Shown here piece after piece: positions 1 through 64,000 of a stretch of DNA of 64,000 nt. Under the pieces are notes generated by a model. It did no database searches, was not told where the DNA came from, and saw only the letters and a list, made by a program, of their open reading frames with translations. Origin of the DNA: Patescibacteria group bacterium (GTDB lineage Bacteria > Patescibacteriota > Patescibacteriia > Magasanikbacterales > GWA2-37-8); NCBI GenBank assembly GCA_041651015.1, contig JBAZKA010000004.1:1010-65009 (forward strand). Direction: 5' to 3'. Within the stretch, counting starts at the first letter, position 1. Each line of letters opens with the position of its first letter. Position numbers and translations under genes: made by a program.

Positions 1-2000
1 AAGCTCCATTTCCTATTGCAGTTGCGTAATTATGGCTCACCAGTGCAGCATATCCAACTGCAGTACCACCAGTGACGGTTCCGCTTATGTCGGACTCCGA
101 ACCAAGCATTGTATTGTAACTGCCCCCGCTTCCCTGCGCGCCGGCATTATAACCAATGGCAGTATTATTTGAATCTCCATCAAAATATCTCAAGGTATAA
201 ACTCCAATGCCAACATTATTACTACCGGTGACACTCGAGCCTAAAGCGATATAACCCACGCCAACATTATTATTTCCGGTTGTATTATAACGGACGGCAT
301 CGTTACCAACACCAACATTATAATCGCCGGTTGTATTGTCGTGCAACGCCTGATAACCTTGCGCTACGTTGCCAAATCCCGCCGTATTATCGTACAACGC
401 CTCATACCCTACGGCCGTGTTGGAGGATACAGTGTTGTTATAAAGGGATCCGTAGCCAATAGCCGTATTGGCTAAAGATGTGGTACTGATCCGTAACGCA
501 TTGACACCTAAGGCTGTATTATAAGAACCGGTAATATTTTGATATAAGGCAGTCAGGCCGATTGCCGTATTATTTCCGCCTGTCGTGTTGTTATATAATG
601 CATCATAAGCAAGAGCGGTATTATATGCACCCGTGGTATTATTATAAAGAGCCTGATAACCGATTGCCGAATTATACATGCCCGAGGTGTTATTAAATAA
701 CGCTTGATATCCCATAGCAGAATCATACATCCCCGTACCAATTGCTGTAGTACTACCCATCGCCTGATAGCCAAAAGCGGAGTTTCTATAACCAGTAGTA
801 TTTGAATACATCGCCTGATAACCTTGGGCTGTATTCATCACGCCCGTCGTATTACTATATAACGCCTCATAACCAACCGCGGTGTTGGAGGACGCGGTGT
901 TATAGCGAAGAGAATTATAACCTAAGGCGATATTGGCGTTTGAAGAAGTGGCATCATACAAAGAATAATAACCCAAAGCAACATTGCCGTTGCCGATCTG
1001 GTTGCCTTTCAACGCGCCACGACCAATACCGGTGTTGTATGAACCGAGGGTATTATCAAGCATTGCTCCGCGACCCATGGCGGTATTGTTACTACCACTG
1101 CTATTTACATACAAAGCGCCATAACCCACTGCGGTATTGTCATCACTGGAAGTGGCGGTAGCGAGAGCACCAACACCCACGGCAGTATTAAAGCTACCGG
1201 TTTGGTTTAAACTAATGGCGCCGGCGCCCAGGGCTGTGTTGTAATTACCGGTGGTATTGGCATAGAGGGCATTAATGCCATACGCTGAATTGTAACCGCC
1301 GGTTTGGTTTGCATAAAGGGATAGGTAGCCCATGGCAATGTTTCCCACACCCGTCGTATTACTATACAACGCTTGATAGCCTACCGCGGTATTGGAGGCG
1401 ACAATGTTGTTATAAAGCGCCTGGTATCCGATACCGACATTGGCATCACTGGTAGTGTTGGAATACAGAGAATAAGAACCAATGCCAACATTATAATTAC
1501 CCGTAATGTTATCATAGAGGGCGCTATCACCACTAGCGACATTGTAACTGCCGGTTGTATTATTTCTAAGGGGGGCACGACCAATGGCAACATTGCGATC
1601 GCCTGTGGTGTTATAGCGGAGAGAATGCCAACCGCTGGCAATGTTAAAATCGCCGGTGGTATTATCATGCAAAGCATAATAACCATTGGCGACATTATAA
1701 TTACTTGTATTGTTTGCTGTGGTACTGCCCATGGCCATATAACCATTGGCGATGTTGCCAGCACCGGTGGTATTGCTATATAAAGCCTGATAACCAGAGG
1801 CAACGTTGGCATATCCGGTGGTGTTGTTGTATAAAGCCAAAGAACCATTGGCGATGTTGCCATATCCGGTGGAGTTACTATATAGCGCCTGATAACCGGA
1901 GGCGGTGTTACTTGCACCGGTCATGGTCAAATTGCCGGCATTGCCAAAATAATAATTGTTTAAACTGGTGGACGCATAAGCCAAATTCACGCCGTTGTAT
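1..2000 (-). repeat. Degenerate 51-nt (17-codon) tandem coding repeats inside the giant gene
   Basis: Visible periodicity, e.g. 241-400 and 1380-1920. Encodes NTA(V/I)GYQALYSNTTGxY-type units. Confidence 0.6.
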
Positions 2001-5000
2001 TTGTAATAATTATCAGCGGTGACACTGATGCTGCCATCAACAACTAATTTTTCATTTGGTGTGGTGGTGCCGATGCCGACGTTGCCGGACACGGCAACAG
2101 CAAGGTAATCCGTACCACCAAAGCCACCACTATCAATTTTAAAAGCGTAATTATCATCGGCGTCTATACCGGTTGCGAATGATTGGCTCGCCGGCCTGTT
2201 GTAATAAAGAATCTCAGCATGACCACTCGCATTATCTTGCCGTAGATATACCATTGGCGCTCCATTGCTCGCATCGTTCTCATACACCCCGAAGTCGGTT
2301 TCCGTGGCGCCAGATGCTGAAGAAGTGCCAACATGGATACCATTCAAAAACGCGGATTTGCCTGATGACATAATTCTTGTCGGCGGAGAGTTGGGGTCAG
2401 AGGCGCTTGTACCAAGAGCGATGAAGCCAATATAATTTCCACTATTATTTAAATTGCCGATAAACGCGGTTTGCGTAGCACCGGCAAACAAAGAAATGCC
2501 GTTTATAGATGAAACCGAGGCTGAAACGTCAATCGCCAATCTGACTGAGGGAGTAGAAGTGCCAATCCCCAGCCGATTATTTGTATCATCCCAAAAGAAA
2601 TTGGAATTGTCTTGCGTTAATTTTCCACTGGATGATGCAAAGACCACTGAGCCGACGGTCAGGCCGCCCGTATCGGTTGCTAAAATTCCCAGCGACGAAG
2701 TGGATACCCAATTCGGCGCAGATGCGCCGTTTGATTGCAAAACGTATCCTAATGTACCGGCATTGCCATTAGTTCGTAATGCGCCGGACAAATTCATGTC
2801 GCCGGAAATTGATAACGGATATGATGGCGTGGTGGTATTGATACCAACATTGCCACCGAGAAGAGCGATGGTATTATTTTGAGAGATAGTTTTTGATGTG
2901 GAAGAAACATTTACACCAAAAGAATTATTACCATTGACGGTCAAATTTTGCCCGAACGCGGCGCTGTTGCTGCCGCCGGCAACAGTTAAATTACCAAATG
3001 CAACGCTATAAGTCCCGCTCGCGTATGTGCCATAACCAAAAGCCGCACTGGCTTCGCCGCTGGCTGTCACACCATTTCCAAAAACCGCGCCATATTGTCC
3101 ACTCACGATATTCCCCCAACCACCGCCGGCAAAACCGGCGGAAACATTAACAGTATTATAACCGCCGCCGGCGACAAAAGAGTAAAAGCCACTAGCTTTG
3201 TTTGCCCAACCAGCGGCAAAAGCATCGGTGCCGCTGTAAACTTCATTATTATAACCAAAAGCGGCCCCGCGGGTGCTGGACACAATATTCCCCTCGCCAA
3301 AAGCAACACCGTTCGTACCAGGAACGTTATTTTCATAGCCAAAAGCGCTGGAATAGTTTCCATTGACAGTATTATTTTCACCAAATATAACTGTGGCTCG
3401 ACCCGCGAGATTATTGCCGGCACCACCGACCACACTGGCAAAGGCGGTACTGGACACATTATTATTGGAACCAAAAACCGCGGAATAATCAGCGCCATAA
3501 CTTGTGGATGCGGCAACATCATTACCAGTACCAGAAACTAATGCACCGGTGGAATATACATTGTTAAGGACGCCAAAAACCGTATCGCCCCACCCGGACT
3601 CTGTATTCCCTTCGCCGGCGACAAAAGAATATGTGCCAAACACAAAGTTGTCGGCACCAAACGCCGCTGAATACTCGCCGATATTTGCATCATCCCAGTC
3701 GTCTCCGGTGACAGTCCCTGCTCTAAACGCCGATTTCTCGGGATACCACATCATCCTTGTGCCCGCGCCCTCAACTTGAAGCGCGTTGCCGTCGTCGAAT
3801 GTACCAGCGGCGACGATTGCGCCGGTTCCACCGACATAAAGTTGCGCTAAAGGATTTGTGCTATCAATACCAATTTCACCGTCGTCATCCATAAATAAAA
3901 TTCCCGTACCGGTGCTGTTAAAAATCCCAAAAGAATCATCACTGTTGATATTTAAATCAACGTAATTATTTGTATCATAGCCCATCCTCATAGCCTTGCC
4001 TGATTCATACAACGAAGTCGGGGTCATGATCGGCGAAGTCAACCAGTTATCACCGTTGTTGTCAGTATAAGCATTTGTGGCGACATCTTTGTAAACATTA
4101 TAACTAAAAGGGTTGGAGGTATCATATTTTAATACACGATAACCGGTCGCCCCGTCCACCGCATCCCATGTCCACTCAAGCCTGTAGAGGTTTGACGAAC
4201 CGTTGTCGGTCCAATTACTGGAAAGATTATCGTATGACGATGAGTAAACTCTGCCTGCTGTCGTGTCCTTGAAGGCATAAACGCGCAAGTTGTGCGAATA
4301 ACTATTCGCCGTATAATACTGCTTTGAGGCATACACCGCACTGACTTGCACATTTGATGGAGTACCGACAGTAATCAACGCACCAGCCCCGGTTACTACC
4401 TGAATTTTACCGGCCGGCGTGGTGGTGCCCACGCCGATTGAACCACCATTAAAAATTCCATTGCCGCTGATTCTAAATCCGGCCACTTGATCAGCGCTTG
4501 TTTGATTTTGAATATAATTATTTGAACCCGATGAAGAAGCAAAACCGAGTGACGAAGTGGATACCCATGCCGGCGCAGATGTTCCGTTTGACTGTAAAAT
4601 ATGTCCGGCTGTGCCGGCGTTGCCGTTGATCCGTAATGCGCCAGACAAATTCATGTCGCCGGATACGGTCAAAGGAAAACTGGGAGTGGTCGTGCCCACG
4701 CCAACATTGCCCCCAAGAAGAGCAATCGTGTTTGGTTGCGAAATTATTTGCGCAGTGGAAGATACATTGACGCCAAACGAACCTTCTCCGCTCACAGTTA
4801 AATATTGCCCGAAAGCCGTCGTATAATTACCAGATACTTCGTTGTATATACCGCCGCCCACAAATGAATAATAACCAGTTGAGGTGTTGTACATGCCACC
4901 TCCAATAAAACTGGAGATACCATCATTATAATTAGACTCGCCACCTCCGATAAAACCACTGATACCACTATTAGTATTGTTTTCACCGCCGCCGATAAAA

Positions 5001-7498
5001 GCATTGGTATTTTGTACCTGATTATATGAACCGCCAACTACGGCGGCATACCGGGCGCTTGATGTATTGTATCGGCCTCCACCGATAAAAGACGCGTCAT
5101 TTGTTGTTACATTGCGGAAACCACCGCCGATAAAACCATAATCATGACTGGAGGTGTTGTACATTCCGCCACCGACAAATGAATACAAACCCGAAGCGGT
5201 GTTATACACACCACCGATTACCGCAGAGAATTGAGCGGAGGCATTCGCATACGCACCTATAGCTACAGTGCCTGTCGCCGAGGCAGTACTACCGCCGACC
5301 ATCGCCACTGAATATGATCCGACATTCGCGTCATCCCATTCGTTCCCCATGGCGATTCCGGCTCTAAACGCCGCCTTACGTGGATACCAAATCATACGGG
5401 TGCCGGCACCGGATGATGACAAGGTCGCACCCGAACCAAAAGTTCCATGCGCGATAATACCGCCGTCGCCACCGATGGTAAGCTTGAATTCCGAAGTTGT
5501 TGTTCCGATAGTCGTGGTGCTCATCGTACCGATGCCTCCAATTCTAAATCCGGCCACTTGATCAGCGCTTGTTTGATTTTGAATATAATTATTTGAACCC
5601 GATGAAGAAGCAAAACCGAGTGACGAAGTGGATACCCATGCCGGCGCAGATGTTCCGTTTGACTGTAAAATATGTCCGGCTGTGCCGGCGTTGCCGTTGA
5701 TCCGTAATGCGCCAGACAAATTCATGTCGCCGGAAATTGATAACGGATATGATGGCGTGGTGGTATTGATGCCGACATTTCCGCCGAGAAAAGCAATGAC
5801 ATTATTTTGCGATAAAACCGCGGCAGTGGAAGAAGCATTTACACCGAAAGAATAGGCGCCTGAAACGGTAAGATTACGGCCAAAAGCAGTAGAAACCCAT
5901 CCGCTGGAGGTATTTGACCAACCGAAAACAGTCGAATACGTATCCCCTGCTACATTATGATTACCAAAAGCCGTAGCACCAATGCCACTGGCTATATTTT
6001 CCTGGCCAAAAACGGTAGCGCCTTGCTGACTTGCAATATTGTAACCACCAAAAGCAGATGAATAGAGACCGCTGGCAATATTTCGTGTTCCCAAGGCCGT
6101 AGCGTATTGACCGCTTGATGTATTGTAGTTACCAATAGCAGTAGCGCCTCGGGCATTGGCGATATTATCGCCGCCTAAGGCAGTCGCATAATAGCTGCTA
6201 GCAGTATTACCGTAGCCCATTGATATTGTATAGTCGCTACTAGCAATATTACCACTTCCGACCGCGAACGATCCTTCTCCGGATGCAGTATTATTTGCGC
6301 CCATGGCGATTGATCCCAAGCCGCTAGCCATGGTATTTAGGCCACTCGCAAAAGACCATCCACCAATATTCGCGTCATCCCATTGGTCAGCCCCCGATCC
6401 CATATCATAGGTGGTGCCAGCTCTGAAGGCACCTTTCCGTGGATACCAAATCATGCGCGTGCCCGTACCAGTGGTAGCAAGCACTTGGCCCTGCGGATCG
6501 AGCACCGGAGTACCCACACCACGCGCGATAATACCGCCGTCGCCACCGATGGTAAGCTTGAATTCCGAAGTCGTTGTTCCGATAGTCGTGGTACTCATCG
6601 TACCGATGCCTCCAATTCTAAAATTCGCGGCTTGATCTACTGAATTTTGATTTTGGATAAAATTGCCGGAAGTGGAAGTGACATACCCGGCATCGTTATT
6701 TAGCAGAGAAACGTTTTCTCCCTCAATCATCACATTGCTCGCGAGCGAAGTTGAAGCAATAGTCGTAGTCGCCATCCACGTGCCGCCGTTCAAATATGCA
6801 AATCCGGTCCAACCTGATGAATCAGCGCCCGTGCCGCCGCGCAAAGTGGAAATGAGCGAACCGTTCCAAGTACCGGAAGCGACATTGCCAAAATAAGAAT
6901 TGCCAAAGACGCTAAGAAACCCGGAAACAGTAGCGCCCGTGGAAGTGACATTATTGAAATTAAAATTTCCCGACGCATCAGAGACCGGAATATAAGTCGT
7001 GCTGGTGTTTGTGTTCGGTGCGACTCCCTCCAAATATTTTGAATTAAACGCGTATGGCGTAGCCGTCATTTTTTTTCTCGGTGTTAGCGTCTCGGCGCCG
7101 ATTCTCACTTCCAAATATACATCAGAATAATTTTTAAAAATATTTGCATCCAAAGCATTGGTGCCGGATTCGCCAAAATTAATTGTAAATAATCCTTGAA
7201 TCGGAGTGATACCAACATAGCTCGGGACGCCAACTGTACCGCTCGCTGAATAAAGAGCTGTACCGCCGGTTAAGGAATCATACAAAATAAAATACATCTG
7301 TTGGGTGGTGCTGGCCGACGAACCATTTACCAATAATTTTCCTTGATACGAAATCGTGGATGGTGCGCTGGCTGACTTGGCTTGAAAAGCCGGCGACAAC
7401 AAAATTAAAATAGCGACAAAAATAGTCGCCGATATACTTAAAAAATTCGGGAATTTGCTCCGATTTACTGAATTTTCTTTCGCCGACTCTGTGTTCAT
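1..7498 (-). CDS. Giant secreted/anchored repeat protein (tail-fibre / YadA-head-like beta-roll repeats); start codon inside window at 7498-7496, 3' end runs off the window (>=2499 aa)
   Basis: My translation of the minus strand from ATG at 7498 gives MNTESAKENSVNRSKFPNFLSISATIFVAILILLSPAFQAKSAS... with a hydrophobic N-terminal anchor. It is followed by 14-aa repeats (S/A)xA(F/L)GxxN(I/T)ASGxx typical of Hep_Hag/YadA-head-like beta-rolls. Region 1-2000 carries 17-aa (51-nt) repeats NxAxGxxALxxNTTGxx. The same frame was checked at 1798. Every listed minus-strand ORF in 1-7000 lies in a different frame, consistent with one uninterrupted ORF that is not listed because it is incomplete. Confidence 0.6.
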   Translation of the reverse strand, partial: MNTESAKENSVNRSKFPNFLSISATIFVAILILLSPAFQAKSASAPSTISYQGKLLVNGSSASTTQQMYFILYDSLTGGTALYSASGTVGVPSYVGITPIQGLFTINFGESGTNALDANIFKNYSDVYLEVRIGAETLTPRKKMTATPYAFNSKYLEGVAPNTNTSTTYIPVSDASGNFNFNNVTSTGATVSGFLSVFGNSYFGNVASGTWNGSLISTLRGGTGADSSGWTGFAYLNGGTWMATTTIASTSLASNVMIEGENVSLLNNDAGYVTSTSGNFIQNQNSVDQAANFRIGGIGTMSTTTIGTTTSEFKLTIGGDGGIIARGVGTPVLDPQGQVLATTGTGTRMIWYPRKGAFRAGTTYDMGSGADQWDDANIGGWSFASGLNTMASGLGSIAMGANNTASGEGSFAVGSGNIASSDYTISMGYGNTASSYYATALGGDNIANARGATAIGNYNTSSGQYATALGTRNIASGLYSSAFGGYNIASQQGATVFGQENIASGIGATAFGNHNVAGDTYSTVFGWSNTSSGWVSTAFGRNLTVSGAYSFGVNASSTAAVLSQNNVIAFLGGNVGINTTTPSYPLSISGDMNLSGALRINGNAGTAGHILQSNGTSAPAWVSTSSLGFASSSGSNNYIQNQTSADQVAGFRIGGIGTMSTTTIGTTTSEFKLTIGGDGGIIAHGTFGSGATLSSSGAGTRMIWYPRKAAFRAGIAMGNEWDDANVGSYSVAMVGGSTASATGTVAIGAYANASAQFSAVIGGVYNTASGLYSFVGGGMYNTSSHDYGFIGGGFRNVTTNDASFIGGGRYNTSSARYAAVVGGSYNQVQNTNAFIGGGENNTNSGISGFIGGGESNYNDGISSFIGGGMYNTSTGYYSFVGGGIYNEVSGNYTTAFGQYLTVSGEGSFGVNVSSTAQIISQPNTIALLGGNVGVGTTTPSFPLTVSGDMNLSGALRINGNAGTAGHILQSNGTSAPAWVSTSSLGFASSSGSNNYIQNQTSADQVAGFRISGNGIFNGGSIGVGTTTPAGKIQVVTGAGALITVGTPSNVQVSAVYASKQYYTANSYSHNLRVYAFKDTTAGRVYSSSYDNLSSNWTDNGSSNLYRLEWTWDAVDGATGYRVLKYDTSNPFSYNVYKDVATNAYTDNNGDNWLTSPIMTPTSLYESGKAMRMGYDTNNYVDLNINSDDSFGIFNSTGTGILFMDDDGEIGIDSTNPLAQLYVGGTGAIVAAGTFDDGNALQVEGAGTRMMWYPEKSAFRAGTVTGDDWDDANIGEYSAAFGADNFVFGTYSFVAGEGNTESGWGDTVFGVLNNVYSTGALVSGTGNDVAASTSYGADYSAVFGSNNNVSSTAFASVVGGAGNNLAGRATVIFGENNTVNGNYSSAFGYENNVPGTNGVAFGEGNIVSSTRGAAFGYNNEVYSGTDAFAAGWANKASGFYSFVAGGGYNTVNVSAGFAGGGWGNIVSGQYGAVFGNGVTASGEASAAFGYGTYASGTYSVAFGNLTVAGGSNSAAFGQNLTVNGNNSFGVNVSSTSKTISQNNTIALLGGNVGINTTTPSYPLSISGDMNLSGALRTNGNAGTLGYVLQSNGASAPNWVSTSSLGILATDTGGLTVGSVVFASSSGKLTQDNSNFFWDDTNNRLGIGTSTPSVRLAIDVSASVSSINGISLFAGATQTAFIGNLNNSGNYIGFIALGTSASDPNSPPTRIMSSGKSAFLNGIHVGTSSASGATETDFGVYENDASNGAPMVYLRQDNASGHAEILYYNRPASQSFATGIDADDNYAFKIDSGGFGGTDYLAVAVSGNVGIGTTTPNEKLVVDGSISVTADNYYKYNGVNLAYASTSLNNYYFGNAGNLTMTGASNTASGYQALYSNSTGYGNIANGSLALYNNTTGYANVASGYQALYSNTTGAGNIANGYMAMGSTTANNTSNYNVANGYYALHDNTTGDFNIASGWHSLRYNTTGDRNVAIGRAPLRNNTTGSYNVASGDSALYDNITGNYNVGIGSYSLYSNTTSDANVGIGYQALYNNIVASNTAVGYQALYSNTTGVGNIAMGYLSLYANQTGGYNSAYGINALYANTTGNYNTALGAGAISLNQTGSFNTAVGVGALATATSSDDNTAVGYGALYVNSSGSNNTAMGRGAMLDNTLGSYNTGIGRGALKGNQIGNGNVALGYYSLYDATSSNANIALGYNSLRYNTASSNTAVGYEALYSNTTGVMNTAQGYQAMYSNTTGYRNSAFGYQAMGSTTAIGTGMYDSAMGYQALFNNTSGMYNSAIGYQALYNNTTGAYNTALAYDALYNNTTGGNNTAIGLTALYQNITGSYNTALGVNALRISTTSLANTAIGYGSLYNNTVSSNTAVGYEALYDNTAGFGNVAQGYQALHDNTTGDYNVGVGNDAVRYNTTGNNNVGVGYIALGSSVTGSNNVGIGVYTLRYFDGDSNNTAIGYNAGAQGSGGSYNTMLGSESDISGTVTGGTAVGYAALVSHNYATAIGNGA
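4480..6640 (-). repeat. Two near-identical ~1071-bp tandem modules inside the giant gene (partial third copy near 2690-2880)
   Basis: Identical stretches at 4480-4680 vs 5550-5740 and ~5450 vs ~6530. Antisense ORFs 4557.. and 5628.. share 33 identical N-terminal residues. Module boundary encodes ...GGNVGI(N/G)TTTPS(Y/F)PL(S/T)(I/V)SGDMNLSGALRINGNAGTAGHILQSNGTSAPAWVSTSSLGF... Confidence 0.65.
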
Positions 7499-7583
7499 AA
7501 GTCGGTTAATTTCAAGACATCTATATTATAGCATTTTTTACGCCTCAAAAGAATGTTTTTTTGCGAAGTTATCCACAGAAATA

Positions 7584-7691
7584 GTTCATAAAGTTATAAA
7601 GTTTTTAAAGTTTGTAAAGTAAAAAATCTCCCGTTTCCACGGAAGACTTTTGTCTGCTTTATAACTTTATGAACTTTATAACTTTATGAAC
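7584..7691. repeat. AT-rich inverted repeat built from AACTTTATAA/TTATAAAGTT units, between the giant-gene start and the trxA stop
   Basis: Left arm gttcataaagttataaagtttttaaagtttgtaaagt (7584-7620). Right arm ctttataactttatgaactttataactttatgaac (7667-7691) is its reverse complement. Right arm overlaps the trxA stop codon. Confidence 0.55.
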
Positions 7692-8010
7692 TAAGACATC
7701 GGTCAATCATCTCCATTAATTTTTCCTTCTGCAATCCCCCGTTTAATGTATCAACCGGCGCGCCATTCTTAAAAACAATAAATGTCGGCACGCTCATCAC
7801 TTCCCACTTGCCCGCCACCTCCATATTTTCATCCACGTTTAATTTTCCAATTTTAATATTCTTGCCTTCATAATCCTTGGCCAGCTCATCCACAATCGGA
7901 CCCATCATCTGACACGGCCCGCACCACGGCGCCCAAAAATCCACCAAGACCGGCACGTCGGATTTCAAAACTTCGGCTTCAAAATTAGAATCAGTAAAAA
8001 CTTTTTCCAT
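7684..8010 (-). CDS. trxA: Thioredoxin
   Basis: 108 aa, WCGPC active-site motif, typical thioredoxin length and sequence. Confidence 0.9.
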   Translation of the reverse strand: MEKVFTDSNFEAEVLKSDVPVLVDFWAPWCGPCQMMGPIVDELAKDYEGKNIKIGKLNVDENMEVAGKWEVMSVPTFIVFKNGAPVDTLNGGLQKEKLMEMIDRCLSS

Positions 8011-8024
8011 AAGTAAATAATTAT

Positions 8025-8105
8025 GTACGAAATACGAAAGCTACGAAACTTACAAAAATGTTTTCATTACACGTTCGTATATTTCGCAGTTTTCGTATTT
8101 CGTAC
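8025..8105. repeat. Solo (empty) copy of the TACGAAA-heptamer inverted-repeat element (MITE-like)
   Basis: gtacgaaatacgaaagctacgaaa (8025-8048) and tttcgcagttttcgtatttcgtac (8082-8105) are near-perfect reverse complements with ~33 bp between them. The same arms flank the GxxExxY gene at 44932-45422. Confidence 0.5.
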
Positions 8106-8106
8106 A

Positions 8107-10125
8107 TTAACTTAAAACTAATTTTTTTTCTTTTTTCTCTTCTTTGTACGCTTCCAAAACATCGCCAACTTCCACATGCAACTTACCCTCATACTGCATA
8201 CCGCATTCGGTTCCTTCCGGCACTTCGTTCACATCCTGTTTGCTCATTTGTAATTTAAAAATTTTACCCGCACCAATTACCTCGCCGGCGCGTTTTACGC
8301 GAACCTTAGCGTCTTTTTGCAATTTTCCCTTTTCGGCCCGGCCGCCCAAAATCATTAAATTTTTCTCGGTGCGGAAAATCGCCATGACTTTAAAATTACC
8401 CAGCTCGGTGACAATCACTTCAGGATTCAAAAGTTTTTCCAATTCGTCTTTAACAAAATTTAATAAGTCGTAAATAATTTTGTATGGTTTAAAATTTACA
8501 CCGCGCGTCACAATCATTTCACTGGCGATGGAAGTCGGCGAAACGTTGAAGCCAAACAAAATTCCTTTGGTCGTTTCCGCGAGAGCCACATCATCCGGGC
8601 TGACATTACCCAAACCCTTGCCTACGACTTTGACCGACACTTCATCATTTTTTAATTTTTCCAGTGAGCCGATAATCGCTTCCAATGAACCGAGAGTATC
8701 GGCTTTCACCACCACATTCAAATATTTTTTCGGTTCATCGGGATTATCATTATTGGTTGAAGAAACCGGGCGTTGCTCAGCGCCGGATTGTTGCGTGCGT
8801 TTGGATTTCAGGTCAATTTGCGTTGCGCTGCCCGCTCCGCCCACGTCCAACACATCGCCGACTTGCGGAGCGACTTTGAAACCCAAAATTCTGATTGGTG
8901 AACTCGGTCCGGCTTCGGTCAAATTTTCTCCGCGATAATTTTTCATGGCCCGGACTTTGCCGTAAATTTCTCCGTTTACCACCAAGGCATCGTTTAATTT
9001 TAGAGTACCGGTCTGCACCAAAATCGTGGCCACCGGGCCTTCACCCTTGTCCACGTGCGCTTCAATCACCGTGCCCGCGGCCGCGCGATTAGGCTCGGCT
9101 TTGATGTCGGCTTCGTGCATATCAGCGAGCAAAAGCAAAGTATCCAATAGTTTATCAATATGTAAATTCTGTTTGGCGGAAATTTCCACCATTGGCACTT
9201 CTCCGCCCCATTCATCGGAAATAATTCCGTGCTGGGAAAGTTCGGTGCGCACACGCATGGCATCAGCGCCTTCTTTGTCAATTTTATTTATAGCCACGAT
9301 CACCGGCAATTTAGCCGCTTTGATAATATTGATCGCCTCCACGGTCTGCGGTTTCACGCCATCATCAGCTGCCACCACCAGGATGGCGATGTCCGCCACT
9401 TTGGCGCCTCGGCTGCGCATAACGGTAAAGGCCTCGTGGCCCGGAGTATCAATAAAAGTAATGGCGCGTTTTTCTTTGTTCTTCGGATCAGTCCAAATAG
9501 TTTGGTACGCGCCGATGTGCTGAGTAATACCACCGGCTTCGGTGTCAATAATATTTGCGTTTCTAACCGCATCCAATAATTTTGTCTTGCCATGGTCAAC
9601 GTGGCCCATGACTATGATGACCGGCGCGCGCATGGTGGTTTTTTCCGAAAGAATTTTTTCCAAATTTTGTGTGTGGGTTTGGTCTGTGTTTTGCGGAGCG
9701 GCTCCCTCGGCAATCGCCTCCACGGTAAAGCCCAAATCCTCGGCAATAATCGCGGCCGTGTCTCGATCCAGAAATTCATTCATGGAAACAAGAATGCCGT
9801 TTTTCATCAATTCCACAATTAATTTATTGAGCGGAACATTCAAAACATTGGATAAATCTTTGACCGTGATACGCCCGGGAATTTTAACCGTCGCCCCGCT
9901 CTGACGGCGAGCTTCTTTTTCCAGTTCTTTTTGTTTTTCCCGTTCCTTTTTTTCCCGATCTTCCAAGACGAATTTTATCCGGCGCCATTCGCGTTGAATT
10001 TGCTGAGCCACACGGTCATCAATCTTTACGGCGCGGGCGCCAAAATCAAAACCAAACTCGGGCAATATTTGCAGAAGTTTTTGCGGGTGGACTCGGAGCT
10101 GGCGGGCAAGGTCGGTGACGTTCAT
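8107..10125 (-). CDS. infB: Translation initiation factor IF-2
   Basis: 672 aa. GTP-binding domain (GHVDHGKT, DTPGH, NKID) and the IF-2 C-terminal beta-barrel. Confidence 0.95.
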   Translation of the reverse strand: MNVTDLARQLRVHPQKLLQILPEFGFDFGARAVKIDDRVAQQIQREWRRIKFVLEDREKKEREKQKELEKEARRQSGATVKIPGRITVKDLSNVLNVPLNKLIVELMKNGILVSMNEFLDRDTAAIIAEDLGFTVEAIAEGAAPQNTDQTHTQNLEKILSEKTTMRAPVIIVMGHVDHGKTKLLDAVRNANIIDTEAGGITQHIGAYQTIWTDPKNKEKRAITFIDTPGHEAFTVMRSRGAKVADIAILVVAADDGVKPQTVEAINIIKAAKLPVIVAINKIDKEGADAMRVRTELSQHGIISDEWGGEVPMVEISAKQNLHIDKLLDTLLLLADMHEADIKAEPNRAAAGTVIEAHVDKGEGPVATILVQTGTLKLNDALVVNGEIYGKVRAMKNYRGENLTEAGPSSPIRILGFKVAPQVGDVLDVGGAGSATQIDLKSKRTQQSGAEQRPVSSTNNDNPDEPKKYLNVVVKADTLGSLEAIIGSLEKLKNDEVSVKVVGKGLGNVSPDDVALAETTKGILFGFNVSPTSIASEMIVTRGVNFKPYKIIYDLLNFVKDELEKLLNPEVIVTELGNFKVMAIFRTEKNLMILGGRAEKGKLQKDAKVRVKRAGEVIGAGKIFKLQMSKQDVNEVPEGTECGMQYEGKLHVEVGDVLEAYKEEKKEKKLVLS

Positions 10126-10226
10126 TGGGTATTTTTACATAAATAATATCTGAAATTATAAGTGATTTTGCGAGAAAAGTCAAATATTGAATGAAATATA
10201 ACCCCCGGCTTAATTGTATTATCGTG

Positions 10227-10255
10227 TTGACAGCAAATTTCAGATGTTTTATAAT
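10227..10255 (+). promoter_or_regulatory. Sigma70-type promoter TTGACA-17-TATAAT
   Basis: TTGACA at 10227-10232, 17-nt spacer, TATAAT at 10250-10255. Followed by the palindromes ttgctatttttagcaa (10265-10280) and atttgcaaat (10281-10290). Confidence 0.55.
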
Positions 10256-10305
10256 GTGTGCAACTTGCTATTTTTAGCAAATTTGCAAATGAAAATCTTG
10301 AATTT

Positions 10306-10330
10306 CACGCCCCGGGCGTGTTTTGATTTT
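10306..10330 (+). terminator. Hairpin cacgccccgggcgtg plus U-run ~50 nt downstream of the promoter (attenuator or end of a small RNA)
   Basis: Perfectly palindromic GC stem followed by ttttgatttt. Confidence 0.4.
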
Positions 10331-10404
10331 AAAGCGTTCTTTCTTAATTAACGGACGAATATCAACAACCGCAACTTGGTTGCGTCAACTGAAGGAGCGA
10401 AGCT

Positions 10405-10728
10405 ATGCTGATGTATCTCGGTACTGTTCCGCACCGCGCCAGTTCTTCATCGCAGGTGTCGTCAATCCCTCCTGTGGCAAAAAAGAATATGGACACGACC
10501 GTAAGTATACGCCATGATGCCATGACAACTTACATGAAGGTCGGCGAAATCGCGCGCATTATGGGGCTCAACGAAGAAAACAGCGCGGTTCTGCTCAACC
10601 ACTACATTGCTGTGGACAGGGACGGATACGCCTTGCTCTTAGTCAGGATGAGTAAGAGCGTGTCTCCGATATTCGAGGCGGCGTACAATAATTTTATAAG
10701 CTATCTTAACGCTCAAATTCTCCGTTAA
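10405..10728 (+). CDS. Hypothetical small protein, possible HTH (YMKVGEIARIMGL)
   Basis: AAGGAG RBS 8 nt upstream of the ATG. Intrinsic terminator follows at 10741-10790. No confident family assignment. Confidence 0.4.
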   Translation: MLMYLGTVPHRASSSSQVSSIPPVAKKNMDTTVSIRHDAMTTYMKVGEIARIMGLNEENSAVLLNHYIAVDRDGYALLLVRMSKSVSPIFEAAYNNFISYLNAQILR

Positions 10729-10740
10729 AATGGGAGAGGT

Positions 10741-10790
10741 CACCCCGCCTCCTCTCCCCCAATTCCTCGAGAACCCATCCCGCCAAAACG
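10741..10790 (+). terminator. Rho-independent terminator-like hairpins
   Basis: gggagagg...cctctccc and cccgcc..ggggtgg stems followed by ttttatttttc. Confidence 0.4.
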
Positions 10791-10834
10791 GGGTGGTTTT
10801 ATTTTTCTTAGTTTATTGATATGATGTTAACACT

Positions 10835-11542
10835 ATGCCATTTCTTCTCGTGGACAAACCTGTTGGCTGGACCAGTTTTGATGTGGTCGGTTTTATCCGT
10901 AAAGAGGAACGCAAAAATATTTCCGCCCAAGGCGGACAGGCCTCGGGCCTGAAAGTCGGTCATGCCGGTACACTGGATCCATTTGCCACCGGTCTTTTGA
11001 TTGTGGCAGTCGGGCGCGAATCCACCAAGCGTTTGGATGAATTTAAAAAATTACCAAAAACATATATCGCCACTGTGCGGTTGGGGGCGACATCGGATAC
11101 AGATGATTGTACTGGCCAAATTTCCAATGTCAAATTTCCAATGTCAAATCAAGCTCAAAATCCAAATGACAAAATCCCCGACCAAGCGCAAATCAAAAAA
11201 ACTTTACAAACATTTATCGGCGAGCAAGAACAAGTCCCGCCCCGATACTCGGCCAAAAAAATTAACGGTCAAAAAATGTATTCAATGGCCCGGGCCGGAA
11301 AAGATTTTGTCCGCGAACCATCGGTTATCCACATTTATGATATAGAACTATTGGATTACACCTGGCCCGACCTAAAAATCAAAATTGATTGCGGGTGTGG
11401 CACCTACATTCGCTCGCTGGCCCGCGATTTGGGCGAGGCTTTGGGTGTGGGCGGATATTGCGCTGAACTGAGGAGGACGAGAATTGGTGATAACAAAATT
11501 GAGGACGCCATTGCGATTTCCGACCTAAAAATAGGCCGTTGA
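10835..11542 (+). CDS. truB: tRNA pseudouridine(55) synthase
   Basis: 235 aa. N-terminus MPFLLVDKPVGWTSFDVV and catalytic HAGTLDP motif. Confidence 0.9.
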   Translation: MPFLLVDKPVGWTSFDVVGFIRKEERKNISAQGGQASGLKVGHAGTLDPFATGLLIVAVGRESTKRLDEFKKLPKTYIATVRLGATSDTDDCTGQISNVKFPMSNQAQNPNDKIPDQAQIKKTLQTFIGEQEQVPPRYSAKKINGQKMYSMARAGKDFVREPSVIHIYDIELLDYTWPDLKIKIDCGCGTYIRSLARDLGEALGVGGYCAELRRTRIGDNKIEDAIAISDLKIGR

Positions 11543-11839
11543 CACCAGTCCATTTTTGTGTTATCCTACCTGCAACTTAATTAATCAGGACATTTGAGCA
11601 ATAACGAAACGAAGAAACTCCCCACCGGCTGAACACGACCTCGCGGAATATATAAAAGCCATTATGTTTGCGGAACTCTACGTAAAAACAATGCTTTCCA
11701 AAGCCACATTGACCGAAAAACTAATCGGTTAATTTTCGTAGTCAGGCAAACTTCTTCCACTCGTCATTCGCTCAAATGCCATTTTGAGAATTTTTTGTCC
11801 TGTTAAATACAGGCAATTAATCTCATTTAACAGGATAAA

Positions 11840-13367
11840 TATGAATACATTAATTTGGGCGGGTATTGCCATTATCGCCGCGGGGCTCGGCGTCACCGCC
11901 GGTTATTTTTGGCGCAAAAAAATGGCTACCTCCATGGCCAATTCCATGGAAGCCAAGGCGGAAAAAATCCTTGCCGAAGCCAAAACCAAATATCAAGAAT
12001 CCATCTTGGAAGCCAAAGAGAAAGCCGTGCAAATGATGGAAGAGACCAAGCGCGAGGAACGCAAAATGCGCCAGGACATGCAATCAGCGCAACAGCGTTT
12101 GGAAAAACGCGAAAGCATGTTTGACCAAAAACTTTTGGAATTCCAAGACAAGCAAACCAAGCTGCAAGAAAAGATAGACCACATCACCAATATCAAAACT
12201 GAAATTGAAAAATTGCGCGACCAAGAATTCCAAAAATTGCAAAGCGTGGCCGGTATGACGCGCGACGAGGCCAAAAATCTTCTGATGGAAAAAGTTGAAG
12301 AAGACAGTAAAACGGATTTAATGGGACGCATTATCAAATTGGAAAAAGAATCATCTGAAGCCTTTGAAGACAAAGCGCGCAATGTCATTGTCACCGCCAT
12401 TCAACGCTGTGCCTCGTCACACGCGGCCGAGACCACTTCCACGGCCGTCACTCTGCCGAGTGATGAAATGAAAGGACGCATTATCGGCAAAGAAGGCCGT
12501 AACATTAAGATGATAGAAAAACTCACCGGCTGTGAACTCATCATTGATGAAACTCCGGAAGTGATTACCGTATCCGGTTTCTCCCCCATTCGCCGTCAGG
12601 TGGCCAAACTCGCTTTGGAAAAATTAATGGAAGATGGACGCATCCAGCCGGCGCGCATTGAAGAATTTGTGGAAAAAGCCAAACAGGATTTGGCTTTGGA
12701 CATCAAAAAAGCCGGCGAAGAAGCGCTCTACAAAATGGGTATCACCGGTATTGACCCGAAATTAGTCGGCATTGTCGGACGCCTCAAATACCGCACTTCT
12801 TACGGCCAAAATATATTGAATCATTCCATGGAGGTTGGTTATCTCGCCGGCATTATTGCCTCGGAACTCGGTATTGACGCGGCCAAAGCCAAAAAATGCG
12901 GTTTCTTCCACGACATCGGTAAATCCGTTGACCAGGAAACTCAGGGCTCGCATCCGGAGATTGGCTATGCCATCATGAAAAAATTCAACATGGATGAGGA
13001 CTTGGCCCAAGCCTCGCTCACCCATCATATGGACAAGCCGTACAATATTTTTGCCACTGTGGTCAAAGCGGCTGATGCCATTTCCGGCGCCAGATTTGGC
13101 GCGCGCAAAGATTCTTACGAACAATTCGTCGCCCGCTTGGAAGAATTGGAAAAAGTGGCCGGTGATTTCCCGGGCATTGAAAAAGTTTACGCCATCCAGG
13201 CCGGACGTGAAGTGCGCGTCTTTGTGAAGCCGAATGAAATTGATGATTACGCCGCTTATCAGCTGGCCAAGGACATCGCCCGAAAAATTGAACAAGAATT
13301 ACAATATCCGGGTGAAATTAAAATCACCTTACTCCGCGAAACCAGAGTGATTGAATACGCCAAGTAA
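11840..13367 (+). CDS. rny: Ribonuclease Y
   Basis: N-terminal TM helix, coiled coil, KH domain (GRIIGKEGRNIK) and HD domain (FHDIGK). Start chosen at MNTLIWAG (ATG 11840) rather than the upstream alternative start in the ORF track. Confidence 0.9.
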
Positions 13368-13395
13368 GTTGAAAGTCAAAAAGTTGTAAAGTTCA

Positions 13396-13428
13396 AAAAG
13401 TCCCCGTAAATTCTACGAGGACTTTTTG
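13396..13428 (+). terminator. Intrinsic terminator after rny
   Basis: aaaagtcc-(16 nt loop)-ggacttttt. Confidence 0.5.
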
Positions 13429-13518
13429 ATTTATCATTTTAGCCTTGTGGACAAATCTTTGCTCAATACAGCAAAAAATGCTATTATAAATACGAGGTAA
13501 AAGTTTATATAGATATAT

Positions 13519-13558
13519 ACTTTATAAACTTTATAACTTTACAAACTTTATAAACTCG
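13519..13558. repeat. AACTTTAYAA repeat array upstream of hup
   Basis: tactttataaactttataactttacaaactttataaactcg. About 90% identical to 53023-53065 and related to 7584-7691. Confidence 0.55.
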
Positions 13559-13577
13559 TAAGAAAGGGGGTGACCCT

Positions 13578-13856
13578 ATGAATAAAGCAGAATTAGCTCA
13601 AGTTCTCTCTGAGAAATTGAACATCTCCAAAAAAGAAGCCGAAGACATGGTCAATACCACCGTTGATGTGATTATTGAAACTTTGACCAAAGGCGATGAA
13701 GTTGTTTTGACCGGTTTTGGCGCTTTCAGCGTCAAACAGCGCGCGGCTCGCGTTGGCGTCAATCCGCAAAATCCGACCGAGAAAATTCAAATCCCGGCGG
13801 TAAAAGTTCCGAAATTCAAGGCTGGCAAAGCATTGAAAGATGCACTCAAGAAGTAA
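13578..13856 (+). CDS. hup: DNA-binding protein HU
   Basis: 92 aa. MNKAELAQVLSEKLNISKKEAEDMV...GFGAFSVKQRAARVGVNPQNPTEKIQIPA is canonical HU. Confidence 0.9.
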   Translation: MNKAELAQVLSEKLNISKKEAEDMVNTTVDVIIETLTKGDEVVLTGFGAFSVKQRAARVGVNPQNPTEKIQIPAVKVPKFKAGKALKDALKK

Positions 13857-13872
13857 TTTTTTTCTAAAAAAT

Positions 13873-13903
13873 CCTTCCGCCATGGGCGGAGGGATTTTTG
13901 TTT
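13873..13903 (+). terminator. Intrinsic terminator after hup
   Basis: ccttccgcc-atgg-gcggaggg followed by atttttgtttt. Confidence 0.6.
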
Positions 13904-13977
13904 TCATGGTTTGCCCGGCAGAGCTCCGCGAGATTCTGCTGGGCACGCCCGGCAGAGGCCGAAGGCATTCTGCCGGG

Positions 13978-14006
13978 TTGACAAAACCTCATTTTTATGA
14001 TTTACT
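13978..14006 (+). promoter_or_regulatory. Putative promoter TTGACA-17-TTTACT for the 14041 gene, preceded by two tandem GC hairpins (13913-13977)
   Basis: TTGACA at 13978-13983 and TTTACT at 14001-14006. The hairpins share the arm cccggcaga. Confidence 0.4.
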
Positions 14007-14040
14007 TAAAGTCGTCAACCAAAACGAGGAGGAGAATAAA

Positions 14041-14394
14041 ATGGGAGAGGTAGTTCGCTTGAAAACACGTTATCTCATCTGGCCAGAAAACGCCGATACA
14101 ATGGAAAAAATCGCCGTTCATCTTATCGAAAGAGGACGGCCAATCACGGAGGACAGAATCACTTCCTACCGCGATTGGAAAGGAAACGAGCTCACCCTGA
14201 TTGAGATAGAAAAGCCGGATGCTTATTATTTCAAGGATATGAAGAGCGGTTGCTGGCTTAAATTCCGTCTATTCAAGCAGGACCCTGGAAGAACTATTCG
14301 GGAGATAACATTCTCATTTCCGAAAAAGTCGCCGCGGCGCGCGCGTCTCGGAATCAAACAGGTCGCCGCCAAGGGCACGACCGATCACGCATAG
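14041..14394 (+). CDS. Hypothetical protein (117 aa)
   Basis: GAGGAGGA RBS 6 nt upstream of ATG 14041. Terminator hairpin with GCAA tetraloop plus T-run at ~14428-14452. Local GC is higher than surroundings. Confidence 0.5.
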   Translation: MGEVVRLKTRYLIWPENADTMEKIAVHLIERGRPITEDRITSYRDWKGNELTLIEIEKPDAYYFKDMKSGCWLKFRLFKQDPGRTIREITFSFPKKSPRRARLGIKQVAAKGTTDHA

Positions 14395-14550
14395 CAGCAC
14401 CTTTCGCAACACACCACAACGGCGGTCGCAAGATCGTCGTTTTTTTATTTCCAATATTGACAAAAACGTGAAATAATGGTTAGGTTAATCGGGGGGAACG
14501 AACATTTAACAATTCAAAGCCAAGGGCTTTGCCGCACAGGAGGAAAAATC

Positions 14551-15057
14551 ATGGAAAGAATCGGCAGACTGCCACAAGTTGCCAGTTTACTGGGTATAAC
14601 AATCCCCGAAGAACTCTTGAAAGAAATAGAAAACGGGTTAACGCTCGCGGACATCATAGAGAACCCACGTCGGCCTTTACCGGACATGCTGGATATTGAT
14701 GACGTGATTTTACTCTGGGTATACCTGGAAAACCGCAGAGATGAGCTGAATAAGTACGTGCAACAATTTCTCGGCTCCATTCCCCCGGACAAACGTCCAC
14801 CCGAAAATGATTTTGAAGCGTGGAAACAATTCCGCGCCGACGCCTATGATGATTCGTTCGAGCAAAAAATCGCCATGATGCAACTGATACGAATCGCAAA
14901 GACATTTGGAAATTGGCTGTACATTATCAACTTTGCCAAGCACGAATGTGTAAAAATAATCTCGGCCATTGCTCTGCGAGACAAGGCTCAAGGAGAAATC
15001 CAGGAACAAATGGCTGGGCGAAAACTGGAAGAAGTCGGTATTGGTTCATTGCCATAG
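14551..15057 (+). CDS. Hypothetical protein (168 aa)
   Basis: AGGAGG RBS upstream of ATG 14551 (MERIGRLPQV...). No recognisable family. Confidence 0.5.
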   Translation: MERIGRLPQVASLLGITIPEELLKEIENGLTLADIIENPRRPLPDMLDIDDVILLWVYLENRRDELNKYVQQFLGSIPPDKRPPENDFEAWKQFRADAYDDSFEQKIAMMQLIRIAKTFGNWLYIINFAKHECVKIISAIALRDKAQGEIQEQMAGRKLEEVGIGSLP

Positions 15058-15116
15058 CGAAACAAGTCCGCCCTGCCTCGCGTCTAACAAACGCGGGGCA
15101 ATTTATATTTACCAAC

Positions 15117-15145
15117 TTGACAATTTATCAAAAATGGCGTACAAT
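15117..15145 (+). promoter_or_regulatory. Promoter TTGACA-17-TACAAT for tRNA-Glu
   Basis: TTGACA at 15117-15122, TACAAT at 15140-15145, about 26 nt upstream of the tRNA 5' end. Confidence 0.6.
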
Positions 15146-15171
15146 AGCCGACATAATTTGGTCGCAAACAT

Positions 15172-15243
15172 GGCCCCATCGTCTAGTGGTTAGGACACCT
15201 CGCTTTCAATGAGGTAACACGGGTCCGATTCCCGTTGGGGCTA
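15172..15243 (+). tRNA. tRNA-Glu (anticodon TTC)
   Basis: Manual fold: acceptor GGCCCCA/TGGGGCT, D-arm TCGTCTAGTGGTTAGGACA, anticodon stem CCTCG/TGAGG with loop CTTTCAA, T-arm CGGGTCCGATTCCCG. No encoded CCA. Confidence 0.85.
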
Positions 15244-15292
15244 CAAAATATCTCGGGCACTAATCTTCACTCTTAGGAGGGAGTAAAAACGG

Positions 15293-16105
15293 ATGGAAAA
15301 TAAATTTAATGTCGCCATTGTACAATTTGAAATTTCCCATCTCAATCCCGCAGAAAATCTTCGCCGCGCGGAAAGTTTTATTGCCGAGGCTGCGCAAAAA
15401 AACGCGCAGGTAATTGTATTTCCCGAGGACTTTATGACCGGATCAATTTTTGGCGATTTACGCCATCTGGATCGCGATCATAATTTTTTACAATATTTTC
15501 AAACTCTGGCGAGAAAATATCACATTGATATTATAAGCGGTTCGTGGATGGAAGAAACACCGAATGGGGCTTTTAGCACGACCAGCTACATTGATTATAA
15601 AGGAAATGTACTGGGCGAGTATCACAAAAACCATCTATATCTTTCGGAAAGAAATTTTCTTAAACCAGGAACCAACATCGCCGTTTTTGACACGCGATTC
15701 GGTCGCGCGGGACTTATAATTTGTTGGGATATTATGTATCCGGAAATATTCGCGCGTATGAACGAACTCGGCGTACAAATTGTCTATTGCGTAAGTTATT
15801 GGTACAAAGAAATAACTGGTGACGGCGCCGCGATCAATCCCAACGCCGAGGAGGCTCACATTGACGCGCTTTGCCTCGCTCGCGCGGTTGAAAATAATGT
15901 CGCCTTTATATATGCAAACGCCGCCGGCACAATGCATTTTTCCGATAACACTTCCGATTGCCTCATCGGCCATTCGCAAATAAATTTGCCGATTGCGGGC
16001 ACGATCGCCAAATTAGGCCACAACCAAGAAGGCATGTTGATGGCTTTAACCGACATCTCGGTGCTTAACACGGCGAGAGAGATTTATAAAATTCGCGAAT
16101 ATTAG
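15293..16105 (+). CDS. Carbon-nitrogen hydrolase (nitrilase superfamily)
   Basis: 270 aa. VAIVQFEI...VFPE (catalytic Glu), ...YHK..., ...ICWD (catalytic Cys) pattern. AGGAGG RBS present. Confidence 0.8.
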   Translation: MENKFNVAIVQFEISHLNPAENLRRAESFIAEAAQKNAQVIVFPEDFMTGSIFGDLRHLDRDHNFLQYFQTLARKYHIDIISGSWMEETPNGAFSTTSYIDYKGNVLGEYHKNHLYLSERNFLKPGTNIAVFDTRFGRAGLIICWDIMYPEIFARMNELGVQIVYCVSYWYKEITGDGAAINPNAEEAHIDALCLARAVENNVAFIYANAAGTMHFSDNTSDCLIGHSQINLPIAGTIAKLGHNQEGMLMALTDISVLNTAREIYKIREY

Positions 16106-16145
16106 AATGCTATACTTAATAAAATAAAGAATCATCGCATGTAGT

Positions 16146-17003
16146 ATGGAATATAAAAATATCAACATTATTAAAGAAACCAAAGATTTGTCAATATTCA
16201 TTGCGGAAGACAATGGAAATAAATTTTTTTATAAGAAACCACGGACGAAAGATGGCGAAATCAAAAACACACGTGAATTTAATAACCAAAAGTTTCTGCT
16301 AAAAATAACCCATGAAAAAAATGTTGGGTTTGAATTTTTAGAGCCAAAATTTGAAGACAAAACATTAATTTACCCGGACATAAACCAATTTGGTGTTTTT
16401 TTGGCTAAAAGCGAAGCACCAGCTGATAACCACACGCAATTCTCAACTTACTCGGAAGAAATGATAAAATTTATTAAATTTTGTCTGCAAATACCTTATT
16501 CTGGAATACCTGAAGCTATCAAAATTGACAGTCAAACAAGAAAGAACAATATTCTTAACAAATTTAACACGGATGGTGAATTGTTGGCATCAACAGGTTT
16601 AATTTCAAAAAAGGAAATAAATAATATAGAAAATATTATAGGGAACGGACTGAGAAAAATGGCGTTTCAACACCATGATTTAGTACCGTGGCATATGGCT
16701 CGTAAAACAGAAGATCAAAAACTTATTCTTATTGACTCCGGATGGAGCGGCTGGTCTCTTAAATACTATGATGTCGCCTATTATGTTTTACAAATGACGG
16801 GTTACGCGAGAAAAAAAGATGACGCTTTTGCGCTTCTGGAAAAAGTTAAAAATGAATTTAGGGATGACGCCGAATTACACAGTTCCCTCGCCGCCTCATT
16901 TGGATATCGTGGAATTAGATTAGCCGCCGAATTAGAAAGAATTGGAAAAATTGAAGAAGCCAAAGATGTGATTATTGTTTTGCTGTCACAAATAAATGAA
17001 TAA
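16146..17003 (+). CDS. Hypothetical protein with aminoglycoside/choline-kinase-like (APH fold) motifs; markedly AT-rich
   Basis: HHDLVPWHM...LILIDSGWSGW resembles the HGDxxxxN...IDxE catalytic and Mg-binding motifs of APH/ChoK-family kinases. GC about 33% versus ~43% in neighbours. Confidence 0.45.
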   Translation: MEYKNINIIKETKDLSIFIAEDNGNKFFYKKPRTKDGEIKNTREFNNQKFLLKITHEKNVGFEFLEPKFEDKTLIYPDINQFGVFLAKSEAPADNHTQFSTYSEEMIKFIKFCLQIPYSGIPEAIKIDSQTRKNNILNKFNTDGELLASTGLISKKEINNIENIIGNGLRKMAFQHHDLVPWHMARKTEDQKLILIDSGWSGWSLKYYDVAYYVLQMTGYARKKDDAFALLEKVKNEFRDDAELHSSLAASFGYRGIRLAAELERIGKIEEAKDVIIVLLSQINE

Positions 17004-17098
17004 ATTTTGTTGTCATTTAATTACCTGCATTGAAAAAATATATTTTGCATTATCCTCCGCAAACTGGTATAATATTTCGGATTATTATCCGAATAAAT

Positions 17099-17398
17099 AT
17101 GGGATACATATTCAATACTAATTCACAAAAAATCGCCAAGATAAACGATGACGGTGACGTGCATAGCATGAGCGATAGACATCTGGGAAAAGTGCATGGC
17201 GATGGCGCGATTTTTGATACTGATGGTCATCGGGTCGGGCATGTTGACTCAACCGGAAAAGTCTTTGACACCGAGCACCATATCGGCAGTGTGCATAGCG
17301 ACGGCGGAATCTTTGATACGGCCAACCACCATTTGGGCCGAGCCGAACCGCCACACATGGAATTCGGTGGCGCCGCGTTATTATTACTTATCAGATAA
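17099..17398 (+). CDS. Small His-rich repeat protein (about 4 x 16-17-aa HxxGxVxxDGxIFDTxx repeats)
   Basis: Start at MGYIF (ATG 17099) because the upstream alternative start lies inside a TTGCAT-17-TGgTATAAT promoter (17055-17083). Repeats HLGKVHGDGAIFDTDG / HRVGHVDSTGKVFDTEH / HIGSVHSDGGIFDTAN. Confidence 0.45.
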   Translation: MGYIFNTNSQKIAKINDDGDVHSMSDRHLGKVHGDGAIFDTDGHRVGHVDSTGKVFDTEHHIGSVHSDGGIFDTANHHLGRAEPPHMEFGGAALLLLIR

Positions 17399-17490
17399 CT
17401 CTTCCAATGACATAAATTCAACCATCAAATCCTACGGGATGACGGGATTTTAGCGTTAATATTTTTTAATCATAATTGCACAATAATAGT

Positions 17491-18456
17491 ATGATGGAAA
17501 AAATACGAACATCCGAATCAGTCTCTCCGATGCATCCGGATAAAATCTGCGACCGCATCAGCGACGCGATATTGGACGCTTGCTTACAGCAAGACAAAAA
17601 CAGCCGGGTGGCGGTGGAAAGCATGGGCGGACACGGAATTATCACCATCACCGGAGAAATCACATCCGATGCCAATGTAAATTTCAGAGAAATAGCAAAA
17701 AAAATTGTCGGGGATAAATACGGCATCCAAGTCAACATCGTCAAGCAAAGCAGGGAGATTTCACAAGGTGTGGATATCGGAGGCGCCGGCGACCAAGGAA
17801 TCATGGTCGGATACGCCTGCGATGAAACTCCCGCTCTAATGCCGCTTGAAGTAATGCTGGCAAGAAATCTGAACAAACATATTTATCAGAGCCACCCCTT
17901 TGACGGCAAAACTCAAATCACGTTGAATAACGGATTAATTGAAACCGTTATCGCGAGCTTCCAAAACGTCAGCGGTGAAAAATTAATAGAATTAATCAAC
18001 GCGTGGCTGAGCGATAAAAAGCTGGCGCAAAATTGTAAAATTTTTGCCAATCCGGCCGGCGATTGGAACATCGGCGGATTTGAAGCCGATACCGGCCTGA
18101 CCGGCAGGAAACTCGCGGTGGATAATTACGGCACGAGAATTCCGATTGGCGGCGGCGCCTTCTCGGGCAAAGATTACACCAAAGTTGACCGAAGCGCAGC
18201 CTATATGGCGAGAAAAATCGCGGTTGACTTGTTGAAACAAAATAACGCGAAAGAGGTTTTTGTGCATTTGGCTTATGCCATCGGCAAACCGGAACCGGTT
18301 ATGGCCGTGGCTATGATTGACGGCAGAGAAAATGAAATAACCGGATATGATTTGACGCCAAACGGCATAAGAAAATTCTTGAAGCTGGATGAACAGCCAT
18401 ACGAAGCGACCGCGCAATATGGCCACTTTGGCAATAACTTTATCTGGGATAACTAA
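17491..18456 (+). CDS. metK: S-adenosylmethionine synthetase (short form)
   Basis: ESVSPMHPDKICDRISDAILDA matches the MAT N-terminal signature ESVSEGHPDKI.DQISDA.LDA. GGGAFSGKD present. Start taken at ATG 17491 rather than the TTG of the track ORF. Confidence 0.9.
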   Translation: MMEKIRTSESVSPMHPDKICDRISDAILDACLQQDKNSRVAVESMGGHGIITITGEITSDANVNFREIAKKIVGDKYGIQVNIVKQSREISQGVDIGGAGDQGIMVGYACDETPALMPLEVMLARNLNKHIYQSHPFDGKTQITLNNGLIETVIASFQNVSGEKLIELINAWLSDKKLAQNCKIFANPAGDWNIGGFEADTGLTGRKLAVDNYGTRIPIGGGAFSGKDYTKVDRSAAYMARKIAVDLLKQNNAKEVFVHLAYAIGKPEPVMAVAMIDGRENEITGYDLTPNGIRKFLKLDEQPYEATAQYGHFGNNFIWDN

Positions 18457-18515
18457 TCACAGAAATAAAAACAGCTTCCGAGAGGAAGTTGTTTTTTATT
18501 TTATTCAAATTATAT

Positions 18516-19670
18516 TCACTTCTTTGAGTACACTTCGGCCACTTCTTGCGTAATATCATCCCAATTAAAATTCTTTTTAATAAAATTCAAACATTTTTCT
18601 CCGTGCCGTTTGACTGATTCGGGAAAATCCATCAAATAAACCATCATCTCATATAAATCATTTACGTTTTTGGATTGAAAAGCAAAGCCGGCATGATCAA
18701 TGCTTTCTAAATTTTCCGGAATATTGCTCACCAAGACGCATGTGCCATAACTCATCGCTTCCAAAATCGTAATAGACAAACCTTCAACTTCGGACGGATG
18801 GACATACAGATAAGCATTGGCGAAAAGTTGGGCCAAGGTCTCGCCCTGTTGAAAACCGACAAAGACGATATTGGGTGAACCGGCCGCCAATTTTTTCAAA
18901 TAATCCAAATAATCATCAGTGTAGCTCGGCGCCCCGACAATCGCCAATTTCAAAATTTTACCCCCGGGCCAATTCTTCGGGTCAGCGCCGTGGCGACTCT
19001 CCAACATTTTGTAAGCTTCAATCAAATAATGAATACCTTTGTGGCGGATGAGACGCGCCACGGTTAAAATATAATTGTCTTTACCAAGGCCAAATCGCCG
19101 GATCATATTATCGTGCGCTTCGGCTGTTTTACGCAAATCCGTGCCGTTCGGAATATAGATTGTTTCTTTGTTGTACATCTGCCGGCAATACTGCTGAATG
19201 GATTTGGATACAGCAATGGTCGCGTGCGGATAATGCAAGGCCGTCCACTCGCCATGCCCCAGATACCACCGCGCGAATGCGCCCCATTTTTTGTGAAACC
19301 GGTCAATGCTGTGAAAAGTGACGACCACGCGCGTCCGCGGACAAAACACTCTCGGAATCCAAGCCAGAGTTGACGGACCGACACCGTGAAAATGCATGAC
19401 ATCGTATTTTTGAAAAACCGCGTGGATGACGGAAAAGAAAACATGGGTGATGGTATCCAAATTTTTTGTCGGAATTGACGGTGTGTAAATTATCTTTACG
19501 TCTTTATAATTATTTATTTTATCCGGCATTAAATATTTACGCGAATACACAAACACTTCGTGGCCCATGGCCGCGAGCCGAGTGGAGAGTTCCTCCACAT
19601 GCCGTTCCACTCCCCCGCCTTTTCCCCCGATAAACGGCACGGTTTTTTGTCCCAACATGGCGATACGCAT
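18516..19670 (-). CDS. Glycosyltransferase family 1 (GT4-like)
   Basis: 384 aa. N-terminal GGxGG(V)ERH motif and C-terminal EGLSITILEAMSYGTCVLVSNI (E-x7-E region) typical of GT-B retaining glycosyltransferases. Confidence 0.85.
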   Translation of the reverse strand: MRIAMLGQKTVPFIGGKGGGVERHVEELSTRLAAMGHEVFVYSRKYLMPDKINNYKDVKIIYTPSIPTKNLDTITHVFFSVIHAVFQKYDVMHFHGVGPSTLAWIPRVFCPRTRVVVTFHSIDRFHKKWGAFARWYLGHGEWTALHYPHATIAVSKSIQQYCRQMYNKETIYIPNGTDLRKTAEAHDNMIRRFGLGKDNYILTVARLIRHKGIHYLIEAYKMLESRHGADPKNWPGGKILKLAIVGAPSYTDDYLDYLKKLAAGSPNIVFVGFQQGETLAQLFANAYLYVHPSEVEGLSITILEAMSYGTCVLVSNIPENLESIDHAGFAFQSKNVNDLYEMMVYLMDFPESVKRHGEKCLNFIKKNFNWDDITQEVAEVYSKK

Positions 19671-19810
19671 ATATATTTAGTATACCTGCTTTGCGGGTAA
19701 AGGGCAAAAACCGGCCATGCAATAAAATACCTCTCCCGTTTGTATTATAATCGGAAAGCTCGAGACTCCAAAATAGCAGAAATTTAATTCATTCTAACTA
19801 TATAATAAAC

Positions 19811-20383
19811 ATGAAGAAAAAATATATTGCTTTCGCCTTACTTCCGGTCTTCGCCATGGCCCTACTTGTGGGCGGACTGACCTACGCCTCAGCATCCACG
19901 GCCACGACCGATAGCCACAACCCGTTTAGCAAAATCGCCACCGCGATTGCCACAAAATTTAATTTAAGTTCAACTGATGTGCAGGCGGTTATTGACGAAA
20001 CAATGGAAGCCGAGCGCGCGAACATGGAAGCGAACAAGCCGGCCGAGGGAACGGAAAAAACCGATCGTTTGGCTCAAGCTGTCACTGATGGAAAATTAAC
20101 TCAAGCGCAAGCTGATTTGATTACCGCCAAACAAACGGAAATGAAAACCGCGATGGAGAGCAATAAAGACGCGATGAAAGCCATGACCGAAACAGAACGC
20201 AAAACGGCCATGGAAAAACAGCGAACAGAATTAAAACAATGGGCGACCGATAACAACATCCCCGAAGAATATATAATGTTCTTGGGCGGACACGGTGGTC
20301 CGGGCGGTCATGGCGGTCCAATGGGCGGTCAACCTCCGATGAATGGCGACAAAACAACCGATACCGCGACTGCTACTGAATAA
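19811..20383 (+). CDS. Secreted hypothetical protein with coiled-coil and Gly/Pro-rich tail
   Basis: Signal peptide MKKKYIAFALLPVFAMALLVGG, low-complexity GGHGGPGGHGGPMGG, terminator hairpin at ~20408-20440. Confidence 0.6.
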   Translation: MKKKYIAFALLPVFAMALLVGGLTYASASTATTDSHNPFSKIATAIATKFNLSSTDVQAVIDETMEAERANMEANKPAEGTEKTDRLAQAVTDGKLTQAQADLITAKQTEMKTAMESNKDAMKAMTETERKTAMEKQRTELKQWATDNNIPEEYIMFLGGHGGPGGHGGPMGGQPPMNGDKTTDTATATE

Positions 20384-20476
20384 TTGAACAAACAGACAAA
20401 ATATCTCCGACTAAACATCGGGGATTTTTGTTTTTTGCACACCCCTTGACCTGTTGATAACAAATCACCAATGGAT

Positions 20477-20505
20477 TTGCGTGTTTTCTGGGGCTGGTGT
20501 ATAAT
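20477..20505 (+). promoter_or_regulatory. Promoter TTGCGT-17-TATAAT for the second HU gene
   Basis: TTGCGT at 20477-20482 and TATAAT at 20500-20505. Confidence 0.5.
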
Positions 20506-20548
20506 ATACTCGCTAAAAACTTAGCATTTATTATTAATTCAATATCGT

Positions 20549-20830
20549 ATGGCAGGCATGACCAAGTCGGCCCTGATGTCCGCTCTCGCGGATAAGACAG
20601 GCCTCAGCAAGAAAGACGTCAACGGTTTCGTTGACACATTGGTGGAATTAGCTTACACCGAAGTCAAGAAAAACGGTGTATTCATTGTTCCGGGTATCGG
20701 CAAATTAGTTAAAATGAAACGAGCTGCTCGCCAGGGCCGCAATCCGGCTACCGGCGCGACCATCCAAATTCCGGCCAAGACCGTGGTGAAATTCCGCGTG
20801 GCCAAAGCCGCCAAAGAAGCGGTTCTGTAA
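20549..20830 (+). CDS. HU/IHF-family DNA-binding protein (second paralog)
   Basis: 93 aa. ...GFVDTLVELAYTEVKKNGVFIVPGIGKLVKMKRAARQGRNPATGATIQIPA matches the HU/IHF fold signature. Confidence 0.85.
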   Translation: MAGMTKSALMSALADKTGLSKKDVNGFVDTLVELAYTEVKKNGVFIVPGIGKLVKMKRAARQGRNPATGATIQIPAKTVVKFRVAKAAKEAVL

Positions 20831-20846
20831 TTACTACAAACAACAA

Positions 20847-20870
20847 GCCGTCCGTCAGGGCGGTTTTTTG
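20847..20870 (+). terminator. Intrinsic terminator
   Basis: gccgtccgtcagggcgg followed by ttttttgtttt. Confidence 0.6.
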
Positions 20871-20969
20871 TTTTGCCTGCCCGACCGAAGCAAAGCGAAG
20901 TCGGGTAACATTTTATCGCCAAAACTCATTATATTTGGTAGAATGAATGCATAAACATAATATGCAACT

Positions 20970-21503
20970 ATGACTCTTCAGGAAGAATTAAAACTGGCTG
21001 AACTCGCCAAAAAAGGAGACAAGCCGGCCGTTGGCGCGTTGTGGGACGCCATTACGCCCAAACTATTCGGTTACTTGGTAAATACGCTTCGCGACCGAGC
21101 TCTCGCCGAAGATATTTTACAAGAAACCTGGCTCAAGGCCATCTCGGCAATGGATAAATTTGAAAATCGCCAAGTCAGATTCAGCGCTTGGCTTTTCGCG
21201 ATCGCGCGCAATAATTGCCGTGAGCATTGGCGAACGCAAAATCGCATTGTATCCATGCCGGACGAAGAATTGGAAACAACGGCCGGTTCCGCGGACAATA
21301 TTTCGGCGCTTAATGATAATATGGATTTAGATAAAATTTTGGACAAATTATCCGATGATGATAAAGAAATGTTGCGTTTGAGATATCTCGCTGAAATGTC
21401 TTTTAACGAAATCGCCCATCTTTTGGAAATTTCTTCCATCGCGGCGCGAGTTCGCGTGCATCGCGCCACTCTCCGAGCGCGGGCTTTTACTCAAACTAAA
21501 TGA
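20970..21503 (+). CDS. ECF-type sigma-70 family RNA polymerase sigma factor
   Basis: Region 2 (ILQETWLKAISAMDKF..FSAWLFAIARNNCREHWR) and region 4 HTH (LRLRYLAEMSFNEIAHLLEISSIAARVRVHRA). Confidence 0.85.
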   Translation: MTLQEELKLAELAKKGDKPAVGALWDAITPKLFGYLVNTLRDRALAEDILQETWLKAISAMDKFENRQVRFSAWLFAIARNNCREHWRTQNRIVSMPDEELETTAGSADNISALNDNMDLDKILDKLSDDDKEMLRLRYLAEMSFNEIAHLLEISSIAARVRVHRATLRARAFTQTK

Positions 21504-21509
21504 TTTTTT

Positions 21510-22814
21510 ATGAATAATAATTTTTCTATTAAAAATCGGCTAGCCGATTGGGGCCAAAAATCCCAACAGTTGCCGGCTAACAATACAACTATGAAAGAAG
21601 AAATCATGGCGGCCGCGCGTCCGGCCGCGAGTGCTTCCAAACCAGCCAAACGATACCGCCCGTGGTTATACCGCGCCGGAGTTCTGGCCGTGTCCGCGGT
21701 CGCGATTGTTTTAGTGATTACGGGTCCGGATTTATTGGCTAAACGTACTTCGTTTGGCATATCTGTGGGGGGCAGTGGAAGCGTGGCTCAACGAGACTTT
21801 GCGGTTTCCACGAATATGGCGGACGTTGATTATTCATCTTCCGAACTTGAATCAGATGGGCCGATTTCAGTGGACAGTTTAAGCCTAAGTTATGGCGAAG
21901 CCACCGGTCTCGCGTCCGAACCCGGCGTGGTTCGCACCATTGCTTCTAAAATCACGGATGCGATTGGTGGAGACGAAAAAATTGCCAACCCGATATTATA
22001 CACATCAGCGCCGGCGCCCACCTTTGATGCTCGTGAACTTATGGAAACGCAATACGGCGCAACCATAAAAACACGCAACGTCAACAAAATCGCCACTCAA
22101 GCGCAAACCATTATCCGCGGCCAGGGTGGACGCATGAATAATTTATCCATCCAGGAAAAATACGCTTACATTTCGTTTTCTTTGCCTAAAGAAAAATTTG
22201 ACCAAATGATGGTTCAACTAAAAGATTTGGTACCGAAAAAGATGTACGAGGAAACTATCTCTGCCTACAATCGTCTGTCGGAAAAGCAAAGTATTGAAAC
22301 CAACACGGAAAATATAAAAACAGAACTGGTAAAATTGCAAACTGAAAAAGAAGAATTAACCGCCACGCATGAGACAAAATCAGCGGAAATCCAAAATCGC
22401 ATTGACGCCTTAACCGCTTCGTTAAATACGCAATACAGATTAAAGGCCGCGACCAGAGACCAAATCCAACTCTCCAAAATAAACGACGAAATTAATCGTT
22501 TGACCGCGGAGAAAAAATCCGCTGAAACAGAATTAAAGACTCTCAACACTAGATACGATATTGACTCGAAGCGCATTGAACGCAATATAGAGAGACAAAA
22601 TACCACTTTGGATAATTTGGATGTGCAAAATGAAAACCTGGACATGCAAGTGGAGACCGTTTCCGGCACAATCAACATTCAGCATGTCAGCATCTGGGAA
22701 ATAATTAAAATCTATGTACCGGTTAAGCCGGTAGCCGTTGGACTGATTGTGCTCGCGGCAGTCTATTTGTTATTTTTCAAAGGCCGCAATCGCAAGGTGG
22801 AAGTTCCGGTCTAA
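21510..22814 (+). CDS. Putative anti-sigma factor / DUF4349-like membrane protein with long coiled coil
   Basis: Immediately downstream of the ECF sigma. N-terminal TM (AGVLAVSAVAIVLVITG), extended coiled coil, C-terminal TM (VAVGLIVLAAVYLLFF). Confidence 0.5.
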   Translation: MNNNFSIKNRLADWGQKSQQLPANNTTMKEEIMAAARPAASASKPAKRYRPWLYRAGVLAVSAVAIVLVITGPDLLAKRTSFGISVGGSGSVAQRDFAVSTNMADVDYSSSELESDGPISVDSLSLSYGEATGLASEPGVVRTIASKITDAIGGDEKIANPILYTSAPAPTFDARELMETQYGATIKTRNVNKIATQAQTIIRGQGGRMNNLSIQEKYAYISFSLPKEKFDQMMVQLKDLVPKKMYEETISAYNRLSEKQSIETNTENIKTELVKLQTEKEELTATHETKSAEIQNRIDALTASLNTQYRLKAATRDQIQLSKINDEINRLTAEKKSAETELKTLNTRYDIDSKRIERNIERQNTTLDNLDVQNENLDMQVETVSGTINIQHVSIWEIIKIYVPVKPVAVGLIVLAAVYLLFFKGRNRKVEVPV

Positions 22815-22921
22815 TTGTCGTTGACAGAAAATACTTGACCGCATACAATACAATCAGGTCATTCAAAACTCGAAAAAACGGCAAACGCCGTTTTTTCATT
22901 TACAAAGGGAAGGGCGGACAA

Positions 22922-23179
22922 ATGGGAATTCTCGCAAGAATTGTGGAGGGGCTGTCCGAAGTCGTAAGAGAAATTCTGCACGACAAAGAAGAACGGCATT
23001 CATCTTCGCCGGGGATGAATGTTAACACGAGACTAGCCGACGCTGAAGCCAAAGAGCGCGCGCGAAGACGGCTGGAAAAAGCGCGGCTCACCATCGCTTA
23101 TTGCGACCGAGCAGCGTGTGAATCACAACCGACGGCGCCACCGTACGGCATGACGGACGAAGCCGTTAACGGCAAATAA
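22922..23179 (+). CDS. Hypothetical small protein
   Basis: ORF followed by a clear terminator (ccccgctaattagcgggg + cttgtcttttt, ~23240-23268). Start uncertain. Confidence 0.3.
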   Translation: MGILARIVEGLSEVVREILHDKEERHSSSPGMNVNTRLADAEAKERARRRLEKARLTIAYCDRAACESQPTAPPYGMTDEAVNGK

Positions 23180-23264
23180 CAAAGGAGGAATAGATGTATT
23201 ACATGCGTAAGCCCGTGCCCTTTGACCGCCCCGCTAATTAGCGGGGCTTGTCTTTTTGAATGGG

Positions 23265-23293
23265 TTGACAAAAACCATTTTTTAGCGTAAAAT
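23265..23293 (+). promoter_or_regulatory. Promoter TTGACA-17-TAAAAT for tRNA-Met/tsaD
   Basis: TTGACA at 23265-23270 and TAAAAT at 23288-23293. Confidence 0.6.
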
Positions 23294-23340
23294 GCCTTTG
23301 TTTTTATGACCCGCCTTCGCACAATGCTTCGGCGTGGTAT

Positions 23341-23417
23341 GACAGGGTAGCTCAGCTGGTTAGAGCACTGGATTCATAACCCGGAGGTCGAGGGTTCAAG
23401 CCCCTCCCCTGTCACCA
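23341..23417 (+). tRNA. tRNA-Met (anticodon CAT; elongator or tRNA-Ile2-type), CCA encoded
   Basis: Manual fold: acceptor GACAGGG/CCCTGTC, D-arm GCTCAGCTGGTTAGAGC, anticodon loop TTCATAA, T-arm GAGGGTTCAAGCCCCTC, 3' ACCA. Not initiator-like (1-72 is G-C, no three GC pairs in anticodon stem). Confidence 0.85.
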
Positions 23418-23419
23418 AT

Positions 23420-24466
23420 ATGAAAATTCTCGGAATTGAAAGTTCATGTGATGATACATCAGCCGCTTTGCTTGAATGCTCCAAAAGCGGCTGTTTTGTC
23501 TTGCGCGAATCCACCGCTTCGCAAATCGCCATCCATAAAAAATACGGCGGTGTGGTGCCGGAAATTGCCGGGCGCATGCACGCGGAAAAAATCATCCCTT
23601 TGATTGAACACGTTCTGGACGGACAAAAACCGGATGCGATTACTGCCGCCTCTGGCCCCGGGCTTATCACCGGTCTAATTGTCGGCGTAGAAGCGGCGCG
23701 AACTCTGTCGGCCGCCTGGAAAATTCCCGTTATTCGTGTTAACCATATGGCCGGACATGTTCATTCTGTGGAAATCGGAAAAAAGAAAATTGAATATCCT
23801 GCATTGGCTTTGATTGTCTCAGGCGGCCATACGGAAATAATCAAAATATCCGGTGAAGGAAAATACAAAATGCTCGGTGCCACGCGCGATGACGCGGCCG
23901 GCGAATGTTTTGACAAAGCGGCAAAAATGCTCGGCCTCCCCTATCCGGGCGGACCGCAAATTTCCAAACTCGCGCTGAAAGGAAAAACCAATGCCATAAA
24001 ATTTCCCCGGCCGATGTTGGATAGTACTAACTTTGATTTTAGTTTTGCCGGATTAAAAACTTCTGCCTTGTATTATTTACGTGATAATCCACTTGTCATT
24101 CCGAGCGAATCCGCCGACAGGCGGAGAAGTCGAGGAATCCCTTCGGCGACAATCAACGACTTCTGCGCTTCATTCGAACAAGCCATTGTGGATACACTGG
24201 TCGGTAAAATGACCCGCGCCATAAAAAAATTCCAACCAAAAACCGTTATCCTTTGCGGTGGTGTTTCAGCCAACAAAAAACTGCGCGAGACACTGCAAGA
24301 CGCAGTCGCGCAATTTCCCAAAATAAAATACATGATACCAGAGGGACACTATTGCATGGACAATGCCGCCATGATCGCCCGCGCGGGCTTTGAACTGACG
24401 AAAAACAAAAAATATACTGATTGGAAAAAACTCAAAGCTGACCCGAATTGGGAATTAGGCAGATAA
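23420..24466 (+). CDS. tsaD: tRNA N6-adenosine threonylcarbamoyltransferase (Kae1/TsaD family)
   Basis: MKILGIESSCDDTSAALLE..., HMAGHV, GGVSANKKLR motifs. ATG begins 2 nt after the tRNA 3' end. Confidence 0.9.
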   Translation: MKILGIESSCDDTSAALLECSKSGCFVLRESTASQIAIHKKYGGVVPEIAGRMHAEKIIPLIEHVLDGQKPDAITAASGPGLITGLIVGVEAARTLSAAWKIPVIRVNHMAGHVHSVEIGKKKIEYPALALIVSGGHTEIIKISGEGKYKMLGATRDDAAGECFDKAAKMLGLPYPGGPQISKLALKGKTNAIKFPRPMLDSTNFDFSFAGLKTSALYYLRDNPLVIPSESADRRRSRGIPSATINDFCASFEQAIVDTLVGKMTRAIKKFQPKTVILCGGVSANKKLRETLQDAVAQFPKIKYMIPEGHYCMDNAAMIARAGFELTKNKKYTDWKKLKADPNWELGR

Positions 24467-24544
24467 TTATTTTTGGCACCCCTCACAAAACACCCGCCCG
24501 CCTCGGCTACGCCGAAGGCGTGTCGGGCGGGCCGTCCCCTCATT
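24467..24544. terminator. Bidirectional terminator between convergent tsaD and mutM
   Basis: cacccgcccgcctcggctacgccgaaggcgtgtcgggcgggcc forms a long GC-rich stem. Confidence 0.5.
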
Positions 24545-25354
24545 TCATTTCTGACATGTTTCGCAGTATACAGTACCCCTACCTCCCAACTTAACAAATT
24601 TCAAAACACTTCCGCATTGTTTGCATTTCAACCCCTCGCGCCCGTAAACTTTTAAATGCGGGACAAAACCACCTTTCTCACCATATAAATTTATATAATT
24701 TTCCGCCGAACTTCCGCCGTATTTTATCGCCTCGGTCATGACTTTTCGGACGCTGTCAAAAAGTTTTTTTATTTCAGTTGGCTTCAGACTTTTTGACTGT
24801 CGCGTCGGCAACACGCCCGCCATAAAACACGCCTCCTGCGCGTAAATATTTCCAATGCCGGCGATCAACTTTTGCTCAAGTAACAGCTGTTTAATTTTCA
24901 TATTCGGCCGTTTGGCCAGTGCTTCGGTAAACTTCATGACAGTAAAACTTTTTTCCAAAGGCTCCGGCCCGTATTGTTTATCCAAAAACTTTTTCAAATC
25001 ATCGGTTTTAATCAAATCCAGATAGCCAAACCGGCGTATATCATTGAACATTATTTTCAATTTCCCAAAACAAAAAACCACGCGAGTGTGTTGATGCGCT
25101 TCGCCATTATAAACATACTGCCCAGTCATTTTAAGATGAGTCAAAATAGACCAGCCATTATTCAAATTTATAATCAAAAGTTTGGCCCGCCGTTCCACAC
25201 TTATTATTTTTGCGCCAACCGTGTATTTCAAAAATTGCGCCTTCGGCGTTCTCAATGTTTTTTCCGCCAGCACCTCCACGCCGGTAATTTTCTTTCCGGC
25301 GACTTCTTTGTTCAGCTGGCGTTTTATTGTTTCCACTTCGGGTAATTCGGGCAT
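24545..25354 (-). CDS. mutM: Formamidopyrimidine-DNA glycosylase
   Basis: MPELPEVE N-terminus (catalytic Pro2/Glu3), H2TH region, C-terminal zinc finger CKQCG...CETC. Confidence 0.9.
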   Translation of the reverse strand: MPELPEVETIKRQLNKEVAGKKITGVEVLAEKTLRTPKAQFLKYTVGAKIISVERRAKLLIINLNNGWSILTHLKMTGQYVYNGEAHQHTRVVFCFGKLKIMFNDIRRFGYLDLIKTDDLKKFLDKQYGPEPLEKSFTVMKFTEALAKRPNMKIKQLLLEQKLIAGIGNIYAQEACFMAGVLPTRQSKSLKPTEIKKLFDSVRKVMTEAIKYGGSSAENYINLYGEKGGFVPHLKVYGREGLKCKQCGSVLKFVKLGGRGTVYCETCQK

Positions 25355-25356
25355 AA

Positions 25357-28300
25357 TTAGTATTTCAATTTACCCTTGCCTACCAAGGCCTCCAACTCAT
25401 TGGCGAGTTCGGCGGTCATTTGAATTTTATACGAAGTTTTAATCCGGTTCCCGCCGACAGATAAGTAAACCTGTTTTTCGCCCGGATATTTAGCAAAAAT
25501 ATTTTTTATGGCCTCGGCTTTTTCTTTTACTTCAACCGAGGAAAGCGAAACTAGCAAGCCTGACTCCGGATAATAATTCGGTTCCGGTTCGCGTACCGAG
25601 GTAACAGGGATTGTGCGCGCCGCGGCTTGAACACCCGAATTTAATTGCATCGCCAGCATGGGCGCGTTGTTTTCATTTACTTCATAAGCCTTTTCCACAA
25701 ATAATTTGTCATCGCCTTCATCCTCGGAAGTTTTACCCACCACGCAGACTGTGCTTCCCTCCACCCAAACGCTTTTAGTCGCTTCATAAGTGCGCGGGAA
25801 CACCAACAATTCCAATGACCCGCTCAAATCTTGAATCGTGACAAACATCATGGTGTCGCCCTTGCGAGTAATTTTTTTCTTGGCTGTATCAATCACCCCG
25901 CCGACCACCACCCACTGGCTGCGGCCTTTGGTGTTTAACTCATTGAGCGGCGTCAAGACATTATTCATGATTTTTTCAATCGGTGAAAATGGATGCGCCG
26001 TCACATACAATCCGAGCAATTCTTTTTCCCAAAGCATTTTTTCATCATCGGTCGCTGCCGCGCTGGTCGGATTAATTTTGACTTTTTGGTTGAGATCAAT
26101 AGCCGTGCCGGCAAACAAAGAATTTTGCTTGGTAGACGCGCTTTCAGAAACGCCTTTGGAAAAGGCCAATAAATTTTCCATGTTGGCGAGGAGGACGCCG
26201 CGATCATAACTGAACGAATCCATGGCCCCGCATTTGGCCAGCGACTCCAAAGATTTTTTATTTAAATCTCTGTCTTGAACCCGGCGCAGAAAATCCTCCA
26301 AATTTTTATATCGGCCATTTTGTTTTCGTTCATGATAAATTGCATCGGCAATATGCTCACCCAAATTTTTTACTCCTTGCAAACCAAAACGAATATGGGG
26401 TTCACTGCCGTCTTCCGGAGAAATCATGGCAAAATTTTTAAAACTTTCGTTCACATCCGGCGGTAAAACTTTAATGCCCATTTTCTCGCATTCATGAATT
26501 ACCGGCGGGACTTTATCAATGTCGCCGGACTCGGCGATCATGATCGCCGTCATGTATTGAATCGGATAATTGGCTTTGAGAAAGGCCGTTTGATACGCCA
26601 CCACCGCATAGCTCGCGGCGTGAGCTTTGTTGAAACCATAAGCGGCAAACGGTTCAATGCGTTCCCACAAAGTGGTAATTTTAGCTTCGGGCAATTTACC
26701 AAACTCGCGACAGCCCTTAAAAAATTTTTCTTTTTGTTTGGCCATTTCCTCGGGAATTTTTTTGCCCATGGCTTTGCGAAATTTATCCGCTTCTTCCCAG
26801 TTGTAACCGCCCAAATTTATAGCCGTGAGGAGCACGTCGTCCTGATAAACAATCAAGCCCAGCGACTGATCCAAATAATCTTTCATCCGCGGATCCAAAT
26901 ACTCAATCAACTCAGGGTGTTGACGGCGGTTAATGTATTCGGGGATCACTTCCATCGGACCCGGTCGGAACAACGCCACCATGGCCATGATATCAAAAAT
27001 AGAAGCCGGCTTAAGCTCTTTCAAATATCGGGTCATGCCCGAACCGGACAGTTGAAACACACCAATGGTATCGCCGCGCGAAAGCATGTCGTAAGTTTTT
27101 TTGTCATCCCAAGGCAATTTGGTAATATCAATTTTTTTACCCGTGGTCTTATGAATAATTTCCACCGCGTGTCCCAAAATGGATAAGTTGCGGATGCCGA
27201 GAAAATCCATTTTCAAAACGCCAGCCGCTTCCACTGAATGCATTTCATACTGCGTGACAATTCTTTCACCGCCGGTTTCTTTTTGGATAGGGGTAAATTC
27301 AGTCAAGGGCACGGGAGAAATGACCACGCCGGCCGCGTGCAGCGAAGTGTGGCGGGCGCAACCTTCAATCTTTTGCGCTAAATCCAAAAGTCGTTTCACT
27401 TGCGCGTTCTCATTGTACATTTTTTTCAAATCCGCTTCCTTTTCCATGGCCGTGGCGATCGTCACTTGGAAACCCTGCGCTCCGGACGGTACAAGCTTGG
27501 CCACTTGGTCGCAAAAAGAATATGAATAACCGAGAGCGCGGCCCACATCGCGCACCGCGCCTCGCGCTTGCATGGTACCGAAAGTAATAATTTGCGCCAC
27601 TTTATCCGCGCCATATTTTTGCGTCACATAAGCAATCATGTCGTCGCGGCGGTCGTCGGCAAAGTCCGCGTCAATATCCGGCGGGCTGGGACGGAATGGA
27701 TTTAAAAATCTTTCAAACGGTAATTTAAAATCCAATGGATTGACCGTGGTAATACCCATGGCATATGACACCAACGAACCGGCACCCGAACCTCTGGTCG
27801 TTTCCACAATGTCATGGGTGCGCGCGTAGTTCACATAATCGGATACGGCGATAAAATACGGCGAGTAACCTTTTTTGGCAATTACATCCAACTCATAGTC
27901 CGCTCGTTTCCTCTCCACCTCGGTCACTTCGCATAATTTCGGCAAGCGCTCATAAACCAAATCGCGCAAATGGTCGTCCGCGTTTTTACCTTCGGGTAAA
28001 TCAATATGCGGAAAATGCCATTTATTTAGTTCCAAAGTTAAATTAACTCGTTCGGCAATTTTCATCGTGTTCGCCAATGCCTCCGGACAATGCTTAAATC
28101 GTGCGGCGATATCTTCGCCTTTGGCCAAAGAAAAATCCGCGCCCACCATGGTTTGACGATTGGATTCCTCAATAGATACGCCGTCACGAATACAAGTCAA
28201 AATATCTTGCGCTTCATAATCATCAGGGTTGAGATAGTGGACATCACGCGTGACGATCACAGGAATTCCGGTCTCGCCGGAAATTTTTAACAATAAATTA

Positions 28301-28863
28301 TTTAAATCGGTCTGGCCTTCTAAAGCCGGAATATCCATCAGCTCCAAATAAAAATTGCCCGCGCCAAAAATTTCCTGATACTCCAAGGCCGCGGCTTTGG
28401 CTTTGTCGTAATTATTTTCCTTCATCAATATTCTGGAAATCTCCCCGGCCATACAAGCACTGCTCGCGATAATTCCTTCATGATACTGACGCAATAATTC
28501 TTTGTCCACGCGCGGTTTATAATAAAATCCTTCCAGATGCGCAAGCGAAGCCAGCTTCATTAAATTTTTATAACCCGTGTAATTTTCCGCGAGTAAAATT
28601 AAATGATAATATTTATTGTCCGGGCCGTTTTTCTCAAATCTGGTGGTCGGCGCGAGGTATGCTTCCATGCCGATAATCGGTTTGATTTCGTTTTTGAGGC
28701 ATTGTTCATAAAACTCAATCGCGCCATACATGTTGCCGTGGTCGGTCAGGGCCAACGCAGTAAAGCCGCGCTTTTTGGCGGCCTTAACCAGCTCATCAAT
28801 TTTAGACAAGCCGTCAAGCAACGAATAATGGGAGTGCACGTGCAAGTGCGTGAAATTAGACAT
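25357..28863 (-). CDS. dnaE: DNA polymerase III alpha subunit
   Basis: 1168 aa. PHP domain (HLHVHSHYSLLDG), polymerase core, OB fold. Confidence 0.95.
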   Translation of the reverse strand: MSNFTHLHVHSHYSLLDGLSKIDELVKAAKKRGFTALALTDHGNMYGAIEFYEQCLKNEIKPIIGMEAYLAPTTRFEKNGPDNKYYHLILLAENYTGYKNLMKLASLAHLEGFYYKPRVDKELLRQYHEGIIASSACMAGEISRILMKENNYDKAKAAALEYQEIFGAGNFYLELMDIPALEGQTDLNNLLLKISGETGIPVIVTRDVHYLNPDDYEAQDILTCIRDGVSIEESNRQTMVGADFSLAKGEDIAARFKHCPEALANTMKIAERVNLTLELNKWHFPHIDLPEGKNADDHLRDLVYERLPKLCEVTEVERKRADYELDVIAKKGYSPYFIAVSDYVNYARTHDIVETTRGSGAGSLVSYAMGITTVNPLDFKLPFERFLNPFRPSPPDIDADFADDRRDDMIAYVTQKYGADKVAQIITFGTMQARGAVRDVGRALGYSYSFCDQVAKLVPSGAQGFQVTIATAMEKEADLKKMYNENAQVKRLLDLAQKIEGCARHTSLHAAGVVISPVPLTEFTPIQKETGGERIVTQYEMHSVEAAGVLKMDFLGIRNLSILGHAVEIIHKTTGKKIDITKLPWDDKKTYDMLSRGDTIGVFQLSGSGMTRYLKELKPASIFDIMAMVALFRPGPMEVIPEYINRRQHPELIEYLDPRMKDYLDQSLGLIVYQDDVLLTAINLGGYNWEEADKFRKAMGKKIPEEMAKQKEKFFKGCREFGKLPEAKITTLWERIEPFAAYGFNKAHAASYAVVAYQTAFLKANYPIQYMTAIMIAESGDIDKVPPVIHECEKMGIKVLPPDVNESFKNFAMISPEDGSEPHIRFGLQGVKNLGEHIADAIYHERKQNGRYKNLEDFLRRVQDRDLNKKSLESLAKCGAMDSFSYDRGVLLANMENLLAFSKGVSESASTKQNSLFAGTAIDLNQKVKINPTSAAATDDEKMLWEKELLGLYVTAHPFSPIEKIMNNVLTPLNELNTKGRSQWVVVGGVIDTAKKKITRKGDTMMFVTIQDLSGSLELLVFPRTYEATKSVWVEGSTVCVVGKTSEDEGDDKLFVEKAYEVNENNAPMLAMQLNSGVQAAARTIPVTSVREPEPNYYPESGLLVSLSSVEVKEKAEAIKNIFAKYPGEKQVYLSVGGNRIKTSYKIQMTAELANELEALVGKGKLKY

Positions 28864-29003
28864 GGTTCAGATAAAAACGCGCCCAAACAGGCGCCCCGCT
28901 CACGGTTCAATATTACCTTACTCAAAGAGTAAAATCAAGGGAATATATTCATTGATTTATCCCCACATATTTGATAAAATTAACCAATAATAACTCATAC
29001 AAT

Positions 29004-30485
29004 ATGAAAAAATATCTATTAGAAATAATCGTTTTCGTTTGCGGCGCGGTGGTGATGATACTGGAACTCGCGGGCTCCAGAGTGCTCGCGCCATACCTCG
29101 GCACGTCGCTCATCGTCTGGTCCAGTTTGATTGGCCTGATTCTCGGCGCTTTAAGTTTCGGTTATTGGTGGGGTGGGAAAGTCGCGGACATTAATCCAAA
29201 CTGGAAAACATTTTCTGGAATAATTTTTTTGGCCGCTGTTCTTATTGGCATAACGGCGATTTTAAAAGAACCAATTTTGCTTTTGTTTGACGAGATAATT
29301 AATAACATAAAAATAAACTCCGTTCTTTCCACTACCATTCTATTTGTACCGGCGAGTATTATGCTCGGCATGATTTCGCCTTATGCCGTGCGCCTAAAAA
29401 TCAACGACGTACAAAACTCGGGTAAAACCGTGGGTAATTTATATGCAATATCCACTTTGGGCAGTATTTTCGGCACATTTCTCGCGGGATTTTATTTGCT
29501 GGCAACTGTTGGCGCGACCATGATATTATACATTCTTGCCATCACTCTAATTTTTATTTCCATAATTTCATTTTTCAAATCAGATTTAAAAATCAAAGCC
29601 GCCACTATCATCATTCTGATTTGTTTCGGTTCGTTCACCACGGCCATGAATATATTGGCGGCACAAAACGGGACGATTGACACTGACTCAAGTTATCAAC
29701 ACATAAAAATTTTTGACGGAGTAGACGCATCTTCAGGCCGGACCGCGCGCTACTTAAAAACCGAAAATGTCGGTACGCAATCCGGAATGTTTTTGGACAG
29801 CGATGATTTGGTTTTTGGCTACACCAAATTTTATGATTTATACAGATATTTAAAACCAGATGCCAAAAACGCGCTAATGATCGGGGGCGCGGCCTACACA
29901 TATCCCAGATATTTTTTACGCAATACAACCGGGACGACTATGACTGTGGTGGAAATTGACCCAAAAATCACCGAATTGGCCAAAAAATATTTTGGTTTAA
30001 CCGATGACCCGCGAATGAAAATTGTTCATGAAGACGGCCGGGTATTTCTGAACGGCAACACGGAAAAATTTGATATAATTTTCGGCGACGCGTTCAAATC
30101 ACTCACTCCCCCATACCAACTTGCCACCCGAGAAGCCGTAGAAAAAATTTATGAAAATCTAAACGATGACGGAGTCGCGCTCATCAACATAATTTCCGCA
30201 ATAAACGGAGATAAAGGAAAATTTTTGCGCGCTGAATACGCCACCTACCAATCTGTATTCCCCGAGGTGCAAATATTTCCGGTGAGGGAGCCGAATAACG
30301 GCGAAATCGTGCAAAACATCATGCTTGTCGCCTTAAAAAACAAACGCGCCACCTGGAATGGTGGCGACGCTCAAATGCAAATTTTGTTGGATAACCGATG
30401 GACAAAATCTATTGATAACGACTTGCCGATCCTCACTGATGATTTCGCGCCGGTGGACCAATATATGCTCAAGCAGGTTTTCTAA
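29004..30485 (+). CDS. Fused multi-TM / spermidine synthase-like (SpeE-fold methyltransferase) membrane protein
   Basis: Multiple N-terminal TM helices followed by GGAAYTYPRYF...VVEIDPKITELAKKYFGL...DIIFGDAF (spermine/spermidine synthase family signature). Start at MKKYLLEII (ATG 29004). Confidence 0.7.
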   Translation: MKKYLLEIIVFVCGAVVMILELAGSRVLAPYLGTSLIVWSSLIGLILGALSFGYWWGGKVADINPNWKTFSGIIFLAAVLIGITAILKEPILLLFDEIINNIKINSVLSTTILFVPASIMLGMISPYAVRLKINDVQNSGKTVGNLYAISTLGSIFGTFLAGFYLLATVGATMILYILAITLIFISIISFFKSDLKIKAATIIILICFGSFTTAMNILAAQNGTIDTDSSYQHIKIFDGVDASSGRTARYLKTENVGTQSGMFLDSDDLVFGYTKFYDLYRYLKPDAKNALMIGGAAYTYPRYFLRNTTGTTMTVVEIDPKITELAKKYFGLTDDPRMKIVHEDGRVFLNGNTEKFDIIFGDAFKSLTPPYQLATREAVEKIYENLNDDGVALINIISAINGDKGKFLRAEYATYQSVFPEVQIFPVREPNNGEIVQNIMLVALKNKRATWNGGDAQMQILLDNRWTKSIDNDLPILTDDFAPVDQYMLKQVF

Positions 30486-31410
30486 ACTTTCTCCGCAATA
30501 AACATAGTATCCGTCCAACTAAAATAACACAAAACGCGATGATAGCAACGCGCATCCACACATCTAAATTTTTATACCAAACAACTTGGCCGGCCGGTTC
30601 AACACTTTCTATCCGCTCATTACCCGCTTTATCCACGGCCTTAATCAAAATATGGCTCTCTAAATTTTGGTCAGATAATACTAGCGGGCTGCCCACTTCG
30701 CGCCACTTGGCAAATGTTAAACCAATCCGGCTCTTGGCCGATTTTTTTTCATAGCGGTCAATTCCCGAATTCTTGTCTTGAGCCGTAAAAGACAAGAACC
30801 ATCGGTTATCAAAAATTTCAGGCGAACGGTCAATGATCGGAGTAAATGATTCCGGTGGGTCCACGTCCTCCCAAAAATTAACTTCTTGTCCGATGAGTTT
30901 CGGTTGTATACCCACGCCTTCGTTGACAATGAATTCCCACTCAGTTGAACTCACTTCCGTCGGCGTGCCCAAACCATCATTTTTTAAAATTAATAAATCA
31001 GAAAAAATTATTTTACCCGCGCCCGAGGCAACGGCTCTAAATTTAATATCAAATAACTTTCCCTTGGTTCCATAAAACCCGCCGGGCGTTACTCCAGAAA
31101 AAAATATGCCGAAATAATCCGGCGCCGGTTTTCTTACCCACAAATTAATAACCGAACCGCCGTCGCTGATGTCAATTAACTCCAGCGACTTGGGAAAGAA
31201 AACTTTACCCTCAAACGCATTCAAAACTTCTTCGTCGGTATTTAAATACACCGAGACAAATAGCTCATCATCAACCGAAACAGTCGGCGTTTGTGATTCA
31301 AAATATAACTGCGCGCAACGCGCCTCCGGCGTATTAAACGCGAAAATATAAGCGACAACAATCGCCGCGAAAATAAATCTCAAATAAATATTAAAAATTT
31401 TATGCGCCAT
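30469..31410 (-). CDS. Membrane-anchored cohesin-domain protein (scaffoldin-like)
   Basis: N-terminal signal, ~140-aa region LYFESQTPTVSVDDELFVSVYLNTDEEVLNAFEGKVFFPKSLELIDISDGG...GKLFDIKFRAVASGAGKIIFSD that parallels type-I cohesin beta-sandwich signatures, C-terminal TM (VAIIAFCVILVGRILCLL) plus basic tail. Confidence 0.5.
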   Translation of the reverse strand: MAHKIFNIYLRFIFAAIVVAYIFAFNTPEARCAQLYFESQTPTVSVDDELFVSVYLNTDEEVLNAFEGKVFFPKSLELIDISDGGSVINLWVRKPAPDYFGIFFSGVTPGGFYGTKGKLFDIKFRAVASGAGKIIFSDLLILKNDGLGTPTEVSSTEWEFIVNEGVGIQPKLIGQEVNFWEDVDPPESFTPIIDRSPEIFDNRWFLSFTAQDKNSGIDRYEKKSAKSRIGLTFAKWREVGSPLVLSDQNLESHILIKAVDKAGNERIESVEPAGQVVWYKNLDVWMRVAIIAFCVILVGRILCLLRRKFRKPA

Positions 31411-31420
31411 GTAAATTTTA

Positions 31421-32500
31421 TCAGCCGGTCCAATAATAGGCCATTATACTAAAATCCGTTAAATTTATTTTATCATCGGCGTTAAGCTGTTCCGCTTCTT
31501 TTAATATAAAAGTGTTGCTCAATGTTCTTTTGTACCAATAGGCGGCGATGGAAAAATCCACCAAATTCACACGGCAATCGCCATTCAAATCACCCTTAAG
31601 AATTTTACCATCGCACAACTGTTTAGCCACCACGGTTGACGAGCCGATCTTAAAATTAACGATTTTACTAAACGGGCTAACCTGAGTTTTATAAAACGAT
31701 TGGGCTTTCGCAAAATAATCACCCAGTATTAGATCGGTCGTATCCAAAGTATAGGCATACGCGCCGGCCGCGTTGGTCTTGACCTTTACAGAAATTATTT
31801 CTGTGGAACTCACGATAAGGTTTACATCAACCCCGGGCAAGGAGTGGCCGGAAAAATTTATACTTTCCCCCTTTTTCACTTCGCTTTTGTCGGCCCAGAT
31901 GGTCGGAGCAATATATATTCCACTCACGGTAGTCACCACGCCTTCTGTCACATTTAAAGTAATGGTTTGCATGGCGGAACGGAAATCACCGCCATCAACC
32001 GAATACACCCCGAAGACATAGTTGCCCCCGGTTATTTTTAGAACGCTGGCGGAAAAATTTCCGGCGGCATCAGCCATTGTAGTAGTGGCAATTTGTCCAT
32101 CGCGCAAAATTACTACTTGCCCGAATGGATAGGCAATACCCATAAAATTTACTTGGGTGGCGACCGGCACAGTGACAACTCCACCTCCCCCACCACCCCC
32201 GCCACCATGATGCGGGGCGATATATTCACACAACGAGGCATCATAATCACAAGCAATGGTGCAGGATACCGTGCCACTGGTATAACCGAGCGACGCGCAA
32301 CTGCCACCGCCCATATCGGCGCCGTCGCATTGTTCCGGGCCTTCGGCCACGCCATCACCGCAAACAGAAATTTCCACATTAGCATTCACATAAGAATTTG
32401 TGGCAGCGGAAGCTTTTTGGATAATAACAAAACCGCCGACGATCAGTGTGAGCGTCAGCGGCGCGAAAAACAATAAAGTTGAACGCAGTTTCGAATCCAT
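31421..32500 (-). CDS. Secreted Cys-rich-repeat / Ig-like protein with C-terminal dockerin
   Basis: Signal peptide. CGDGVAEGPEQCDGADMGGGSC...C (myxo-type cysteine-rich repeat pattern). Poly-Gly linker. C-terminal GDLNGDCRVNLVDFSIAAYWY ... LNADDKINLTDFSIMAYYW, i.e. two dockerin Ca-binding repeats. Confidence 0.55.
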   Translation of the reverse strand: MDSKLRSTLLFFAPLTLTLIVGGFVIIQKASAATNSYVNANVEISVCGDGVAEGPEQCDGADMGGGSCASLGYTSGTVSCTIACDYDASLCEYIAPHHGGGGGGGGGVVTVPVATQVNFMGIAYPFGQVVILRDGQIATTTMADAAGNFSASVLKITGGNYVFGVYSVDGGDFRSAMQTITLNVTEGVVTTVSGIYIAPTIWADKSEVKKGESINFSGHSLPGVDVNLIVSSTEIISVKVKTNAAGAYAYTLDTTDLILGDYFAKAQSFYKTQVSPFSKIVNFKIGSSTVVAKQLCDGKILKGDLNGDCRVNLVDFSIAAYWYKRTLSNTFILKEAEQLNADDKINLTDFSIMAYYWTG

Positions 32501-32512
32501 TTTTCAATGAAA

Positions 32513-33124
32513 TTATTCCTCTTTTTTCTTTACGCTAATACCGATATTAAACGAAAAGAATTTACGTATAAGCAGTACCACAATGACAAACGCAATCGCT
32601 CCGAGCAAAACCAAACTCCACGGATAATACAATTTGTAAAGCGAGGTCAAGCGATAATAAACTCCCACAAAAAAATTCGCCGGCGCGACGCTAAAATACA
32701 ATTTGGTCGCGGCCGCCACACCAACAGAGGTCTCTCCGGCCACTGATGCTTTCTTGGCCGGGTGTCCTTCAAGATACGCAAAATATTCGCCCGGCTCAGC
32801 GCCTTTTAATGGCAAAGTCAGTCTAACTTGCACTAATTGCGCTTTGCCCGGTTCCAGATAAAATGTTGATGGCTGGAAACTTAACCATTCGCGAGGCGGC
32901 ATTTTTTGCGGTTGAGTGGTGTTGTATTCCACTGAGACACCATACTCTGAGGCTTCGTCGCCGGTATTGATCACGGCAAATGAAGGCAGGTCATAAATTA
33001 GACCGGCTTTCATAGCCTCAGGCACTTCAATCTTTCCCGTGCCCACCCCAACGCCGACGCTGGCCATGGCTGCTATCGGTAGCAATAATATTCCCCCCAC
33101 TATTGCGGCAATATATTTATTCAT
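32513..33124 (-). CDS. Surface protein: signal peptide + beta-sandwich-like domain + C-terminal TM anchor (CscA/DUF916-like architecture)
   Basis: MNKYIAAIVGGILLLPIAAMA signal. C-terminal LVLLGAIAFVIVVLLIRKFF TM with charged tail. Domain assignment by architecture only. Confidence 0.4.
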   Translation of the reverse strand: MNKYIAAIVGGILLLPIAAMASVGVGVGTGKIEVPEAMKAGLIYDLPSFAVINTGDEASEYGVSVEYNTTQPQKMPPREWLSFQPSTFYLEPGKAQLVQVRLTLPLKGAEPGEYFAYLEGHPAKKASVAGETSVGVAAATKLYFSVAPANFFVGVYYRLTSLYKLYYPWSLVLLGAIAFVIVVLLIRKFFSFNIGISVKKKEE

Positions 33125-33167
33125 AGAAGAAAATTCAGAAGTCGTAATAGCGGATTAATTTTTATTA

Positions 33168-33680
33168 TTAGTGAGCGGCGGCAGACACTGTGACCACCAT
33201 TGATTGTTGGGTATAATCTGCCACGGCAGTAGGAGTATTTATCAACAAGTCCATAGACTGCGTCGGAGTGGTCGTAGTCAAATCAGATTTCATATTGGTA
33301 TAAGTGCTGGAATTCATCGCCGTATAATTTGCGGCGCTGGTGCATGTCGTGGTGCAAAATTTATGCACATAAATACTGGAACCGGCCGTTGATGATAAAC
33401 CCCAGTTGCCGGGAGTGGTGGAAGAGCCTCTCACGGTTAAGTCCACTGATACGTTACCGTTGTTGGTGACAGTTTGCGTGTCAATGGTGGTGGTAGTGCT
33501 TTTAATCGTGTTGAGCGCCATCGTGCCGTAAGCCACAGTTCCATCCGTAACAGTTACGGAAATATTTTCCACTGTCACGGTCGCGGCCACATTACCGGTT
33601 GTGGCGGCCCAAACTACTGAGGCGGCCGAGACAGCCGCAAATCCCACAACGAATGCTACCAAGAGAAATGCCTTTTTCAT
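33168..33680 (-). CDS. Small secreted protein homologous to the C-terminus of the adjacent giant protein (WxL-like / TasA-like module)
   Basis: Signal MKKAFLLVAFVVGFAAVSAASVVWAATTGN. VTVTDGTVAYGT...TVTNNGNV...NWGL...YVHKFCTTTC...NYTAM aligns with giant-protein residues ~1440-1590. Confidence 0.55.
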   Translation of the reverse strand: MKKAFLLVAFVVGFAAVSAASVVWAATTGNVAATVTVENISVTVTDGTVAYGTMALNTIKSTTTTIDTQTVTNNGNVSVDLTVRGSSTTPGNWGLSSTAGSSIYVHKFCTTTCTSAANYTAMNSSTYTNMKSDLTTTTPTQSMDLLINTPTAVADYTQQSMVVTVSAAAH

Positions 33681-33889
33681 ATTATTAAAAGATTATTAAT
33701 AATTTATAGTAGTGTTTACAACACTATTTATTTTTGCTTGATAAAAAATTTATTTTCTCCCCTCTAACTACAATTCGCTCCAGTATATTATACACCAATT
33801 TTACGTTTCTAAATACGGCCAGTTATCCACAGGGCTTCGCTACGCTACCTGCCTGCCGGTAGGCAAGCGCCCCGCAAACGCAACTTCGT

Positions 33890-36800
33890 CTATGATTGGG
33901 TCGCGAGCAATGTCACATCCACATCCTGCTCACCATAACAAGTGGAAGCTGAGGGAGCGGTGAGACGTAATTGAAATTGGGTGGTACCATCCGCGGCCAC
34001 ATTGGTATCAATATTTTGGTAGGTGGTAGTCATGGCCGTATAGTTGGTCGGCGGGGACGAACAATCTAAATCCGTGTCATTACAAAACCGATGTACGTAT
34101 TGGTCTGCGCCGTTTGAAGTCGCGAGCGTCCACGTGCATCCCCCGCCCGAACCATCTTGCCCTTTGATGGCAAAATCTTCGGTCACATTACCGTTATTGG
34201 TGATTGTTTGCAAATCGCCAAGGTCAATCGTGCTCACACTGGAATTTTCCGCAATGGTTCCATAGCTCACAACTCCGTCGGAAACAGTGACAGACACAAC
34301 CGGCGTAACGGAATTTACTTCATCGTAATCTTTATCAATCGTAGTTGTGATAGCGTTAAGCGAGGTGGTGCAATAACCCCATTGCCAAAAAGTAAAGGTG
34401 GTTGAGGCACCAGCCGGCAAATCATCCCAACGCCGAACGAAATATATATCATCAGCTTCATTTGTTGATTTAACCGCCACTTGAAGCGGCCATTCAATGG
34501 TGGAACTGACCGGGGAGTGTTGAAAATAATAACCGTAAGTCGCCGGATCATCCTGGTCAAAAATCACACCCATGGCCGCCCAGATACCGGTATCGTAAGT
34601 TGTAAACCATTTTTTGGTTAACGATGACATGGTGATTTGACGTTCTACCGTGCTGCTCGTCGTTTCACCGGCCACCCAACCCTTATCATTAGTATTACGA
34701 TCAGTACCAAGCCATTGCTCGCGACCCCAAACTAACGGATAATCATAAGCTGTGGAACTGGCATTGGTAAAAGTGTAAACATTTTTTAAATAACGTTTAC
34801 TGGCATAAAATGTTTGGTATCGGTATGCGTCAATGCCGGTAGCCAGTTGTTGCGCCCAACCATTGGCTGCGCCATCCGAATGCACCAAAGTGGTGATGGA
34901 ATTATCGTCCTCGCTGACAATGTAATTCGCCCATTCATCTTGTTTCCATTTAATATCGCCGGCATAATATCCGGAACTATCTATCCTTACTGTATCATTC
35001 ACAACGACAGCCGTGCGTTCCATACAATCCAAGTTCACGTCATTGTCACTGCTATTGCGGCAAGACATCTCCACCTGTTCGCCCGCGCCTTCATAGCCGC
35101 CGCCAAACATTGGTGTGTTGATAAACTGATTGGCAAATACTAAGCCATTATAAAATAAACGCTCACCGATATTATATGTATATAAACGATCATAACGCGT
35201 GGCAAACAAATCAGTGTCCGAAGTAAAAGAAAAAGCCACTGTTTTATAAGTCGTACCCATGGAATTATCTTGGATATATAACGTATGATGGCCGCTATCC
35301 CACCACCAACAATCCGTAGTGGAAGCAGCGGTCCCTTCTGAAAGAGCCGTGCCGGCCAAGGACACCGATGTGATATTAATATCACTCGTCGTCGGATGGA
35401 ACGGAAAAGCAATCGCGACATTGGAATAGGTAGCCGCGGCATTGACGGAAAAATCCGCCACTTCGTAATTCCAATGGTCAACGCTCCAAGTGGGATTAAA
35501 CTCGGCGCCATTGCCCATGGCCGCGGTGCTGATGGCATTCCATCGCCGTGTAATATATGTGGTAAAATTTGCCGTGGTCGTTGAATAATCAATTGATGAA
35601 AAATTTGAACTGCTGGATAATTGCAAAGTGGTTCGAAACGTGCCGGTATTTGGATCGGCACAGCCATTGCAAAAATTTGAACCCGGGTAAATTACCCCTT
35701 CATAACGTCCGTCAATGGCATCCCATGTCAAATTTGTGTAAAGATTATCCCCCACGGAATTGGTGGTACTGGCTCGCGCATAAGGATAATCAAGATAACT
35801 CAAGCCATTCAAAGTCATATTGACGGGAATGGCGCCGCTCCAACCATCAGAAGTCTTGCCAATGGAACCGGAAATAGTGGGAAGAGCAAACACGGTGGAA
35901 CCGGAAATTGCGACTGTGCTGGAAGGTCCGGTGGTACCACTGCTCACCGTCACGCCGGTACTGGGATCGGAAATTTGGATTTCCAATGTTTCTCCCAAAG
36001 TAGCACCCGAAGCAACATCCAACACTGTATAAACACACATCGCCGAAGTGGTGCTGATACCGACCGAACCGGAAAATGTTGAAGTGCCATTGGCGGCGCT
36101 AAACCCATCGGTATCAGTGGAGCCAAATTGAGTTTCCGTACCGCCATAACTTTCCGAAGCGCAATCATACGGTGTGGTAGCGTCTAAATCGTAATAAAGT
36201 TTAATGTTATCCAAATCAGTTTGCGCATCCACGGTGCCATTTTCAAAAATACTAATACCGGTGACATTGCGCGAGCCGGCGTTTTCAATAATGGAAAAAT
36301 ATCCGCCGACATAATTATCAGTGGAAGGAATGGTCATGCCCGTGGCTTGACTGCCTCCGGTACCGACAGTGACAGAACTGACCAGAGCGGTGGAACCGGT
36401 AATGGCCACTGCGGACGACGGCCCGACCGCGCCGCTGCTGATCGTCACGGCCGTGCTGGGATTGGTAATTTGAATTTCAATTGTTTGCCCTTCGCCCGCG
36501 CCCGAGCCCACATCCACAACCGCATAAACGCACATGGCTTGGGCCGAGGTCACGGCCACGGTTCCGGAAAATGTTGATGTCCCGTTGCTAGCGCTAAAAC
36601 CATCAGTATCAGTGGAGCCATATTGAGTCTCGGTGCCATTATAACTAACAGATGCGCAATCATAAGGCGTCACTGTATCTAATTCATAATATAATTTGAT
36701 ATTATCTAAATTATTTTGCGCGTCCACGGTGCCGATTTCATTTATGGATATACCGGTGACATTGCGAGAAGTGGCATCGCCGACAATGTAGAAAGCGCCG

Positions 36801-38668
36801 CCGACATAATTATTGGTTGATGAAACGACCATGGTCGCGGTTTGATTGCCAGTGGTTCCAACCGTCACGTTGTTTGAAGAAGCATTATAAGTCGCGTAAA
36901 TGGAATATTTCAAAGCGCCTAGTGTCGGCGAGGTAAACGAGGACGGCCAGGTGCCGTATGTTTGCGTCTTTGACAGACTCTGATTTGTGGCGCCAGTAGT
37001 ATAATAAAAATAATTTTGGCTGTCATTATCATTTTTTAACAACCAATAGGTGGAACTGCTGATAGTCGGCGAGGTTGATAATTTATAGGCATACCAAGCT
37101 TTTGTGGTGCCGACAGCGGTAGACGCCGAATTCGCCACCAAATTATAGCTGGAATTATAGATACCATAACCCGCATAGTAGCCGGAATCCGGATACATAT
37201 AGGCGGTGGTTGTGACGACTGTAGCGCCGGCCGCGCCCGAGCCGGAATCAAATTTTGAACCGACCATTCTTCCATTTATTGACGAAGTATAACTCGTCCC
37301 GGCCGTGGTGTTGCCAAAGGTCGGGTCAACGATTACCGGATAAACCGCCTCATCCAAAAAATATTGCGGCACGGTGATGGTCATTTTTCCGCTAACCTCG
37401 TCAATATTTAATTCGCACCAAGTATATCGTCCGCTCGCGTCAAATGCCTGCGGACGATAAATTGAAAACGCCATGCCGGTGCCATAATTTTTGCCACCCA
37501 TGGCTGAGTAATCTCCTTGCAAACCGCCCTTATAATAAACCGCGTAAGACCCAACCACGTTTATCGGACGATGATATTCATGGCATTCGGTCGGACTGCA
37601 ACTTGGGTCGCTCATTTCCACATTCAAAGGCGGCTGATAGAAAAACTCTAAATTTTCCGTAGCAATATCAAATTCAAAAACATTAGTGCTCGGTTTTGTC
37701 TTTAAAGCAAATTCAAATTCATAACCATCAACATTTTCACTCATCCCGTCGGAATATTTTTCATTCGGGATAGTGACAGTTTTATCATAAAAAATATATT
37801 GACGATGCGATGTTTCATATTTGATAACTTTCTCTTCGCCCAATTCATCTCTGTCAATAAACAATGCTTTCTCGGTGGACACACTTGAATCAGACAATGG
37901 TTCGTTCAGGATAGTGGAAAAATTTGCGAAAATTGCTTCTTCACCCTGAGAGTATTGAGTAATAGATACGACATCTTCACTCGGAGTATTAGTCGGGGTA
38001 TCAACGACAGTTGTGTCGGTTAAAACAGTTTCTTCGCTCAAAACCGTATCCGCCGTAGTAGTAGTGATACCGGAGTCACCAGTGACTGTGTCATCACCGG
38101 TTTCCGGCGTCAAAATAATACCTGAGGATGTCGCGACCTCCGCCTCCACCTTTACACCCAACACTTCGGCCGGCGCTTTTGTCTCTACCAAGGTATTGCC
38201 TGATATTTCCCCCTCAAACTTCGGAATTATTTTCATACTCGCTTCCCCATCCCAGCGTTCAATGGTTATTGCCGGAGAAAACGAATCGCCTTCGGGCGCG
38301 CCGATCTTGTAGGCCACACCGTCAATTTCTTTGGCCGGCAAAACAAAGGCTGATCCTTCCTGGCGATATTTGTCACGCAATGGCGAGGCGGCTAATTTAC
38401 GAGACAAAGAGATTGAATCCATAGCGCTTTCATCCGGAGCAAACAAACTGGCTGTCACAATTCCGACCAAGGAATTATCCTGATACCAAGGTATGTTTGA
38501 TGCAGCCGAACGCGTATCGCTCCACACCGGCCAGCCGTATACAAAAACAGCGATGAATACGCCCAAACAGGCGAAAATAATCGCTTTTTCAAAAAATAAT
38601 TTATTTTTTAGATACGTCAAAAAATTTCGCCGCATAAAAGAACTAAATCCATTTTTATTTTTTCTCAA
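33890..38668 (-). CDS. Giant membrane-anchored surface protein (1592 aa) with internal tandem ~160-aa repeats and a C-terminal WxL-like/TasA-like module
   Basis: N-terminal TM (AIIFACLGVFIAVFVYGW). Ser/Thr/Gly-rich beta-rich sequence. C-terminal ...VSVTVSDGVVSYGTIAENS...TITNNGNV...CTWTLATSNG...YVHRFCNDTDLDC...NYTAM. Start overlaps the stop of the upstream gene (translational coupling). Confidence 0.6.
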   Translation of the reverse strand: MRKNKNGFSSFMRRNFLTYLKNKLFFEKAIIFACLGVFIAVFVYGWPVWSDTRSAASNIPWYQDNSLVGIVTASLFAPDESAMDSISLSRKLAASPLRDKYRQEGSAFVLPAKEIDGVAYKIGAPEGDSFSPAITIERWDGEASMKIIPKFEGEISGNTLVETKAPAEVLGVKVEAEVATSSGIILTPETGDDTVTGDSGITTTTADTVLSEETVLTDTTVVDTPTNTPSEDVVSITQYSQGEEAIFANFSTILNEPLSDSSVSTEKALFIDRDELGEEKVIKYETSHRQYIFYDKTVTIPNEKYSDGMSENVDGYEFEFALKTKPSTNVFEFDIATENLEFFYQPPLNVEMSDPSCSPTECHEYHRPINVVGSYAVYYKGGLQGDYSAMGGKNYGTGMAFSIYRPQAFDASGRYTWCELNIDEVSGKMTITVPQYFLDEAVYPVIVDPTFGNTTAGTSYTSSINGRMVGSKFDSGSGAAGATVVTTTAYMYPDSGYYAGYGIYNSSYNLVANSASTAVGTTKAWYAYKLSTSPTISSSTYWLLKNDNDSQNYFYYTTGATNQSLSKTQTYGTWPSSFTSPTLGALKYSIYATYNASSNNVTVGTTGNQTATMVVSSTNNYVGGAFYIVGDATSRNVTGISINEIGTVDAQNNLDNIKLYYELDTVTPYDCASVSYNGTETQYGSTDTDGFSASNGTSTFSGTVAVTSAQAMCVYAVVDVGSGAGEGQTIEIQITNPSTAVTISSGAVGPSSAVAITGSTALVSSVTVGTGGSQATGMTIPSTDNYVGGYFSIIENAGSRNVTGISIFENGTVDAQTDLDNIKLYYDLDATTPYDCASESYGGTETQFGSTDTDGFSAANGTSTFSGSVGISTTSAMCVYTVLDVASGATLGETLEIQISDPSTGVTVSSGTTGPSSTVAISGSTVFALPTISGSIGKTSDGWSGAIPVNMTLNGLSYLDYPYARASTTNSVGDNLYTNLTWDAIDGRYEGVIYPGSNFCNGCADPNTGTFRTTLQLSSSSNFSSIDYSTTTANFTTYITRRWNAISTAAMGNGAEFNPTWSVDHWNYEVADFSVNAAATYSNVAIAFPFHPTTSDINITSVSLAGTALSEGTAASTTDCWWWDSGHHTLYIQDNSMGTTYKTVAFSFTSDTDLFATRYDRLYTYNIGERLFYNGLVFANQFINTPMFGGGYEGAGEQVEMSCRNSSDNDVNLDCMERTAVVVNDTVRIDSSGYYAGDIKWKQDEWANYIVSEDDNSITTLVHSDGAANGWAQQLATGIDAYRYQTFYASKRYLKNVYTFTNASSTAYDYPLVWGREQWLGTDRNTNDKGWVAGETTSSTVERQITMSSLTKKWFTTYDTGIWAAMGVIFDQDDPATYGYYFQHSPVSSTIEWPLQVAVKSTNEADDIYFVRRWDDLPAGASTTFTFWQWGYCTTSLNAITTTIDKDYDEVNSVTPVVSVTVSDGVVSYGTIAENSSVSTIDLGDLQTITNNGNVTEDFAIKGQDGSGGGCTWTLATSNGADQYVHRFCNDTDLDCSSPPTNYTAMTTTYQNIDTNVAADGTTQFQLRLTAPSASTCYGEQDVDVTLLATQS
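35880..36860 (-). repeat. Two tandem ~480-490-bp coding repeats inside the giant surface gene
   Basis: Protein copies share ...NYVGG(A/Y)F(Y/S)I(V/I)...SRNVTGISI.ENGTVDAQ..LDNIKLYY.LD..TPYDCAS.SY.GTETQ.GSTDTDGFSA.NGTSTFSG... DNA at 35931-36045 vs 36421-36540 and at 36181-36330 vs 36665-36810 is clearly related. Confidence 0.6.
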
Positions 38669-39044
38669 TCTTCTTCGCCATTTTATAAATTTTGCCGGCT
38701 GTGGCCGAAACAGCTCTGTCCACCGCTTCTTTCGCTGATTCAGTATAATCCTCGGATTTATCCTCGGCCCAACTCTTTGCTTTTTTAATGGCCGCGTCTT
38801 TGACCGCCGTGCCCACTCCCTTGAACACCGAATTCATGGCAAAAGAAATCATCTCCACTTTTTCTTGGATAAAACCGATGGCGTCGGCCAAGGATTGCAG
38901 GCGGACGCGAAATTCTTCAATAATTTGGCTGGTATTTTTCAAAATTTTGCCCGCGTAATAAAACATCCAGCATAAAAAAACCGCCACCCAAATAATACAA
39001 AAAGAAATCACGATATACAAAATATCTTTTGATGATTCTATCAT
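38655..39044 (-). CDS. Small membrane protein with N-terminal TM and coiled-coil tail (DUF948-like), first gene of the surface operon
   Basis: LYIVISFCIIWVAVFLCWMFYYAG TM. Lys/Ala-rich helical tail. Stop overlaps the giant gene start. Confidence 0.45.
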   Translation of the reverse strand: MIESSKDILYIVISFCIIWVAVFLCWMFYYAGKILKNTSQIIEEFRVRLQSLADAIGFIQEKVEMISFAMNSVFKGVGTAVKDAAIKKAKSWAEDKSEDYTESAKEAVDRAVSATAGKIYKMAKKIEKK

Positions 39045-39121
39045 AGTTCCTCCGAGTTAATATATAAATTTTTCTACTTTTATATTATACCACGGCAAGA
39101 TGAAATTTGGAACAAGACAAC

Positions 39122-39424
39122 CTAAGCAGTTTCCTTTATCCTAATCTCGCGTCTTCCACTAATAAGACCGAGATTACCTTCTATGGAATTTTGTGAAATA
39201 ATTTCTGGCACTAAACCGTATCTCTGCCCGTTTGTAAGTTCAATGTCAACACTTTTTCCGTCAACATTGTGGAATGTTTTGCAAATACCCTCGCCATCTG
39301 TCAACGCTCTGTTGCCTGTACTTGTAATCACAACTGTCTTACCCTCAAATATTTGAGTCAAATGTTCGACCACCTCATCGGTGACCTTATTTTCTACTCC
39401 AACATCCATGTGACTTTCTTTCAT
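39122..39424 (-). CDS. Hypothetical 100-aa protein
   Basis: Clean ORF upstream of the surface operon promoter region. No family recognised. Confidence 0.4.
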   Translation of the reverse strand: MKESHMDVGVENKVTDEVVEHLTQIFEGKTVVITSTGNRALTDGEGICKTFHNVDGKSVDIELTNGQRYGLVPEIISQNSIEGNLGLISGRREIRIKETA

Positions 39425-39465
39425 ATAATTTGGACTAATAAATAATTAAAATTCAAAAATTTTAT

Positions 39466-41925
39466 TTATCCCCTAACTTCGGCACCCAAAACCTTGAGCG
39501 CCTTATTCACTTTTGCCATTACTTCGTCAATTTCCGAAGTATTCAACGTGCGCTCGGCGTGCGCGAGAGTCAGGCGATAAGCCAAACTTTTTTTGTCCGC
39601 GCTAATTTTTTCTCCCTCATAGACATCAAACAATTCCGCGTTCTTTATCAAAGCATCCGCGCCTTGAATGGCGGATATAATTTTTTCATGAGCGACGCTT
39701 TTGTCCGCCGTGAACGCAATGTCGCGCGTCACTTCCGGAAACAACGGCAACTTTTGATACGCAAGGGGTTCAGCCTCTTTTCTCGCCTCATCAAGCGCGT
39801 CAATATTTAATTCTAAAATCGCGGTCCGGACAGATAAATTAAAATTAGCGGACACGGACGGTTCAACTTCATAAATTGCGCCAACGACTTTGTCATCAAT
39901 TTTTATTTCGCCCGAACGAGTCGGATGCTGCCATGATTTTGTTTCGGATTTTTTAATTACAAAAGTTAAGCTCAATTCCTCGCAAATTCTTTCCAATACG
40001 GCCAGCGCCGAATTATACGGTTTATCGTTTTTCTTTTCTGCCGCCACAAACGTTAAATAATTTTCCTGCCGCGGCAACAACTCCGAACCATTCAAATTAG
40101 CTCTGACGCCGGCCAGTTCGGGGGTGAAAATTTTTCCAATTTCAAAAATTTTAATCGCGTCAAAATACTCAATATTCTTCACAACGTTTTCCAGTAAATT
40201 CGGCAAAAGAGAACGGCGCAAAAGCGGTTTTTCCTTAGAGAGCGGATTATCCAGCTCCAGATACTCGGCGCCGTCTCTCATTTTTTCTTTTTGTTCTCGG
40301 CTAACAAAAGAATAGTTGTAAATTTCCGAGGCGCGCATATCCCGCACCAAAACGTCACGGAGCAAATGTTCCAACGCGCGAATATTGTTTGTCGCAGGCG
40401 GGGCGATGGACATATCCGGCAAAGCCGATTTTAAATTTTCATAACCGTAAATTCTGGCCACTTCCTCCACCAAATCCTCAGCCATGCTCACATCTTTGGT
40501 AGCGCGCCAAGTCGGAATTTTGACCGACCATTTGTCGCCCTTGTCCGAGAGTTCAAAACCTAATTGAGCCAAAATTTTTACAATTTGTTTGGCTGGAATT
40601 TCTTCGCCTAATTTTTTGGCAAAAATGTTTTTTTCAATGCTGATCGGCCCGGTGGCAACGGTAAAGTGCTTTTCATCAACCAGCGCTTCAACTTTAGCGG
40701 AACGACAAGTTTCCCCTAATAATTCCACGGCTTTGTTCAACGCGTCATTACATAAGTTCGGGTCCAAACTTTTTTCAAAACGCGCCGATGAATCCGTGCG
40801 CAAGCTGTGGCGAATAGAGCTCTTACGGATGGATGAAGCATTAAAGGTCGCGGCCTCAAAAATTATTGTTTCGGTTTTATCGTTAATACCGCTATATTCC
40901 CCGCCCATGATACCGGCCAAAGCCAACGGTTTTTCGCTATCGGCAATAACCAAATCTTCTACTGATAATTCAATTTTATTTCCGTCAAGCAAAGTAAGAA
41001 ATTCACCCGGCTCGGCTTTTCTCACAATTATGCTTGTCAGTTGCTTATTGTTGACGGCCAATTGCTTTGCGTCAAATGCGTGCATGGGCTCGCCCAAATC
41101 CACCATCACGTAATTGGTGATATCCACGACATTATTTATCGGACGAATTCCAACCGCAGACAAACGTGCTTTCAGCCAATCCGGCGACTCGCCAATTTTT
41201 ATTCCGGATACAACCACGGCCATATAGCGCGGGCATAAATTTTTATCTTTTATTTCCACGGCCAAAGATACTGCGGATTTTTTGGCCGGCTTAATCGGTT
41301 TGGTCTTGTAATCCTTGATATTTTTGCCAAACAAAACCGCGACTTCGCGCGCAATTCCGTAATGACCCCACAAATCCGGACGATTACTGAGGGATTTATT
41401 ATCAATTTCCAAAATCGCGTCATCTAAATTCAAAATCTCGGCCAAGGGCTTGCCCACGGTCTCTTCCGCCACCACATCGGTCAAATCCACAATCTCGTGG
41501 TCGTCCTTGGGCGGAAACATTTCAGCGAGTCCAATTTCACTCGCCCCGCAAATCATACCAAATGACTCCACGTTTCTGATTTTGGCCGGCTCAAGCGTGA
41601 TTGGTTCGCCTTCGCCGTGCCATTTAACTTTGGCCCCGACTTTGGCCAAAGCCACCAGCATCCCCTCCCGCACATTGGAACCGCCGCAGACAATTTGTAA
41701 TCTTTCATTGCCGACACTCACTTGGCATAATTTTAATTTGTCCGCTTGCGGATGTTTCTCGGCCGACACAACCTTGCCCACCACCACATTGCCAAGCAGC
41801 GCGCCGGCATGTTCAATTCCCTCCACTTCCACCGTGGATAATTTTAATTTTTCCGCCACTTCTTCGGCGCTGACCGAATCCGGCAAATTCACATATTGTT
41901 TGAGCCAATTGAAGGAAATGTTCAT
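39466..41925 (-). CDS. pheT: Phenylalanine--tRNA ligase beta subunit
   Basis: 819 aa. tRNA-binding N-domain, B3/B4, B5, class II-like core, FDX-ACB C-terminal domain. Adjacent to pheS. Confidence 0.95.
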   Translation of the reverse strand: MNISFNWLKQYVNLPDSVSAEEVAEKLKLSTVEVEGIEHAGALLGNVVVGKVVSAEKHPQADKLKLCQVSVGNERLQIVCGGSNVREGMLVALAKVGAKVKWHGEGEPITLEPAKIRNVESFGMICGASEIGLAEMFPPKDDHEIVDLTDVVAEETVGKPLAEILNLDDAILEIDNKSLSNRPDLWGHYGIAREVAVLFGKNIKDYKTKPIKPAKKSAVSLAVEIKDKNLCPRYMAVVVSGIKIGESPDWLKARLSAVGIRPINNVVDITNYVMVDLGEPMHAFDAKQLAVNNKQLTSIIVRKAEPGEFLTLLDGNKIELSVEDLVIADSEKPLALAGIMGGEYSGINDKTETIIFEAATFNASSIRKSSIRHSLRTDSSARFEKSLDPNLCNDALNKAVELLGETCRSAKVEALVDEKHFTVATGPISIEKNIFAKKLGEEIPAKQIVKILAQLGFELSDKGDKWSVKIPTWRATKDVSMAEDLVEEVARIYGYENLKSALPDMSIAPPATNNIRALEHLLRDVLVRDMRASEIYNYSFVSREQKEKMRDGAEYLELDNPLSKEKPLLRRSLLPNLLENVVKNIEYFDAIKIFEIGKIFTPELAGVRANLNGSELLPRQENYLTFVAAEKKNDKPYNSALAVLERICEELSLTFVIKKSETKSWQHPTRSGEIKIDDKVVGAIYEVEPSVSANFNLSVRTAILELNIDALDEARKEAEPLAYQKLPLFPEVTRDIAFTADKSVAHEKIISAIQGADALIKNAELFDVYEGEKISADKKSLAYRLTLAHAERTLNTSEIDEVMAKVNKALKVLGAEVRG

Positions 41926-41926
41926 A

Positions 41927-42958
41927 TTAAAATTGTTTTATGAAGCGTAAATCTCCGCTCTCCATCAAACGCACATCATCAATGCTGTATTTCATCATGG
42001 CCAATCGGGACAAACCAAAACCAAAGGCAAATCCTTGGTAAACTTTCGGGTCAATTCCGCCCTCTTTCAAAACATTGGGGTGAATCATGCCAGCGCCAAA
42101 AATTTCCATCCAACCGGTATGCTTGCACACCCGGCAACCCGAGCCGGCGCAAAGCGAACAAGTCACCTCGCCGTTCACGCCCGGCTCCACGAACGGATAA
42201 AATTTCGGACGCAAACGAACTTCTGTGTTGGGGCCAAACAAATGTCTGGCCACTGTTTCCAACACGCCTTTCATATGCGCCAAGGTCAAATTTTTATCCA
42301 CGGCAAAACCCTCCAGCTGATAAAACGTGTGTTCATGCCGAGCATCCGTGGATTCGTTGCGAAAACATTTACCCGGCACAATCACGCGCAGAGGGGCGCC
42401 GTGTTCGCGCATGGCTCGGACCTGGACAGCTGAAGTTTGCGTGCGCATCACCCAGGCCGGATGATCTTTTACATAAAAAGTATCTTGGGTATCGCGCGCC
42501 GGATGGTCGGCTGGAATATTTATGGAAGTAAAATTAAAATAATCACTTTCCAACTCCGGGCCATCGGCAATTATAAATCCCATTTTAGAAAACAACTCTT
42601 CAATTGACCTCTGCACAATCGTGTTCGGATGAAAATGTCCGCGTTCATTTTTGGGCAGGGCGGGCGCGGACAAATCAATTGCTTCCGCAGCAAACATTTT
42701 TTCCGCGTCTTTGGCGCCAAGCACGGAGCGCTTTTCAGCGACAGCTTGTTCCAGCGCGATTTTCACTTCATTGGCCAAAGCGCCGATTGTCTTTTTTTCT
42801 TCCAACGGCAAATCTTTCAAGCCTTTCATTAGTTCGGTCAGCTCGCCAGCCTTGCGTCCGAGAATTTTATTTTCAATTTCCTCCAAATCCGCTAAACCAG
42901 CCGCGCCGGCAATGGTCGAAAGGGTGGTTTTTTTTAATTGAGTAAGTTTTTCTTGCAT
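41927..42958 (-). CDS. pheS: Phenylalanine--tRNA ligase alpha subunit
   Basis: 343 aa. Class II motifs (FRNESTDARHEHTFYQLEG; GFAFGFGLSRLAMM). Confidence 0.95.
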   Translation of the reverse strand: MQEKLTQLKKTTLSTIAGAAGLADLEEIENKILGRKAGELTELMKGLKDLPLEEKKTIGALANEVKIALEQAVAEKRSVLGAKDAEKMFAAEAIDLSAPALPKNERGHFHPNTIVQRSIEELFSKMGFIIADGPELESDYFNFTSINIPADHPARDTQDTFYVKDHPAWVMRTQTSAVQVRAMREHGAPLRVIVPGKCFRNESTDARHEHTFYQLEGFAVDKNLTLAHMKGVLETVARHLFGPNTEVRLRPKFYPFVEPGVNGEVTCSLCAGSGCRVCKHTGWMEIFGAGMIHPNVLKEGGIDPKVYQGFAFGFGLSRLAMMKYSIDDVRLMESGDLRFIKQF

Positions 42959-42984
42959 AAATTAAATTATTAACTTTGTAAGGG

Positions 42985-43085
42985 ATCTCCCTCCCCTTTT
43001 AGGGGAGGGGCAAGGGGTGGGGTTAAAAATCATCGCTTAACCCGATACCCCCACCTCTATCCTCCCCCTAATAGGGGGAGGAGGA
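42985..43085. other. GC-rich palindromes and a G-quadruplex-type motif in the rseP-pheS intergenic region
   Basis: ctccctcccctttt/aggggaggg palindrome (42987-43010). GGGGAGGGGCAAGGGGTGGGG at 43002-43022 (four G4 runs, loops 1/3/1). Second palindrome cctccccctaatagggggagg (43059-43085). Confidence 0.45.
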
Positions 43086-43093
43086 CGCCAAAC

Positions 43094-44275
43094 CTAAAAT
43101 ATTTTCTTAAAAAATTCAACAAATACGCCCCTGAATGTTCCGAGGTCGCGTACTGTCACCACCACCACGAGTATCATCAGTAATATAAAGCCGATCGCAT
43201 GCGCTCGTTGTTCGTATTTGGCAAAATTAATTCTTTTAAATTTATTGAGCACCAAAAACAATAACCGCCCACCGTCCAGAGCCGGCAAAGGTAAGATATT
43301 TATTACCGCCAAATTCAAAGATAAAATCGCGGTGAATTGCATCAAATAAATAAAACCCATCTCGGCCACTTGGCCGGTCATCACCGCAATGCCAATCGGG
43401 CCGGAAACCGCATCGCCCGCGCCCTTGCCGGCAAAAAGTCCGGCGATGAGCAAAGCAAAGGCGACAAAAATTTCTTTAATATAAACAAAAGTGTCAATAA
43501 ATCCGCGCCAAAGCGCTTGGTACCACACATATCTGATTGTGCCAATTTCGGCAATGCTCACGCCAATTCCGCCTTTGCCCGTATCCTCGTAAATAATCGG
43601 GGTAATTTTTTTCTCCAAAGTTTCATCACCGCGTTTAATGACAAACGTAATGGCTTCGGTTTTATGCGCATCAACATAATCTTGCATTTCGGATAAACGC
43701 GGCTCAACCAAATTTCCCACCTGCAAAATTTTATCATCACTTTTAATTCCGGCGAGCTCGGCCGGTTTACCGGCCAGCACGCCCATGATGGTAATGGAAC
43801 GATCAGTTACTTTGCTCACATCTTCCACACCATCCACCATGGTTGGCAATCCCACCATATAACTCGCGGATAATAAAACTCCGGCCAAAACAATGTTCAT
43901 GGTGACACCGGCTACAATCATAACCGCTTTTTTCCAGGTCTTGGCCATAATAAACGAATCCGGGTCAGTACTGTCTTTCTCTTCGCCTTTTACCCGCACA
44001 AATCCGCCAATCGGAATCCAGTTGATAGAATAAATCGTCCCACAACGCCAGCCATCCGGAGTTAATTCTTCGGTATTTTCCACATTGCCCCAAATTACGC
44101 GCCATTTTTTTTCATTACCGCGTACCAACCGTTGGATACCCACGGCGCGCGGCGGAAAACCAAAGCCAAATTCATAAACCCGCATCCCGCTTTTACGCGC
44201 GGCAATAAAATGCCCGAACTCATGAGAGAGGACAAGGACGCCGAGAACTAAGATGAAAATAATAATTGTTGTCAT
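43094..44275 (-). CDS. rseP: Site-2 protease (M50 family, RseP-like) with PDZ domain
   Basis: HEFGH zinc motif in the first TM region, PDZ segment, C-terminal LDGG motif. Confidence 0.85.
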   Translation of the reverse strand: MTTIIIFILVLGVLVLSHEFGHFIAARKSGMRVYEFGFGFPPRAVGIQRLVRGNEKKWRVIWGNVENTEELTPDGWRCGTIYSINWIPIGGFVRVKGEEKDSTDPDSFIMAKTWKKAVMIVAGVTMNIVLAGVLLSASYMVGLPTMVDGVEDVSKVTDRSITIMGVLAGKPAELAGIKSDDKILQVGNLVEPRLSEMQDYVDAHKTEAITFVIKRGDETLEKKITPIIYEDTGKGGIGVSIAEIGTIRYVWYQALWRGFIDTFVYIKEIFVAFALLIAGLFAGKGAGDAVSGPIGIAVMTGQVAEMGFIYLMQFTAILSLNLAVINILPLPALDGGRLLFLVLNKFKRINFAKYEQRAHAIGFILLMILVVVVTVRDLGTFRGVFVEFFKKIF

Positions 44276-44358
44276 AAATATGCTTTACATTCCTCTCCAA
44301 ACGAGTATAATAAATAAACAGCGGTTAAACTTAATTAACCTCTAAATTAATACAAAGT

Positions 44359-44925
44359 ATGACTGTAGTTTATATCATCATTGGTGTTTTGGCAATAGTC
44401 GCCATTTGGTTGATTGCCACGTATAATGGCTTAATTAAAAGCAAAAATCAGGTGGATGAAGCCTTTTCAGATATTGACGTTCAATTGAAACGCCGTTATG
44501 ACTTAATTCCCAATTTGGTGGAAACAGTCAAGGGCTATATGACCCACGAGCAAGGCACTTTGGTCAAATTGACCGAAGCCCGCGCCTCGGCCATGCAGGT
44601 CCACGATAATAAAAACGCCACCCTGGCCGAACGCGAGGCCGCAGAAAATACTTTATCCGGAACTTTGAAATCTTTATTTGCGGTGACGGAAAATTATCCA
44701 GACCTCAAAGCCAGCCAAAATTTCTTGCAATTGCAGGATGAAATTTCCGACACGGAAAATAAAATTCAGGCTTCACGCCGATTTTACAATGGTAATGTTC
44801 GCGATTTCAACACCAAAATTCAGGTCTTCCCCACCAACATGATTGCCAACTCGCTCAAATTTGTGAAATACGATTTCTTTCAGGCGGCCGACGGCGAAAA
44901 GCAAAACGTGCAGGTGAAATTCTAA
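44359..44925 (+). CDS. lemA: LemA family protein
   Basis: N-terminal TM then NGLIKSKNQVDEAFSDIDVQLKRRYDLIPNLV, the LemA signature. Confidence 0.85.
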   Translation: MTVVYIIIGVLAIVAIWLIATYNGLIKSKNQVDEAFSDIDVQLKRRYDLIPNLVETVKGYMTHEQGTLVKLTEARASAMQVHDNKNATLAEREAAENTLSGTLKSLFAVTENYPDLKASQNFLQLQDEISDTENKIQASRRFYNGNVRDFNTKIQVFPTNMIANSLKFVKYDFFQAADGEKQNVQVKF

Positions 44926-44931
44926 TATAAT

Positions 44932-45422
44932 GTACGAAATACGAAAGCTACGAAAAGTACGAAAAAATAAATTCAAATTATGGAGGGGCAACATCAATTA
45001 AGACGCATGGATTTATTATATCCGGACTTATCTTATATAATTAACGGAATTTTATTTAGTGTCTATAGACAACTTGGCGGCGGTCACAAAGAATCATATT
45101 ACCAAAAAGCCGTCGCTACTGCTTTACGGGACAAGGGCATTAAATTTGTTGAACAATACTATGTTCCGCTTAAATATAACAATCAGATCGTTGGAAAATA
45201 TTACTTGGACTTTTTGATTGAAGATAAAATAGTATTGGAATTAAAACGAGGAAAATATCTCGTGGCAAAAGTAATTGATCAAACAAATCAATATTTAAAA
45301 ACTCTTAATCTCCAACTCGCAATTATCGCCTGTTTTACCTACACAGGAGTTACTCCAAAAAGAATAATAAATATAAATAATCATTAACTTTCGTAATTTT
45401 CGTAGCTTTCGTATTTCGCACA
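44932..45422. mobile_element. Inverted-repeat-bounded cassette carrying a GxxExxY nuclease-like gene, filling the lemA-htpX intergenic space
   Basis: Left arm gtacgaaatacgaaagctacgaaaagtacgaaa (44932-44964). Right arm tttcgtaattttcgtagctttcgtatttcgcac (45390-45422) is its near-perfect reverse complement. Same arms occur empty at 8025-8105. Confidence 0.45.
44980..45387 (+). CDS. GxxExxY family protein (PD-(D/E)XK nuclease superfamily)
   Basis: QLGGGHKESYYQKAVATAL contains the family-defining G-x-x-E-x-x-Y motif. About 130 aa, typical size. Later ...YLDFLIEDKIVLELKRGK fits a PD-(D/E)XK core (D...E.K). Confidence 0.6.
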   Translation: MEGQHQLRRMDLLYPDLSYIINGILFSVYRQLGGGHKESYYQKAVATALRDKGIKFVEQYYVPLKYNNQIVGKYYLDFLIEDKIVLELKRGKYLVAKVIDQTNQYLKTLNLQLAIIACFTYTGVTPKRIININNH

Positions 45423-45428
45423 TAAAAT

Positions 45429-46328
45429 ATGTACTCTGAAATTTCCTCCAACAAAAGAAAATCAGTTTTGCTCGCGTGTATTTTTATCGCCATCATTATT
45501 TTCCTCGGCTGGATTTTTGACTATATTTATGGCGGGGGGCAAAGCTATAGCGGTATGATTTTTGCGATTCTTATCGCCCTTGTCATGACCATGATCTCAT
45601 ATTTTTCCGGAGACAAAATCGCTCTGGCCACGACCGGCGCCAAAGAAATTCAGCACGACGATAATAAATATTTATTTCACCTGGTGGAGAATCTTTGTAT
45701 CACCGCCGGCACGCCCATGCCGAAAATTTATGTAATTAATGACCCGGCCATAAACGCTTTTGCCACGGGGCGCGACCCCAAACACGCGTCCATCGCCGTA
45801 ACCGCGGGTGCTCTGCAAAAATTAACCAACGAAGAACTGGAAGGCGTAATTGCCCACGAATTATCCCATGTCAAAAATTATGACATCCGTTTTATGATGC
45901 TGGTCGCGGTTATGGTCGGGGCCATTTCCATTTTCGCCGACATCATGCTCCGCTCGGGCGGAATTTTCCGCGGCGGACGTGACAATGACCGCGAAGGCGG
46001 GTCGTCGCTTTTCGCGATTCTCATGATTGTCGGGATTATCCTCGCAATTTTGTCGCCAGTAATCGCTGAATTGATCAAACTGGCCATTTCGCGCAAACGC
46101 GAATATCTGGCCGATGCGTCGGGCGCTCTGCTCACCCGCTATCCCGAAGGGCTGGCCAGTGCTTTGCAAAAAATCGGCGATGAGAATCAGCCGATGAAAA
46201 AATCTTCTTCAGCCACGGCGCATTTATTTATTGCCAGCCCGTTTAGCGGAAAAAAATTAAAGAGTATATTTTCCACCCATCCACCCATTGAAGATAGGAT
46301 AAATAAATTACGGATGATGGGGAATTAA
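45429..46328 (+). CDS. htpX: Zinc metalloprotease HtpX (M48)
   Basis: HELSHVKNYD HExxH motif, multiple TM helices, C-terminal FSTHPPIEDRI. Confidence 0.9.
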   Translation: MYSEISSNKRKSVLLACIFIAIIIFLGWIFDYIYGGGQSYSGMIFAILIALVMTMISYFSGDKIALATTGAKEIQHDDNKYLFHLVENLCITAGTPMPKIYVINDPAINAFATGRDPKHASIAVTAGALQKLTNEELEGVIAHELSHVKNYDIRFMMLVAVMVGAISIFADIMLRSGGIFRGGRDNDREGGSSLFAILMIVGIILAILSPVIAELIKLAISRKREYLADASGALLTRYPEGLASALQKIGDENQPMKKSSSATAHLFIASPFSGKKLKSIFSTHPPIEDRINKLRMMGN

Positions 46329-46404
46329 AAAATGTAAAAAAAATTGGCGAAGTCCGCAGATGGAACTCGCCTTTTATGTTTGCGGGTTTAAGAAAGAACT
46401 CGGA

Positions 46405-46608
46405 TTATAGTCTTCTCACCGCGTGGAGAATATCGTCATCCCACGTGTCCACTGGGTCATCATCGCTGTCGCGATAGATGTCCTCGGACACATTCGGAAT
46501 CGCGTCGAACAGGTTATGTTCGGCCGCCCGCGTCAAGTGGCCTCTCCACCCCAGATCATTCATCGGCCTTACTTTTGCGCGCGCGTCATTCGCAGATTTT
46601 TCTCCCAT
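46405..46608 (-). CDS. Small hypothetical protein (67 aa, acidic C-terminus) in a GC-rich islet
   Basis: Strong SD GAGGAGGGG 5 nt upstream of the ATG on the minus strand. Local GC about 55%. Confidence 0.4.
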   Translation of the reverse strand: MGEKSANDARAKVRPMNDLGWRGHLTRAAEHNLFDAIPNVSEDIYRDSDDDPVDTWDDDILHAVRRL

Positions 46609-46632
46609 CTCACCCCTCCTCTTAACGCGGAA

Positions 46633-46866
46633 TCATTTTTCCGCGGTTGTTGAACCGCAGAGCATCATGGAAACGATCTTCTCTGCGCTGGGAATCCCCA
46701 ACAGATTACTTGCAATCCGCATTATTTCAGCGAGAGAAGCCCTTGCTGACGATGTGTCCGGAACAACGCTCCGCACCGGCAGTAAAACCGGTTGTCTCAA
46801 AACGATCCGGCCATGGGCGCCCCGATATTTACCGTGACCAGAAGACAAGTTTTGTCTTTTTCCCAT
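46633..46866 (-). CDS. Small hypothetical protein (77 aa) in a GC-rich islet
   Basis: Strong SD GAGGAGGG upstream of the second Met (MGKRQNLSSGHGKYRG...). Putative promoter TTGACA-17-TAAATT on the minus strand at 46933-46905. Confidence 0.4.
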   Translation of the reverse strand: MGKRQNLSSGHGKYRGAHGRIVLRQPVLLPVRSVVPDTSSARASLAEIMRIASNLLGIPSAEKIVSMMLCGSTTAEK

Positions 46867-47032
46867 TTGCGTCCCTCCTCTTTTTTGTTTTGCAAACAAG
46901 AGTCAATTTATCACATTTTAGTATAGCTGTCAATCCAGTAGAATGCCTACGGCCTCTACTGGACAAACAAAAACACCCGCCAATGAGGCGAGTGCCCAAA
47001 ACATTCCCAATCTAAGTTTGTTTATTATCTAA

Positions 47033-47527
47033 TCATTTTTCTTCATCGGAACCGACAACCAAGATCTTTCCGTTAACACGGATAATGACTGATTCGCGCA
47101 AAAAAATATTTAAATCTGTTGGCACGAGACCCCTTTTTTCAATTCCCGCATCAGTAATTGATACTTTCCAAATCGGAATAGTCGGTTTCCATTTATCCGG
47201 ATCAATTTCTTCCGGGGCTAAATTATAATTATCGCCATCTCTCCGAATAAATATGCGCTGTCCGCTTCTGGATGATACAGTGATATTTCTCGGCATTTCT
47301 ACCGGCCAATCTTTCATGTCCGGCGGATTCTTTATATGCCGACCGGGCTCCACCAATTCATCGCCTCCGGCGATTTTTTTATAATTCCGCTCTGCTTTTG
47401 CCCACAAATTTTCCAAAGTCGTCAAAATCATGCGCGCCTCGCGTTCGCGGGATTCTCCCGCTTCCCTATCATTCAATTTTGCCAACTCCTCCGGTGACAG
47501 TGGCGGAATTGATTCTTTTTCGGACAT
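47033..47527 (-). CDS. Hypothetical protein (164 aa)
   Basis: Clean ORF, 6-nt gap to the upstream ORF, so a two-gene operon. No family recognised. Confidence 0.5.
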   Translation of the reverse strand: MSEKESIPPLSPEELAKLNDREAGESREREARMILTTLENLWAKAERNYKKIAGGDELVEPGRHIKNPPDMKDWPVEMPRNITVSSRSGQRIFIRRDGDNYNLAPEEIDPDKWKPTIPIWKVSITDAGIEKRGLVPTDLNIFLRESVIIRVNGKILVVGSDEEK

Positions 47528-47533
47528 ATAAAA

Positions 47534-47878
47534 TTATTTTTTCTTCGGGCGGATTCGTCCGCGCACTACCGCGCCGAATAATTTATCAAATACCCGGACT
47601 TTGCGCACGGTATTGCGTTCGTTTTTAAGATACACCTCGCCTTCAAAACGGTCAATTTTGGTCACAATGTATTCAAAAGCGCGCATGTCCTCGCCGAGTT
47701 TGGCTTTATAAACATTTTTTAATTTAATCCCAGCGGTTTTTATCCGGTCGGCTATCTTTTGCTTCATCTCGTTCGCGACATCAACTAAGCCGTCTGCCAC
47801 TTTGCCAAAGGCGTCAGCCCGGCGTTTCTGCCAAGCACTGTCTTTGTTGCCTATTTTTCTGTGTTGTTTGATGGACAT
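47534..47878 (-). CDS. Hypothetical basic protein (114 aa)
   Basis: Clean ORF, Lys/Arg-rich. No family recognised. Confidence 0.5.
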   Translation of the reverse strand: MSIKQHRKIGNKDSAWQKRRADAFGKVADGLVDVANEMKQKIADRIKTAGIKLKNVYKAKLGEDMRAFEYIVTKIDRFEGEVYLKNERNTVRKVRVFDKLFGAVVRGRIRPKKK

Positions 47879-47909
47879 AATCTTATTACTTAGTAATTAA
47901 CAAAAATTT

Positions 47910-48356
47910 TTAACAATTTGGCGGTTGATGACCAAATTTATTGCGATATATTTTAATATCGGTCGCGCTCGGCAAGGTCAGTTGATAATTTTCCACTTCA
48001 CACAATTCAATCCATTTTATTCCCGTACATTTTTCCGGTTCCATTATCTTCGGCTCGCCGAATTTATGCCGCGCGATAAAAGTGGGCGAAACCCAATGTT
48101 GTTTTTCTTCGGGCAAAATATGATCAATCACCTCCAGTAATTCTAAAATTTCAATTTCCATGTCAAACTCCTCTCTAATCTCTCTCATAATAGCGTCAAC
48201 GCATTTTTCTCCATGTTCAACCGAACCGCCGGGAAAATCCCACTTGCCGGCCTCGTTCCTGGCTTTGGGCCCGCGTTGAGCAATAAACACTTGTCCGCGG
48301 TCATTAAAAATAATTGCGCCCGTACCCACGCCGATATAATCAATTCCTTTTTGCAT
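47910..48356 (-). CDS. NUDIX hydrolase
   Basis: Nudix box GGSVEHGEKCVDAIMREIREEFDMEI (GX5EX7REUXEEXGU). Confidence 0.8.
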   Translation of the reverse strand: MQKGIDYIGVGTGAIIFNDRGQVFIAQRGPKARNEAGKWDFPGGSVEHGEKCVDAIMREIREEFDMEIEILELLEVIDHILPEEKQHWVSPTFIARHKFGEPKIMEPEKCTGIKWIELCEVENYQLTLPSATDIKIYRNKFGHQPPNC

Positions 48357-48358
48357 AA

Positions 48359-49717
48359 TTATTCTCTAATAATACTACTCACTTCATCGGTTTTTTCTTT
48401 CATCACTGCTTCGCTCCGCGCTTCCAAATTCAAACGCACCAAAGACTCGGTATTGGAACCACGCACGTTAAACCAAAAATCCGGATAGGTAAAAGTCAAA
48501 CCGTCTAAATCATTTATTTCGGCATCGGAAAATTTTTCTTTGAGCCGGGTAAAAACTTTTTCCTTGTCCGCGCCTTTAAAATTTATTTCACCAGAATGAA
48601 AATATTTTTTGAGCGGTCGCGCGTAATCGGCGAGAGATAAATTCGTCTCGGATAATTCCAAAAGTAATTTCATTATAACAACCATCGGCGCTTCATAAAC
48701 TCCGTGCGGAAATTTCACGAAAAAATGTCCGGATGATTCACCTCCAAACACCGCGCTGGTTTCAATCATTTGTTTTTTAATGAGTGAATGTCCCACACGC
48801 GTCACGCTCGGGATTCCGCCGTTCTCGCGAATCATATCCTCGGTGATTTTACCCGGCCGGATGTCATAGCAAACGGTCGCTCCGGGATTGTCGCGCAAAA
48901 ATATTTTGGCCATAATCCCGCGCAAAATCGCGGGTTCCAACATGCTTCCCTCGTTGTCAATAAAAAATATCCGGTCGCCGTCGCCATCAGTAGCAATGCC
49001 CAAATCCGCACCCTCGGCCAACACGCGCTTTTTCAAATCCGCTGTATTTTCCTCTTGAAACGGGTCGGCCTGATGCGCCGGAAAAGTTCCATCCAAGGCA
49101 AAATTCATTTTGATGAGTTCCACTTGGGGCAAGTCCGCGAATAATTTTTCCAAATAATCCGCGCCCATGGCATTGGCCGTGTCCACCACAATTTTGAATT
49201 TCTTTATTTTGGATAAATCAATCCCCTGTTCTTCGTATTTCACTTGTTCATCCGTAATTCCATCGTATTTCTTTATTATTCCTTTTTCGGCCGGTTCAAC
49301 TGCTGTAAAATTCTCCACTTCTGATTGCAATTCTTCCATGCCACAGCCTGCGCCAAACGGCACGGCGCTCTCGCGCGTGATTTTGATACCATTGTATTCT
49401 TTGGGATTGTGCGAGGCCGAGATAATCATCCCGCCATCGGCTTTAAGTTCGCAAACCGCGAAATAAAAAGTCGGTGTGGAAGCTAGGCCGATATCAATCA
49501 CGTCCGCGCCTTGGTCAATCAACCCGCGGATCAAGGCTTCGCTCAAACCTGGCGATGACAAACGCATGTCGCGTCCGGCCACGATTATTATTTTTTCTTT
49601 TTGCAATTCTTTTTGGCGCATTTGGGCAAAAGCGCGCGCGGTTTTGTAGGCAATATCCTCGGTCAATTCCGTGCCATAAATTCCGCGGATATCATAGGCT
49701 TTAAAAATGTTGGACAT
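48359..49717 (-). CDS. Phosphoglucomutase/phosphomannomutase family protein
   Basis: Active-site loop SASHNPKEYNGIK, metal-binding DGDGDR, sugar-binding GGESSGH. Start placed at MSNIFKAYDIRG (ATG 49717) instead of the longer TM-like extension in the ORF track. Confidence 0.85.
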   Translation of the reverse strand: MSNIFKAYDIRGIYGTELTEDIAYKTARAFAQMRQKELQKEKIIIVAGRDMRLSSPGLSEALIRGLIDQGADVIDIGLASTPTFYFAVCELKADGGMIISASHNPKEYNGIKITRESAVPFGAGCGMEELQSEVENFTAVEPAEKGIIKKYDGITDEQVKYEEQGIDLSKIKKFKIVVDTANAMGADYLEKLFADLPQVELIKMNFALDGTFPAHQADPFQEENTADLKKRVLAEGADLGIATDGDGDRIFFIDNEGSMLEPAILRGIMAKIFLRDNPGATVCYDIRPGKITEDMIRENGGIPSVTRVGHSLIKKQMIETSAVFGGESSGHFFVKFPHGVYEAPMVVIMKLLLELSETNLSLADYARPLKKYFHSGEINFKGADKEKVFTRLKEKFSDAEINDLDGLTFTYPDFWFNVRGSNTESLVRLNLEARSEAVMKEKTDEVSSIIRE

Positions 49718-49796
49718 AACGTGTTTTTTCTTTACATTAAGGTAATTTTTTGCTATAAATACTATAGCAAATATAAATTGAAATAGCAAAAAAATT

Positions 49797-52301
49797 ATGA
49801 ATATCCTTGACCGATTCTCCACCCACCTCAAAGAAATCATCGCCCGCGCTATGCAAATCGCGGCTGAACTCAAAAATCCGGAAGTTGAACCGCTTCATTT
49901 GTTGTTCGCCATGATGAATGAAAAAGGCTCGCTTGCGTCCGAAGTGCTCGGCCGTTTCAAACTGGATTTGAAAATTTTGGAACAAATGCTTTTGGCGATC
50001 TCGCCGGAGTCAGATGTTCAGAAATTATCCGGAAGAAAAAATATTGATCAGATTCAAATGCCGCCCCTCTCATCCCTGGCCAAATTGTGTTTGGAAAAAG
50101 CCATGATTGCGGCGCAAAAGAATACCCACAGCCACCTCGGCTCCGAGCATTTGCTCTTTGCTCTCCTGGATTTAGACGACCAGAAATTAAACGAATATTT
50201 TAAAGTGGCCAATGTAAAAGTTGACGCCTTGCGCAAAGAAGTGGAAGGATTATTTGCTTCATCAGCTCAATTCCCCGACCTGGCCGAAGTGTCCGAAGCC
50301 ATGGAAGATATTCAAGATAATTTTCTCCCGCCTCAGATGAGCCTGCCGCGCAAACACCGCGGAAAAAATGAAGAATCGGCTTTAGATTATTTTAGTATAA
50401 ATTTGACCGACCCGAAAAACCAAAAAAATATTGATCCGGTCATCGGACGGGAAGTTGAAATTGAACGCCTGATTCAAATTTTATCCCGCCGAACAAAAAA
50501 TAATCCTATTCTGCTCGGCGACCCGGGCGTAGGCAAAACCGCCATCGTGGAAGGATTGGCCAAAAAAATTCTGGAAGGAAAAGTGCCGGATGAATTACGC
50601 CGAAAAAAAATATTTTCCGCTGATTTGGGTTTGCTCGTCGCCGGTACGATTTACCGTGGCGAATTTGAAGCCCGCCTCAAAGAATTAATTGATGATGCGA
50701 GCAAAGACCCGGACGTAATTTTATTTATTGATGAGATTCATAACATTGTCGGCGCCGGTTCGTCCCAAGGTTCCATGGACGCGGCCAACTTGCTCAAGCC
50801 GGCTCTCGCCCGCGGGCAAATTCATTGTATCGGTTCCACCACGCCCGCGGAATTTAAAAAATTTATTGAAAGCGACGCTGCTTTGGAACGGCGGTTCATG
50901 CCGATTTTCGTACGCGAACCGTCAATTGACGAGGCCAAACAAATTTTACTCGGCCTGAAAAAGAATTACGAAGACTTTCACCGCGTGGACATCTCGGACG
51001 AAGCCGTGAACGCAGCCGTGGAATTATCCGCCCGATATATTTCGGGGAAATTTTTGCCGGACAAAGCGATTGATTTGTTGGATGAAACAGCCGCGGCCAA
51101 AAAATTATCCGTGGGCAATTCCCGAGAAGAAAATCAGCTCGCGGAAATGCGTGAAAAATTCCGCAGTATAAATTCCCAGAAAGAAAAAGCCGCGCTCGGC
51201 GACAATTTTGCCGAGGCCCTGAAATTGCGTGATGAATCAACCGCGCTTATTCGTGAAATTGGCAAATTGGAAAAAGTGTTGGAAAAACAAAAAAGTAAAC
51301 ACATCGCTCAAGTGGTTTTGGATGACGTGATCCGCCAAGTGGCGCGCGTCACAGGCCACCAGCCGGCCGAGCTGATTGCGGACAACCGCAAAAAATACGA
51401 CAATATTTTGCGTGAAATCAAAAAATCCGTGGTTGGACAAGATTCGGCCGTGGAATATTTGGTCGCGCATATCCGCCAAGCCGACCTCGGACTGTCCGAC
51501 CAAACACGGCCGTCCGCTTCTCTGCTTTTTGTCGGGCCGTCGGGCACAGGTAAAACCGAAACCGCCAAAACCTTAGCCAAAGTTTTATTCCCGGGACAAG
51601 ACGCGTTAATCCGTTTGGATATGTCCGAATTCGGTGAATCATATGGCGCGTCCAAATTACTCGGTTCACCGGCCGGTTATGTGGGCTACAAAGAAGCCAA
51701 TCAATTCACTGACCGGCTCAAACTCCACCCATATTCCGTTGTATTGTTTGATGAAATAGACAAGGCTCATCCGGATATCTTGAAACTTCTTTTACAGATG
51801 CTTGAGGAGGGAGAAATTACCGATGCCACGGGCAAGAAAATTTCCTTAAAACATGCTATAATAATATTAACCACTTCTTTTGGCGCGGACGAGCTGAAAA
51901 AGGGCAATTTTGGTTTCTCTACGGGAGCGTCAAGTACACAGGGTAGCGCTGAACGGATACGTGAAAAATTAAAAGAGCGCTTCTCCCCCGAACTGATCAA
52001 CCGGCTGGACCAAATTTGTTTATTTAATGAATTAACCCCGGAGAATCTGGCGCAAATCGCCGGGCTGGAAATCGCGGCTCTGAATGAACGCCTGAAAAAA
52101 TATCGCACGGCCGTGGCCGCAAGTGGAATAGTTTTACAAAAATTTATTACCTCATTGGAAATAAAATCCGCCAACGCGCGCGATATCAGGCGCAGAGTTC
52201 GCGCGGACATAGAAAAATTCTTGGCCGACATTATCGTGAAAGGCGCGCCAAAAAAATCCTATTCTCTGCAAATAAACAAAAACGAATTAAGCTTGAAATA
52301 A
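49797..52301 (+). CDS. clpC: ATP-dependent Clp protease ATP-binding subunit (ClpC/ClpB family AAA+ chaperone)
   Basis: Clp N-domain repeats. Two Walker A boxes (GDPGVGKTAIVEGLA; FVGPSGTGKTETAKTLA). 834 aa fits ClpC-like length. Confidence 0.9.
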   Translation: MNILDRFSTHLKEIIARAMQIAAELKNPEVEPLHLLFAMMNEKGSLASEVLGRFKLDLKILEQMLLAISPESDVQKLSGRKNIDQIQMPPLSSLAKLCLEKAMIAAQKNTHSHLGSEHLLFALLDLDDQKLNEYFKVANVKVDALRKEVEGLFASSAQFPDLAEVSEAMEDIQDNFLPPQMSLPRKHRGKNEESALDYFSINLTDPKNQKNIDPVIGREVEIERLIQILSRRTKNNPILLGDPGVGKTAIVEGLAKKILEGKVPDELRRKKIFSADLGLLVAGTIYRGEFEARLKELIDDASKDPDVILFIDEIHNIVGAGSSQGSMDAANLLKPALARGQIHCIGSTTPAEFKKFIESDAALERRFMPIFVREPSIDEAKQILLGLKKNYEDFHRVDISDEAVNAAVELSARYISGKFLPDKAIDLLDETAAAKKLSVGNSREENQLAEMREKFRSINSQKEKAALGDNFAEALKLRDESTALIREIGKLEKVLEKQKSKHIAQVVLDDVIRQVARVTGHQPAELIADNRKKYDNILREIKKSVVGQDSAVEYLVAHIRQADLGLSDQTRPSASLLFVGPSGTGKTETAKTLAKVLFPGQDALIRLDMSEFGESYGASKLLGSPAGYVGYKEANQFTDRLKLHPYSVVLFDEIDKAHPDILKLLLQMLEEGEITDATGKKISLKHAIIILTTSFGADELKKGNFGFSTGASSTQGSAERIREKLKERFSPELINRLDQICLFNELTPENLAQIAGLEIAALNERLKKYRTAVAASGIVLQKFITSLEIKSANARDIRRRVRADIEKFLADIIVKGAPKKSYSLQINKNELSLK

Positions 52302-52302
52302 T

Positions 52303-52977
52303 ATGGCGATTGACGAGGCGGACGAAAAACTTGAAAAAGAACGGACAGATGCCGCGCGCCTCGCCGAGGTACGCGCCGCCGACCGCCATCGCGCCGAGGT
52401 TGCCATGCAATCTCAAAACGAGGAGCGCAATCGCGCGCCATCCACCAATGAAGAATTTCCGGAACTGGTGAGGCAAACCGAATATGGCGGCATACAAAAT
52501 GAATCCATTGATGAAAATCAAGACGAGGACACGGAAGATGAAAATTCCGAAGAAGGACAACCGGGAACACAGCAAACATCACGCGACATTGCCAACGCGG
52601 CCGCCCAACAAGACCGCGTCAGCCGAATGTCAAACATACAATCCGGTTCCAGAAAACGAGAACAAGAAATTAAAAGAAGATCCGAGCGACGCGTCGTTGA
52701 AATGCAAAATGACACCAAAAAACAACAAAAAATCGCCGAGGCCGCGAATATTTCTTGCTTCAAACTCGCCGTCGGCTGCATCTTGTGGATCATTCCGTTC
52801 TTTGGTTGGGCCGTCAAGATAATTATACGCATTAGGGATACCAAGGCGCGAATTGACGCGGCCAAAGCCAAAATCAAAATCGCAAAACTGGAAGAGGATA
52901 TTAAAAAAGAAAAGAAAAAAATGCAAGACGACCTGAAAGAAATGCAACGACAAGCGGTGCAACAAATGCAAAAATAA
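52303..52977 (+). CDS. Hypothetical acidic/charged protein with one TM and a C-terminal coiled coil
   Basis: Starts 1 nt after the clpC stop. TM CFKLAVGCILWIIPFFGWAV. KARIDAAKAKIKIAKLEEDIKKEKKK coiled coil. Confidence 0.5.
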   Translation: MAIDEADEKLEKERTDAARLAEVRAADRHRAEVAMQSQNEERNRAPSTNEEFPELVRQTEYGGIQNESIDENQDEDTEDENSEEGQPGTQQTSRDIANAAAQQDRVSRMSNIQSGSRKREQEIKRRSERRVVEMQNDTKKQQKIAEAANISCFKLAVGCILWIIPFFGWAVKIIIRIRDTKARIDAAKAKIKIAKLEEDIKKEKKKMQDDLKEMQRQAVQQMQK

Positions 52978-53022
52978 ATAGAACTCAACCGCACGCTAAA
53001 ATATAAACAGGGAACAGTTGCC

Positions 53023-53065
53023 GAACTTTACAAACTTTATAACTTTACAAACTTTATAACTTGAT
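53023..53065. repeat. AACTTTAYAA repeat array abutting the start codon of the 53067 gene
   Basis: gaactttacaaactttataactttacaaactttataacttg. Paralogous to 13519-13558. Confidence 0.55.
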
Positions 53066-53066
53066 T

Positions 53067-54299
53067 ATGTCAGATAGAACAAAAAGAATTTTACTAATCG
53101 TTGCGCTTCTCACCGTCACCGCTCTGCTTGCTTTCGCACTTTATTATTTTTTCAAACAAGCCGGACCTCTCGCTGAAGTGACTCCGGGCGAACAAGGCGC
53201 CACCACGACCGGCGTCGGAGCCGGACTACCCTCGGCCGGCGGACGCGCCACCACGACCGGCGAAGGCGGCGGCGCCACCACTACTTTGCCAATTGCCGGA
53301 AATATCCCGAGTGCGTCACAAAGTTATTATCGCACGCAAGCAGTCACCAAAATCGCCAATGTTCAAACCACTTATAATTCAGCGGACAAATCCGGCGGCA
53401 TGCGTTATTACAATGCTAATGACGGAAAATTTTATCGCGTAAACGCGGATGGCACTATCACGGCCATGAGCGATACAGTATTCAATAATGTTTCCAATGT
53501 CACTTGGGCCGATGGCGCGGACAAGGCTGTGCTGGAATATCCGGACGGATCAAACATTGTTTATAATTTTGAGACGCAAAAACAAGTGACCCTGCCCAAA
53601 CACTGGGAAGATTTTTCATTTTCGCCCGACAGCACGCAGATTGCCGCCAAATCAGTGGGTTTATCCGAAGAAAATCGTTGGCTCGTCACGACTAATGATG
53701 ATGGCTCGGGCACACAGTTGTTGGAAGCGCTGGGAGAAAATCAAGACAAAGTGGTCGTAGATTGGTCGCCCAGCCGGCAGGCTGTGGCCTTTGCCTTTAC
53801 CGGCGATCCCTTGGGTACTTATCGCAAAGAGGTTTTACTTGTCGGCTTGAACGGAGAAAATTTCAAATCCCTGACGGTTGAAGGTATGGGCTTTACTTCA
53901 CAATGGTCGCCAACCGGCAAAAAATTATTATACAGCGTTTACAGCCCGCGCACGGATTTGAAGCCCGAACTCTGGATTACCAATTCTTATGGCAACGACA
54001 TTGGTTCCGGACGCACCAGTCTGGAAATAGAAACCTGGCCGAGCAAATGCACTTTTGCCGGAGACAGTACGGTTTATTGCGGCGTGCCACAGACCTTATC
54101 CCAAGGCGCGGGAATTTCCCCGGCCATTGCCGCCGGCACCACTGATGATTTATACAAAATTGATTTAACCACCGGATTAAAAACAAAAATCGCGACCGAT
54201 GGTACTTATTCCATCAGCACGATTTCTTACGACGAGACAAACAAACGTTTACTCTTTACCGACGCCAACCAAAGCGGCGTGTTTGAAGTAAGTTTATAA
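53067..54299 (+). CDS. Secreted beta-propeller (TolB/PD40-like) protein
   Basis: N-terminal TM/signal, Thr/Gly-rich linker, repeated Y/W-containing blades (..WADGADKAVLEYPDGSNIVYNF.., ..DWSPSRQAVAFAF.., ..QWSPTGKKLLYSVY..). Confidence 0.5.
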   Translation: MSDRTKRILLIVALLTVTALLAFALYYFFKQAGPLAEVTPGEQGATTTGVGAGLPSAGGRATTTGEGGGATTTLPIAGNIPSASQSYYRTQAVTKIANVQTTYNSADKSGGMRYYNANDGKFYRVNADGTITAMSDTVFNNVSNVTWADGADKAVLEYPDGSNIVYNFETQKQVTLPKHWEDFSFSPDSTQIAAKSVGLSEENRWLVTTNDDGSGTQLLEALGENQDKVVVDWSPSRQAVAFAFTGDPLGTYRKEVLLVGLNGENFKSLTVEGMGFTSQWSPTGKKLLYSVYSPRTDLKPELWITNSYGNDIGSGRTSLEIETWPSKCTFAGDSTVYCGVPQTLSQGAGISPAIAAGTTDDLYKIDLTTGLKTKIATDGTYSISTISYDETNKRLLFTDANQSGVFEVSL

Positions 54300-54303
54300 A
54301 ATT

Positions 54304-54975
54304 ATGAACGCCTCAGCTAAAAAATTTTTCCTTTTATTGGTTGTCGCTATCGTTGGCACGGTCATAATTTTAATTTACCAAATTATTAAGACAAACAAAA
54401 TTTCCGTCAATCACGCGGACAAGGATTTGATTGAAACCAATGCCGTGGATATTCCGATTGACCCACTGGACCCAATTATCGGCAACCGCGGCGCGAGTAT
54501 TACCATCACCGAATTTATTGATTATACCTCGGCCGATAGCCGTGATGTCCACAAAAAATTAGTCGCGGCTGTGGAGAAAAATCCCACCAAACTTCGTTTG
54601 CTTGTCAAAGATTTTCCAGCCACGGGTTTGTTTGCGGGCGATCATGCTCGCCCAAATCTGGCGGCCTATTGCGCCGAGAAACAATCCATGGATAAATTTC
54701 TCGCTTTTGTGCCGGAACTAATCAGCGCCAATAAAAAAACATTTACCGATGACGATTTGAAAACTATCGCGAACAAAATCGGTCTAAATGAAACCGCGTG
54801 GTCGGCCTGCTTGAATTCCACCGAGGCCGGCGCGCGCATTGATTCCTCGGTCTCGCTCGCGAAAACACTCGGATTAAAAAATGCCCCGCAAATCTATATC
54901 AACAACCGCTTGGTAAATTATTTGGATGAAATTGACTTAGATGATTTCCTCGCGGAGTTGGTGAAGGAATATTAA
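54304..54975 (+). CDS. DsbA-like thioredoxin-fold protein lacking the CxxC motif
   Basis: ITITEFIDYTSADS where DsbA proteins have ...EFxDYxCPxC. Downstream AAYCAEKQSMDKF and APQIYINNRLV match DsbA-family helical-insert and C-terminal regions. Confidence 0.55.
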   Translation: MNASAKKFFLLLVVAIVGTVIILIYQIIKTNKISVNHADKDLIETNAVDIPIDPLDPIIGNRGASITITEFIDYTSADSRDVHKKLVAAVEKNPTKLRLLVKDFPATGLFAGDHARPNLAAYCAEKQSMDKFLAFVPELISANKKTFTDDDLKTIANKIGLNETAWSACLNSTEAGARIDSSVSLAKTLGLKNAPQIYINNRLVNYLDEIDLDDFLAELVKEY

Positions 54976-54979
54976 GTTT

Positions 54980-56455
54980 ATGAAAAAACTTTTTACAATT
55001 ATTTTTCTCGGCGGGTTTTTGTTTTTGCCGATGACGGCATTTGCAAAAAGTTGTTGCGTTTGCAAAATGTATTCTGCCGGCGAATCTGTAAGCACGGCCA
55101 GCCGCGCGTTTAATACCATCACGGATGACACAGACGCCAAGTGCACGACAGGTAAAAAAGATGAGTTGAACGCGGGTGTCACCCTATCCTATTATACTTG
55201 TTCAATCGCGGAAAACGCTGGCTGTGAGGTAGAAGAAGCTACACCGGAGATGACCACCATCGCTGAAGAGCTCGGCTTAAAGGATGTCGTTCTTGGCATT
55301 AACATCCCGAGTTTGCATTTTAGCGCGCCACCCACTAAAGTTGACTCGGAAGGCAATCTGTATATTTCTTGGGCCGCCGAATACATCAAAGCAATTTACA
55401 ATTTTGCTCTGGTCGCCATCAGCATACTAGCTGTTGTCGTCTTAATTATTTCCGGCGCGCAAATTATCACTTCAGCCGGCGGTCCAGCTAAAGGCGCGGC
55501 TTACAAGCGCATCACCCAAGCCATCATCGGACTGTTCATTGCTTGGGGTTCTTATGTCGTGCTTTATACCATCAACCCGGATTTGATCGCTTTGAAATCG
55601 CTGAAAATTGCGTATGTACAAAAAATTGAAATTGAAGTTGTATCTGATGCAGACTATAAAACACTTACTGGAAAATCTCCCGGCGCACCAGCTGAATTAT
55701 TAAAAATGGCAGTTGAAGCTGGAAAAAAAATCGGGCTCACTGATGATTGCATGATGAAAACAATCGTCAGCAAAGAATCGGGAGGCAATGCGGGCGCTAT
55801 TGGCCATGACGAAAATTTTAATCGTACGACTCATATTGTCTGGGCGCGACGAAATTTTCTTTTGAGCGGAACCACATATAAAGGATCTTCGTTTACACCG
55901 GTAGCGACCGACAAAAGTAATTACAAAGCAACGATGAACGCAAGCGGTATAAAAAATGATGATTCGTTTAACGTAAATAATCCTCCTGATTATGGACTTG
56001 ACTGGCGTTTTTCTCACGGTATCGGCTTGGGACAAATGACTATCAATCCAAACAAAAGTATGGGGGGGTATAATTCATGTGAAACCACCAGAGCCGACGG
56101 CAAGACTGAACGAGGTATTAGCAAAGGCGGAGAGTGTATAGGCATATCAAAGCTTATGGAACCAGAAACTGCTGTTGAACAGTCGGCTAAATTATTTAAA
56201 AGCAATCTTGAATGTGCGGCCGGTCTTGGACTTTCCGGCGAGGAACAATTTAGAGGCGCTTTATTTGCTTATGCGGCGGGTTGCGGGGCATTAAAAAAAT
56301 TAGGCGGATCTTTGCACTCTACTCTACAAACACATAAGACGGTCACGCGCGCGATGACATATTATACAGCCTGCAAAGCGGATTCAAGTATCGGCCCCGA
56401 TAGCGCCCCGGAGCAATCACCCGTGGCTACCTCCGATGATGAAGAATCAAATTAA
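54980..56455 (+). CDS. Membrane protein with Cys-rich N-terminal region, two-TM VirB2/TrbC-like hairpin and C-terminal lytic transglycosylase (SLT) domain
   Basis: Signal peptide, CCVCK.. cysteines. Two hydrophobic helices separated by GGPAKGAAYKR. SLT catalytic region ...SKESGGNAGAIG... and ...GIGLGQMT... Confidence 0.55.
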   Translation: MKKLFTIIFLGGFLFLPMTAFAKSCCVCKMYSAGESVSTASRAFNTITDDTDAKCTTGKKDELNAGVTLSYYTCSIAENAGCEVEEATPEMTTIAEELGLKDVVLGINIPSLHFSAPPTKVDSEGNLYISWAAEYIKAIYNFALVAISILAVVVLIISGAQIITSAGGPAKGAAYKRITQAIIGLFIAWGSYVVLYTINPDLIALKSLKIAYVQKIEIEVVSDADYKTLTGKSPGAPAELLKMAVEAGKKIGLTDDCMMKTIVSKESGGNAGAIGHDENFNRTTHIVWARRNFLLSGTTYKGSSFTPVATDKSNYKATMNASGIKNDDSFNVNNPPDYGLDWRFSHGIGLGQMTINPNKSMGGYNSCETTRADGKTERGISKGGECIGISKLMEPETAVEQSAKLFKSNLECAAGLGLSGEEQFRGALFAYAAGCGALKKLGGSLHSTLQTHKTVTRAMTYYTACKADSSIGPDSAPEQSPVATSDDEESN

Positions 56456-56459
56456 TATC

Positions 56460-57821
56460 ATGTCTTCAAAACCTCAAACAATATTCTCTTGCAACAACTG
56501 CGGCGCCCAGTTCCAGAAATGGACCGGGCGTTGTTTGGAATGCGGAAAATGGGGCACGATAGATAAAGAAGCCAAAATCATTCGCGAGAAAAAATCTGAA
56601 ACAAATGAATACGCGCCGGCGAAATTATCCTCGCTCTCGGAAATAAAAAGTGAAAATGCCGCACGCGTGAAGACAAATATAAATGAACTGGACCGCGTGC
56701 TCGGCGGAGGACTGGTACCGGGCAGTATTATTTTACTCGGCGGAGAGCCCGGCATCGGCAAATCCACGCTCGCGCTTCAGCTCGCTTCCCTACTCCCGAG
56801 TTCGCTTTATCTCTCAGGCGAAGAATCAGCCGAACAAATTAAACTCCGCGCCGACCGTTTGAGCGTCAAAGCGCAAAATCTGAAAATCGGAAATGAATCA
56901 AACATTGAAACAATCATCAGCACGATTAAAAAAGAACGTCCGCAAATTACCATTGTGGATTCGGTTCAAACAATTTATTCCGATGAGTCCGTTGGCGAAG
57001 CCGGCAATCTGGCGCAAGTGCGCGCCTGTACCGTCAAACTTATGGAGCTGGCCAAGTCCGAGCATTTAACGATCGTGCTGATCGGGCAAGTGACCAAAGA
57101 AGGCACGGTGGCCGGACCAAAAACTTTGGAACATTTGGTGGACACTGTTCTATATTTAGAGGGTGATAGATTTCATCAATTCAGAATTTTGCGCGCAGCC
57201 AAAAATCGTTTTGGCTCCACTGATGAAGTCGGAGTTTTTTCCATGGAAGAAAACGGTTTGCAAGAAGTGAAAAATCCTTCGGCCGCGTTCCTGGGCGAAC
57301 GGGCGGAAAACGCACCGGGCAATGTGGTGGCGTGCCTGATGGAAGGCACCCGGCCGATTCTGTGCGAAGTACAAGCCTTGGTCAATAAAACCGCGTTTGG
57401 TTATCCGGTGCGCAAATCAAATGGCTTTGATTTGAATCGTCTGCACATGCTCGTGGCCGTCCTGGAGCGCCGGGCCGGATTAAATTTATCTCAATACGAT
57501 ATCCATTTAAATATTGTCGGCGGTCTCACGGCCGATGAGCCGGCGGCCGACCTCGCGGCCGCTCTGGCCATTGCCAGCGCTTACAAAGATAAATCCCTTG
57601 GATCGGACATGGCTGCCTTTGGCGAGATTGGCTTGTCCGGCGAAATTCGTCCGGTCTCTTTCACGGAAAAAAGAATCAAAGAATGCGAAGGCCTCGGGCT
57701 CAAACGCGCTCTGACCAATTTGGGAAAAAAGAATAATCAGAATGTCATCCCCGCGAAGGCGGGGATCCAGAAAATTAAAATCATTGATATAAAAAACATT
57801 TCAGAAATTATACGAATATAA
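56460..57821 (+). CDS. radA: DNA repair protein RadA/Sms
   Basis: Zinc finger CNNCGAQFQKWTGRCLECGKWG. Walker A GGEPGIGKST. KNRFG motif. Lon-like C-terminal domain. Confidence 0.9.
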   Translation: MSSKPQTIFSCNNCGAQFQKWTGRCLECGKWGTIDKEAKIIREKKSETNEYAPAKLSSLSEIKSENAARVKTNINELDRVLGGGLVPGSIILLGGEPGIGKSTLALQLASLLPSSLYLSGEESAEQIKLRADRLSVKAQNLKIGNESNIETIISTIKKERPQITIVDSVQTIYSDESVGEAGNLAQVRACTVKLMELAKSEHLTIVLIGQVTKEGTVAGPKTLEHLVDTVLYLEGDRFHQFRILRAAKNRFGSTDEVGVFSMEENGLQEVKNPSAAFLGERAENAPGNVVACLMEGTRPILCEVQALVNKTAFGYPVRKSNGFDLNRLHMLVAVLERRAGLNLSQYDIHLNIVGGLTADEPAADLAAALAIASAYKDKSLGSDMAAFGEIGLSGEIRPVSFTEKRIKECEGLGLKRALTNLGKKNNQNVIPAKAGIQKIKIIDIKNISEIIRI

Positions 57822-57825
57822 CACG

Positions 57826-57901
57826 ATGCAAATATACGAATGCATACGAATTATACAAATAATCGTCGCAATATTCGTTATATTCGCATGAATTCGTATA
57901 T
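57826..57901. repeat. Inverted arrays of TACGAAT heptamers (variant of the TACGAAA inverted-repeat element), empty
   Basis: atatacgaatgcatacgaattatac ... attcgttatattcgcatgaattcgtatat. The arms are imperfect reverse complements. Confidence 0.35.
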
Positions 57902-57922
57902 TAGTATCGCATATAAAAAAAC

Positions 57923-57968
57923 GCCGCCATCGGGAGTACCCTTTGGCGGACTTTTTGTTTTTTTTTGG
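57923..57968 (+). terminator. Intrinsic terminator after radA
   Basis: cgccgcca-(loop)-tggcgg followed by actttttgtttttttttgg. Confidence 0.6.
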
Positions 57969-57984
57969 AAATGAGGCGAGAATA

Positions 57985-58290
57985 TTAGGCGAGCACTTTT
58001 ACGCAGGGATGTTCCACGAGTTCACCGAAGAGCTTGCGGACATCTGCGAGTTTCTTGAACGTGATCACCCTACACTTGATTTGGCGATCGCGATCGTCCT
58101 TCCCGAATCGCCCGAAGATCTCCACGGAACGGCCGTTGAGCCGAGGCGCAGCCAAGCGCGCGTAGACGACCTGCGGACCAGATTGACCCTCCACGATCGC
58201 GGAAACCACCACGAAGTCCGCCCCTTCTTTTTTAAAATCATTGTCCGGACCCACGCGCAATTGATTCAATCCGTCCCATCTTGTTGACAT
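57985..58290 (-). CDS. Small hypothetical protein (101 aa) in a GC-rich islet
   Basis: Strong SD GAGGAGGG 6 nt upstream of ATG (MSTRWDGLNQ...). GC about 57%. The plus-strand alternative ORF has no RBS. Confidence 0.4.
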   Translation of the reverse strand: MSTRWDGLNQLRVGPDNDFKKEGADFVVVSAIVEGQSGPQVVYARLAAPRLNGRSVEIFGRFGKDDRDRQIKCRVITFKKLADVRKLFGELVEHPCVKVLA

Positions 58291-58498
58291 CTCCACCCTC
58301 CTCAAAAAATGTACTTGTGATGTTTTCACAGCCCCTCCGTGAAAACGAAAACGCTAAAATAATAGCACAAAATGAACCAAATGTCAAATATCCAATGCCA
58401 AATTACAAATAAAACCCAAAACCAAAAATCCAAATTTTGATATTTGATATTTAGGCTTGATTTGACATTGGAAATTGGAAATTTGACATTACTTACCC

Positions 58499-60694
58499 CT
58501 ATTCTAAATGCGCAACATCTTCCCAGTTAGTTAACTTGGCCAACAATGATGGATACATTTTAATGTTGGGAGCAATAGCCACAGCTGCGTCACGAGATTT
58601 CTTAATTATTTCCCCGTCAGTTAATTTGGCCAAACGAAAGCGCATCATCCCGCTCTGAGCCGCGCCAAACACCTCGCCCGGACCGCGCGTTTCCAGATCA
58701 CGCTCCGCCAGTTTAAAACCATCCAAATGTTTTTCAAAAAATTCCAAACGCTCTTTTACCTTTTCAGTCGGCGAATCCGTAAAGACAAAACAATAAGATT
58801 GATGCATTGACCGTCCGACCCGTCCGCGGAACTGATGCAATTGCGCCAGCCCGAATCTGTCCGCGCCTTCAATCATCATGACCGTGGCATTGGGGATATC
58901 AATGCCCACCTCAATCACCGACGTGGAAACTAAAATATCAGTCTGTTTATTTTGAAATCTATTCATCACTGCTTCTTTTTCCGCCGGCTTCATTTTGCCG
59001 TGCAAAAATTCCACTTTTAAATCCGGAAAAACTTTCTCGGATAATTTTTTATATTCACTCAAAACGCTTTTGCGCTCGTCATTCACTGAAACATTCCCCA
59101 GCGGATAATTTATTATTTCAATTTCATCTGAGGATTTTTTCTTTTTTTCTTGTTCTTCAATCAAGGGACAGACCACAAACACCTGCCTCCCCTGCTTAAC
59201 TTGGGCGCGAATAAAGTCATACGCCTTATCACGGTTTTTTGGTTCCACAAATCGCGTCATAATCGGTTTTCTATCGTTCGGCATTTCCGTGAGCCGGGAC
59301 ACATCCAAGTCGCCGAACAGCGCGAGCGCGAGCGAGCGCGGAATGGGCGTGGCTGTCATACTCAAATAATGCGCGTCAATTTTTTCAGTTTTATCTTTAA
59401 TGGCTTTTCTTTGGGCCACGCCAAAACGGTGCTGTTCGTCAACCACAATTAAACCGACATCGTTAAATTCAATTTTCTCGCCGAGCAACGCATGCGTGCC
59501 GATGATAATTTTTACTTCATCATTTTTAATCGCTTCTATAACTCGTTTTTTAGTAGTAGCGAGCGGAAGAAATTTACTCCTGACGGCCATTGACGAGCCG
59601 CCTTCAGGCGGGGCGAAGTCACGGTCGGAAGGGGTTAATTTTTCCGCGAGCGACAAAGAATATTGCGACCGGGTCAACAACGCCATTGTCAATTTATCGC
59701 CCAAAAATTTATTGATGGTGGCATAATGTTGCGCGGCCAATATCTCGGTTGGCGCCATGATTACGGTTTGTTTGCCCGCCAGCGCCGTGTTGTAGGCAAC
59801 AATAGCCGCCACAATGGTTTTTCCAGAACCGACATCGCCCGAAAGCAACCGGTTCATGGGCGCGGATTTTTGCGTGTCGCGCAAAATTTCCCAAGCCGAC
59901 ATCTTTTGCGAAGGCGTCAGTTTGAATGGCAAACCAGAGACAAATTCTTTGACTTCTTTTTCATGAAAAATAATTTCCGTTGAATTGGAATCAAGCCGGA
60001 CGCGCCGGCTGAGTTCGGCTTTGAGTTGAACCAAAAATAATTCATCAAATTTAAGACGTTCGGTGGATATTCTTAATTCATTAACATCATTTGGAAAATG
60101 AATCCCGCGAATGGCGTCGCTAAGCGTTGCGAGATCATAATCATCCAAAATATTTTCCGGCAACCACTCATCAATTTTGTCGGCCAAAGGTATCACTTGC
60201 TGAATCAAAAATCTGATTTGCTTTTGCGTTAATCCTTCGGTAAGCGGATAAATCGGCACCAAGCGCGCGGTGTGCGCCGTGGCGCGAGTAGTTTCTTTTT
60301 CATAAGTCGGACTGGAGAACTGCGGCCCAAGCATATCGGCTTTCACTTTGCCGGATAAAAAAACCACATCACCCGGTTGTAAAACTTTGGCGATAAACGG
60401 CTGATTAAACCAGGTGGCGCGCACCGATCCTGATTCATCGGAAAAAAGCGCTTCGGTAATATTCACACGCTTGCGGAAACTCCGTTTGCTCGCAATTAGT
60501 TCCAACTTGGCGCGTATTGTCACTGCTTCCCCGTCGTGTAAATCTTTAATCGGGACAATCCGGCTATAATCCTCATACCTAAATGGAAACCAAAACAATA
60601 AATCCTCGGCTGTTTTGATGCCGAGGCGATTCAGACGCTTGGACGCGGACGCGCCAACGCGAGTAAGCGATGATACAGATGTGGCCAAATTCAT
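58499..60694 (-). CDS. recG: ATP-dependent DNA helicase RecG
   Basis: 731 aa. Wedge domain, helicase motifs (GDVGSGKT, DEQHRFG), TRG motif region. Confidence 0.9.
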   Translation of the reverse strand: MNLATSVSSLTRVGASASKRLNRLGIKTAEDLLFWFPFRYEDYSRIVPIKDLHDGEAVTIRAKLELIASKRSFRKRVNITEALFSDESGSVRATWFNQPFIAKVLQPGDVVFLSGKVKADMLGPQFSSPTYEKETTRATAHTARLVPIYPLTEGLTQKQIRFLIQQVIPLADKIDEWLPENILDDYDLATLSDAIRGIHFPNDVNELRISTERLKFDELFLVQLKAELSRRVRLDSNSTEIIFHEKEVKEFVSGLPFKLTPSQKMSAWEILRDTQKSAPMNRLLSGDVGSGKTIVAAIVAYNTALAGKQTVIMAPTEILAAQHYATINKFLGDKLTMALLTRSQYSLSLAEKLTPSDRDFAPPEGGSSMAVRSKFLPLATTKKRVIEAIKNDEVKIIIGTHALLGEKIEFNDVGLIVVDEQHRFGVAQRKAIKDKTEKIDAHYLSMTATPIPRSLALALFGDLDVSRLTEMPNDRKPIMTRFVEPKNRDKAYDFIRAQVKQGRQVFVVCPLIEEQEKKKKSSDEIEIINYPLGNVSVNDERKSVLSEYKKLSEKVFPDLKVEFLHGKMKPAEKEAVMNRFQNKQTDILVSTSVIEVGIDIPNATVMMIEGADRFGLAQLHQFRGRVGRSMHQSYCFVFTDSPTEKVKERLEFFEKHLDGFKLAERDLETRGPGEVFGAAQSGMMRFRLAKLTDGEIIKKSRDAAVAIAPNIKMYPSLLAKLTNWEDVAHLE

Positions 60695-60703
60695 ATCCTA
60701 TAA

Positions 60704-60731
60704 ATTATACCACATCAAAATCATTTGCAAA
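60704..60731 (-). promoter_or_regulatory. Putative recG promoter (TTTGCA-16-TATAAT on the minus strand) immediately after a terminator hairpin (60725-60762)
   Basis: Reverse complement reads tttgcaaatgattttgatgtggtataat. Upstream gcccg...cgggc + T-run terminates the preceding gene. Confidence 0.45.
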
Positions 60732-60774
60732 TAAAAAAGCCCGCGCGCGCAAGAAGCGCGAAACGGGCCAAACA

Positions 60775-61254
60775 TCACTCCAAACAACCGAGAAGGGTTA
60801 CACGGATTTTTTTCGCCTCTTGATCAAACAAGGCGACGGCGCCATCCGCTAACTTCCACGGTTCGTAACCATAGTCATGCCATTTATTCAAAAAGGTAGC
60901 GTGAATCTGCCGGCAAACATGGTTAAACAAACTCATCGGCACCACAACGAACGAGGCATAAGCATCAGATCTCGCCACGGTATCGCAAATATCATAAACT
61001 ATATCTCCGAAACCCACATATTTTTGGTACCGATACTGCGGACAATTTTTCACCAATTCCCAGCCAAATTTTTCACACCGATCACCTGCCGGAACCAATA
61101 CACTTACGTTTTGCGGATTGCATAAAATCGGATAGATGCCTCTTTTCAATTCAACGATAAGCTGAGATTCATCATGGGAAAAATCATCATTTTTCAATGA
61201 GTCTGGAGGCGTAACAAGCTCGTGCGTAATTACAATAATTTTTCCTGGGCGCAT
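60775..61254 (-). CDS. Hypothetical protein (159 aa)
   Basis: AAGGAGG RBS upstream of MRPGKIIVITHE. Promoter TTGACA-17-TATATT on the minus strand embedded in the tRNA-Arg terminator hairpin (61306-61338). Confidence 0.5.
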   Translation of the reverse strand: MRPGKIIVITHELVTPPDSLKNDDFSHDESQLIVELKRGIYPILCNPQNVSVLVPAGDRCEKFGWELVKNCPQYRYQKYVGFGDIVYDICDTVARSDAYASFVVVPMSLFNHVCRQIHATFLNKWHDYGYEPWKLADGAVALFDQEAKKIRVTLLGCLE

Positions 61255-61339
61255 TATCGCCTCCTTTCTTTGGTTGTCAAAGTGATGAGTCAATATAACA
61301 TAAAACCGCCCTTTTGTCAAGAATAGGCGGTTTTTATTG

Positions 61340-61411
61340 TGCCCCTGAGAGGAATTGAACCTCTACTTCCAGCTTCGGAGGCTAGCGTTCTATCCGTTAA
61401 ACTACAGGGAC
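61340..61411 (-). tRNA. tRNA-Arg (anticodon CCG)
   Basis: Reverse complement folds: acceptor GTCCCTG/CAGGGGC, D-arm GTTTAACGGATAGAAC, anticodon stem CTAGC/GCTGG with loop CTCCGAA, T-arm AGAGGTTCAATTCCTCT. No encoded CCA. Confidence 0.85.
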
Positions 61412-61497
61412 TAAAGTAATATCCGCCCCGACGCAAGGTCGGGGCTCCGACTTCGCCTTCGGCGAACGTCGGAGTTAAACTATGAGGACCAAACCCG

Positions 61498-62505
61498 TCA
61501 TAACAATCGTCGTAACGCGCGCAACAACTTATACAGCTTATACTTTCTCGGTGAAATAATCAAATCAAATGTGCCGGGCTGTTCGCGATACTCACCGCCG
61601 AATCCTTGTTTGAACCGGCTCACGCCTGCGTATTGGTGTTTGGCATTATATTCATATTCTTCACCACTCGCTTTTTCCACTTTCGGCGCTACCCCGAAAA
61701 AATCATAAAAGCGATAACCCGAACGCTGGCCGGTTTTGATTCCTTCCCATTGAATCAAATATGGCGCCATAAGCGAACGATAATTATAATCAGACGCGCC
61801 AAATAAATATGTAAATGTATCGCCAAATCCGGTAAACACGGCCGAAGCAATCGGCGTCGCTTGATAATACACTGTGAGCTGGCGGGACATCGGCGAAAAA
61901 ATAATTTCATGATAATGCCGGTCAACATGTAAACGAAATTTATCACGCTTGGCGGTTTCGCGCATGAGTCGCATAAATAAATCAGCGTCCTTGTCGTCTT
62001 TTACCACCAGACCTTTACGCTCGGCCAAATGAATATTATAGCGTGTCTTGGGATGCATTTTGTTGAGTAGATCCTCGGGCGTTTGCCGTAAATCCAAAAC
62101 AAACGTGGCGCGGGGATTAATATCAACAGAATGAAGAATACTGAATTTGGTATGTGGATCATTAATTGTATTGGCCGGCTCAAACCTTAAAAAAATACAT
62201 TTTTTTATTTTCAAGTACTCTGCAATTAATCGGTATGCTTCATTCAACATTCTACATTCTACATTCTTTTTAAACACCGGCCCGCGCGCGCAAAACGCGT
62301 ACCGCCAACCAAACGGTAATCTATGGTATTCAACCAAAGCCTCGGCCACGGGAGTCTCGTTGTCCAATATCGCCAGACGCTCAATTTCCTTGCCTTCGCG
62401 CGACAAGATTTCTTCCCATTCGTAAGATTGATTAAACGGCGCATCTTCGGCGTCTTCTTTGAGCCAGCTATTGACCATGTCAAATTGTGATTCAATTTTT
62501 ATCAT
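61498..62505 (-). CDS. FemAB-family peptidoglycan-bridge aminoacyl-tRNA-dependent transferase
   Basis: 335 aa. KTRYNIHLAERKG closely matches the FemABX signature KTRYNIR.A.KKG. Confidence 0.8.
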   Translation of the reverse strand: MIKIESQFDMVNSWLKEDAEDAPFNQSYEWEEILSREGKEIERLAILDNETPVAEALVEYHRLPFGWRYAFCARGPVFKKNVECRMLNEAYRLIAEYLKIKKCIFLRFEPANTINDPHTKFSILHSVDINPRATFVLDLRQTPEDLLNKMHPKTRYNIHLAERKGLVVKDDKDADLFMRLMRETAKRDKFRLHVDRHYHEIIFSPMSRQLTVYYQATPIASAVFTGFGDTFTYLFGASDYNYRSLMAPYLIQWEGIKTGQRSGYRFYDFFGVAPKVEKASGEEYEYNAKHQYAGVSRFKQGFGGEYREQPGTFDLIISPRKYKLYKLLRALRRLL

Positions 62506-62509
62506 AACA

Positions 62510-63469
62510 TTATAATATTTCCTTTAATTTCCGACCCAATTTAATGGCGCAAAGCCCGCCGTCATCGCGTTCAAAATCAAATTTTTCCACCCGCATGCCT
62601 AGTATATTATCATAATCACGCTCATACACAAACCAGCCACGCGATTCATAATATTTTTTTCGTTCTTCGGTTAACTCCGCGTCATTGGATAAAACCATAT
62701 CCAAGGGACGCGGTAAATACAATTGAATAGAGGAAATAAACTCGCTTAATTTCTCGGGGCCGGTTTCGCCGTTATTTTCTAATTTGTCGCCGGCAATATA
62801 AATAATTTTTGCTTTTGATTCGGCAATCGCTTCACTCATCCCATCCGGAAGCAATGACGCCACCACACTGGTATAAAAGCTACCAGGCCCAAGCAAAATA
62901 TAATCAGCGGACATGATCGCACGGCGAGCTTCTTCGTAAATTCGGCCAGACGGTTCCAGCCAAACTTTTTTGATTTTCAAATTTCTATCATATTTCGGGC
63001 GGTCTAAATTGGCTTCGCCTTTGATAATCTGCCCGTCAATTAATTCGGCCGTCAATTGGGTCGTCTCCAAAGTGGCGGGATAAACCCGGCCGACCGCTTC
63101 TACCGCTTGCCCCAACGCCTTGAGCGCGGCCATAAAATCACCGGTATAATGTTCGCTCAAAATCAAAAATAAATTTCCAAGGTTATGCCCGTCCAGTTGA
63201 TCAGTATCAGTAAAACGATTTTTATAAAATATTTGTTTCAATGTTGGATAATCGTATTTGGATAAAGCCAAAGTGGCGCGCATAATGTCGCCGGTCGGCA
63301 AACCGCGAAATTCTTCGCGTAAACGCCCGGACGACCCGCCTGAATCGCTCATGGCGATGATGCCGGTAATATCAAACAAATCAACGTTTTGTTTTAGCGC
63401 GACAAGCGAGACAGCCGACCCATTGCCGCCACCGAGTACCACAACACGCATTGATTTAGACTGAGACAT
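62510..63469 (-). CDS. yvcK: YvcK / CofD-like (UPF0052) gluconeogenesis factor family protein
   Basis: MRVVVLGGGNGSAVSLVALK ... LPTGDIMRATLAL matches the YvcK/CofD N-terminal signatures. Confidence 0.8.
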   Translation of the reverse strand: MSQSKSMRVVVLGGGNGSAVSLVALKQNVDLFDITGIIAMSDSGGSSGRLREEFRGLPTGDIMRATLALSKYDYPTLKQIFYKNRFTDTDQLDGHNLGNLFLILSEHYTGDFMAALKALGQAVEAVGRVYPATLETTQLTAELIDGQIIKGEANLDRPKYDRNLKIKKVWLEPSGRIYEEARRAIMSADYILLGPGSFYTSVVASLLPDGMSEAIAESKAKIIYIAGDKLENNGETGPEKLSEFISSIQLYLPRPLDMVLSNDAELTEERKKYYESRGWFVYERDYDNILGMRVEKFDFERDDGGLCAIKLGRKLKEIL

Positions 63470-63471
63470 AC

Positions 63472-64000
63472 TTATTCAACAGTAACACTTTTCGCTAAAT
63501 TCCTCGGACGGTCAACGTCGCGCCCCAAAGCCACGGCTGTGTGATACGCAAATAATTGCAAAGGAACCGTATTCACCAGCGGTTCAAGTAATTCCATGGT
63601 TGGTGGAACATAAATCACATCATCGGCAAGATTTTTCACTTCGGCATCACCCTCGGTGGCAAGCAAAATAATCGGAGCATGGCGCGCTTTCACTTCCTCA
63701 ATATTGCTTCTCATTTTTTCGTAAAGCTGGTTTTTCGTCATAATGGCAAAAACCGGAAACTCGGGCGAGAGTAAAGCAATCGGTCCATGTTTCATTTCCC
63801 CGCCCGGATAGGCCTCGCTGTGAACATAGCTCACTTCTTTTAATTTGAGCGAGCCCTCCAGGGCCACGGGATAATTCACACCGCGCCCGAGGAAAAAATA
63901 ATTTTTATACTTTAAATATTTTTCCGCGATTATCTTTATCTGTTCTGATTGATTTAATACCATCATCATCTTGTCTGGAATTTCCAACAAAGCGGTAATC
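63472..64000 (-). CDS. glmS: Glutamine--fructose-6-phosphate aminotransferase, C-terminal SIS domain (5' part beyond window end)
   Basis: Canonical GlmS C-terminus ...HTAVALGRDVDRPRNLAKSVTVE. The 172-aa ORF in the track starts at an internal Met. The reading frame is open to the window edge. Confidence 0.85.
   Translation of the reverse strand, partial: ITALLEIPDKMMMVLNQSEQIKIIAEKYLKYKNYFFLGRGVNYPVALEGSLKLKEVSYVHSEAYPGGEMKHGPIALLSPEFPVFAIMTKNQLYEKMRSNIEEVKARHAPIILLATEGDAEVKNLADDVIYVPPTMELLEPLVNTVPLQLFAYHTAVALGRDVDRPRNLAKSVTVE

Follow-up and report, generated by a model that had tools for sequence, protein, structure and literature searches.

A putative mobile cassette at an operon junction of a Patescibacteria bacterium: a GxxExxY nuclease-like gene between inverted arrays of a 7-nt word

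The closest described relatives of the locus examined here are the ORF-bearing 23S rRNA intervening sequences (IVSs) of Coxiella burnetii and Leptospira, whose ORF encodes an S23p four-helix-bundle protein, and the REPIN-RAYT systems. The cassette is a member of neither. The Coxiella IVS is 428 nt long, with a 28-bp terminal inverted-repeat stem, a small ORF and three to four tandem GACAGAT heptamers in its 5' arm; RNase III cleaves the stem (PMC4990558). The cassette shares with these IVSs the size of the unit (~430-500 nt), an inverted-repeat stem of ~30 bp enclosing a small ORF, heptamers in tandem within the arm, a sporadic distribution with vertical persistence, short ORF-less versions, and an unexplained origin and mobility (PMC4990558). 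The original prediction, in which a model singled out this locus from sequence alone, overlooked this precedent. The cassette differs from the IVSs in lying between protein-coding genes and not in an rRNA helix; the DNA analysed has no rRNA match. Its ORF encodes a PD-(D/E)XK protein with an invariant core, whereas the IVS ORF encodes a decaying four-helix-bundle protein. It also has fixed four-word arms, covariation between a protein residue and the word, and arm mismatches without an RNA-strand bias, and a role for RNase III is only inferred.

In REPIN-RAYT systems, as here, a nuclease/transposase gene lies between inverted copies of its cognate repeat (PMC3116915, PMC3337134), palindromic doublets without an ORF are scattered through the intergenic DNA of that genome, and inheritance is largely vertical over long periods (10.1101/2021.07.10.451892). 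However, RAYTs are HUH/Y1 enzymes of the IS200/IS605 type that act on single-stranded hairpins, and the cassette ORF is not an HUH/Y1 transposase but a PD-(D/E)XK protein. Each REP is itself a hairpin and copy numbers reach hundreds, whereas each cassette arm consists of 7-nt words in tandem, and only a few copies per genome were seen.

Other systems are more distant. Insertion sequences and MITEs share terminal inverted repeats round a gene, internal-deletion derivatives without an ORF, and presence/absence polymorphism; the cassette differs from them in having no target-site duplication, no known transposase family, ends made of tandem word arrays, and a strict orientation relative to host genes. 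Homing endonuclease genes, which include the small PD-(D/E)XK enzyme I-Ssp6803I, also put the gene of a small site-specific nuclease into exact positions that stay unoccupied in relatives, without border duplication. The cassette, however, is outside any intron or intein, it is still flanked by its putative recognition words on either side once inserted, and its ORF-less copies keep full arms. Intergenic heptamer repeats include the TAACTGA direct repeats of Beggiatoaceae, cyanobacteria and Bacteroidetes (PMC4679880). The cyanobacterial STRR are intergenic heptamer repeats as well. These share tandem 7-nt words, a position near start codons, a patchy distribution and no known mechanism, but are almost always direct, not inverted, and have no associated gene reported. 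Eukaryotic foldback transposons have long inverted ends of short tandem sub-repeats, and most copies are non-coding; they differ in being eukaryotic and much larger, with unrelated proteins. TIGR-Tas arrays, in which a Nop-domain Tas protein is found beside ~36-nt dual-spacer units with box C/D motifs (PMC12045711), were considered because they occur in CPR bacteria, and were rejected on unit size (7-nt words here), motifs and protein (PD-(D/E)XK here).

The window is the whole stretch of Patescibacteria group bacterium DNA that was analysed (64,000 nt). Within it, positions 44930-45423 form a single unit in which a 135-aa GxxExxY / PD-(D/E)XK gene lies between two 35-nt inverted arms, the whole being wedged between lemA and htpX (Table 1). 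This is as originally predicted, and the arms, put then at about 33 bp, measure 35 nt by gapped alignment. The left-arm words are spaced by 7/9/9 nt, and the arm starts 5 nt past the lemA stop codon. In the right arm, TTTCGTA occurs at 45389, 45398 and 45407, followed at 45414 by the degenerate TTTCGCA as fourth word. This arm starts 1 nt past the stop codon of the ORF and ends 5 nt ahead of the htpX ATG (45429). A public gene call on identical DNA (L001) places the htpX start 39 nt further in (window 45468). The inverted segments 44925-44964 and 45389-45428 are 90% complementary over 40 nt. The gapped alignment (44930-44964 / 45389-45423) scores 60, against a median of 17 and a maximum of 31 for a null of 400-bp segments taken from elsewhere in the same loci. 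Over the whole window the word TACGAAA shows no enrichment (16 observed vs 12.8 expected); the signal is its clustering and inverted arrangement rather than its abundance. TAC-type arrays occur at only three intergenic sites, giving one cassette and two palindromes in 64 kb.

Table 1. Positions of the cassette, the ORF-less palindromes and their neighbouring genes in the window
Feature	Position	Strand	Description
trxA (thioredoxin)	7684-8010	minus	Flank of the 8023-8107 palindrome
ORF-less palindrome	8023-8107	no strand	Four-word arms, 7/9/9 spacing, centre 7-33 nt
infB (IF-2)	8107-10125	minus	Flank of the 8023-8107 palindrome
lemA	44359-44925	+	PF04011; upstream flank, same strand as cassette
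Left arm	44930-44964	no strand	ATG and four TACGAAA words at 44933, 44940, 44949, 44958
GxxExxY (putative nuclease) gene	44980-45387	+	135 aa; TIGR04256 E 1.4e-24, PF13366 PDDEXK_3 E 9.4e-26
Right arm	45389-45423	no strand	Reverse complement of left arm
htpX	45429-46328	+	NF003425; downstream flank, same strand as cassette
radA (RadA)	56436-57821		Upstream of the 57824-57909 palindrome
ORF-less palindrome, TACGAAT word variant	57824-57909	no strand	Directly after the radA stop codon

No convincing promoter or terminator of its own was found at the cassette borders. An intrinsic terminator was rejected for the arms, whose words are ~29% G+C, because they contain no terminator-like site (no G+C-rich stem followed by a T-run). 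No known RNA family reaches threshold at the cassette; the only sub-threshold match, to RefA1, lies inside the ORF. In the transcript of 44915-45440 the arms are predicted to pair (z = -6.4).

The encoded protein belongs to the GxxExxY family (TIGR04256, 86.7 bits with a cut-off of 35; PF13366, 90.9 bits with a cut-off of 22), a large and widely annotated family of unknown function (PMC3424549). The motif is G35-H-K-E38-S-Y-Y41. The protein also fits the PD-(D/E)XK superfamily, with an alpha/beta core fold and the catalytic pattern E...D...E-x-K, and the predicted catalytic residues E38, D77, E87 and K89 are invariant in 79/79 proteins. The structure model is confident (pLDDT 88) and its best fold matches are Cas4, a restriction endonuclease and Hjc; a sequence search against solved structures gave no significant match. 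Since the fold search returns only generic PD-(D/E)XK neighbours, no specific function can be transferred. No transposase family in Pfam or NCBIfam matches the ORF, which matches only PF13366 and TIGR04256.

The gene-plus-arms design is present in 79 of 84 homologous loci, counted as those whose arm score exceeds the 99th percentile of the positional null. The gene contexts are many and unrelated (lemA|htpX, CNNM|RluA, glycosyltransferases, Na/Ca exchanger|AdoHcyase, fabD|fabG, radA|FAD protein). Cultured Bacteroidota, Sphingomonas, Gemmatirosa, Treponema and Prevotella have the same design with other words in each, and a homologue on a Fusobacteria plasmid (L169) has no clear arrays. Exactly four words are found in 113 of 158 arms, spaced 7-8 / 9-11 / 8-9 nt, and the word logo across arms is T-A-C-G-A-A-W. 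The words are uniform within one cassette (often 8/8) and different between cassettes, the dominant types by locus being ACGAAA (28), ACGAAT (18), ACAAAT (7) and ACTAAT (5). Spacer positions between words are 75% matched from arm to arm; therefore, arm-to-arm correction or pairing is needed besides word recognition. The cassettes are placed at stop-start operon junctions, in most loci with the left arm no more than ~7 nt from the upstream stop codon. Orientation, scored at 72 loci, matches both neighbours in 63 and opposes both in none (0/72), and every cassette is co-oriented with at least one neighbour.

Heptamer-bearing inverted ends are also found around four-helix-bundle ORFs (L143, L022, L041), as they are in the Coxiella IVS (PMC4990558), and so the arrays are not exclusive to the GxxExxY nuclease. 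GIY-YIG cassettes were also met among the word-array palindromes. No AAAGTT-word array was linked to an ORF in the DNA examined.

The arms could in principle be an ordinary intergenic signal (a promoter or terminator motif, for example) or a repeat that arose by chance, with the nuclease gene lying between two of them by accident. The location of the arrays at gene ends and the frequency of short-word arrays in intergenic DNA of this genome and its relatives are in favor of this. However, TAC-type arrays at just three window sites contradict generic arms at every intergenic site, and the cassette lacks a G+C-rich stem with a T-run. The gene is associated with the arms in 79/84 loci, the null maximum is far below the observed scores, and two junctions show presence/absence polymorphism. 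The comparative data already contradict this reading, which is all but ruled out.

In six relatives only 2-5 nt separate lemA and htpX; the cassette is therefore an insertion. Besides the window, the junction is occupied at 12 loci among the 82 other homologue loci checked, with L002 and L098 as additional copies of two of the 12. At least 13 related genomes have a cassette there. Occupied and empty alleles thus coexist among relatives, as expected of a homing gene, and most relatives have no cassette at this junction, so it is not universally kept there. At infB|trxA, a relative with an 88% identical TrxA (L178) has a 6-nt junction without the palindrome, so the ORF-less copy there is also an insertion. 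With both junctions near-empty in relatives, the predicted precise insertion holds. No target-site duplication was found beyond chance: over the 79 loci, direct repeats of at least 3 nt at the borders are no commoner than in shuffled pairings. A 2-nt border repeat signal was rejected as an artefact of palindromic dinucleotides inside the inverted repeat, with 3-6 nt repeats at chance. There is also no conserved cleavage motif at the element ends; as a result, the insertion chemistry is undetermined.

The orthologous cassette in L002 has arms ~91% identical, with the differences confined to spacers, and protein identities of 80% for LemA, 66% for HtpX and 68% for GxxExxY. Proteins at the orthologous site are 50-80% identical, compared with ~91% for the arms. 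The divergence of the cassette at lemA|htpX is comparable to that of the neighbouring genes. With at least 13 carriers and this neighbour-like divergence, its mobility must be evolutionary and not recent. The lemA|htpX copy is old and has long been vertically inherited, which would suit an element that is domesticated or useful to its host no less than a selfish one. At one junction, protein lineages and host genes are incongruent in part, and two lineages with different words share one junction in closely related hosts.

A domesticated host module is a second alternative. The protein would be a site-specific DNA-binding protein or nuclease stationed at operon junctions with the arrays as its operators, serving, for example, in insulation, local recombination or repair, or control of adjacent genes, and spreading rarely and incidentally. 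Persistence at one junction, arms that are better kept than coding DNA, a catalytic core intact in every copy, and the low copy number (one cassette and two palindromes in 64 kb) support this, and REPIN-RAYT systems show similar vertical persistence (10.1101/2021.07.10.451892). Against it, the neighbouring genes are unrelated from locus to locus, most relatives have no cassette at the same junction, the protein lineages at one junction are partly incongruent with host genes, and decayed copies exist. This explanation, together with its supposed roles, is unlikely.

The two predicted cargo-less copies, given at first as 8025-8105 (infB/trxA) and 57826-57901 (radA, TACGAAT), were confirmed with slightly larger extents (Table 1). 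The first has 39-nt arms, its left arm equals that of the cassette over 26 identical nt, and it abuts the infB stop codon with the trxA start 12 nt on. The cassette arms thus match a dispersed palindrome as the repeats of a REPIN-RAYT system would. The second is followed by a terminator-like hairpin and T-run, and its arms are a closer match to other genomes' cassettes than to the resident one. Among 14 independent cases, there are 7 in which the cassette of the same genome ranks first to third of 79 in its match to the ORF-less copy. The repeat both flanks the gene and is dispersed without it in the window and in L011, L012, L019, L069 and L082. An ORF-less copy in L017 (1645-1860) retains the first 13 codons of the gene (MYKGGELIYPELS*); therefore, ORF-less copies are derivatives in at least one case. 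No relative examined has a full cassette at infB|trxA or after radA. In-situ decay remains possible as the origin of the window's own ORF-less copies, with no supporting relative found. In relatives, the same junctions hold ORF-less palindromes built from a wide variety of words, and the centres of ORF-less copies have no common motif. Other short-word arrays are common in the intergenic DNA of this genome and its relatives.

The order of events could also be reversed, with the cassette a palindrome-homing gene. ORF-less palindromes would come first and spread by other means; the nuclease would cut an intact centre, repair templated by a copy with the ORF would install the gene, and the split site would be protected. 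The many-worded ORF-less palindromes at the same junctions in relatives, the intact arms on either side of the gene, the absence of a target-site duplication, and the two protein lineages with different words at one junction of closely related hosts are consistent with this, and I-Ssp6803I is an example of a small PD-(D/E)XK homing endonuclease. However, at least one of the ORF-less copies arose from a cassette by deletion and is no virgin site, and the centres share no motif. Arms of ~35 nt built from repeated words offer little homology for recombinational repair, and unoccupied junctions of 2-6 nt require that whole palindromes insert somehow. This makes the reading very unlikely.

The protein also covaries with the word. 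At the position of R30, the residue is N where the words end in T and K or R where they end in A or C, a rule that 72 of 79 loci follow. On a neighbour-joining tree there are about 11-12 switches of residue 30 and the last word base, and 8/8 informative independent contrasts between residue 30 and word base 7 go in the same direction. The result depends on a neighbour-joining tree of a 135-aa protein. From this covariation, residue 30 is inferred to be a candidate specificity residue for the last word base. Covariation for word position 4 is untrustworthy, as its top columns are driven by N-terminal alignment gaps.

The strongest competing explanation is an IVS-like RNA element, in which the arms act only as a double-stranded RNA stem, cut by RNase III so that the operon transcript loses the insert; the element could do without its passenger ORF, and the words would merely reflect how the stem came about. 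The Coxiella IVS, with its heptamers and cleaved stem, has a matching design, and the arms fit an IVS stem (35-40 nt, 90% complementary, paired in the predicted RNA fold). In CPR bacteria, rRNA-gene insertions that carry GIY-YIG ORFs fit neither class of intron, and ORFs of the 23S_rRNA_IVP (four-helix-bundle) type are likewise found in rRNA insertions (PMC11270868). The cassette is co-oriented with its operon and never opposed to both neighbours. However, arm mismatches show no preference for G.U over A.C (63 vs 60); therefore, pairing in the sense RNA is not what selection sees, and RNA-level selection on the stem as the sole constraint was rejected. A stem needs no set sequence, yet word identity, number and spacing are kept over 79 loci. 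A protein residue tracks a word base, and the catalytic core of the nuclease does not vary, whereas the S23p ORF of Coxiella is decaying. The IVS-like element is still possible, though not likely.

The preferred explanation, held with modest confidence, is a self-contained, evolutionarily mobile cassette that passes mainly by vertical inheritance, encodes a nuclease able to read the words on either side of it, and gives rise to ORF-less derivatives. Nuclease activity, DNA binding and movement of the cassette are all inferred, and none has been observed. The protein would bind the four-word arrays on duplex DNA as an oligomer and cut at or near them, and the unit would then be copied or moved by host repair or recombination without a staggered-cut duplication. 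Internal deletions would give ORF-less palindromes still recognisable to the resident nuclease. Transcription of the nuclease gene would be read-through from the host operon. The transcript arms would form a ~35-bp stem, and RNase III may cut it, as it does the stem of rRNA intervening sequences; the flanking genes would then suffer less harm.

The evidence therefore supports the predicted mobile element with miniature derivatives, with one clear derivative (L017) and a mobility that is evolutionary. The suggestion that the nuclease is cargo needs to be qualified, since it is likely to be the element's own site-reading protein rather than a passive passenger. The evidence does not distinguish homing from transposition, both of which had been suggested. 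The proposal of an undescribed class holds as far as the searchable literature goes, which yielded no description tying GxxExxY genes to repeats of this kind.

A bolder reading can only be put forward tentatively, as the balance is against it. The GxxExxY proteins would be the mobilising, site-reading enzymes of a so far unrecognised class of small mobile elements spread across bacteria. These elements would combine a minimal PD-(D/E)XK nuclease with inverted arrays of its own 7-nt recognition word, a simple and evolvable protein-to-base code, and duplication-free insertion at operon stop-start junctions. The ORF-bearing rRNA IVSs, the four-helix-bundle and GIY-YIG cassettes and some intergenic heptamer arrays, if not all, would belong to the same palindrome family.

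The finding gives the GxxExxY family a concrete and testable role, that of a putative nuclease tied to its own flanking word arrays, and Sphingomonas (fabD|fabG), Bacteroides finegoldii and Prevotella nigrescens are cultured carriers suited to testing it. It also bears on a question open since ~1990, the nature and spread of ORF-bearing rRNA intervening sequences, as their architecture is also present at operon junctions with other ORFs. Such cassettes may be where the intergenic heptamer arrays of several phyla, so far unexplained, come from, and a 135-aa putative nuclease with a readable one-residue-to-one-base relation may be of interest to enzyme engineers.

The 490-bp block from the lemA stop codon to the htpX start consists entirely of a left arm, an ORF and a right arm, in a metagenome-assembled genome of Patescibacteria (Magasanikbacteria-like). 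The left arm is 35-40 nt long, the right arm is its reverse complement at 90%, and both consist of four 7-nt words in tandem. The ORF matches both of its families well over the cut-offs. Scored as an inverted repeat, the cassette reaches 60, where the null goes no higher than 31. TACGAAA is not enriched across the whole window (16 found vs 12.8 expected); the signal lies in the clustering and inverted arrangement of the word, not in its overall frequency. No promoter-like or terminator-like site was found at the cassette borders in the window. The original prediction of a cassette between lemA and htpX, bounded by inverted arrays and with ORF-less copies elsewhere, held. A sub-threshold Rfam match inside the ORF (31 bits vs a gathering score of 94, E 7e-5) leaves it possible that the RefA1 sRNA family derives from a GxxExxY gene.

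Features of the window and of comparison loci from other genomes (L-numbers)
Locus	Position	Feature	Context or remarks
window	44359-44925	lemA	upstream flank of cassette, identified as LemA
window	44933, 44940, 44949, 44958	left-arm words TACGAAA	
window	44980-45387	nuclease ORF, 135 codons	TIGR04256 "GxxExxY protein"; Pfam PF13366 PDDEXK_3
window	44997-45204	match to RF02842 RefA1 (Enterococcus sRNA A1)	inside nuclease ORF
window	starts 45429	htpX	downstream flank of cassette, identified as HtpX
window	8023-8107	ORF-less palindrome, arms as in cassette, short centre	between IF-2 and thioredoxin
window	57824-57909	ORF-less palindrome, TACGAAT words	after RadA
window	7582-7693	AAAGTT/AACTTT palindrome, 50-nt loop	after trxA
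window	13366-13401 and 13514-13556	AAAGTT/AACTTT inverted pair	RNase Y-HU interval; terminator-like hairpin 13393-13429 inside the pair
window	53024-53062	AAAGTT/AACTTT direct array	directly upstream of ORF at 53061
L079	1326-1441	AAAGTT/AACTTT palindrome	
window	58380-58490	CAAAT/CCAAT palindrome, 41-nt arms	immediately past recG stop codon
window	11117-11149	direct repeat, 2.4 copies	14-mer common to the 58380-58490 palindrome
L017	1645-1860	ORF-less copy	
L019	1448-4225	TACGAAA-type arrays	at consecutive gene borders in one operon: flanking 262-aa ORF, flanking cassette, ORF-less palindrome past next gene
L039	2736-3681	five right-arm-type word arrays (2736, 2956, 3461, 3556, 3651)	last three ~95 nt apart; surround GxxExxY homologue without clear left arm
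L028	3459-3545 and 4017-4095	hicB-hicA-like gene pair (called by eye from sequence only)	inserted beside cassette, with ~80-nt duplication of right-arm end and first 36 nt of htpX
L175	482837-483265	GxxExxY gene, CGCGAAG-word arms	Sphingomonas parapaucimobilis plasmid, fabD / GxxExxY / fabG
L143; L022; L041	1988-2440; 1244-1728; 474-978	four-helix-bundle ORFs, TIGR02436	inverted arrays of GTTAATC, GTAGGA and TTGTT-type words
L096	95-517	AGTAAT-word arms	interior starts like four-helix-bundle family
L012	5476-5943	96-aa ORF, GIY-YIG-like by eye only	within G+C-rich inverted repeat (CCGCGAGGGCTCCTCGCAATGACG)
L179	2345-2500	ORF-less relative of CCGCGAGGGCTCCTCGCAATGACG repeat	fills infB-trxA junction in close relative of window's genome
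L177; L038	1-92; 2226-2355	further small palindromic insert family (GTCATCCTGAACTTGTTTCAGGAT)	

The gene and its arms are conserved together as a unit. Four homologues were looked at first (64-73% identity in BLASTP); they come from other genomes and four contexts (lemA-htpX, CNNM-RluA, between two glycosyltransferases, and Na/Ca exchanger-AdoHcyase), and all four carry arms of ~35 nt with ACGAAA or ACGAAT words. A homologue scan with one genome per species gave 80 loci, of 43-73% identity. These belong to Magasanik-, Parcu-, Sacchari-, Doudna-, Komeili- and Berkelbacteria, with a small number from Bacteroidota. Once the window and another three loci are included, flanking inverted repeats exceed the 99th percentile of a null drawn from other positions within the same loci in 79 of 84. 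Median element length is 507 bp. Exactly four words occur in 113 of 158 arms, spaced centre to centre at 7-8, 9-11 and 8-9 nt from outside to inside, and the word logo across arms is T-A-C-G-A-A-(A/T).

Both the cassette and the ORF-less copies are insertions. In nearly all of 80 metagenomic htpX loci lemA lies immediately 5' of htpX, and in six of these the gap is 2-5 nt. Other relatives have ordinary terminator hairpins at this junction, ORF-less palindromes of quite different words (AAAGGC, CAAAGT, GAGAGAA and others) or, in L143, a four-helix-bundle ORF within inverted arrays of GTTAATC words. The infB-trxA junction, where the window carries an ORF-less copy, is 6 nt in a relative with 88% identical TrxA; two other relatives (TrxA 82% and 90% identical) have unrelated small palindromic inserts there. 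Flanking direct repeats of at least 3 nt at the elements are not above chance. The left arm usually starts a few nt past the upstream stop codon and the right arm ends ~0-12 nt before the downstream start codon, a tight fit explained by insertion into junctions that are only a few nt long when unoccupied. This does not account for the strict orientation: both neighbours are co-directional with the nuclease gene in 63 of 72 loci and both opposite in none. The orientation implies that the element either relies on read-through transcription or uses a mechanism specific to one strand.

Operon junctions of these genomes accumulate many unrelated small palindromes. The GTCATCCTGAACTTGTTTCAGGAT family fills infB-trxA in the closest TrxA relative. 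A second word family in the window, AAAGTT/AACTTT, also forms palindromes at lemA-htpX in L112 and in L079; no associated ORF was found in the window or comparison loci. CAAAT/CCAAT is a third family.

The conserved number, spacing and sequence of the words suggest that a sequence-specific factor recognises them. All eight words in one cassette are usually of a single variant, and the dominant variant differs among cassettes (ACGAAA in 28 loci, ACGAAT 18, ACAAAT 7, ACTAAT 5, ACGAAC 4, TCGAAT 4, ACGGAT 3 and ACAGAT 2). Arm-to-arm paired positions are 89% Watson-Crick. Selection on pairing in the sense transcript would be one explanation, and is rejected as the sole constraint because G.U-type and A.C-type mismatches are equally common (63 vs 60). 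Agreement between the two arms is 93% at word positions and 75% at spacer positions, the latter far over random for the given composition. The matching spacers suggest an additional homogenisation of the arms by a process that is unidentified.

The GxxExxY protein itself appears to read its words; this is likely, and rests on covariation without binding data. Across 79 aligned proteins, the column holding R30 of the window protein gives 1.03 bits of information on the last base of the word, against 0.68 for the runner-up column. Of the 79 loci, 38 combine N at residue 30 with words ending in T and 34 combine K or R with words ending in A or C, 72 in total. On a neighbour-joining tree built without this column, residue and base each switch ~11-12 times. 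Residue 30 differs in eight of nine phylogenetically independent contrasts, all eight in the same direction (sign test, ~0.004 one-sided); the words of the ninth are poorly defined. The pattern would be chemically sensible for duplex DNA, with Asn opposite adenine on the partner strand and Lys or Arg facing the carbonyl of T or G. The predicted structure is a compact PD-(D/E)XK fold (pLDDT 88), nearest to Cas4, the BpuSI nuclease domain and Hjc, and puts residue 30 where helix 1 ends, immediately before the GxxExxY loop bearing catalytic E38. All 79 proteins share E38, D77, E87 and K89. The window protein has no significant sequence match to solved structures.

About twenty palindromes of TAC words occur in ~0.88 Mb of related DNA. 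The L017 copy retains an ATG, codons for YKGGELIYPELS and a stop; since YKGGELIYPELS is the conserved N-terminus of the GxxExxY family, some ORF-less copies are internal-deletion derivatives. For 7 of 14 independent ORF-less copies, the arms rank first, second or third among 79 when set against the cassette of their own genome; the window copy at infB-trxA comes third of 79. The remaining copies have other word variants and presumably correspond to cassettes located elsewhere in their genomes. The L019 arrangement may reflect local proliferation.

The lemA-htpX junction is also the cassette site in 12 of 82 other loci. Between the window and L002, the closest such cassette, identity is 80% for LemA, 66% for HtpX, 51% for the M50 protease, 63% for PheS and 68% for GxxExxY; the arms share ~91% DNA identity and differ only in inter-word spacers. 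Therefore, this copy is old, vertically inherited and under constraint. Nuclease and host-gene identity correlate (Pearson 0.56) over the 14 loci occupied by a cassette at lemA-htpX, a set that includes one pair of identical sequences. One host clade has two nuclease lineages with different words here, possibly by replacement or old polymorphism.

Distant family members (30-44% identity) on annotated replicons of cultured bacteria also lie between co-directional housekeeping genes, flanked by inverted arrays of lineage-specific words. Examples include Bacteroides finegoldii (radA / GxxExxY / FAD protein, CAGAGGA), Bernardetia (ade / GxxExxY / mannose-1-phosphate guanylyltransferase, CACAGAGA), Prevotella nigrescens (ACAAAT), Persicobacter (GGATT), Treponema (a 28-nt inverted repeat) and Gemmatirosa, with GACTGAAG words at one locus and, at another, an ORF-less CGCGGAT-word palindrome after the gene. 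One Fusobacteria plasmid copy has no clear arrays. The L175 cassette is inserted in a conserved fatty-acid synthesis operon in a culturable host suited to experiments.

Among known systems, the ORF-bearing 23S rRNA intervening sequence (IVS) comes nearest. That of Coxiella is a 428-nt "selfish" element of unknown origin, with a 28-bp terminal inverted-repeat stem cut by RNase III and a small ORF for a four-helix-bundle protein; its 5' arm contains GACAGAT heptamers, three to four in tandem (PMC4990558). Insertions in CPR rRNA genes carry 23S_rRNA_IVP (four-helix-bundle) ORFs, and GIY-YIG ORFs occur in insertions resembling neither intron class (PMC11270868). In the comparison loci, four-helix-bundle and GIY-YIG-like ORFs lie within inverted repeats between protein-coding genes. 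TIGR02436 is a family known in rRNA intervening sequences; no ORF of at least 70 aa was found inside the L096 arms. The REPIN-RAYT system is a functional analogue (PMC3116915, PMC3337134). The cassette fails the defining tests of these systems: it is not in rRNA and has no HUH transposase, target-site duplication, intron or intein. PF13366 is catalogued as of unknown function (PMC3424549), and the literature searched ties no flanking repeats to GxxExxY, PF13366 or TIGR04256. Beggiatoaceae, cyanobacteria and Bacteroidetes are reported to have intergenic direct repeats of heptamers whose origin is unknown (PMC4679880).

The predicted mobile element with nuclease-like cargo and cargo-less derivatives is supported on its main points. 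Taken jointly, a discrete, evolutionarily mobile cassette, a protein that recognises its cognate words and derivatives without the ORF are well supported and likely. A driving role of the nuclease itself in spread or maintenance, through putative cutting of DNA at the arrays, is plausible and unproven, and could equally prove wrong. Structural grounds make RNase III processing of a read-through transcript likely, but this leaves the conserved words unexplained. The element is best placed among inverted-repeat-flanked selfish ORF cassettes, as a new variant, and there is a real chance that it defines a class of its own.

Follow-up and report, generated by a model that had tools for sequence, protein, structure and literature searches.

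The window analysed here, a stretch of 64,000 nucleotides, stems from a member of Candidatus Magasanikbacteria (Patescibacteria/CPR) and carries on its minus strand two small genes, ORF A and ORF B, both of which had been proposed in a preliminary description of this DNA and are indeed present (Table 1). In the direction of transcription, the unit comprises a promoter, a 5′UTR, a Shine–Dalgarno (SD) sequence GAGGAGGG, ORF A, a hairpin whose loop contains the stop codon of A, a second GAGGAGGG, ORF B, and a terminator. It thus has one promoter and one terminator, and the 24 nt between A and B accommodate both the hairpin and the SD of B. Together with the gene N164, this small-ORF operon forms an island flanked by the conserved genes N114 (114 aa) and htpX. 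Very probably, A and B make up a genuine coding operon of two genes that is transcribed on its own and resides within a variable accessory island.

Table 1. Features of the A–B operon and of the adjoining N164 gene (window coordinates).
Feature	Position	Strand	Description	Basis or remark
N164	47033..47527	-	164 aa, no known family, first island gene	6 nt after N114
Intrinsic terminator of N164	46962..46997	-	11-pair stem and T-run	terminator scan
Inverted repeat	46935..46962	-	CCAGTAGA-N12-TCTACTGG, 8-bp arms, abuts the -35 box	read directly
Promoter	46905..46933	-	TTGACA, 17-nt spacer, TG-extended -10 TAAATT	scan: 10/12 consensus positions
SD of ORF A	46873..46880	-	GAGGAGGG	6 nt before ATG
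ORF A	46633..46866	-	77 aa, pI 10.9, net charge about +7	
Junction hairpin	46626..46646	-	CGCGGAA-AAATGA-TTCCGCG	ORF A stop in loop
SD of ORF B	46614..46621	-	GAGGAGGG	5 nt before ATG; conserved in L002 and L084
ORF B	46405..46608	-	67 aa, pI 4.7, net charge about -6, acidic C-terminal half	
Intrinsic terminator of A–B operon	46336..46371	-	GGCGAGTTCC-ATCTGC-GGACTTCGCC and T8	

Signals and neighbourhood of the operon

The dedicated TTGACA-17-TAAATT promoter claimed in the preliminary description is present at 46933-46905 with an upstream TG and has been kept in two diverged lineages; the -35 box, TG, and -10 box as well as the 5′UTR TTGTTTG(C)AAAAC.AAAA.GAGG are common to the window, L084, and L086. 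The 8-bp-stem hairpin said to lie just upstream likewise exists, is distinct from the N164 terminator at 46997-46971, and may serve as an operator or form an RNA hairpin. In L086, both arms of this inverted repeat are changed (CCGGTAGA..TCTACCGG) with the pairing kept, that is, in a compensatory manner; in L084, the repeat is absent. The near-identical initiation contexts were also found as described, with AAGAGGAGGG, a spacing of 5–6 nt, and ATGGGA at both ORFs. The motif GAGGAGGG occurs four times in the window versus 0.58 times expected, a count reached by 0 of 100 shuffles, and three of the four copies precede the start codon ATG of a small ORF by 5–6 nt (A, B, and the ORF at 57985-58290). 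That such a strong SD stands out from a weak-SD genome is correct insofar as 38 of 47 long ORFs are devoid of an SD-like core and only two of 47 have GGAGG; it is, however, not unique to the pair, given that some eight genes in the window have a strong SD, most of them without a known family. The 3′ end of the host 16S rRNA lies outside the window, and in part of the Parcubacteria the anti-SD motif is missing (PMC9297842).

The 5′ arm of the junction hairpin coincides with the last codons of ORF A (T-A-E-K), and its folding energy amounts to -10.7 kcal/mol, with the downstream SD left unpaired. This stop-in-loop module (GCGGRAAAATRAYYYCGC) follows four different ORFs in three lineages: in the window it is found after A, in L084 after both TM56 and A, and in L086 after TM60; its stem variants include A:U to G:C and G:U exchanges. 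In L086, a stop-in-loop hairpin also ends the last small cistron, where no SD follows. Among metagenomes, the DNA pattern of the junction hairpin matched only the contig of the strain variant L002. The terminator of the operon has folding energies of -13.5 kcal/mol in the window, -21.2 kcal/mol in L002 (a perfect 10–11 bp stem), and -17.3 kcal/mol in L084; the terminator of N164 is 100 % conserved in L002 and L003 and has equivalent hairpins in L084 and L086.

The neighbours are PGM, NUDIX, N114, N164, HtpX, PD-(D/E)XK, and LemA. Within 5 kb, only housekeeping or family-less genes were detected, and neither RiPP enzyme domains nor an integrase were found. ARAGORN detected no tRNA or tmRNA nearby, and a search for direct or inverted repeats bounding the islet returned short, chance-level matches only. 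N164 (MFA5128118.1, annotated by NCBI as hypothetical protein WC457_03920) had no match in Pfam, PHROG, PADLOC, or NCBIfam, and a profile scan of metagenomes with N164 was equally without a match; for its L084 counterpart N165, the best family match was bPH_5 with an E value of 0.029, which is below the cut-off. A paralogous relationship between N164 and N114 was considered and rejected, since the two share no similarity.

Coding signal and divergence of ORFs A and B

Sequence comparison indicates that ORFs A and B are protein-coding, with the stronger case for B and the weaker one for A. The diverged-lineage comparison covered the window, L084, and L086. The diverged syntenic locus L084 keeps both reading frames with pN < pS, and the ORFs are conserved as such: the lengths of the five indels within them (two in A, each of 3 nt, and every one in B) are divisible by three, unlike those of the indels in the 5′UTR (2 nt, L002) and at the junction (1 nt, L084). 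No lineage has A without B, or B without A.

For ORF B (MFA5128117.1, a hypothetical protein at NCBI), comparison with L084 gave a pN of 0.36 versus a saturated pS of 0.80 (Fisher p = 3e-7) and an excess of third-position differences (p = 0.026). Its codon-usage score of 0.24 falls inside the range of real genes, and GC1/GC2/GC3 values of 0.62/0.40/0.62 display a clear coding periodicity. The signal of ORF A is weak by comparison. Its L084 homolog has the same length of 77 aa and is 55–57 % identical, with pN (0.235) below pS (0.414; Fisher p = 0.011) and a dN/dS of approximately 0.47; the differences are spread evenly across codon positions (19/22/23) without any third-position excess, and dS is lower than in the neighbours. 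By host codon usage, the annotated frame of A ranks first among all six, with a score of only 0.017, at the lower end of what real genes show. Both ORFs are reported by gene callers, those of JGI, ENA, and Logan including A; that NCBI left it unannotated is evident from the consecutive locus tags 03915 and 03920. Two antisense ORFs on the plus strand (46478..46837 and 46647..47015) were rejected: they have neither promoter nor SD, and the long one is broken up in L084 by the 1-nt indel at the junction. With third codon positions that fall on the same sites as in the sense frame, they stay open passively.

Both proteins change rapidly. Whereas the neighbours are 89–97 % identical to their L084 counterparts at the amino acid level, A and B reach only 48–57 %, and in the same comparison N114, NUDIX, HtpX, and LemA have dN/dS values of 0.02–0.08. 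Even relative to L002, a strain variant with 98 % identity, 17–18 differences lie within the operon versus none in the 500 nt upstream. Word-indexed searches retrieved only the sequence itself and a 96 % variant, to which exhaustive searching added one homolog of 46–50 % identity. This protein, P0011 (84 aa, E 2.8e-5; pairwise 1e-8), is the sole diverged homolog of B among 1.84 billion representatives and is located at the syntenic position in L084. Three large repeat proteins from the exhaustive HMMER search with B (P0008–P0010) were discarded after reading as low-complexity or repeat artefacts.

As claimed, neither protein matches a known family in Pfam, NCBIfam, PHROGs, PADLOC, or the PDB. 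For A, searches of Pfam (including truncated A, E up to 10), PHROGs, PADLOC, and NCBIfam yielded nothing credible, the best match being DpdK with an E value of 0.03, below the cut-off, and a PDB profile sequence search had no match; for B, the same four family collections returned nothing and the PDB only a chance topoisomerase (E 1). ORF A is predicted to have a disordered N-terminus followed by a helix (residues 38–56), a turn, and a second helix (61–69), with an AlphaFold2 pLDDT of 80–86 over the helices in a model built from a two-sequence alignment. ORF B encodes a hydrophilic protein (GRAVY -0.9) for which disorder is predicted over most of its length (AlphaFold2 mean pLDDT 55), and it is to this protein that the acidic C-terminus noted earlier belongs. 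The charge contrast between A and B is incompletely conserved because the L084 homolog of B carries a basic N-terminal extension, its net charge being near 0.

Variation of the island among relatives

The content of the island differs among close lineages. In L004, the closest reference species, the entire N164+A+B block is missing, and N114 and htpX are convergent with one common terminator. N164 accompanies the small-ORF operon in three of three lineages (the window, L084 with 70 % and L086 with 43–45 % amino acid identity) and is absent from L004–L008. In the sister lineage L086, promoter and 5′UTR are kept, with two membrane peptides in place of A and B. There, this promoter/5′UTR “socket” retains 76 % nucleotide identity to the window while the adjacent N164 is down to 45 % at the amino acid level; the socket thus appears to be conserved by descent within the lineage, which speaks for rapid turnover in place and against a recent import. 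The island of relatives additionally holds an IS30-like transposase, an NYN nuclease, and a DGR, and in L002 homology to the window stops at 46337, where the IS30-like transposase takes the place of htpX.

In L005, L006, and L007, the slot between the N114 terminator and htpX is occupied by one unit with a TTGACA promoter, a strong SD, an ORF of 67–83 aa, and a terminator. These ORFs are GC-rich and hydrophilic (GRAVY -1.2 to -1.6), are only 28–37 % identical to each other, and constitute a tiny family; as orthologs of A or B they were rejected, both HMM and hhalign being negative. The ORF at 57985-58290, suggested earlier as a relative, follows the same design (promoter, GAGGAGGG, small GC-rich ORF, terminator) but shares no protein similarity with A or B, and as BLASTP gave no alignment it was dismissed as a paralog.

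Proposed role and competing explanations

With a near-consensus promoter and perfect SDs in a mostly SD-less genome, A and B would be synthesized at high and roughly equal levels. Ribosomes finishing the translation of A would open the junction hairpin immediately 5′ of the SD of B and thereby couple the translation of both ORFs, much as in coupled operons with intercistronic stem-loops, where a stable hairpin with the upstream stop inside precedes the next SD and must be melted by terminating ribosomes; in contrast to these, the hairpin here accompanies unrelated proteins and determines the four codons with which they end (T/H-A-E/G-K). The basic A, with its disordered tail and helix hairpin, and the acidic, disordered B may represent a co-expressed binding pair, the likeliest arrangement being a small nucleic-acid- or partner-binding protein that its acidic partner restrains or forms a complex with. 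In physicochemical type, the short, acidic, and hydrophilic B with its basic partner resembles acidic disordered partners (DNA-mimic or anti-repressor proteins) and hydrophilins, but no relationship in sequence or fold links it to any member described so far. The rapid divergence could be due to the low structural constraint of disordered proteins, to an arms-race role, or to both, and the repeated SD and hairpin modules may offer short homologies for the gain and loss of mini-cistrons. This binding-pair mechanism, which draws on predicted structures and charges, is tentative and has perhaps less than an even chance by some distance; for the complete account (coding operon, variable island, fast divergence, and A–B pair mechanism), the balance tips slightly in its favour.

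A bolder extension, which we consider unlikely, is that the socket (palindrome, consensus promoter, fixed 5′UTR, and SD) takes up exchangeable mini-cistrons, each with its own GAGGAGGG and a stop-in-loop hairpin dictating the last four codons. The modules would both provide the joints for recombination and serve to couple translation or process the mRNA, and each strain would thereby obtain its own set of highly expressed micro-proteins (membrane peptides, basic helical, and acidic disordered proteins), probably for host or phage interactions, in a mode of shuffling undescribed for CPR bacteria. Such a scheme is reminiscent of integron cassette arrays, in which one conserved promoter serves variable short ORFs, each followed by a conserved hairpin, in a set that differs by lineage. 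Integron attC sites are 60–140 bp imperfect repeats with extrahelical bases, whereas the hairpin at this locus measures 20 nt (6–7 bp, 6-nt loop) and overlaps the stop codon; moreover, each cistron has an SD, the locus is without an integrase, and no circular-cassette logic is evident.

Among the alternatives to the binding pair, a type II toxin–antitoxin (TA) or toxin/immunity system has to be weighed, in which A would be a ribbon–helix–helix (RHH) antitoxin that autoregulates via the palindrome at the -35 box and B (in sister lineages, a membrane peptide) the toxin or partner. The locus resembles TA systems with RHH antitoxins (RelBE, ParDE, CopG-like/VapBC) in its two small coupled genes, the palindrome-flanked promoter, and the accessory location and fast divergence of these genes; the IS30-like transposase, NYN nuclease, and DGR found in the island of relatives also speak for it. 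Within A, a motif recognized by eye (VRSVVPD...LLGIPSAEKIVSMML) looks RHH-like, the segment ...LLGIPSAEKIV... resembles RHH helices 1 and 2, and this helix-turn-helix part aligns with them in the expected register; the only Foldseek match of the A model in the PDB was the antitoxin VapB11, with an E value of 9.9. However, this resemblance is not significant: hhalign gave A a probability of just 0.4 % (E 0.14) when run with an RHH profile validated by its retrieval of Arc, CopG, RelB, ParD, and MetJ from the PDB, and unlike in RHH antitoxins, the putative DNA-binding part of A is C-terminal with nothing beyond it for toxin binding. Neither protein matches a TA or defence model in PADLOC, or any entry of Pfam, NCBIfam, or the PDB by sequence; B, with 67 aa, acidic and predicted to be disordered, is unlike known toxin folds, and palindrome and promoter are kept in L086 in the absence of A. 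The toxin–antitoxin idea of the preliminary description has accordingly found no positive evidence, and we deem it improbable.

Similarly doubtful is the view that the slot holds a single ancient, fast-evolving gene for a hydrophilic, disordered, and highly expressed small protein (stress-, nucleoid-, or ribosome-associated), with B as the diverged positional ortholog of the L005–L007 ORFs and A as a lineage-specific addition. The units in these three lineages do share design and place with the A–B operon, their ORFs have drifted far apart from each other, and B is already down to 48 % identity where HtpX keeps 90 %. Nevertheless, the slot-family profile HMM misses B, hhalign of the B family versus the slot family gave a probability of 0.8 %, the slot is empty in L004, and in L086 it is membrane peptides that fill the socket.

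Slightly less credible still is a recent acquisition of the operon as phage- or plasmid-derived cargo, as had been suspected from its composition, strong SDs, and own promoter. The GC content of 46405-46900, claimed to be about 55 %, is in fact 52.0 % (54 % in B, 51 % in A), which does place it in the top 2 % of windows but, against a window mean of 45.3 % (sd 3.8), corresponds to a z of 1.8 only; 14 other non-overlapping 496-nt windows, including the adjacent 3′ half of htpX, are at least as GC-rich, leaving the case for a foreign composition weak. In the suggested codon-usage check, GC3 was ordinary in A (0.50) and mildly high in B (0.62) versus 0.27–0.55 in long genes; the value of B and the atypical codon usage of A are among the points that speak for import, as are the block missing from the closest reference species, the strong SDs of the window falling mostly on family-less genes, and the IS30-like element adjoining the unit in one strain variant. 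Conversely, searches with N164, A, and B found no relatives among 2.9 million viral contigs, nor did tblastn among 50,697 phage records and 72,556 plasmids; the same flanking genes surround the socket in three lineages, and the borders are devoid of integrase, direct repeats, and tRNA. Of the proposed horizontally acquired cargo, the accessory character therefore stands, given the block missing in L004 and the varying island content, whereas the lack of phage, plasmid, or viral relatives and the conserved socket argue against a recent import.

It is very unlikely that the functional product is a structured RNA, or that selection acts on the hairpins, with the ORFs (A in particular) being incidental. 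Some constraint may act on the RNA of the A–B transcript, as its folding z of -3.5 to -4.2 compares with -2.5 to +0.9 in 11 coding controls, the alignment contains three compensatory pairs and many wobble-compatible changes, and A has no third-position excess and a dS below that of its neighbours. The antisense strand, however, folds well too (z = -2.8), so that composition and palindromes account for some of the signal, and the structure test used three sequences and was derived from these same sequences. Rfam was empty at the gathering threshold across the window, with only chance matches of up to 12 bits at E up to 10 in 46250-47050, and the in-frame indels, the conserved SD and ATG, pN < pS, and the coding periodicity of B all favour translation. 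The precursor peptide of a ribosomally synthesized natural product or a bacteriocin, also proposed at the outset, would fit small, strongly expressed ORFs and the membrane peptides in the operon of sister lineages, but it is highly improbable, as no modifying enzyme, leader peptidase, ABC exporter, or other maturation or export gene is nearby and A with one Cys and B with none exhibit neither a double-Gly or other recognisable leader nor a Cys-rich core.

CPR/Patescibacteria genomes are small and yet contain many family-less genes, whose origin, turnover, and expression are poorly understood. The locus represents a testable case in this regard, that is, a micro-protein operon that changes 5–10 times faster than its neighbours and whose cargo varies while promoter, 5′UTR, and hairpin stay. 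Should neither the A–B pair nor a general cassette system prove true, it would be one more lineage-specific hypothetical pair, with A missing from the NCBI annotation. If, on the other hand, A and B do form a regulatory or antagonistic pair, or such a cassette system exists, the finding would bear on how episymbionts diversify their small effectors and on the role of SD-led translation in mostly SD-less genomes.

A compact operon with strong signals

Two small minus-strand genes, ORF A and ORF B, were shown to form a compact and self-contained operon with strong signals, placed between the end of N164, a neighbouring gene, and the convergent htpX (see the table). The design described beforehand, that is, two small ORFs with strong SDs and a promoter of their own, holds. 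Judging from the NCBI locus tags of B (MFA5128117.1, hypothetical protein, WC457_03915) and N164 (WC457_03920), ORF A is left without an NCBI annotation; it is predicted by the JGI, ENA, and Logan gene callers.

Coordinates of the A-B operon, its surroundings, and features of related loci (window unless a locus is named)
Feature	Position	Strand	Remarks
N164	47527..47033	-	164-aa ORF
htpX	45429..46328		convergent to A-B unit; Peptidase_M48
N164 terminator	46997-46971 + T-run	-	
Inverted repeat	46962-46935	-	CCAGTAGA-N12-TCTACTGG, 8-bp arms
Promoter	46933-46905	-	TTGACA-17-(TG)nTAAATT, near-consensus; then short 5'UTR
ORF A	46866..46633	-	77 aa; ATG 6 nt after GAGGAGGG
Junction hairpin	46646-46626	-	CGCGGAA-AAATGA-TTCCGCG; A's stop codon in loop
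ORF B	46608..46405	-	67 aa; ATG 5 nt after GAGGAGGG
A-B terminator	46371-46336	-	hairpin + T8; -13.5 kcal/mol
N114	47534-47878		no Pfam family
Third unit	57920-58400	-	TTGACA-17-TATTAT promoter, GAGGAGGG, ORF, terminator
ORF of third unit	57985-58290	-	101 aa; GC3 0.65; pI 9.6; NCBI MFA5128128.1, hypothetical protein
Strong-SD genes, examples	14041-14394, 14551-15057, 38655-39044, 60775-61254		
Repeat-rich stretch	600-7700		no ORF > ~180 aa on either strand; no Rfam match
Shorter repeats	600-1903		68-nt units, 51-nt periodicity
Longer repeats	2688/4545/5616 and 5445/6519		270-300-nt units, ~1071 nt apart
Slot ORF, L005 (minus strand)	8971-9222		
Slot ORF, L006 (minus strand)	8990-9217		
Slot ORF, L007 (minus strand)	9001-9204		
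Retroelement region, L086	5454-8235		ENA GROS21 scaffold_1025
Transposase and adhesin-like ORF, L002	1058-2053		JGI 3300014204

The SD octamer GAGGAGGG occurs four times in 64 kb (0.58 expected; none of 100 shuffles reached four), and three of these copies precede small ORFs, namely A, B, and the ORF of the third unit. Most leaders of the 47 long genes in the window are AT-rich, 38 lacking an SD-like core and two carrying GGAGG; about eight genes in the window do have a strong SD, seven of which are without a Pfam family. Conserved housekeeping genes show AT-rich leaders in this mostly SD-less genome, and a strong GGAGG SD goes almost exclusively with family-less genes. According to a published survey (PMC9297842), only 48% of the 16S genes of Parcubacteria carry the anti-SD motif; no 16S gene lies within the 64-kb window. 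The third unit repeats the A-B design; its ORF, considered as a possible homolog of the pair, belongs to no family and resembles neither of the two proteins.

The proposed GC-rich islet was overstated, and the argument from foreign composition does not hold: the A-B interval reaches 52.0% GC where the window averages 45.3% (sd 3.8; z 1.8), and 14 other non-overlapping windows, including the adjoining 3' half of htpX, are equally rich. GC3 is ordinary for A (0.50) and mildly high for B (0.62).

Coding status and divergence of A and B

Relatives of HtpX in species-representative genomes belong almost exclusively to Candidatus Magasanikbacteria (CPR/Patescibacteria; best 79% identical). For A and B, word-indexed searches of 5.8 billion proteins returned nothing beyond the query proteins and a 96% variant. 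With B as query, exhaustive HMMER scanning of 1.84 billion representatives added one true homolog, P0011 (84 aa, 46-50% identity, E 2.8e-5; pairwise 1e-8); three further matches were rejected as repeat-protein artefacts. The contig of P0011 (L084) is syntenic with the window, with PGM, NUDIX, N114, and N165 followed by a 56-aa membrane peptide (TM56), a 77-aa A homolog, and the 84-aa B homolog, converging on htpX and LemA.

Compared with the L084 counterparts, amino acid identity amounts to 57% for A (pS 0.41, pN 0.235, dN/dS ~0.47, Fisher p = 0.011), 48% for B (pS 0.80, which is saturated, pN 0.36, Fisher p = 3e-7), 70% for N164 (dN/dS 0.26), and 89-97% for N114, NUDIX, HtpX, and LemA (dN/dS 0.02-0.08). 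All five indels within the ORFs are multiples of three, whereas those outside break triplets (2 nt in the 5'UTR of strain variant L002, 1 nt at the A-B junction of L084). Host codon usage favors the annotated frame among all six for both genes; the score of B (0.24; 5th percentile of real-gene chunks, 0.165) is in the normal range and that of A (0.017) at its bottom. Changes by codon position show a third-position excess for B (28/24/39, p = 0.026) and none for A (19/22/23). We conclude that B is certainly and A very probably coding, and that both are under weak purifying selection, evolving 5-10 times faster than their neighbors. The 98% strain variant (L002/L003) matches the window throughout the 500 nt upstream, and within the operon itself it shows 17-18 differences (~6 non-synonymous, 3 synonymous, the remainder in SD spacers and terminator).

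The variable island and its junction hairpin

In the nearest reference species (L004), N164 and the small ORFs are absent, and N114 and htpX converge on one common terminator. Three other Magasanikbacteria loci (L005-L007) carry in this gap a single unit designed like A-B, in which a TTGACA promoter and a strong SD precede a hydrophilic GC-rich ORF of 67-83 aa, followed by a terminator; these ORFs have no detectable relationship to A or B and form a tiny family of their own. This family of the N114-htpX slot, each member with consensus promoter and strong SD, is highly charged (motifs Y-x-P-R-F-D-G, S-W-H-P-E, and E-E-x-R-L-V/I) and comprises only four clusters among 5.8 billion proteins. N114 itself is a conserved Magasanikbacteria protein (58-69% identical in L004-L008).

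In the sister lineage L086, N114 is 95% and PGM 87% identical to the window, the N164 homolog only 45%, and the step in divergence is sharp, falling at the 6-nt N114/N164 boundary. The socket ahead of the small ORFs, that is, palindrome (with a compensatory change), promoter, 5'UTR, and SD, retains 76% nucleotide identity, and its cargo consists of two membrane peptides (61 and 60 aa, the latter TM60). Directly downstream, the same variable island of L086 holds a 300-aa family-less ORF, a split RVT_1 reverse transcriptase, and bAvd, together representing a diversity-generating retroelement. Other strains of this lineage have an NYN nuclease and other ORFs beside htpX. In strain L002, homology to the window stops at 46337, and an IS30-like transposase (HTH_38) replaces htpX directly after B's terminator, accompanied by a large repeat-rich adhesin-like ORF. 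Elsewhere in the window, the repeat-rich stretch could represent a giant repeat-protein gene that has decayed or been misassembled, or something else.

No relatives of A, B, or N164 were found among viral contigs, phage genomes, and plasmids, and neither the socket motif nor the junction motif occurs in the 80 further CPR loci examined. What emerges is a hypervariable accessory slot in which mini-cistrons are swapped behind a conserved expression socket, and not a recognisable mobile element.

Compared with shuffled sequences, the 564-nt transcript folds more stably (two runs, z -4.2 and -3.5), and in this it exceeds each of 11 coding controls (z +0.9 to -2.5); its antisense strand likewise reaches z -2.8, and Rfam yielded no family matches for the A-B region. 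In the A region, 94.8% of the cells of a three-sequence alignment pair, in a structure derived from these same sequences, and its three compensatory pairs, likewise counted on the three sequences that define the structure, were reached by 21 of 500 shuffles. The junction hairpin is a well-supported RNA element and is found behind four different ORFs in three lineages (A in the window, TM56 and A in L084, TM60 in L086). The last codons, for (T/H)-A-(E/G)-K, form the 5' arm, the stop codon lies in an AAAT(G/A)A loop, and the 3' arm follows; stem variants keep pairing (GGAA/TTCC, GGGA/TCCC, GGGA/TTTC), and folding at -8.7 to -11.2 kcal/mol leaves the next SD unpaired. Since unrelated peptides have the hairpin-encoded tail in common, conservation applies to the hairpin and not to the peptide tail.

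The two proteins and candidate roles

A and B co-occur in every lineage carrying either. A is basic (pI 10.9, net charge ~+7), and AlphaFold2 with a 2-sequence alignment predicted 37 disordered N-terminal residues and helices at 38-56 and 61-69 (pLDDT 80-86). By eye, its C-terminal part (VRSVVPD...SLAEIMRIASNLLGIPSAEKIVSMML) is ribbon-helix-helix-like, and hhalign placed A's alignment in the expected register on an RHH profile built from nine sequences, which retrieves Arc, Mnt, CopG, ParG, ParD, NikR, RelB, MetJ, and FitA from the PDB; with a probability of 0.4% (E 0.14), membership is unproven. B is acidic (pI 4.7, net charge ~-6), and its mean pLDDT of 55 predicts a mostly disordered chain with short helices; the homolog in L084 is extended by a basic stretch at the N-terminus and has a net charge near 0.

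The functions first suggested (toxin/immunity or antitoxin-like pair, precursor peptide, foreign cargo) are unsupported. For each of the classical TA, RiPP, integron, and foreign-cargo readings, one or more of the defining features tested did not hold. What was shown is two fast-diverging micro-proteins in a variable island with a conserved socket and a hairpin junction. In the most likely reading, promoter and perfect SDs would drive high, coupled synthesis of A and B, with ribosomes finishing A unwinding the hairpin directly upstream of B's SD. A and B would act as a pair, the basic helical protein being bound or buffered by its partner, which is acidic and disordered. The SD and hairpin modules, being repeated, would furthermore serve as joints for the gain and loss of mini-cistrons, for example, of the 56-aa ORF of L084, whose absence from the window falls exactly between two SDs. 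Regulation, host or phage interaction, and a TA-like function are all candidate roles. Summed up, the feature is real, only partly as first described, and represents a new small-protein operon without known family and with an unusual modular architecture, which would gain interest if the cassette-socket pattern proves general.
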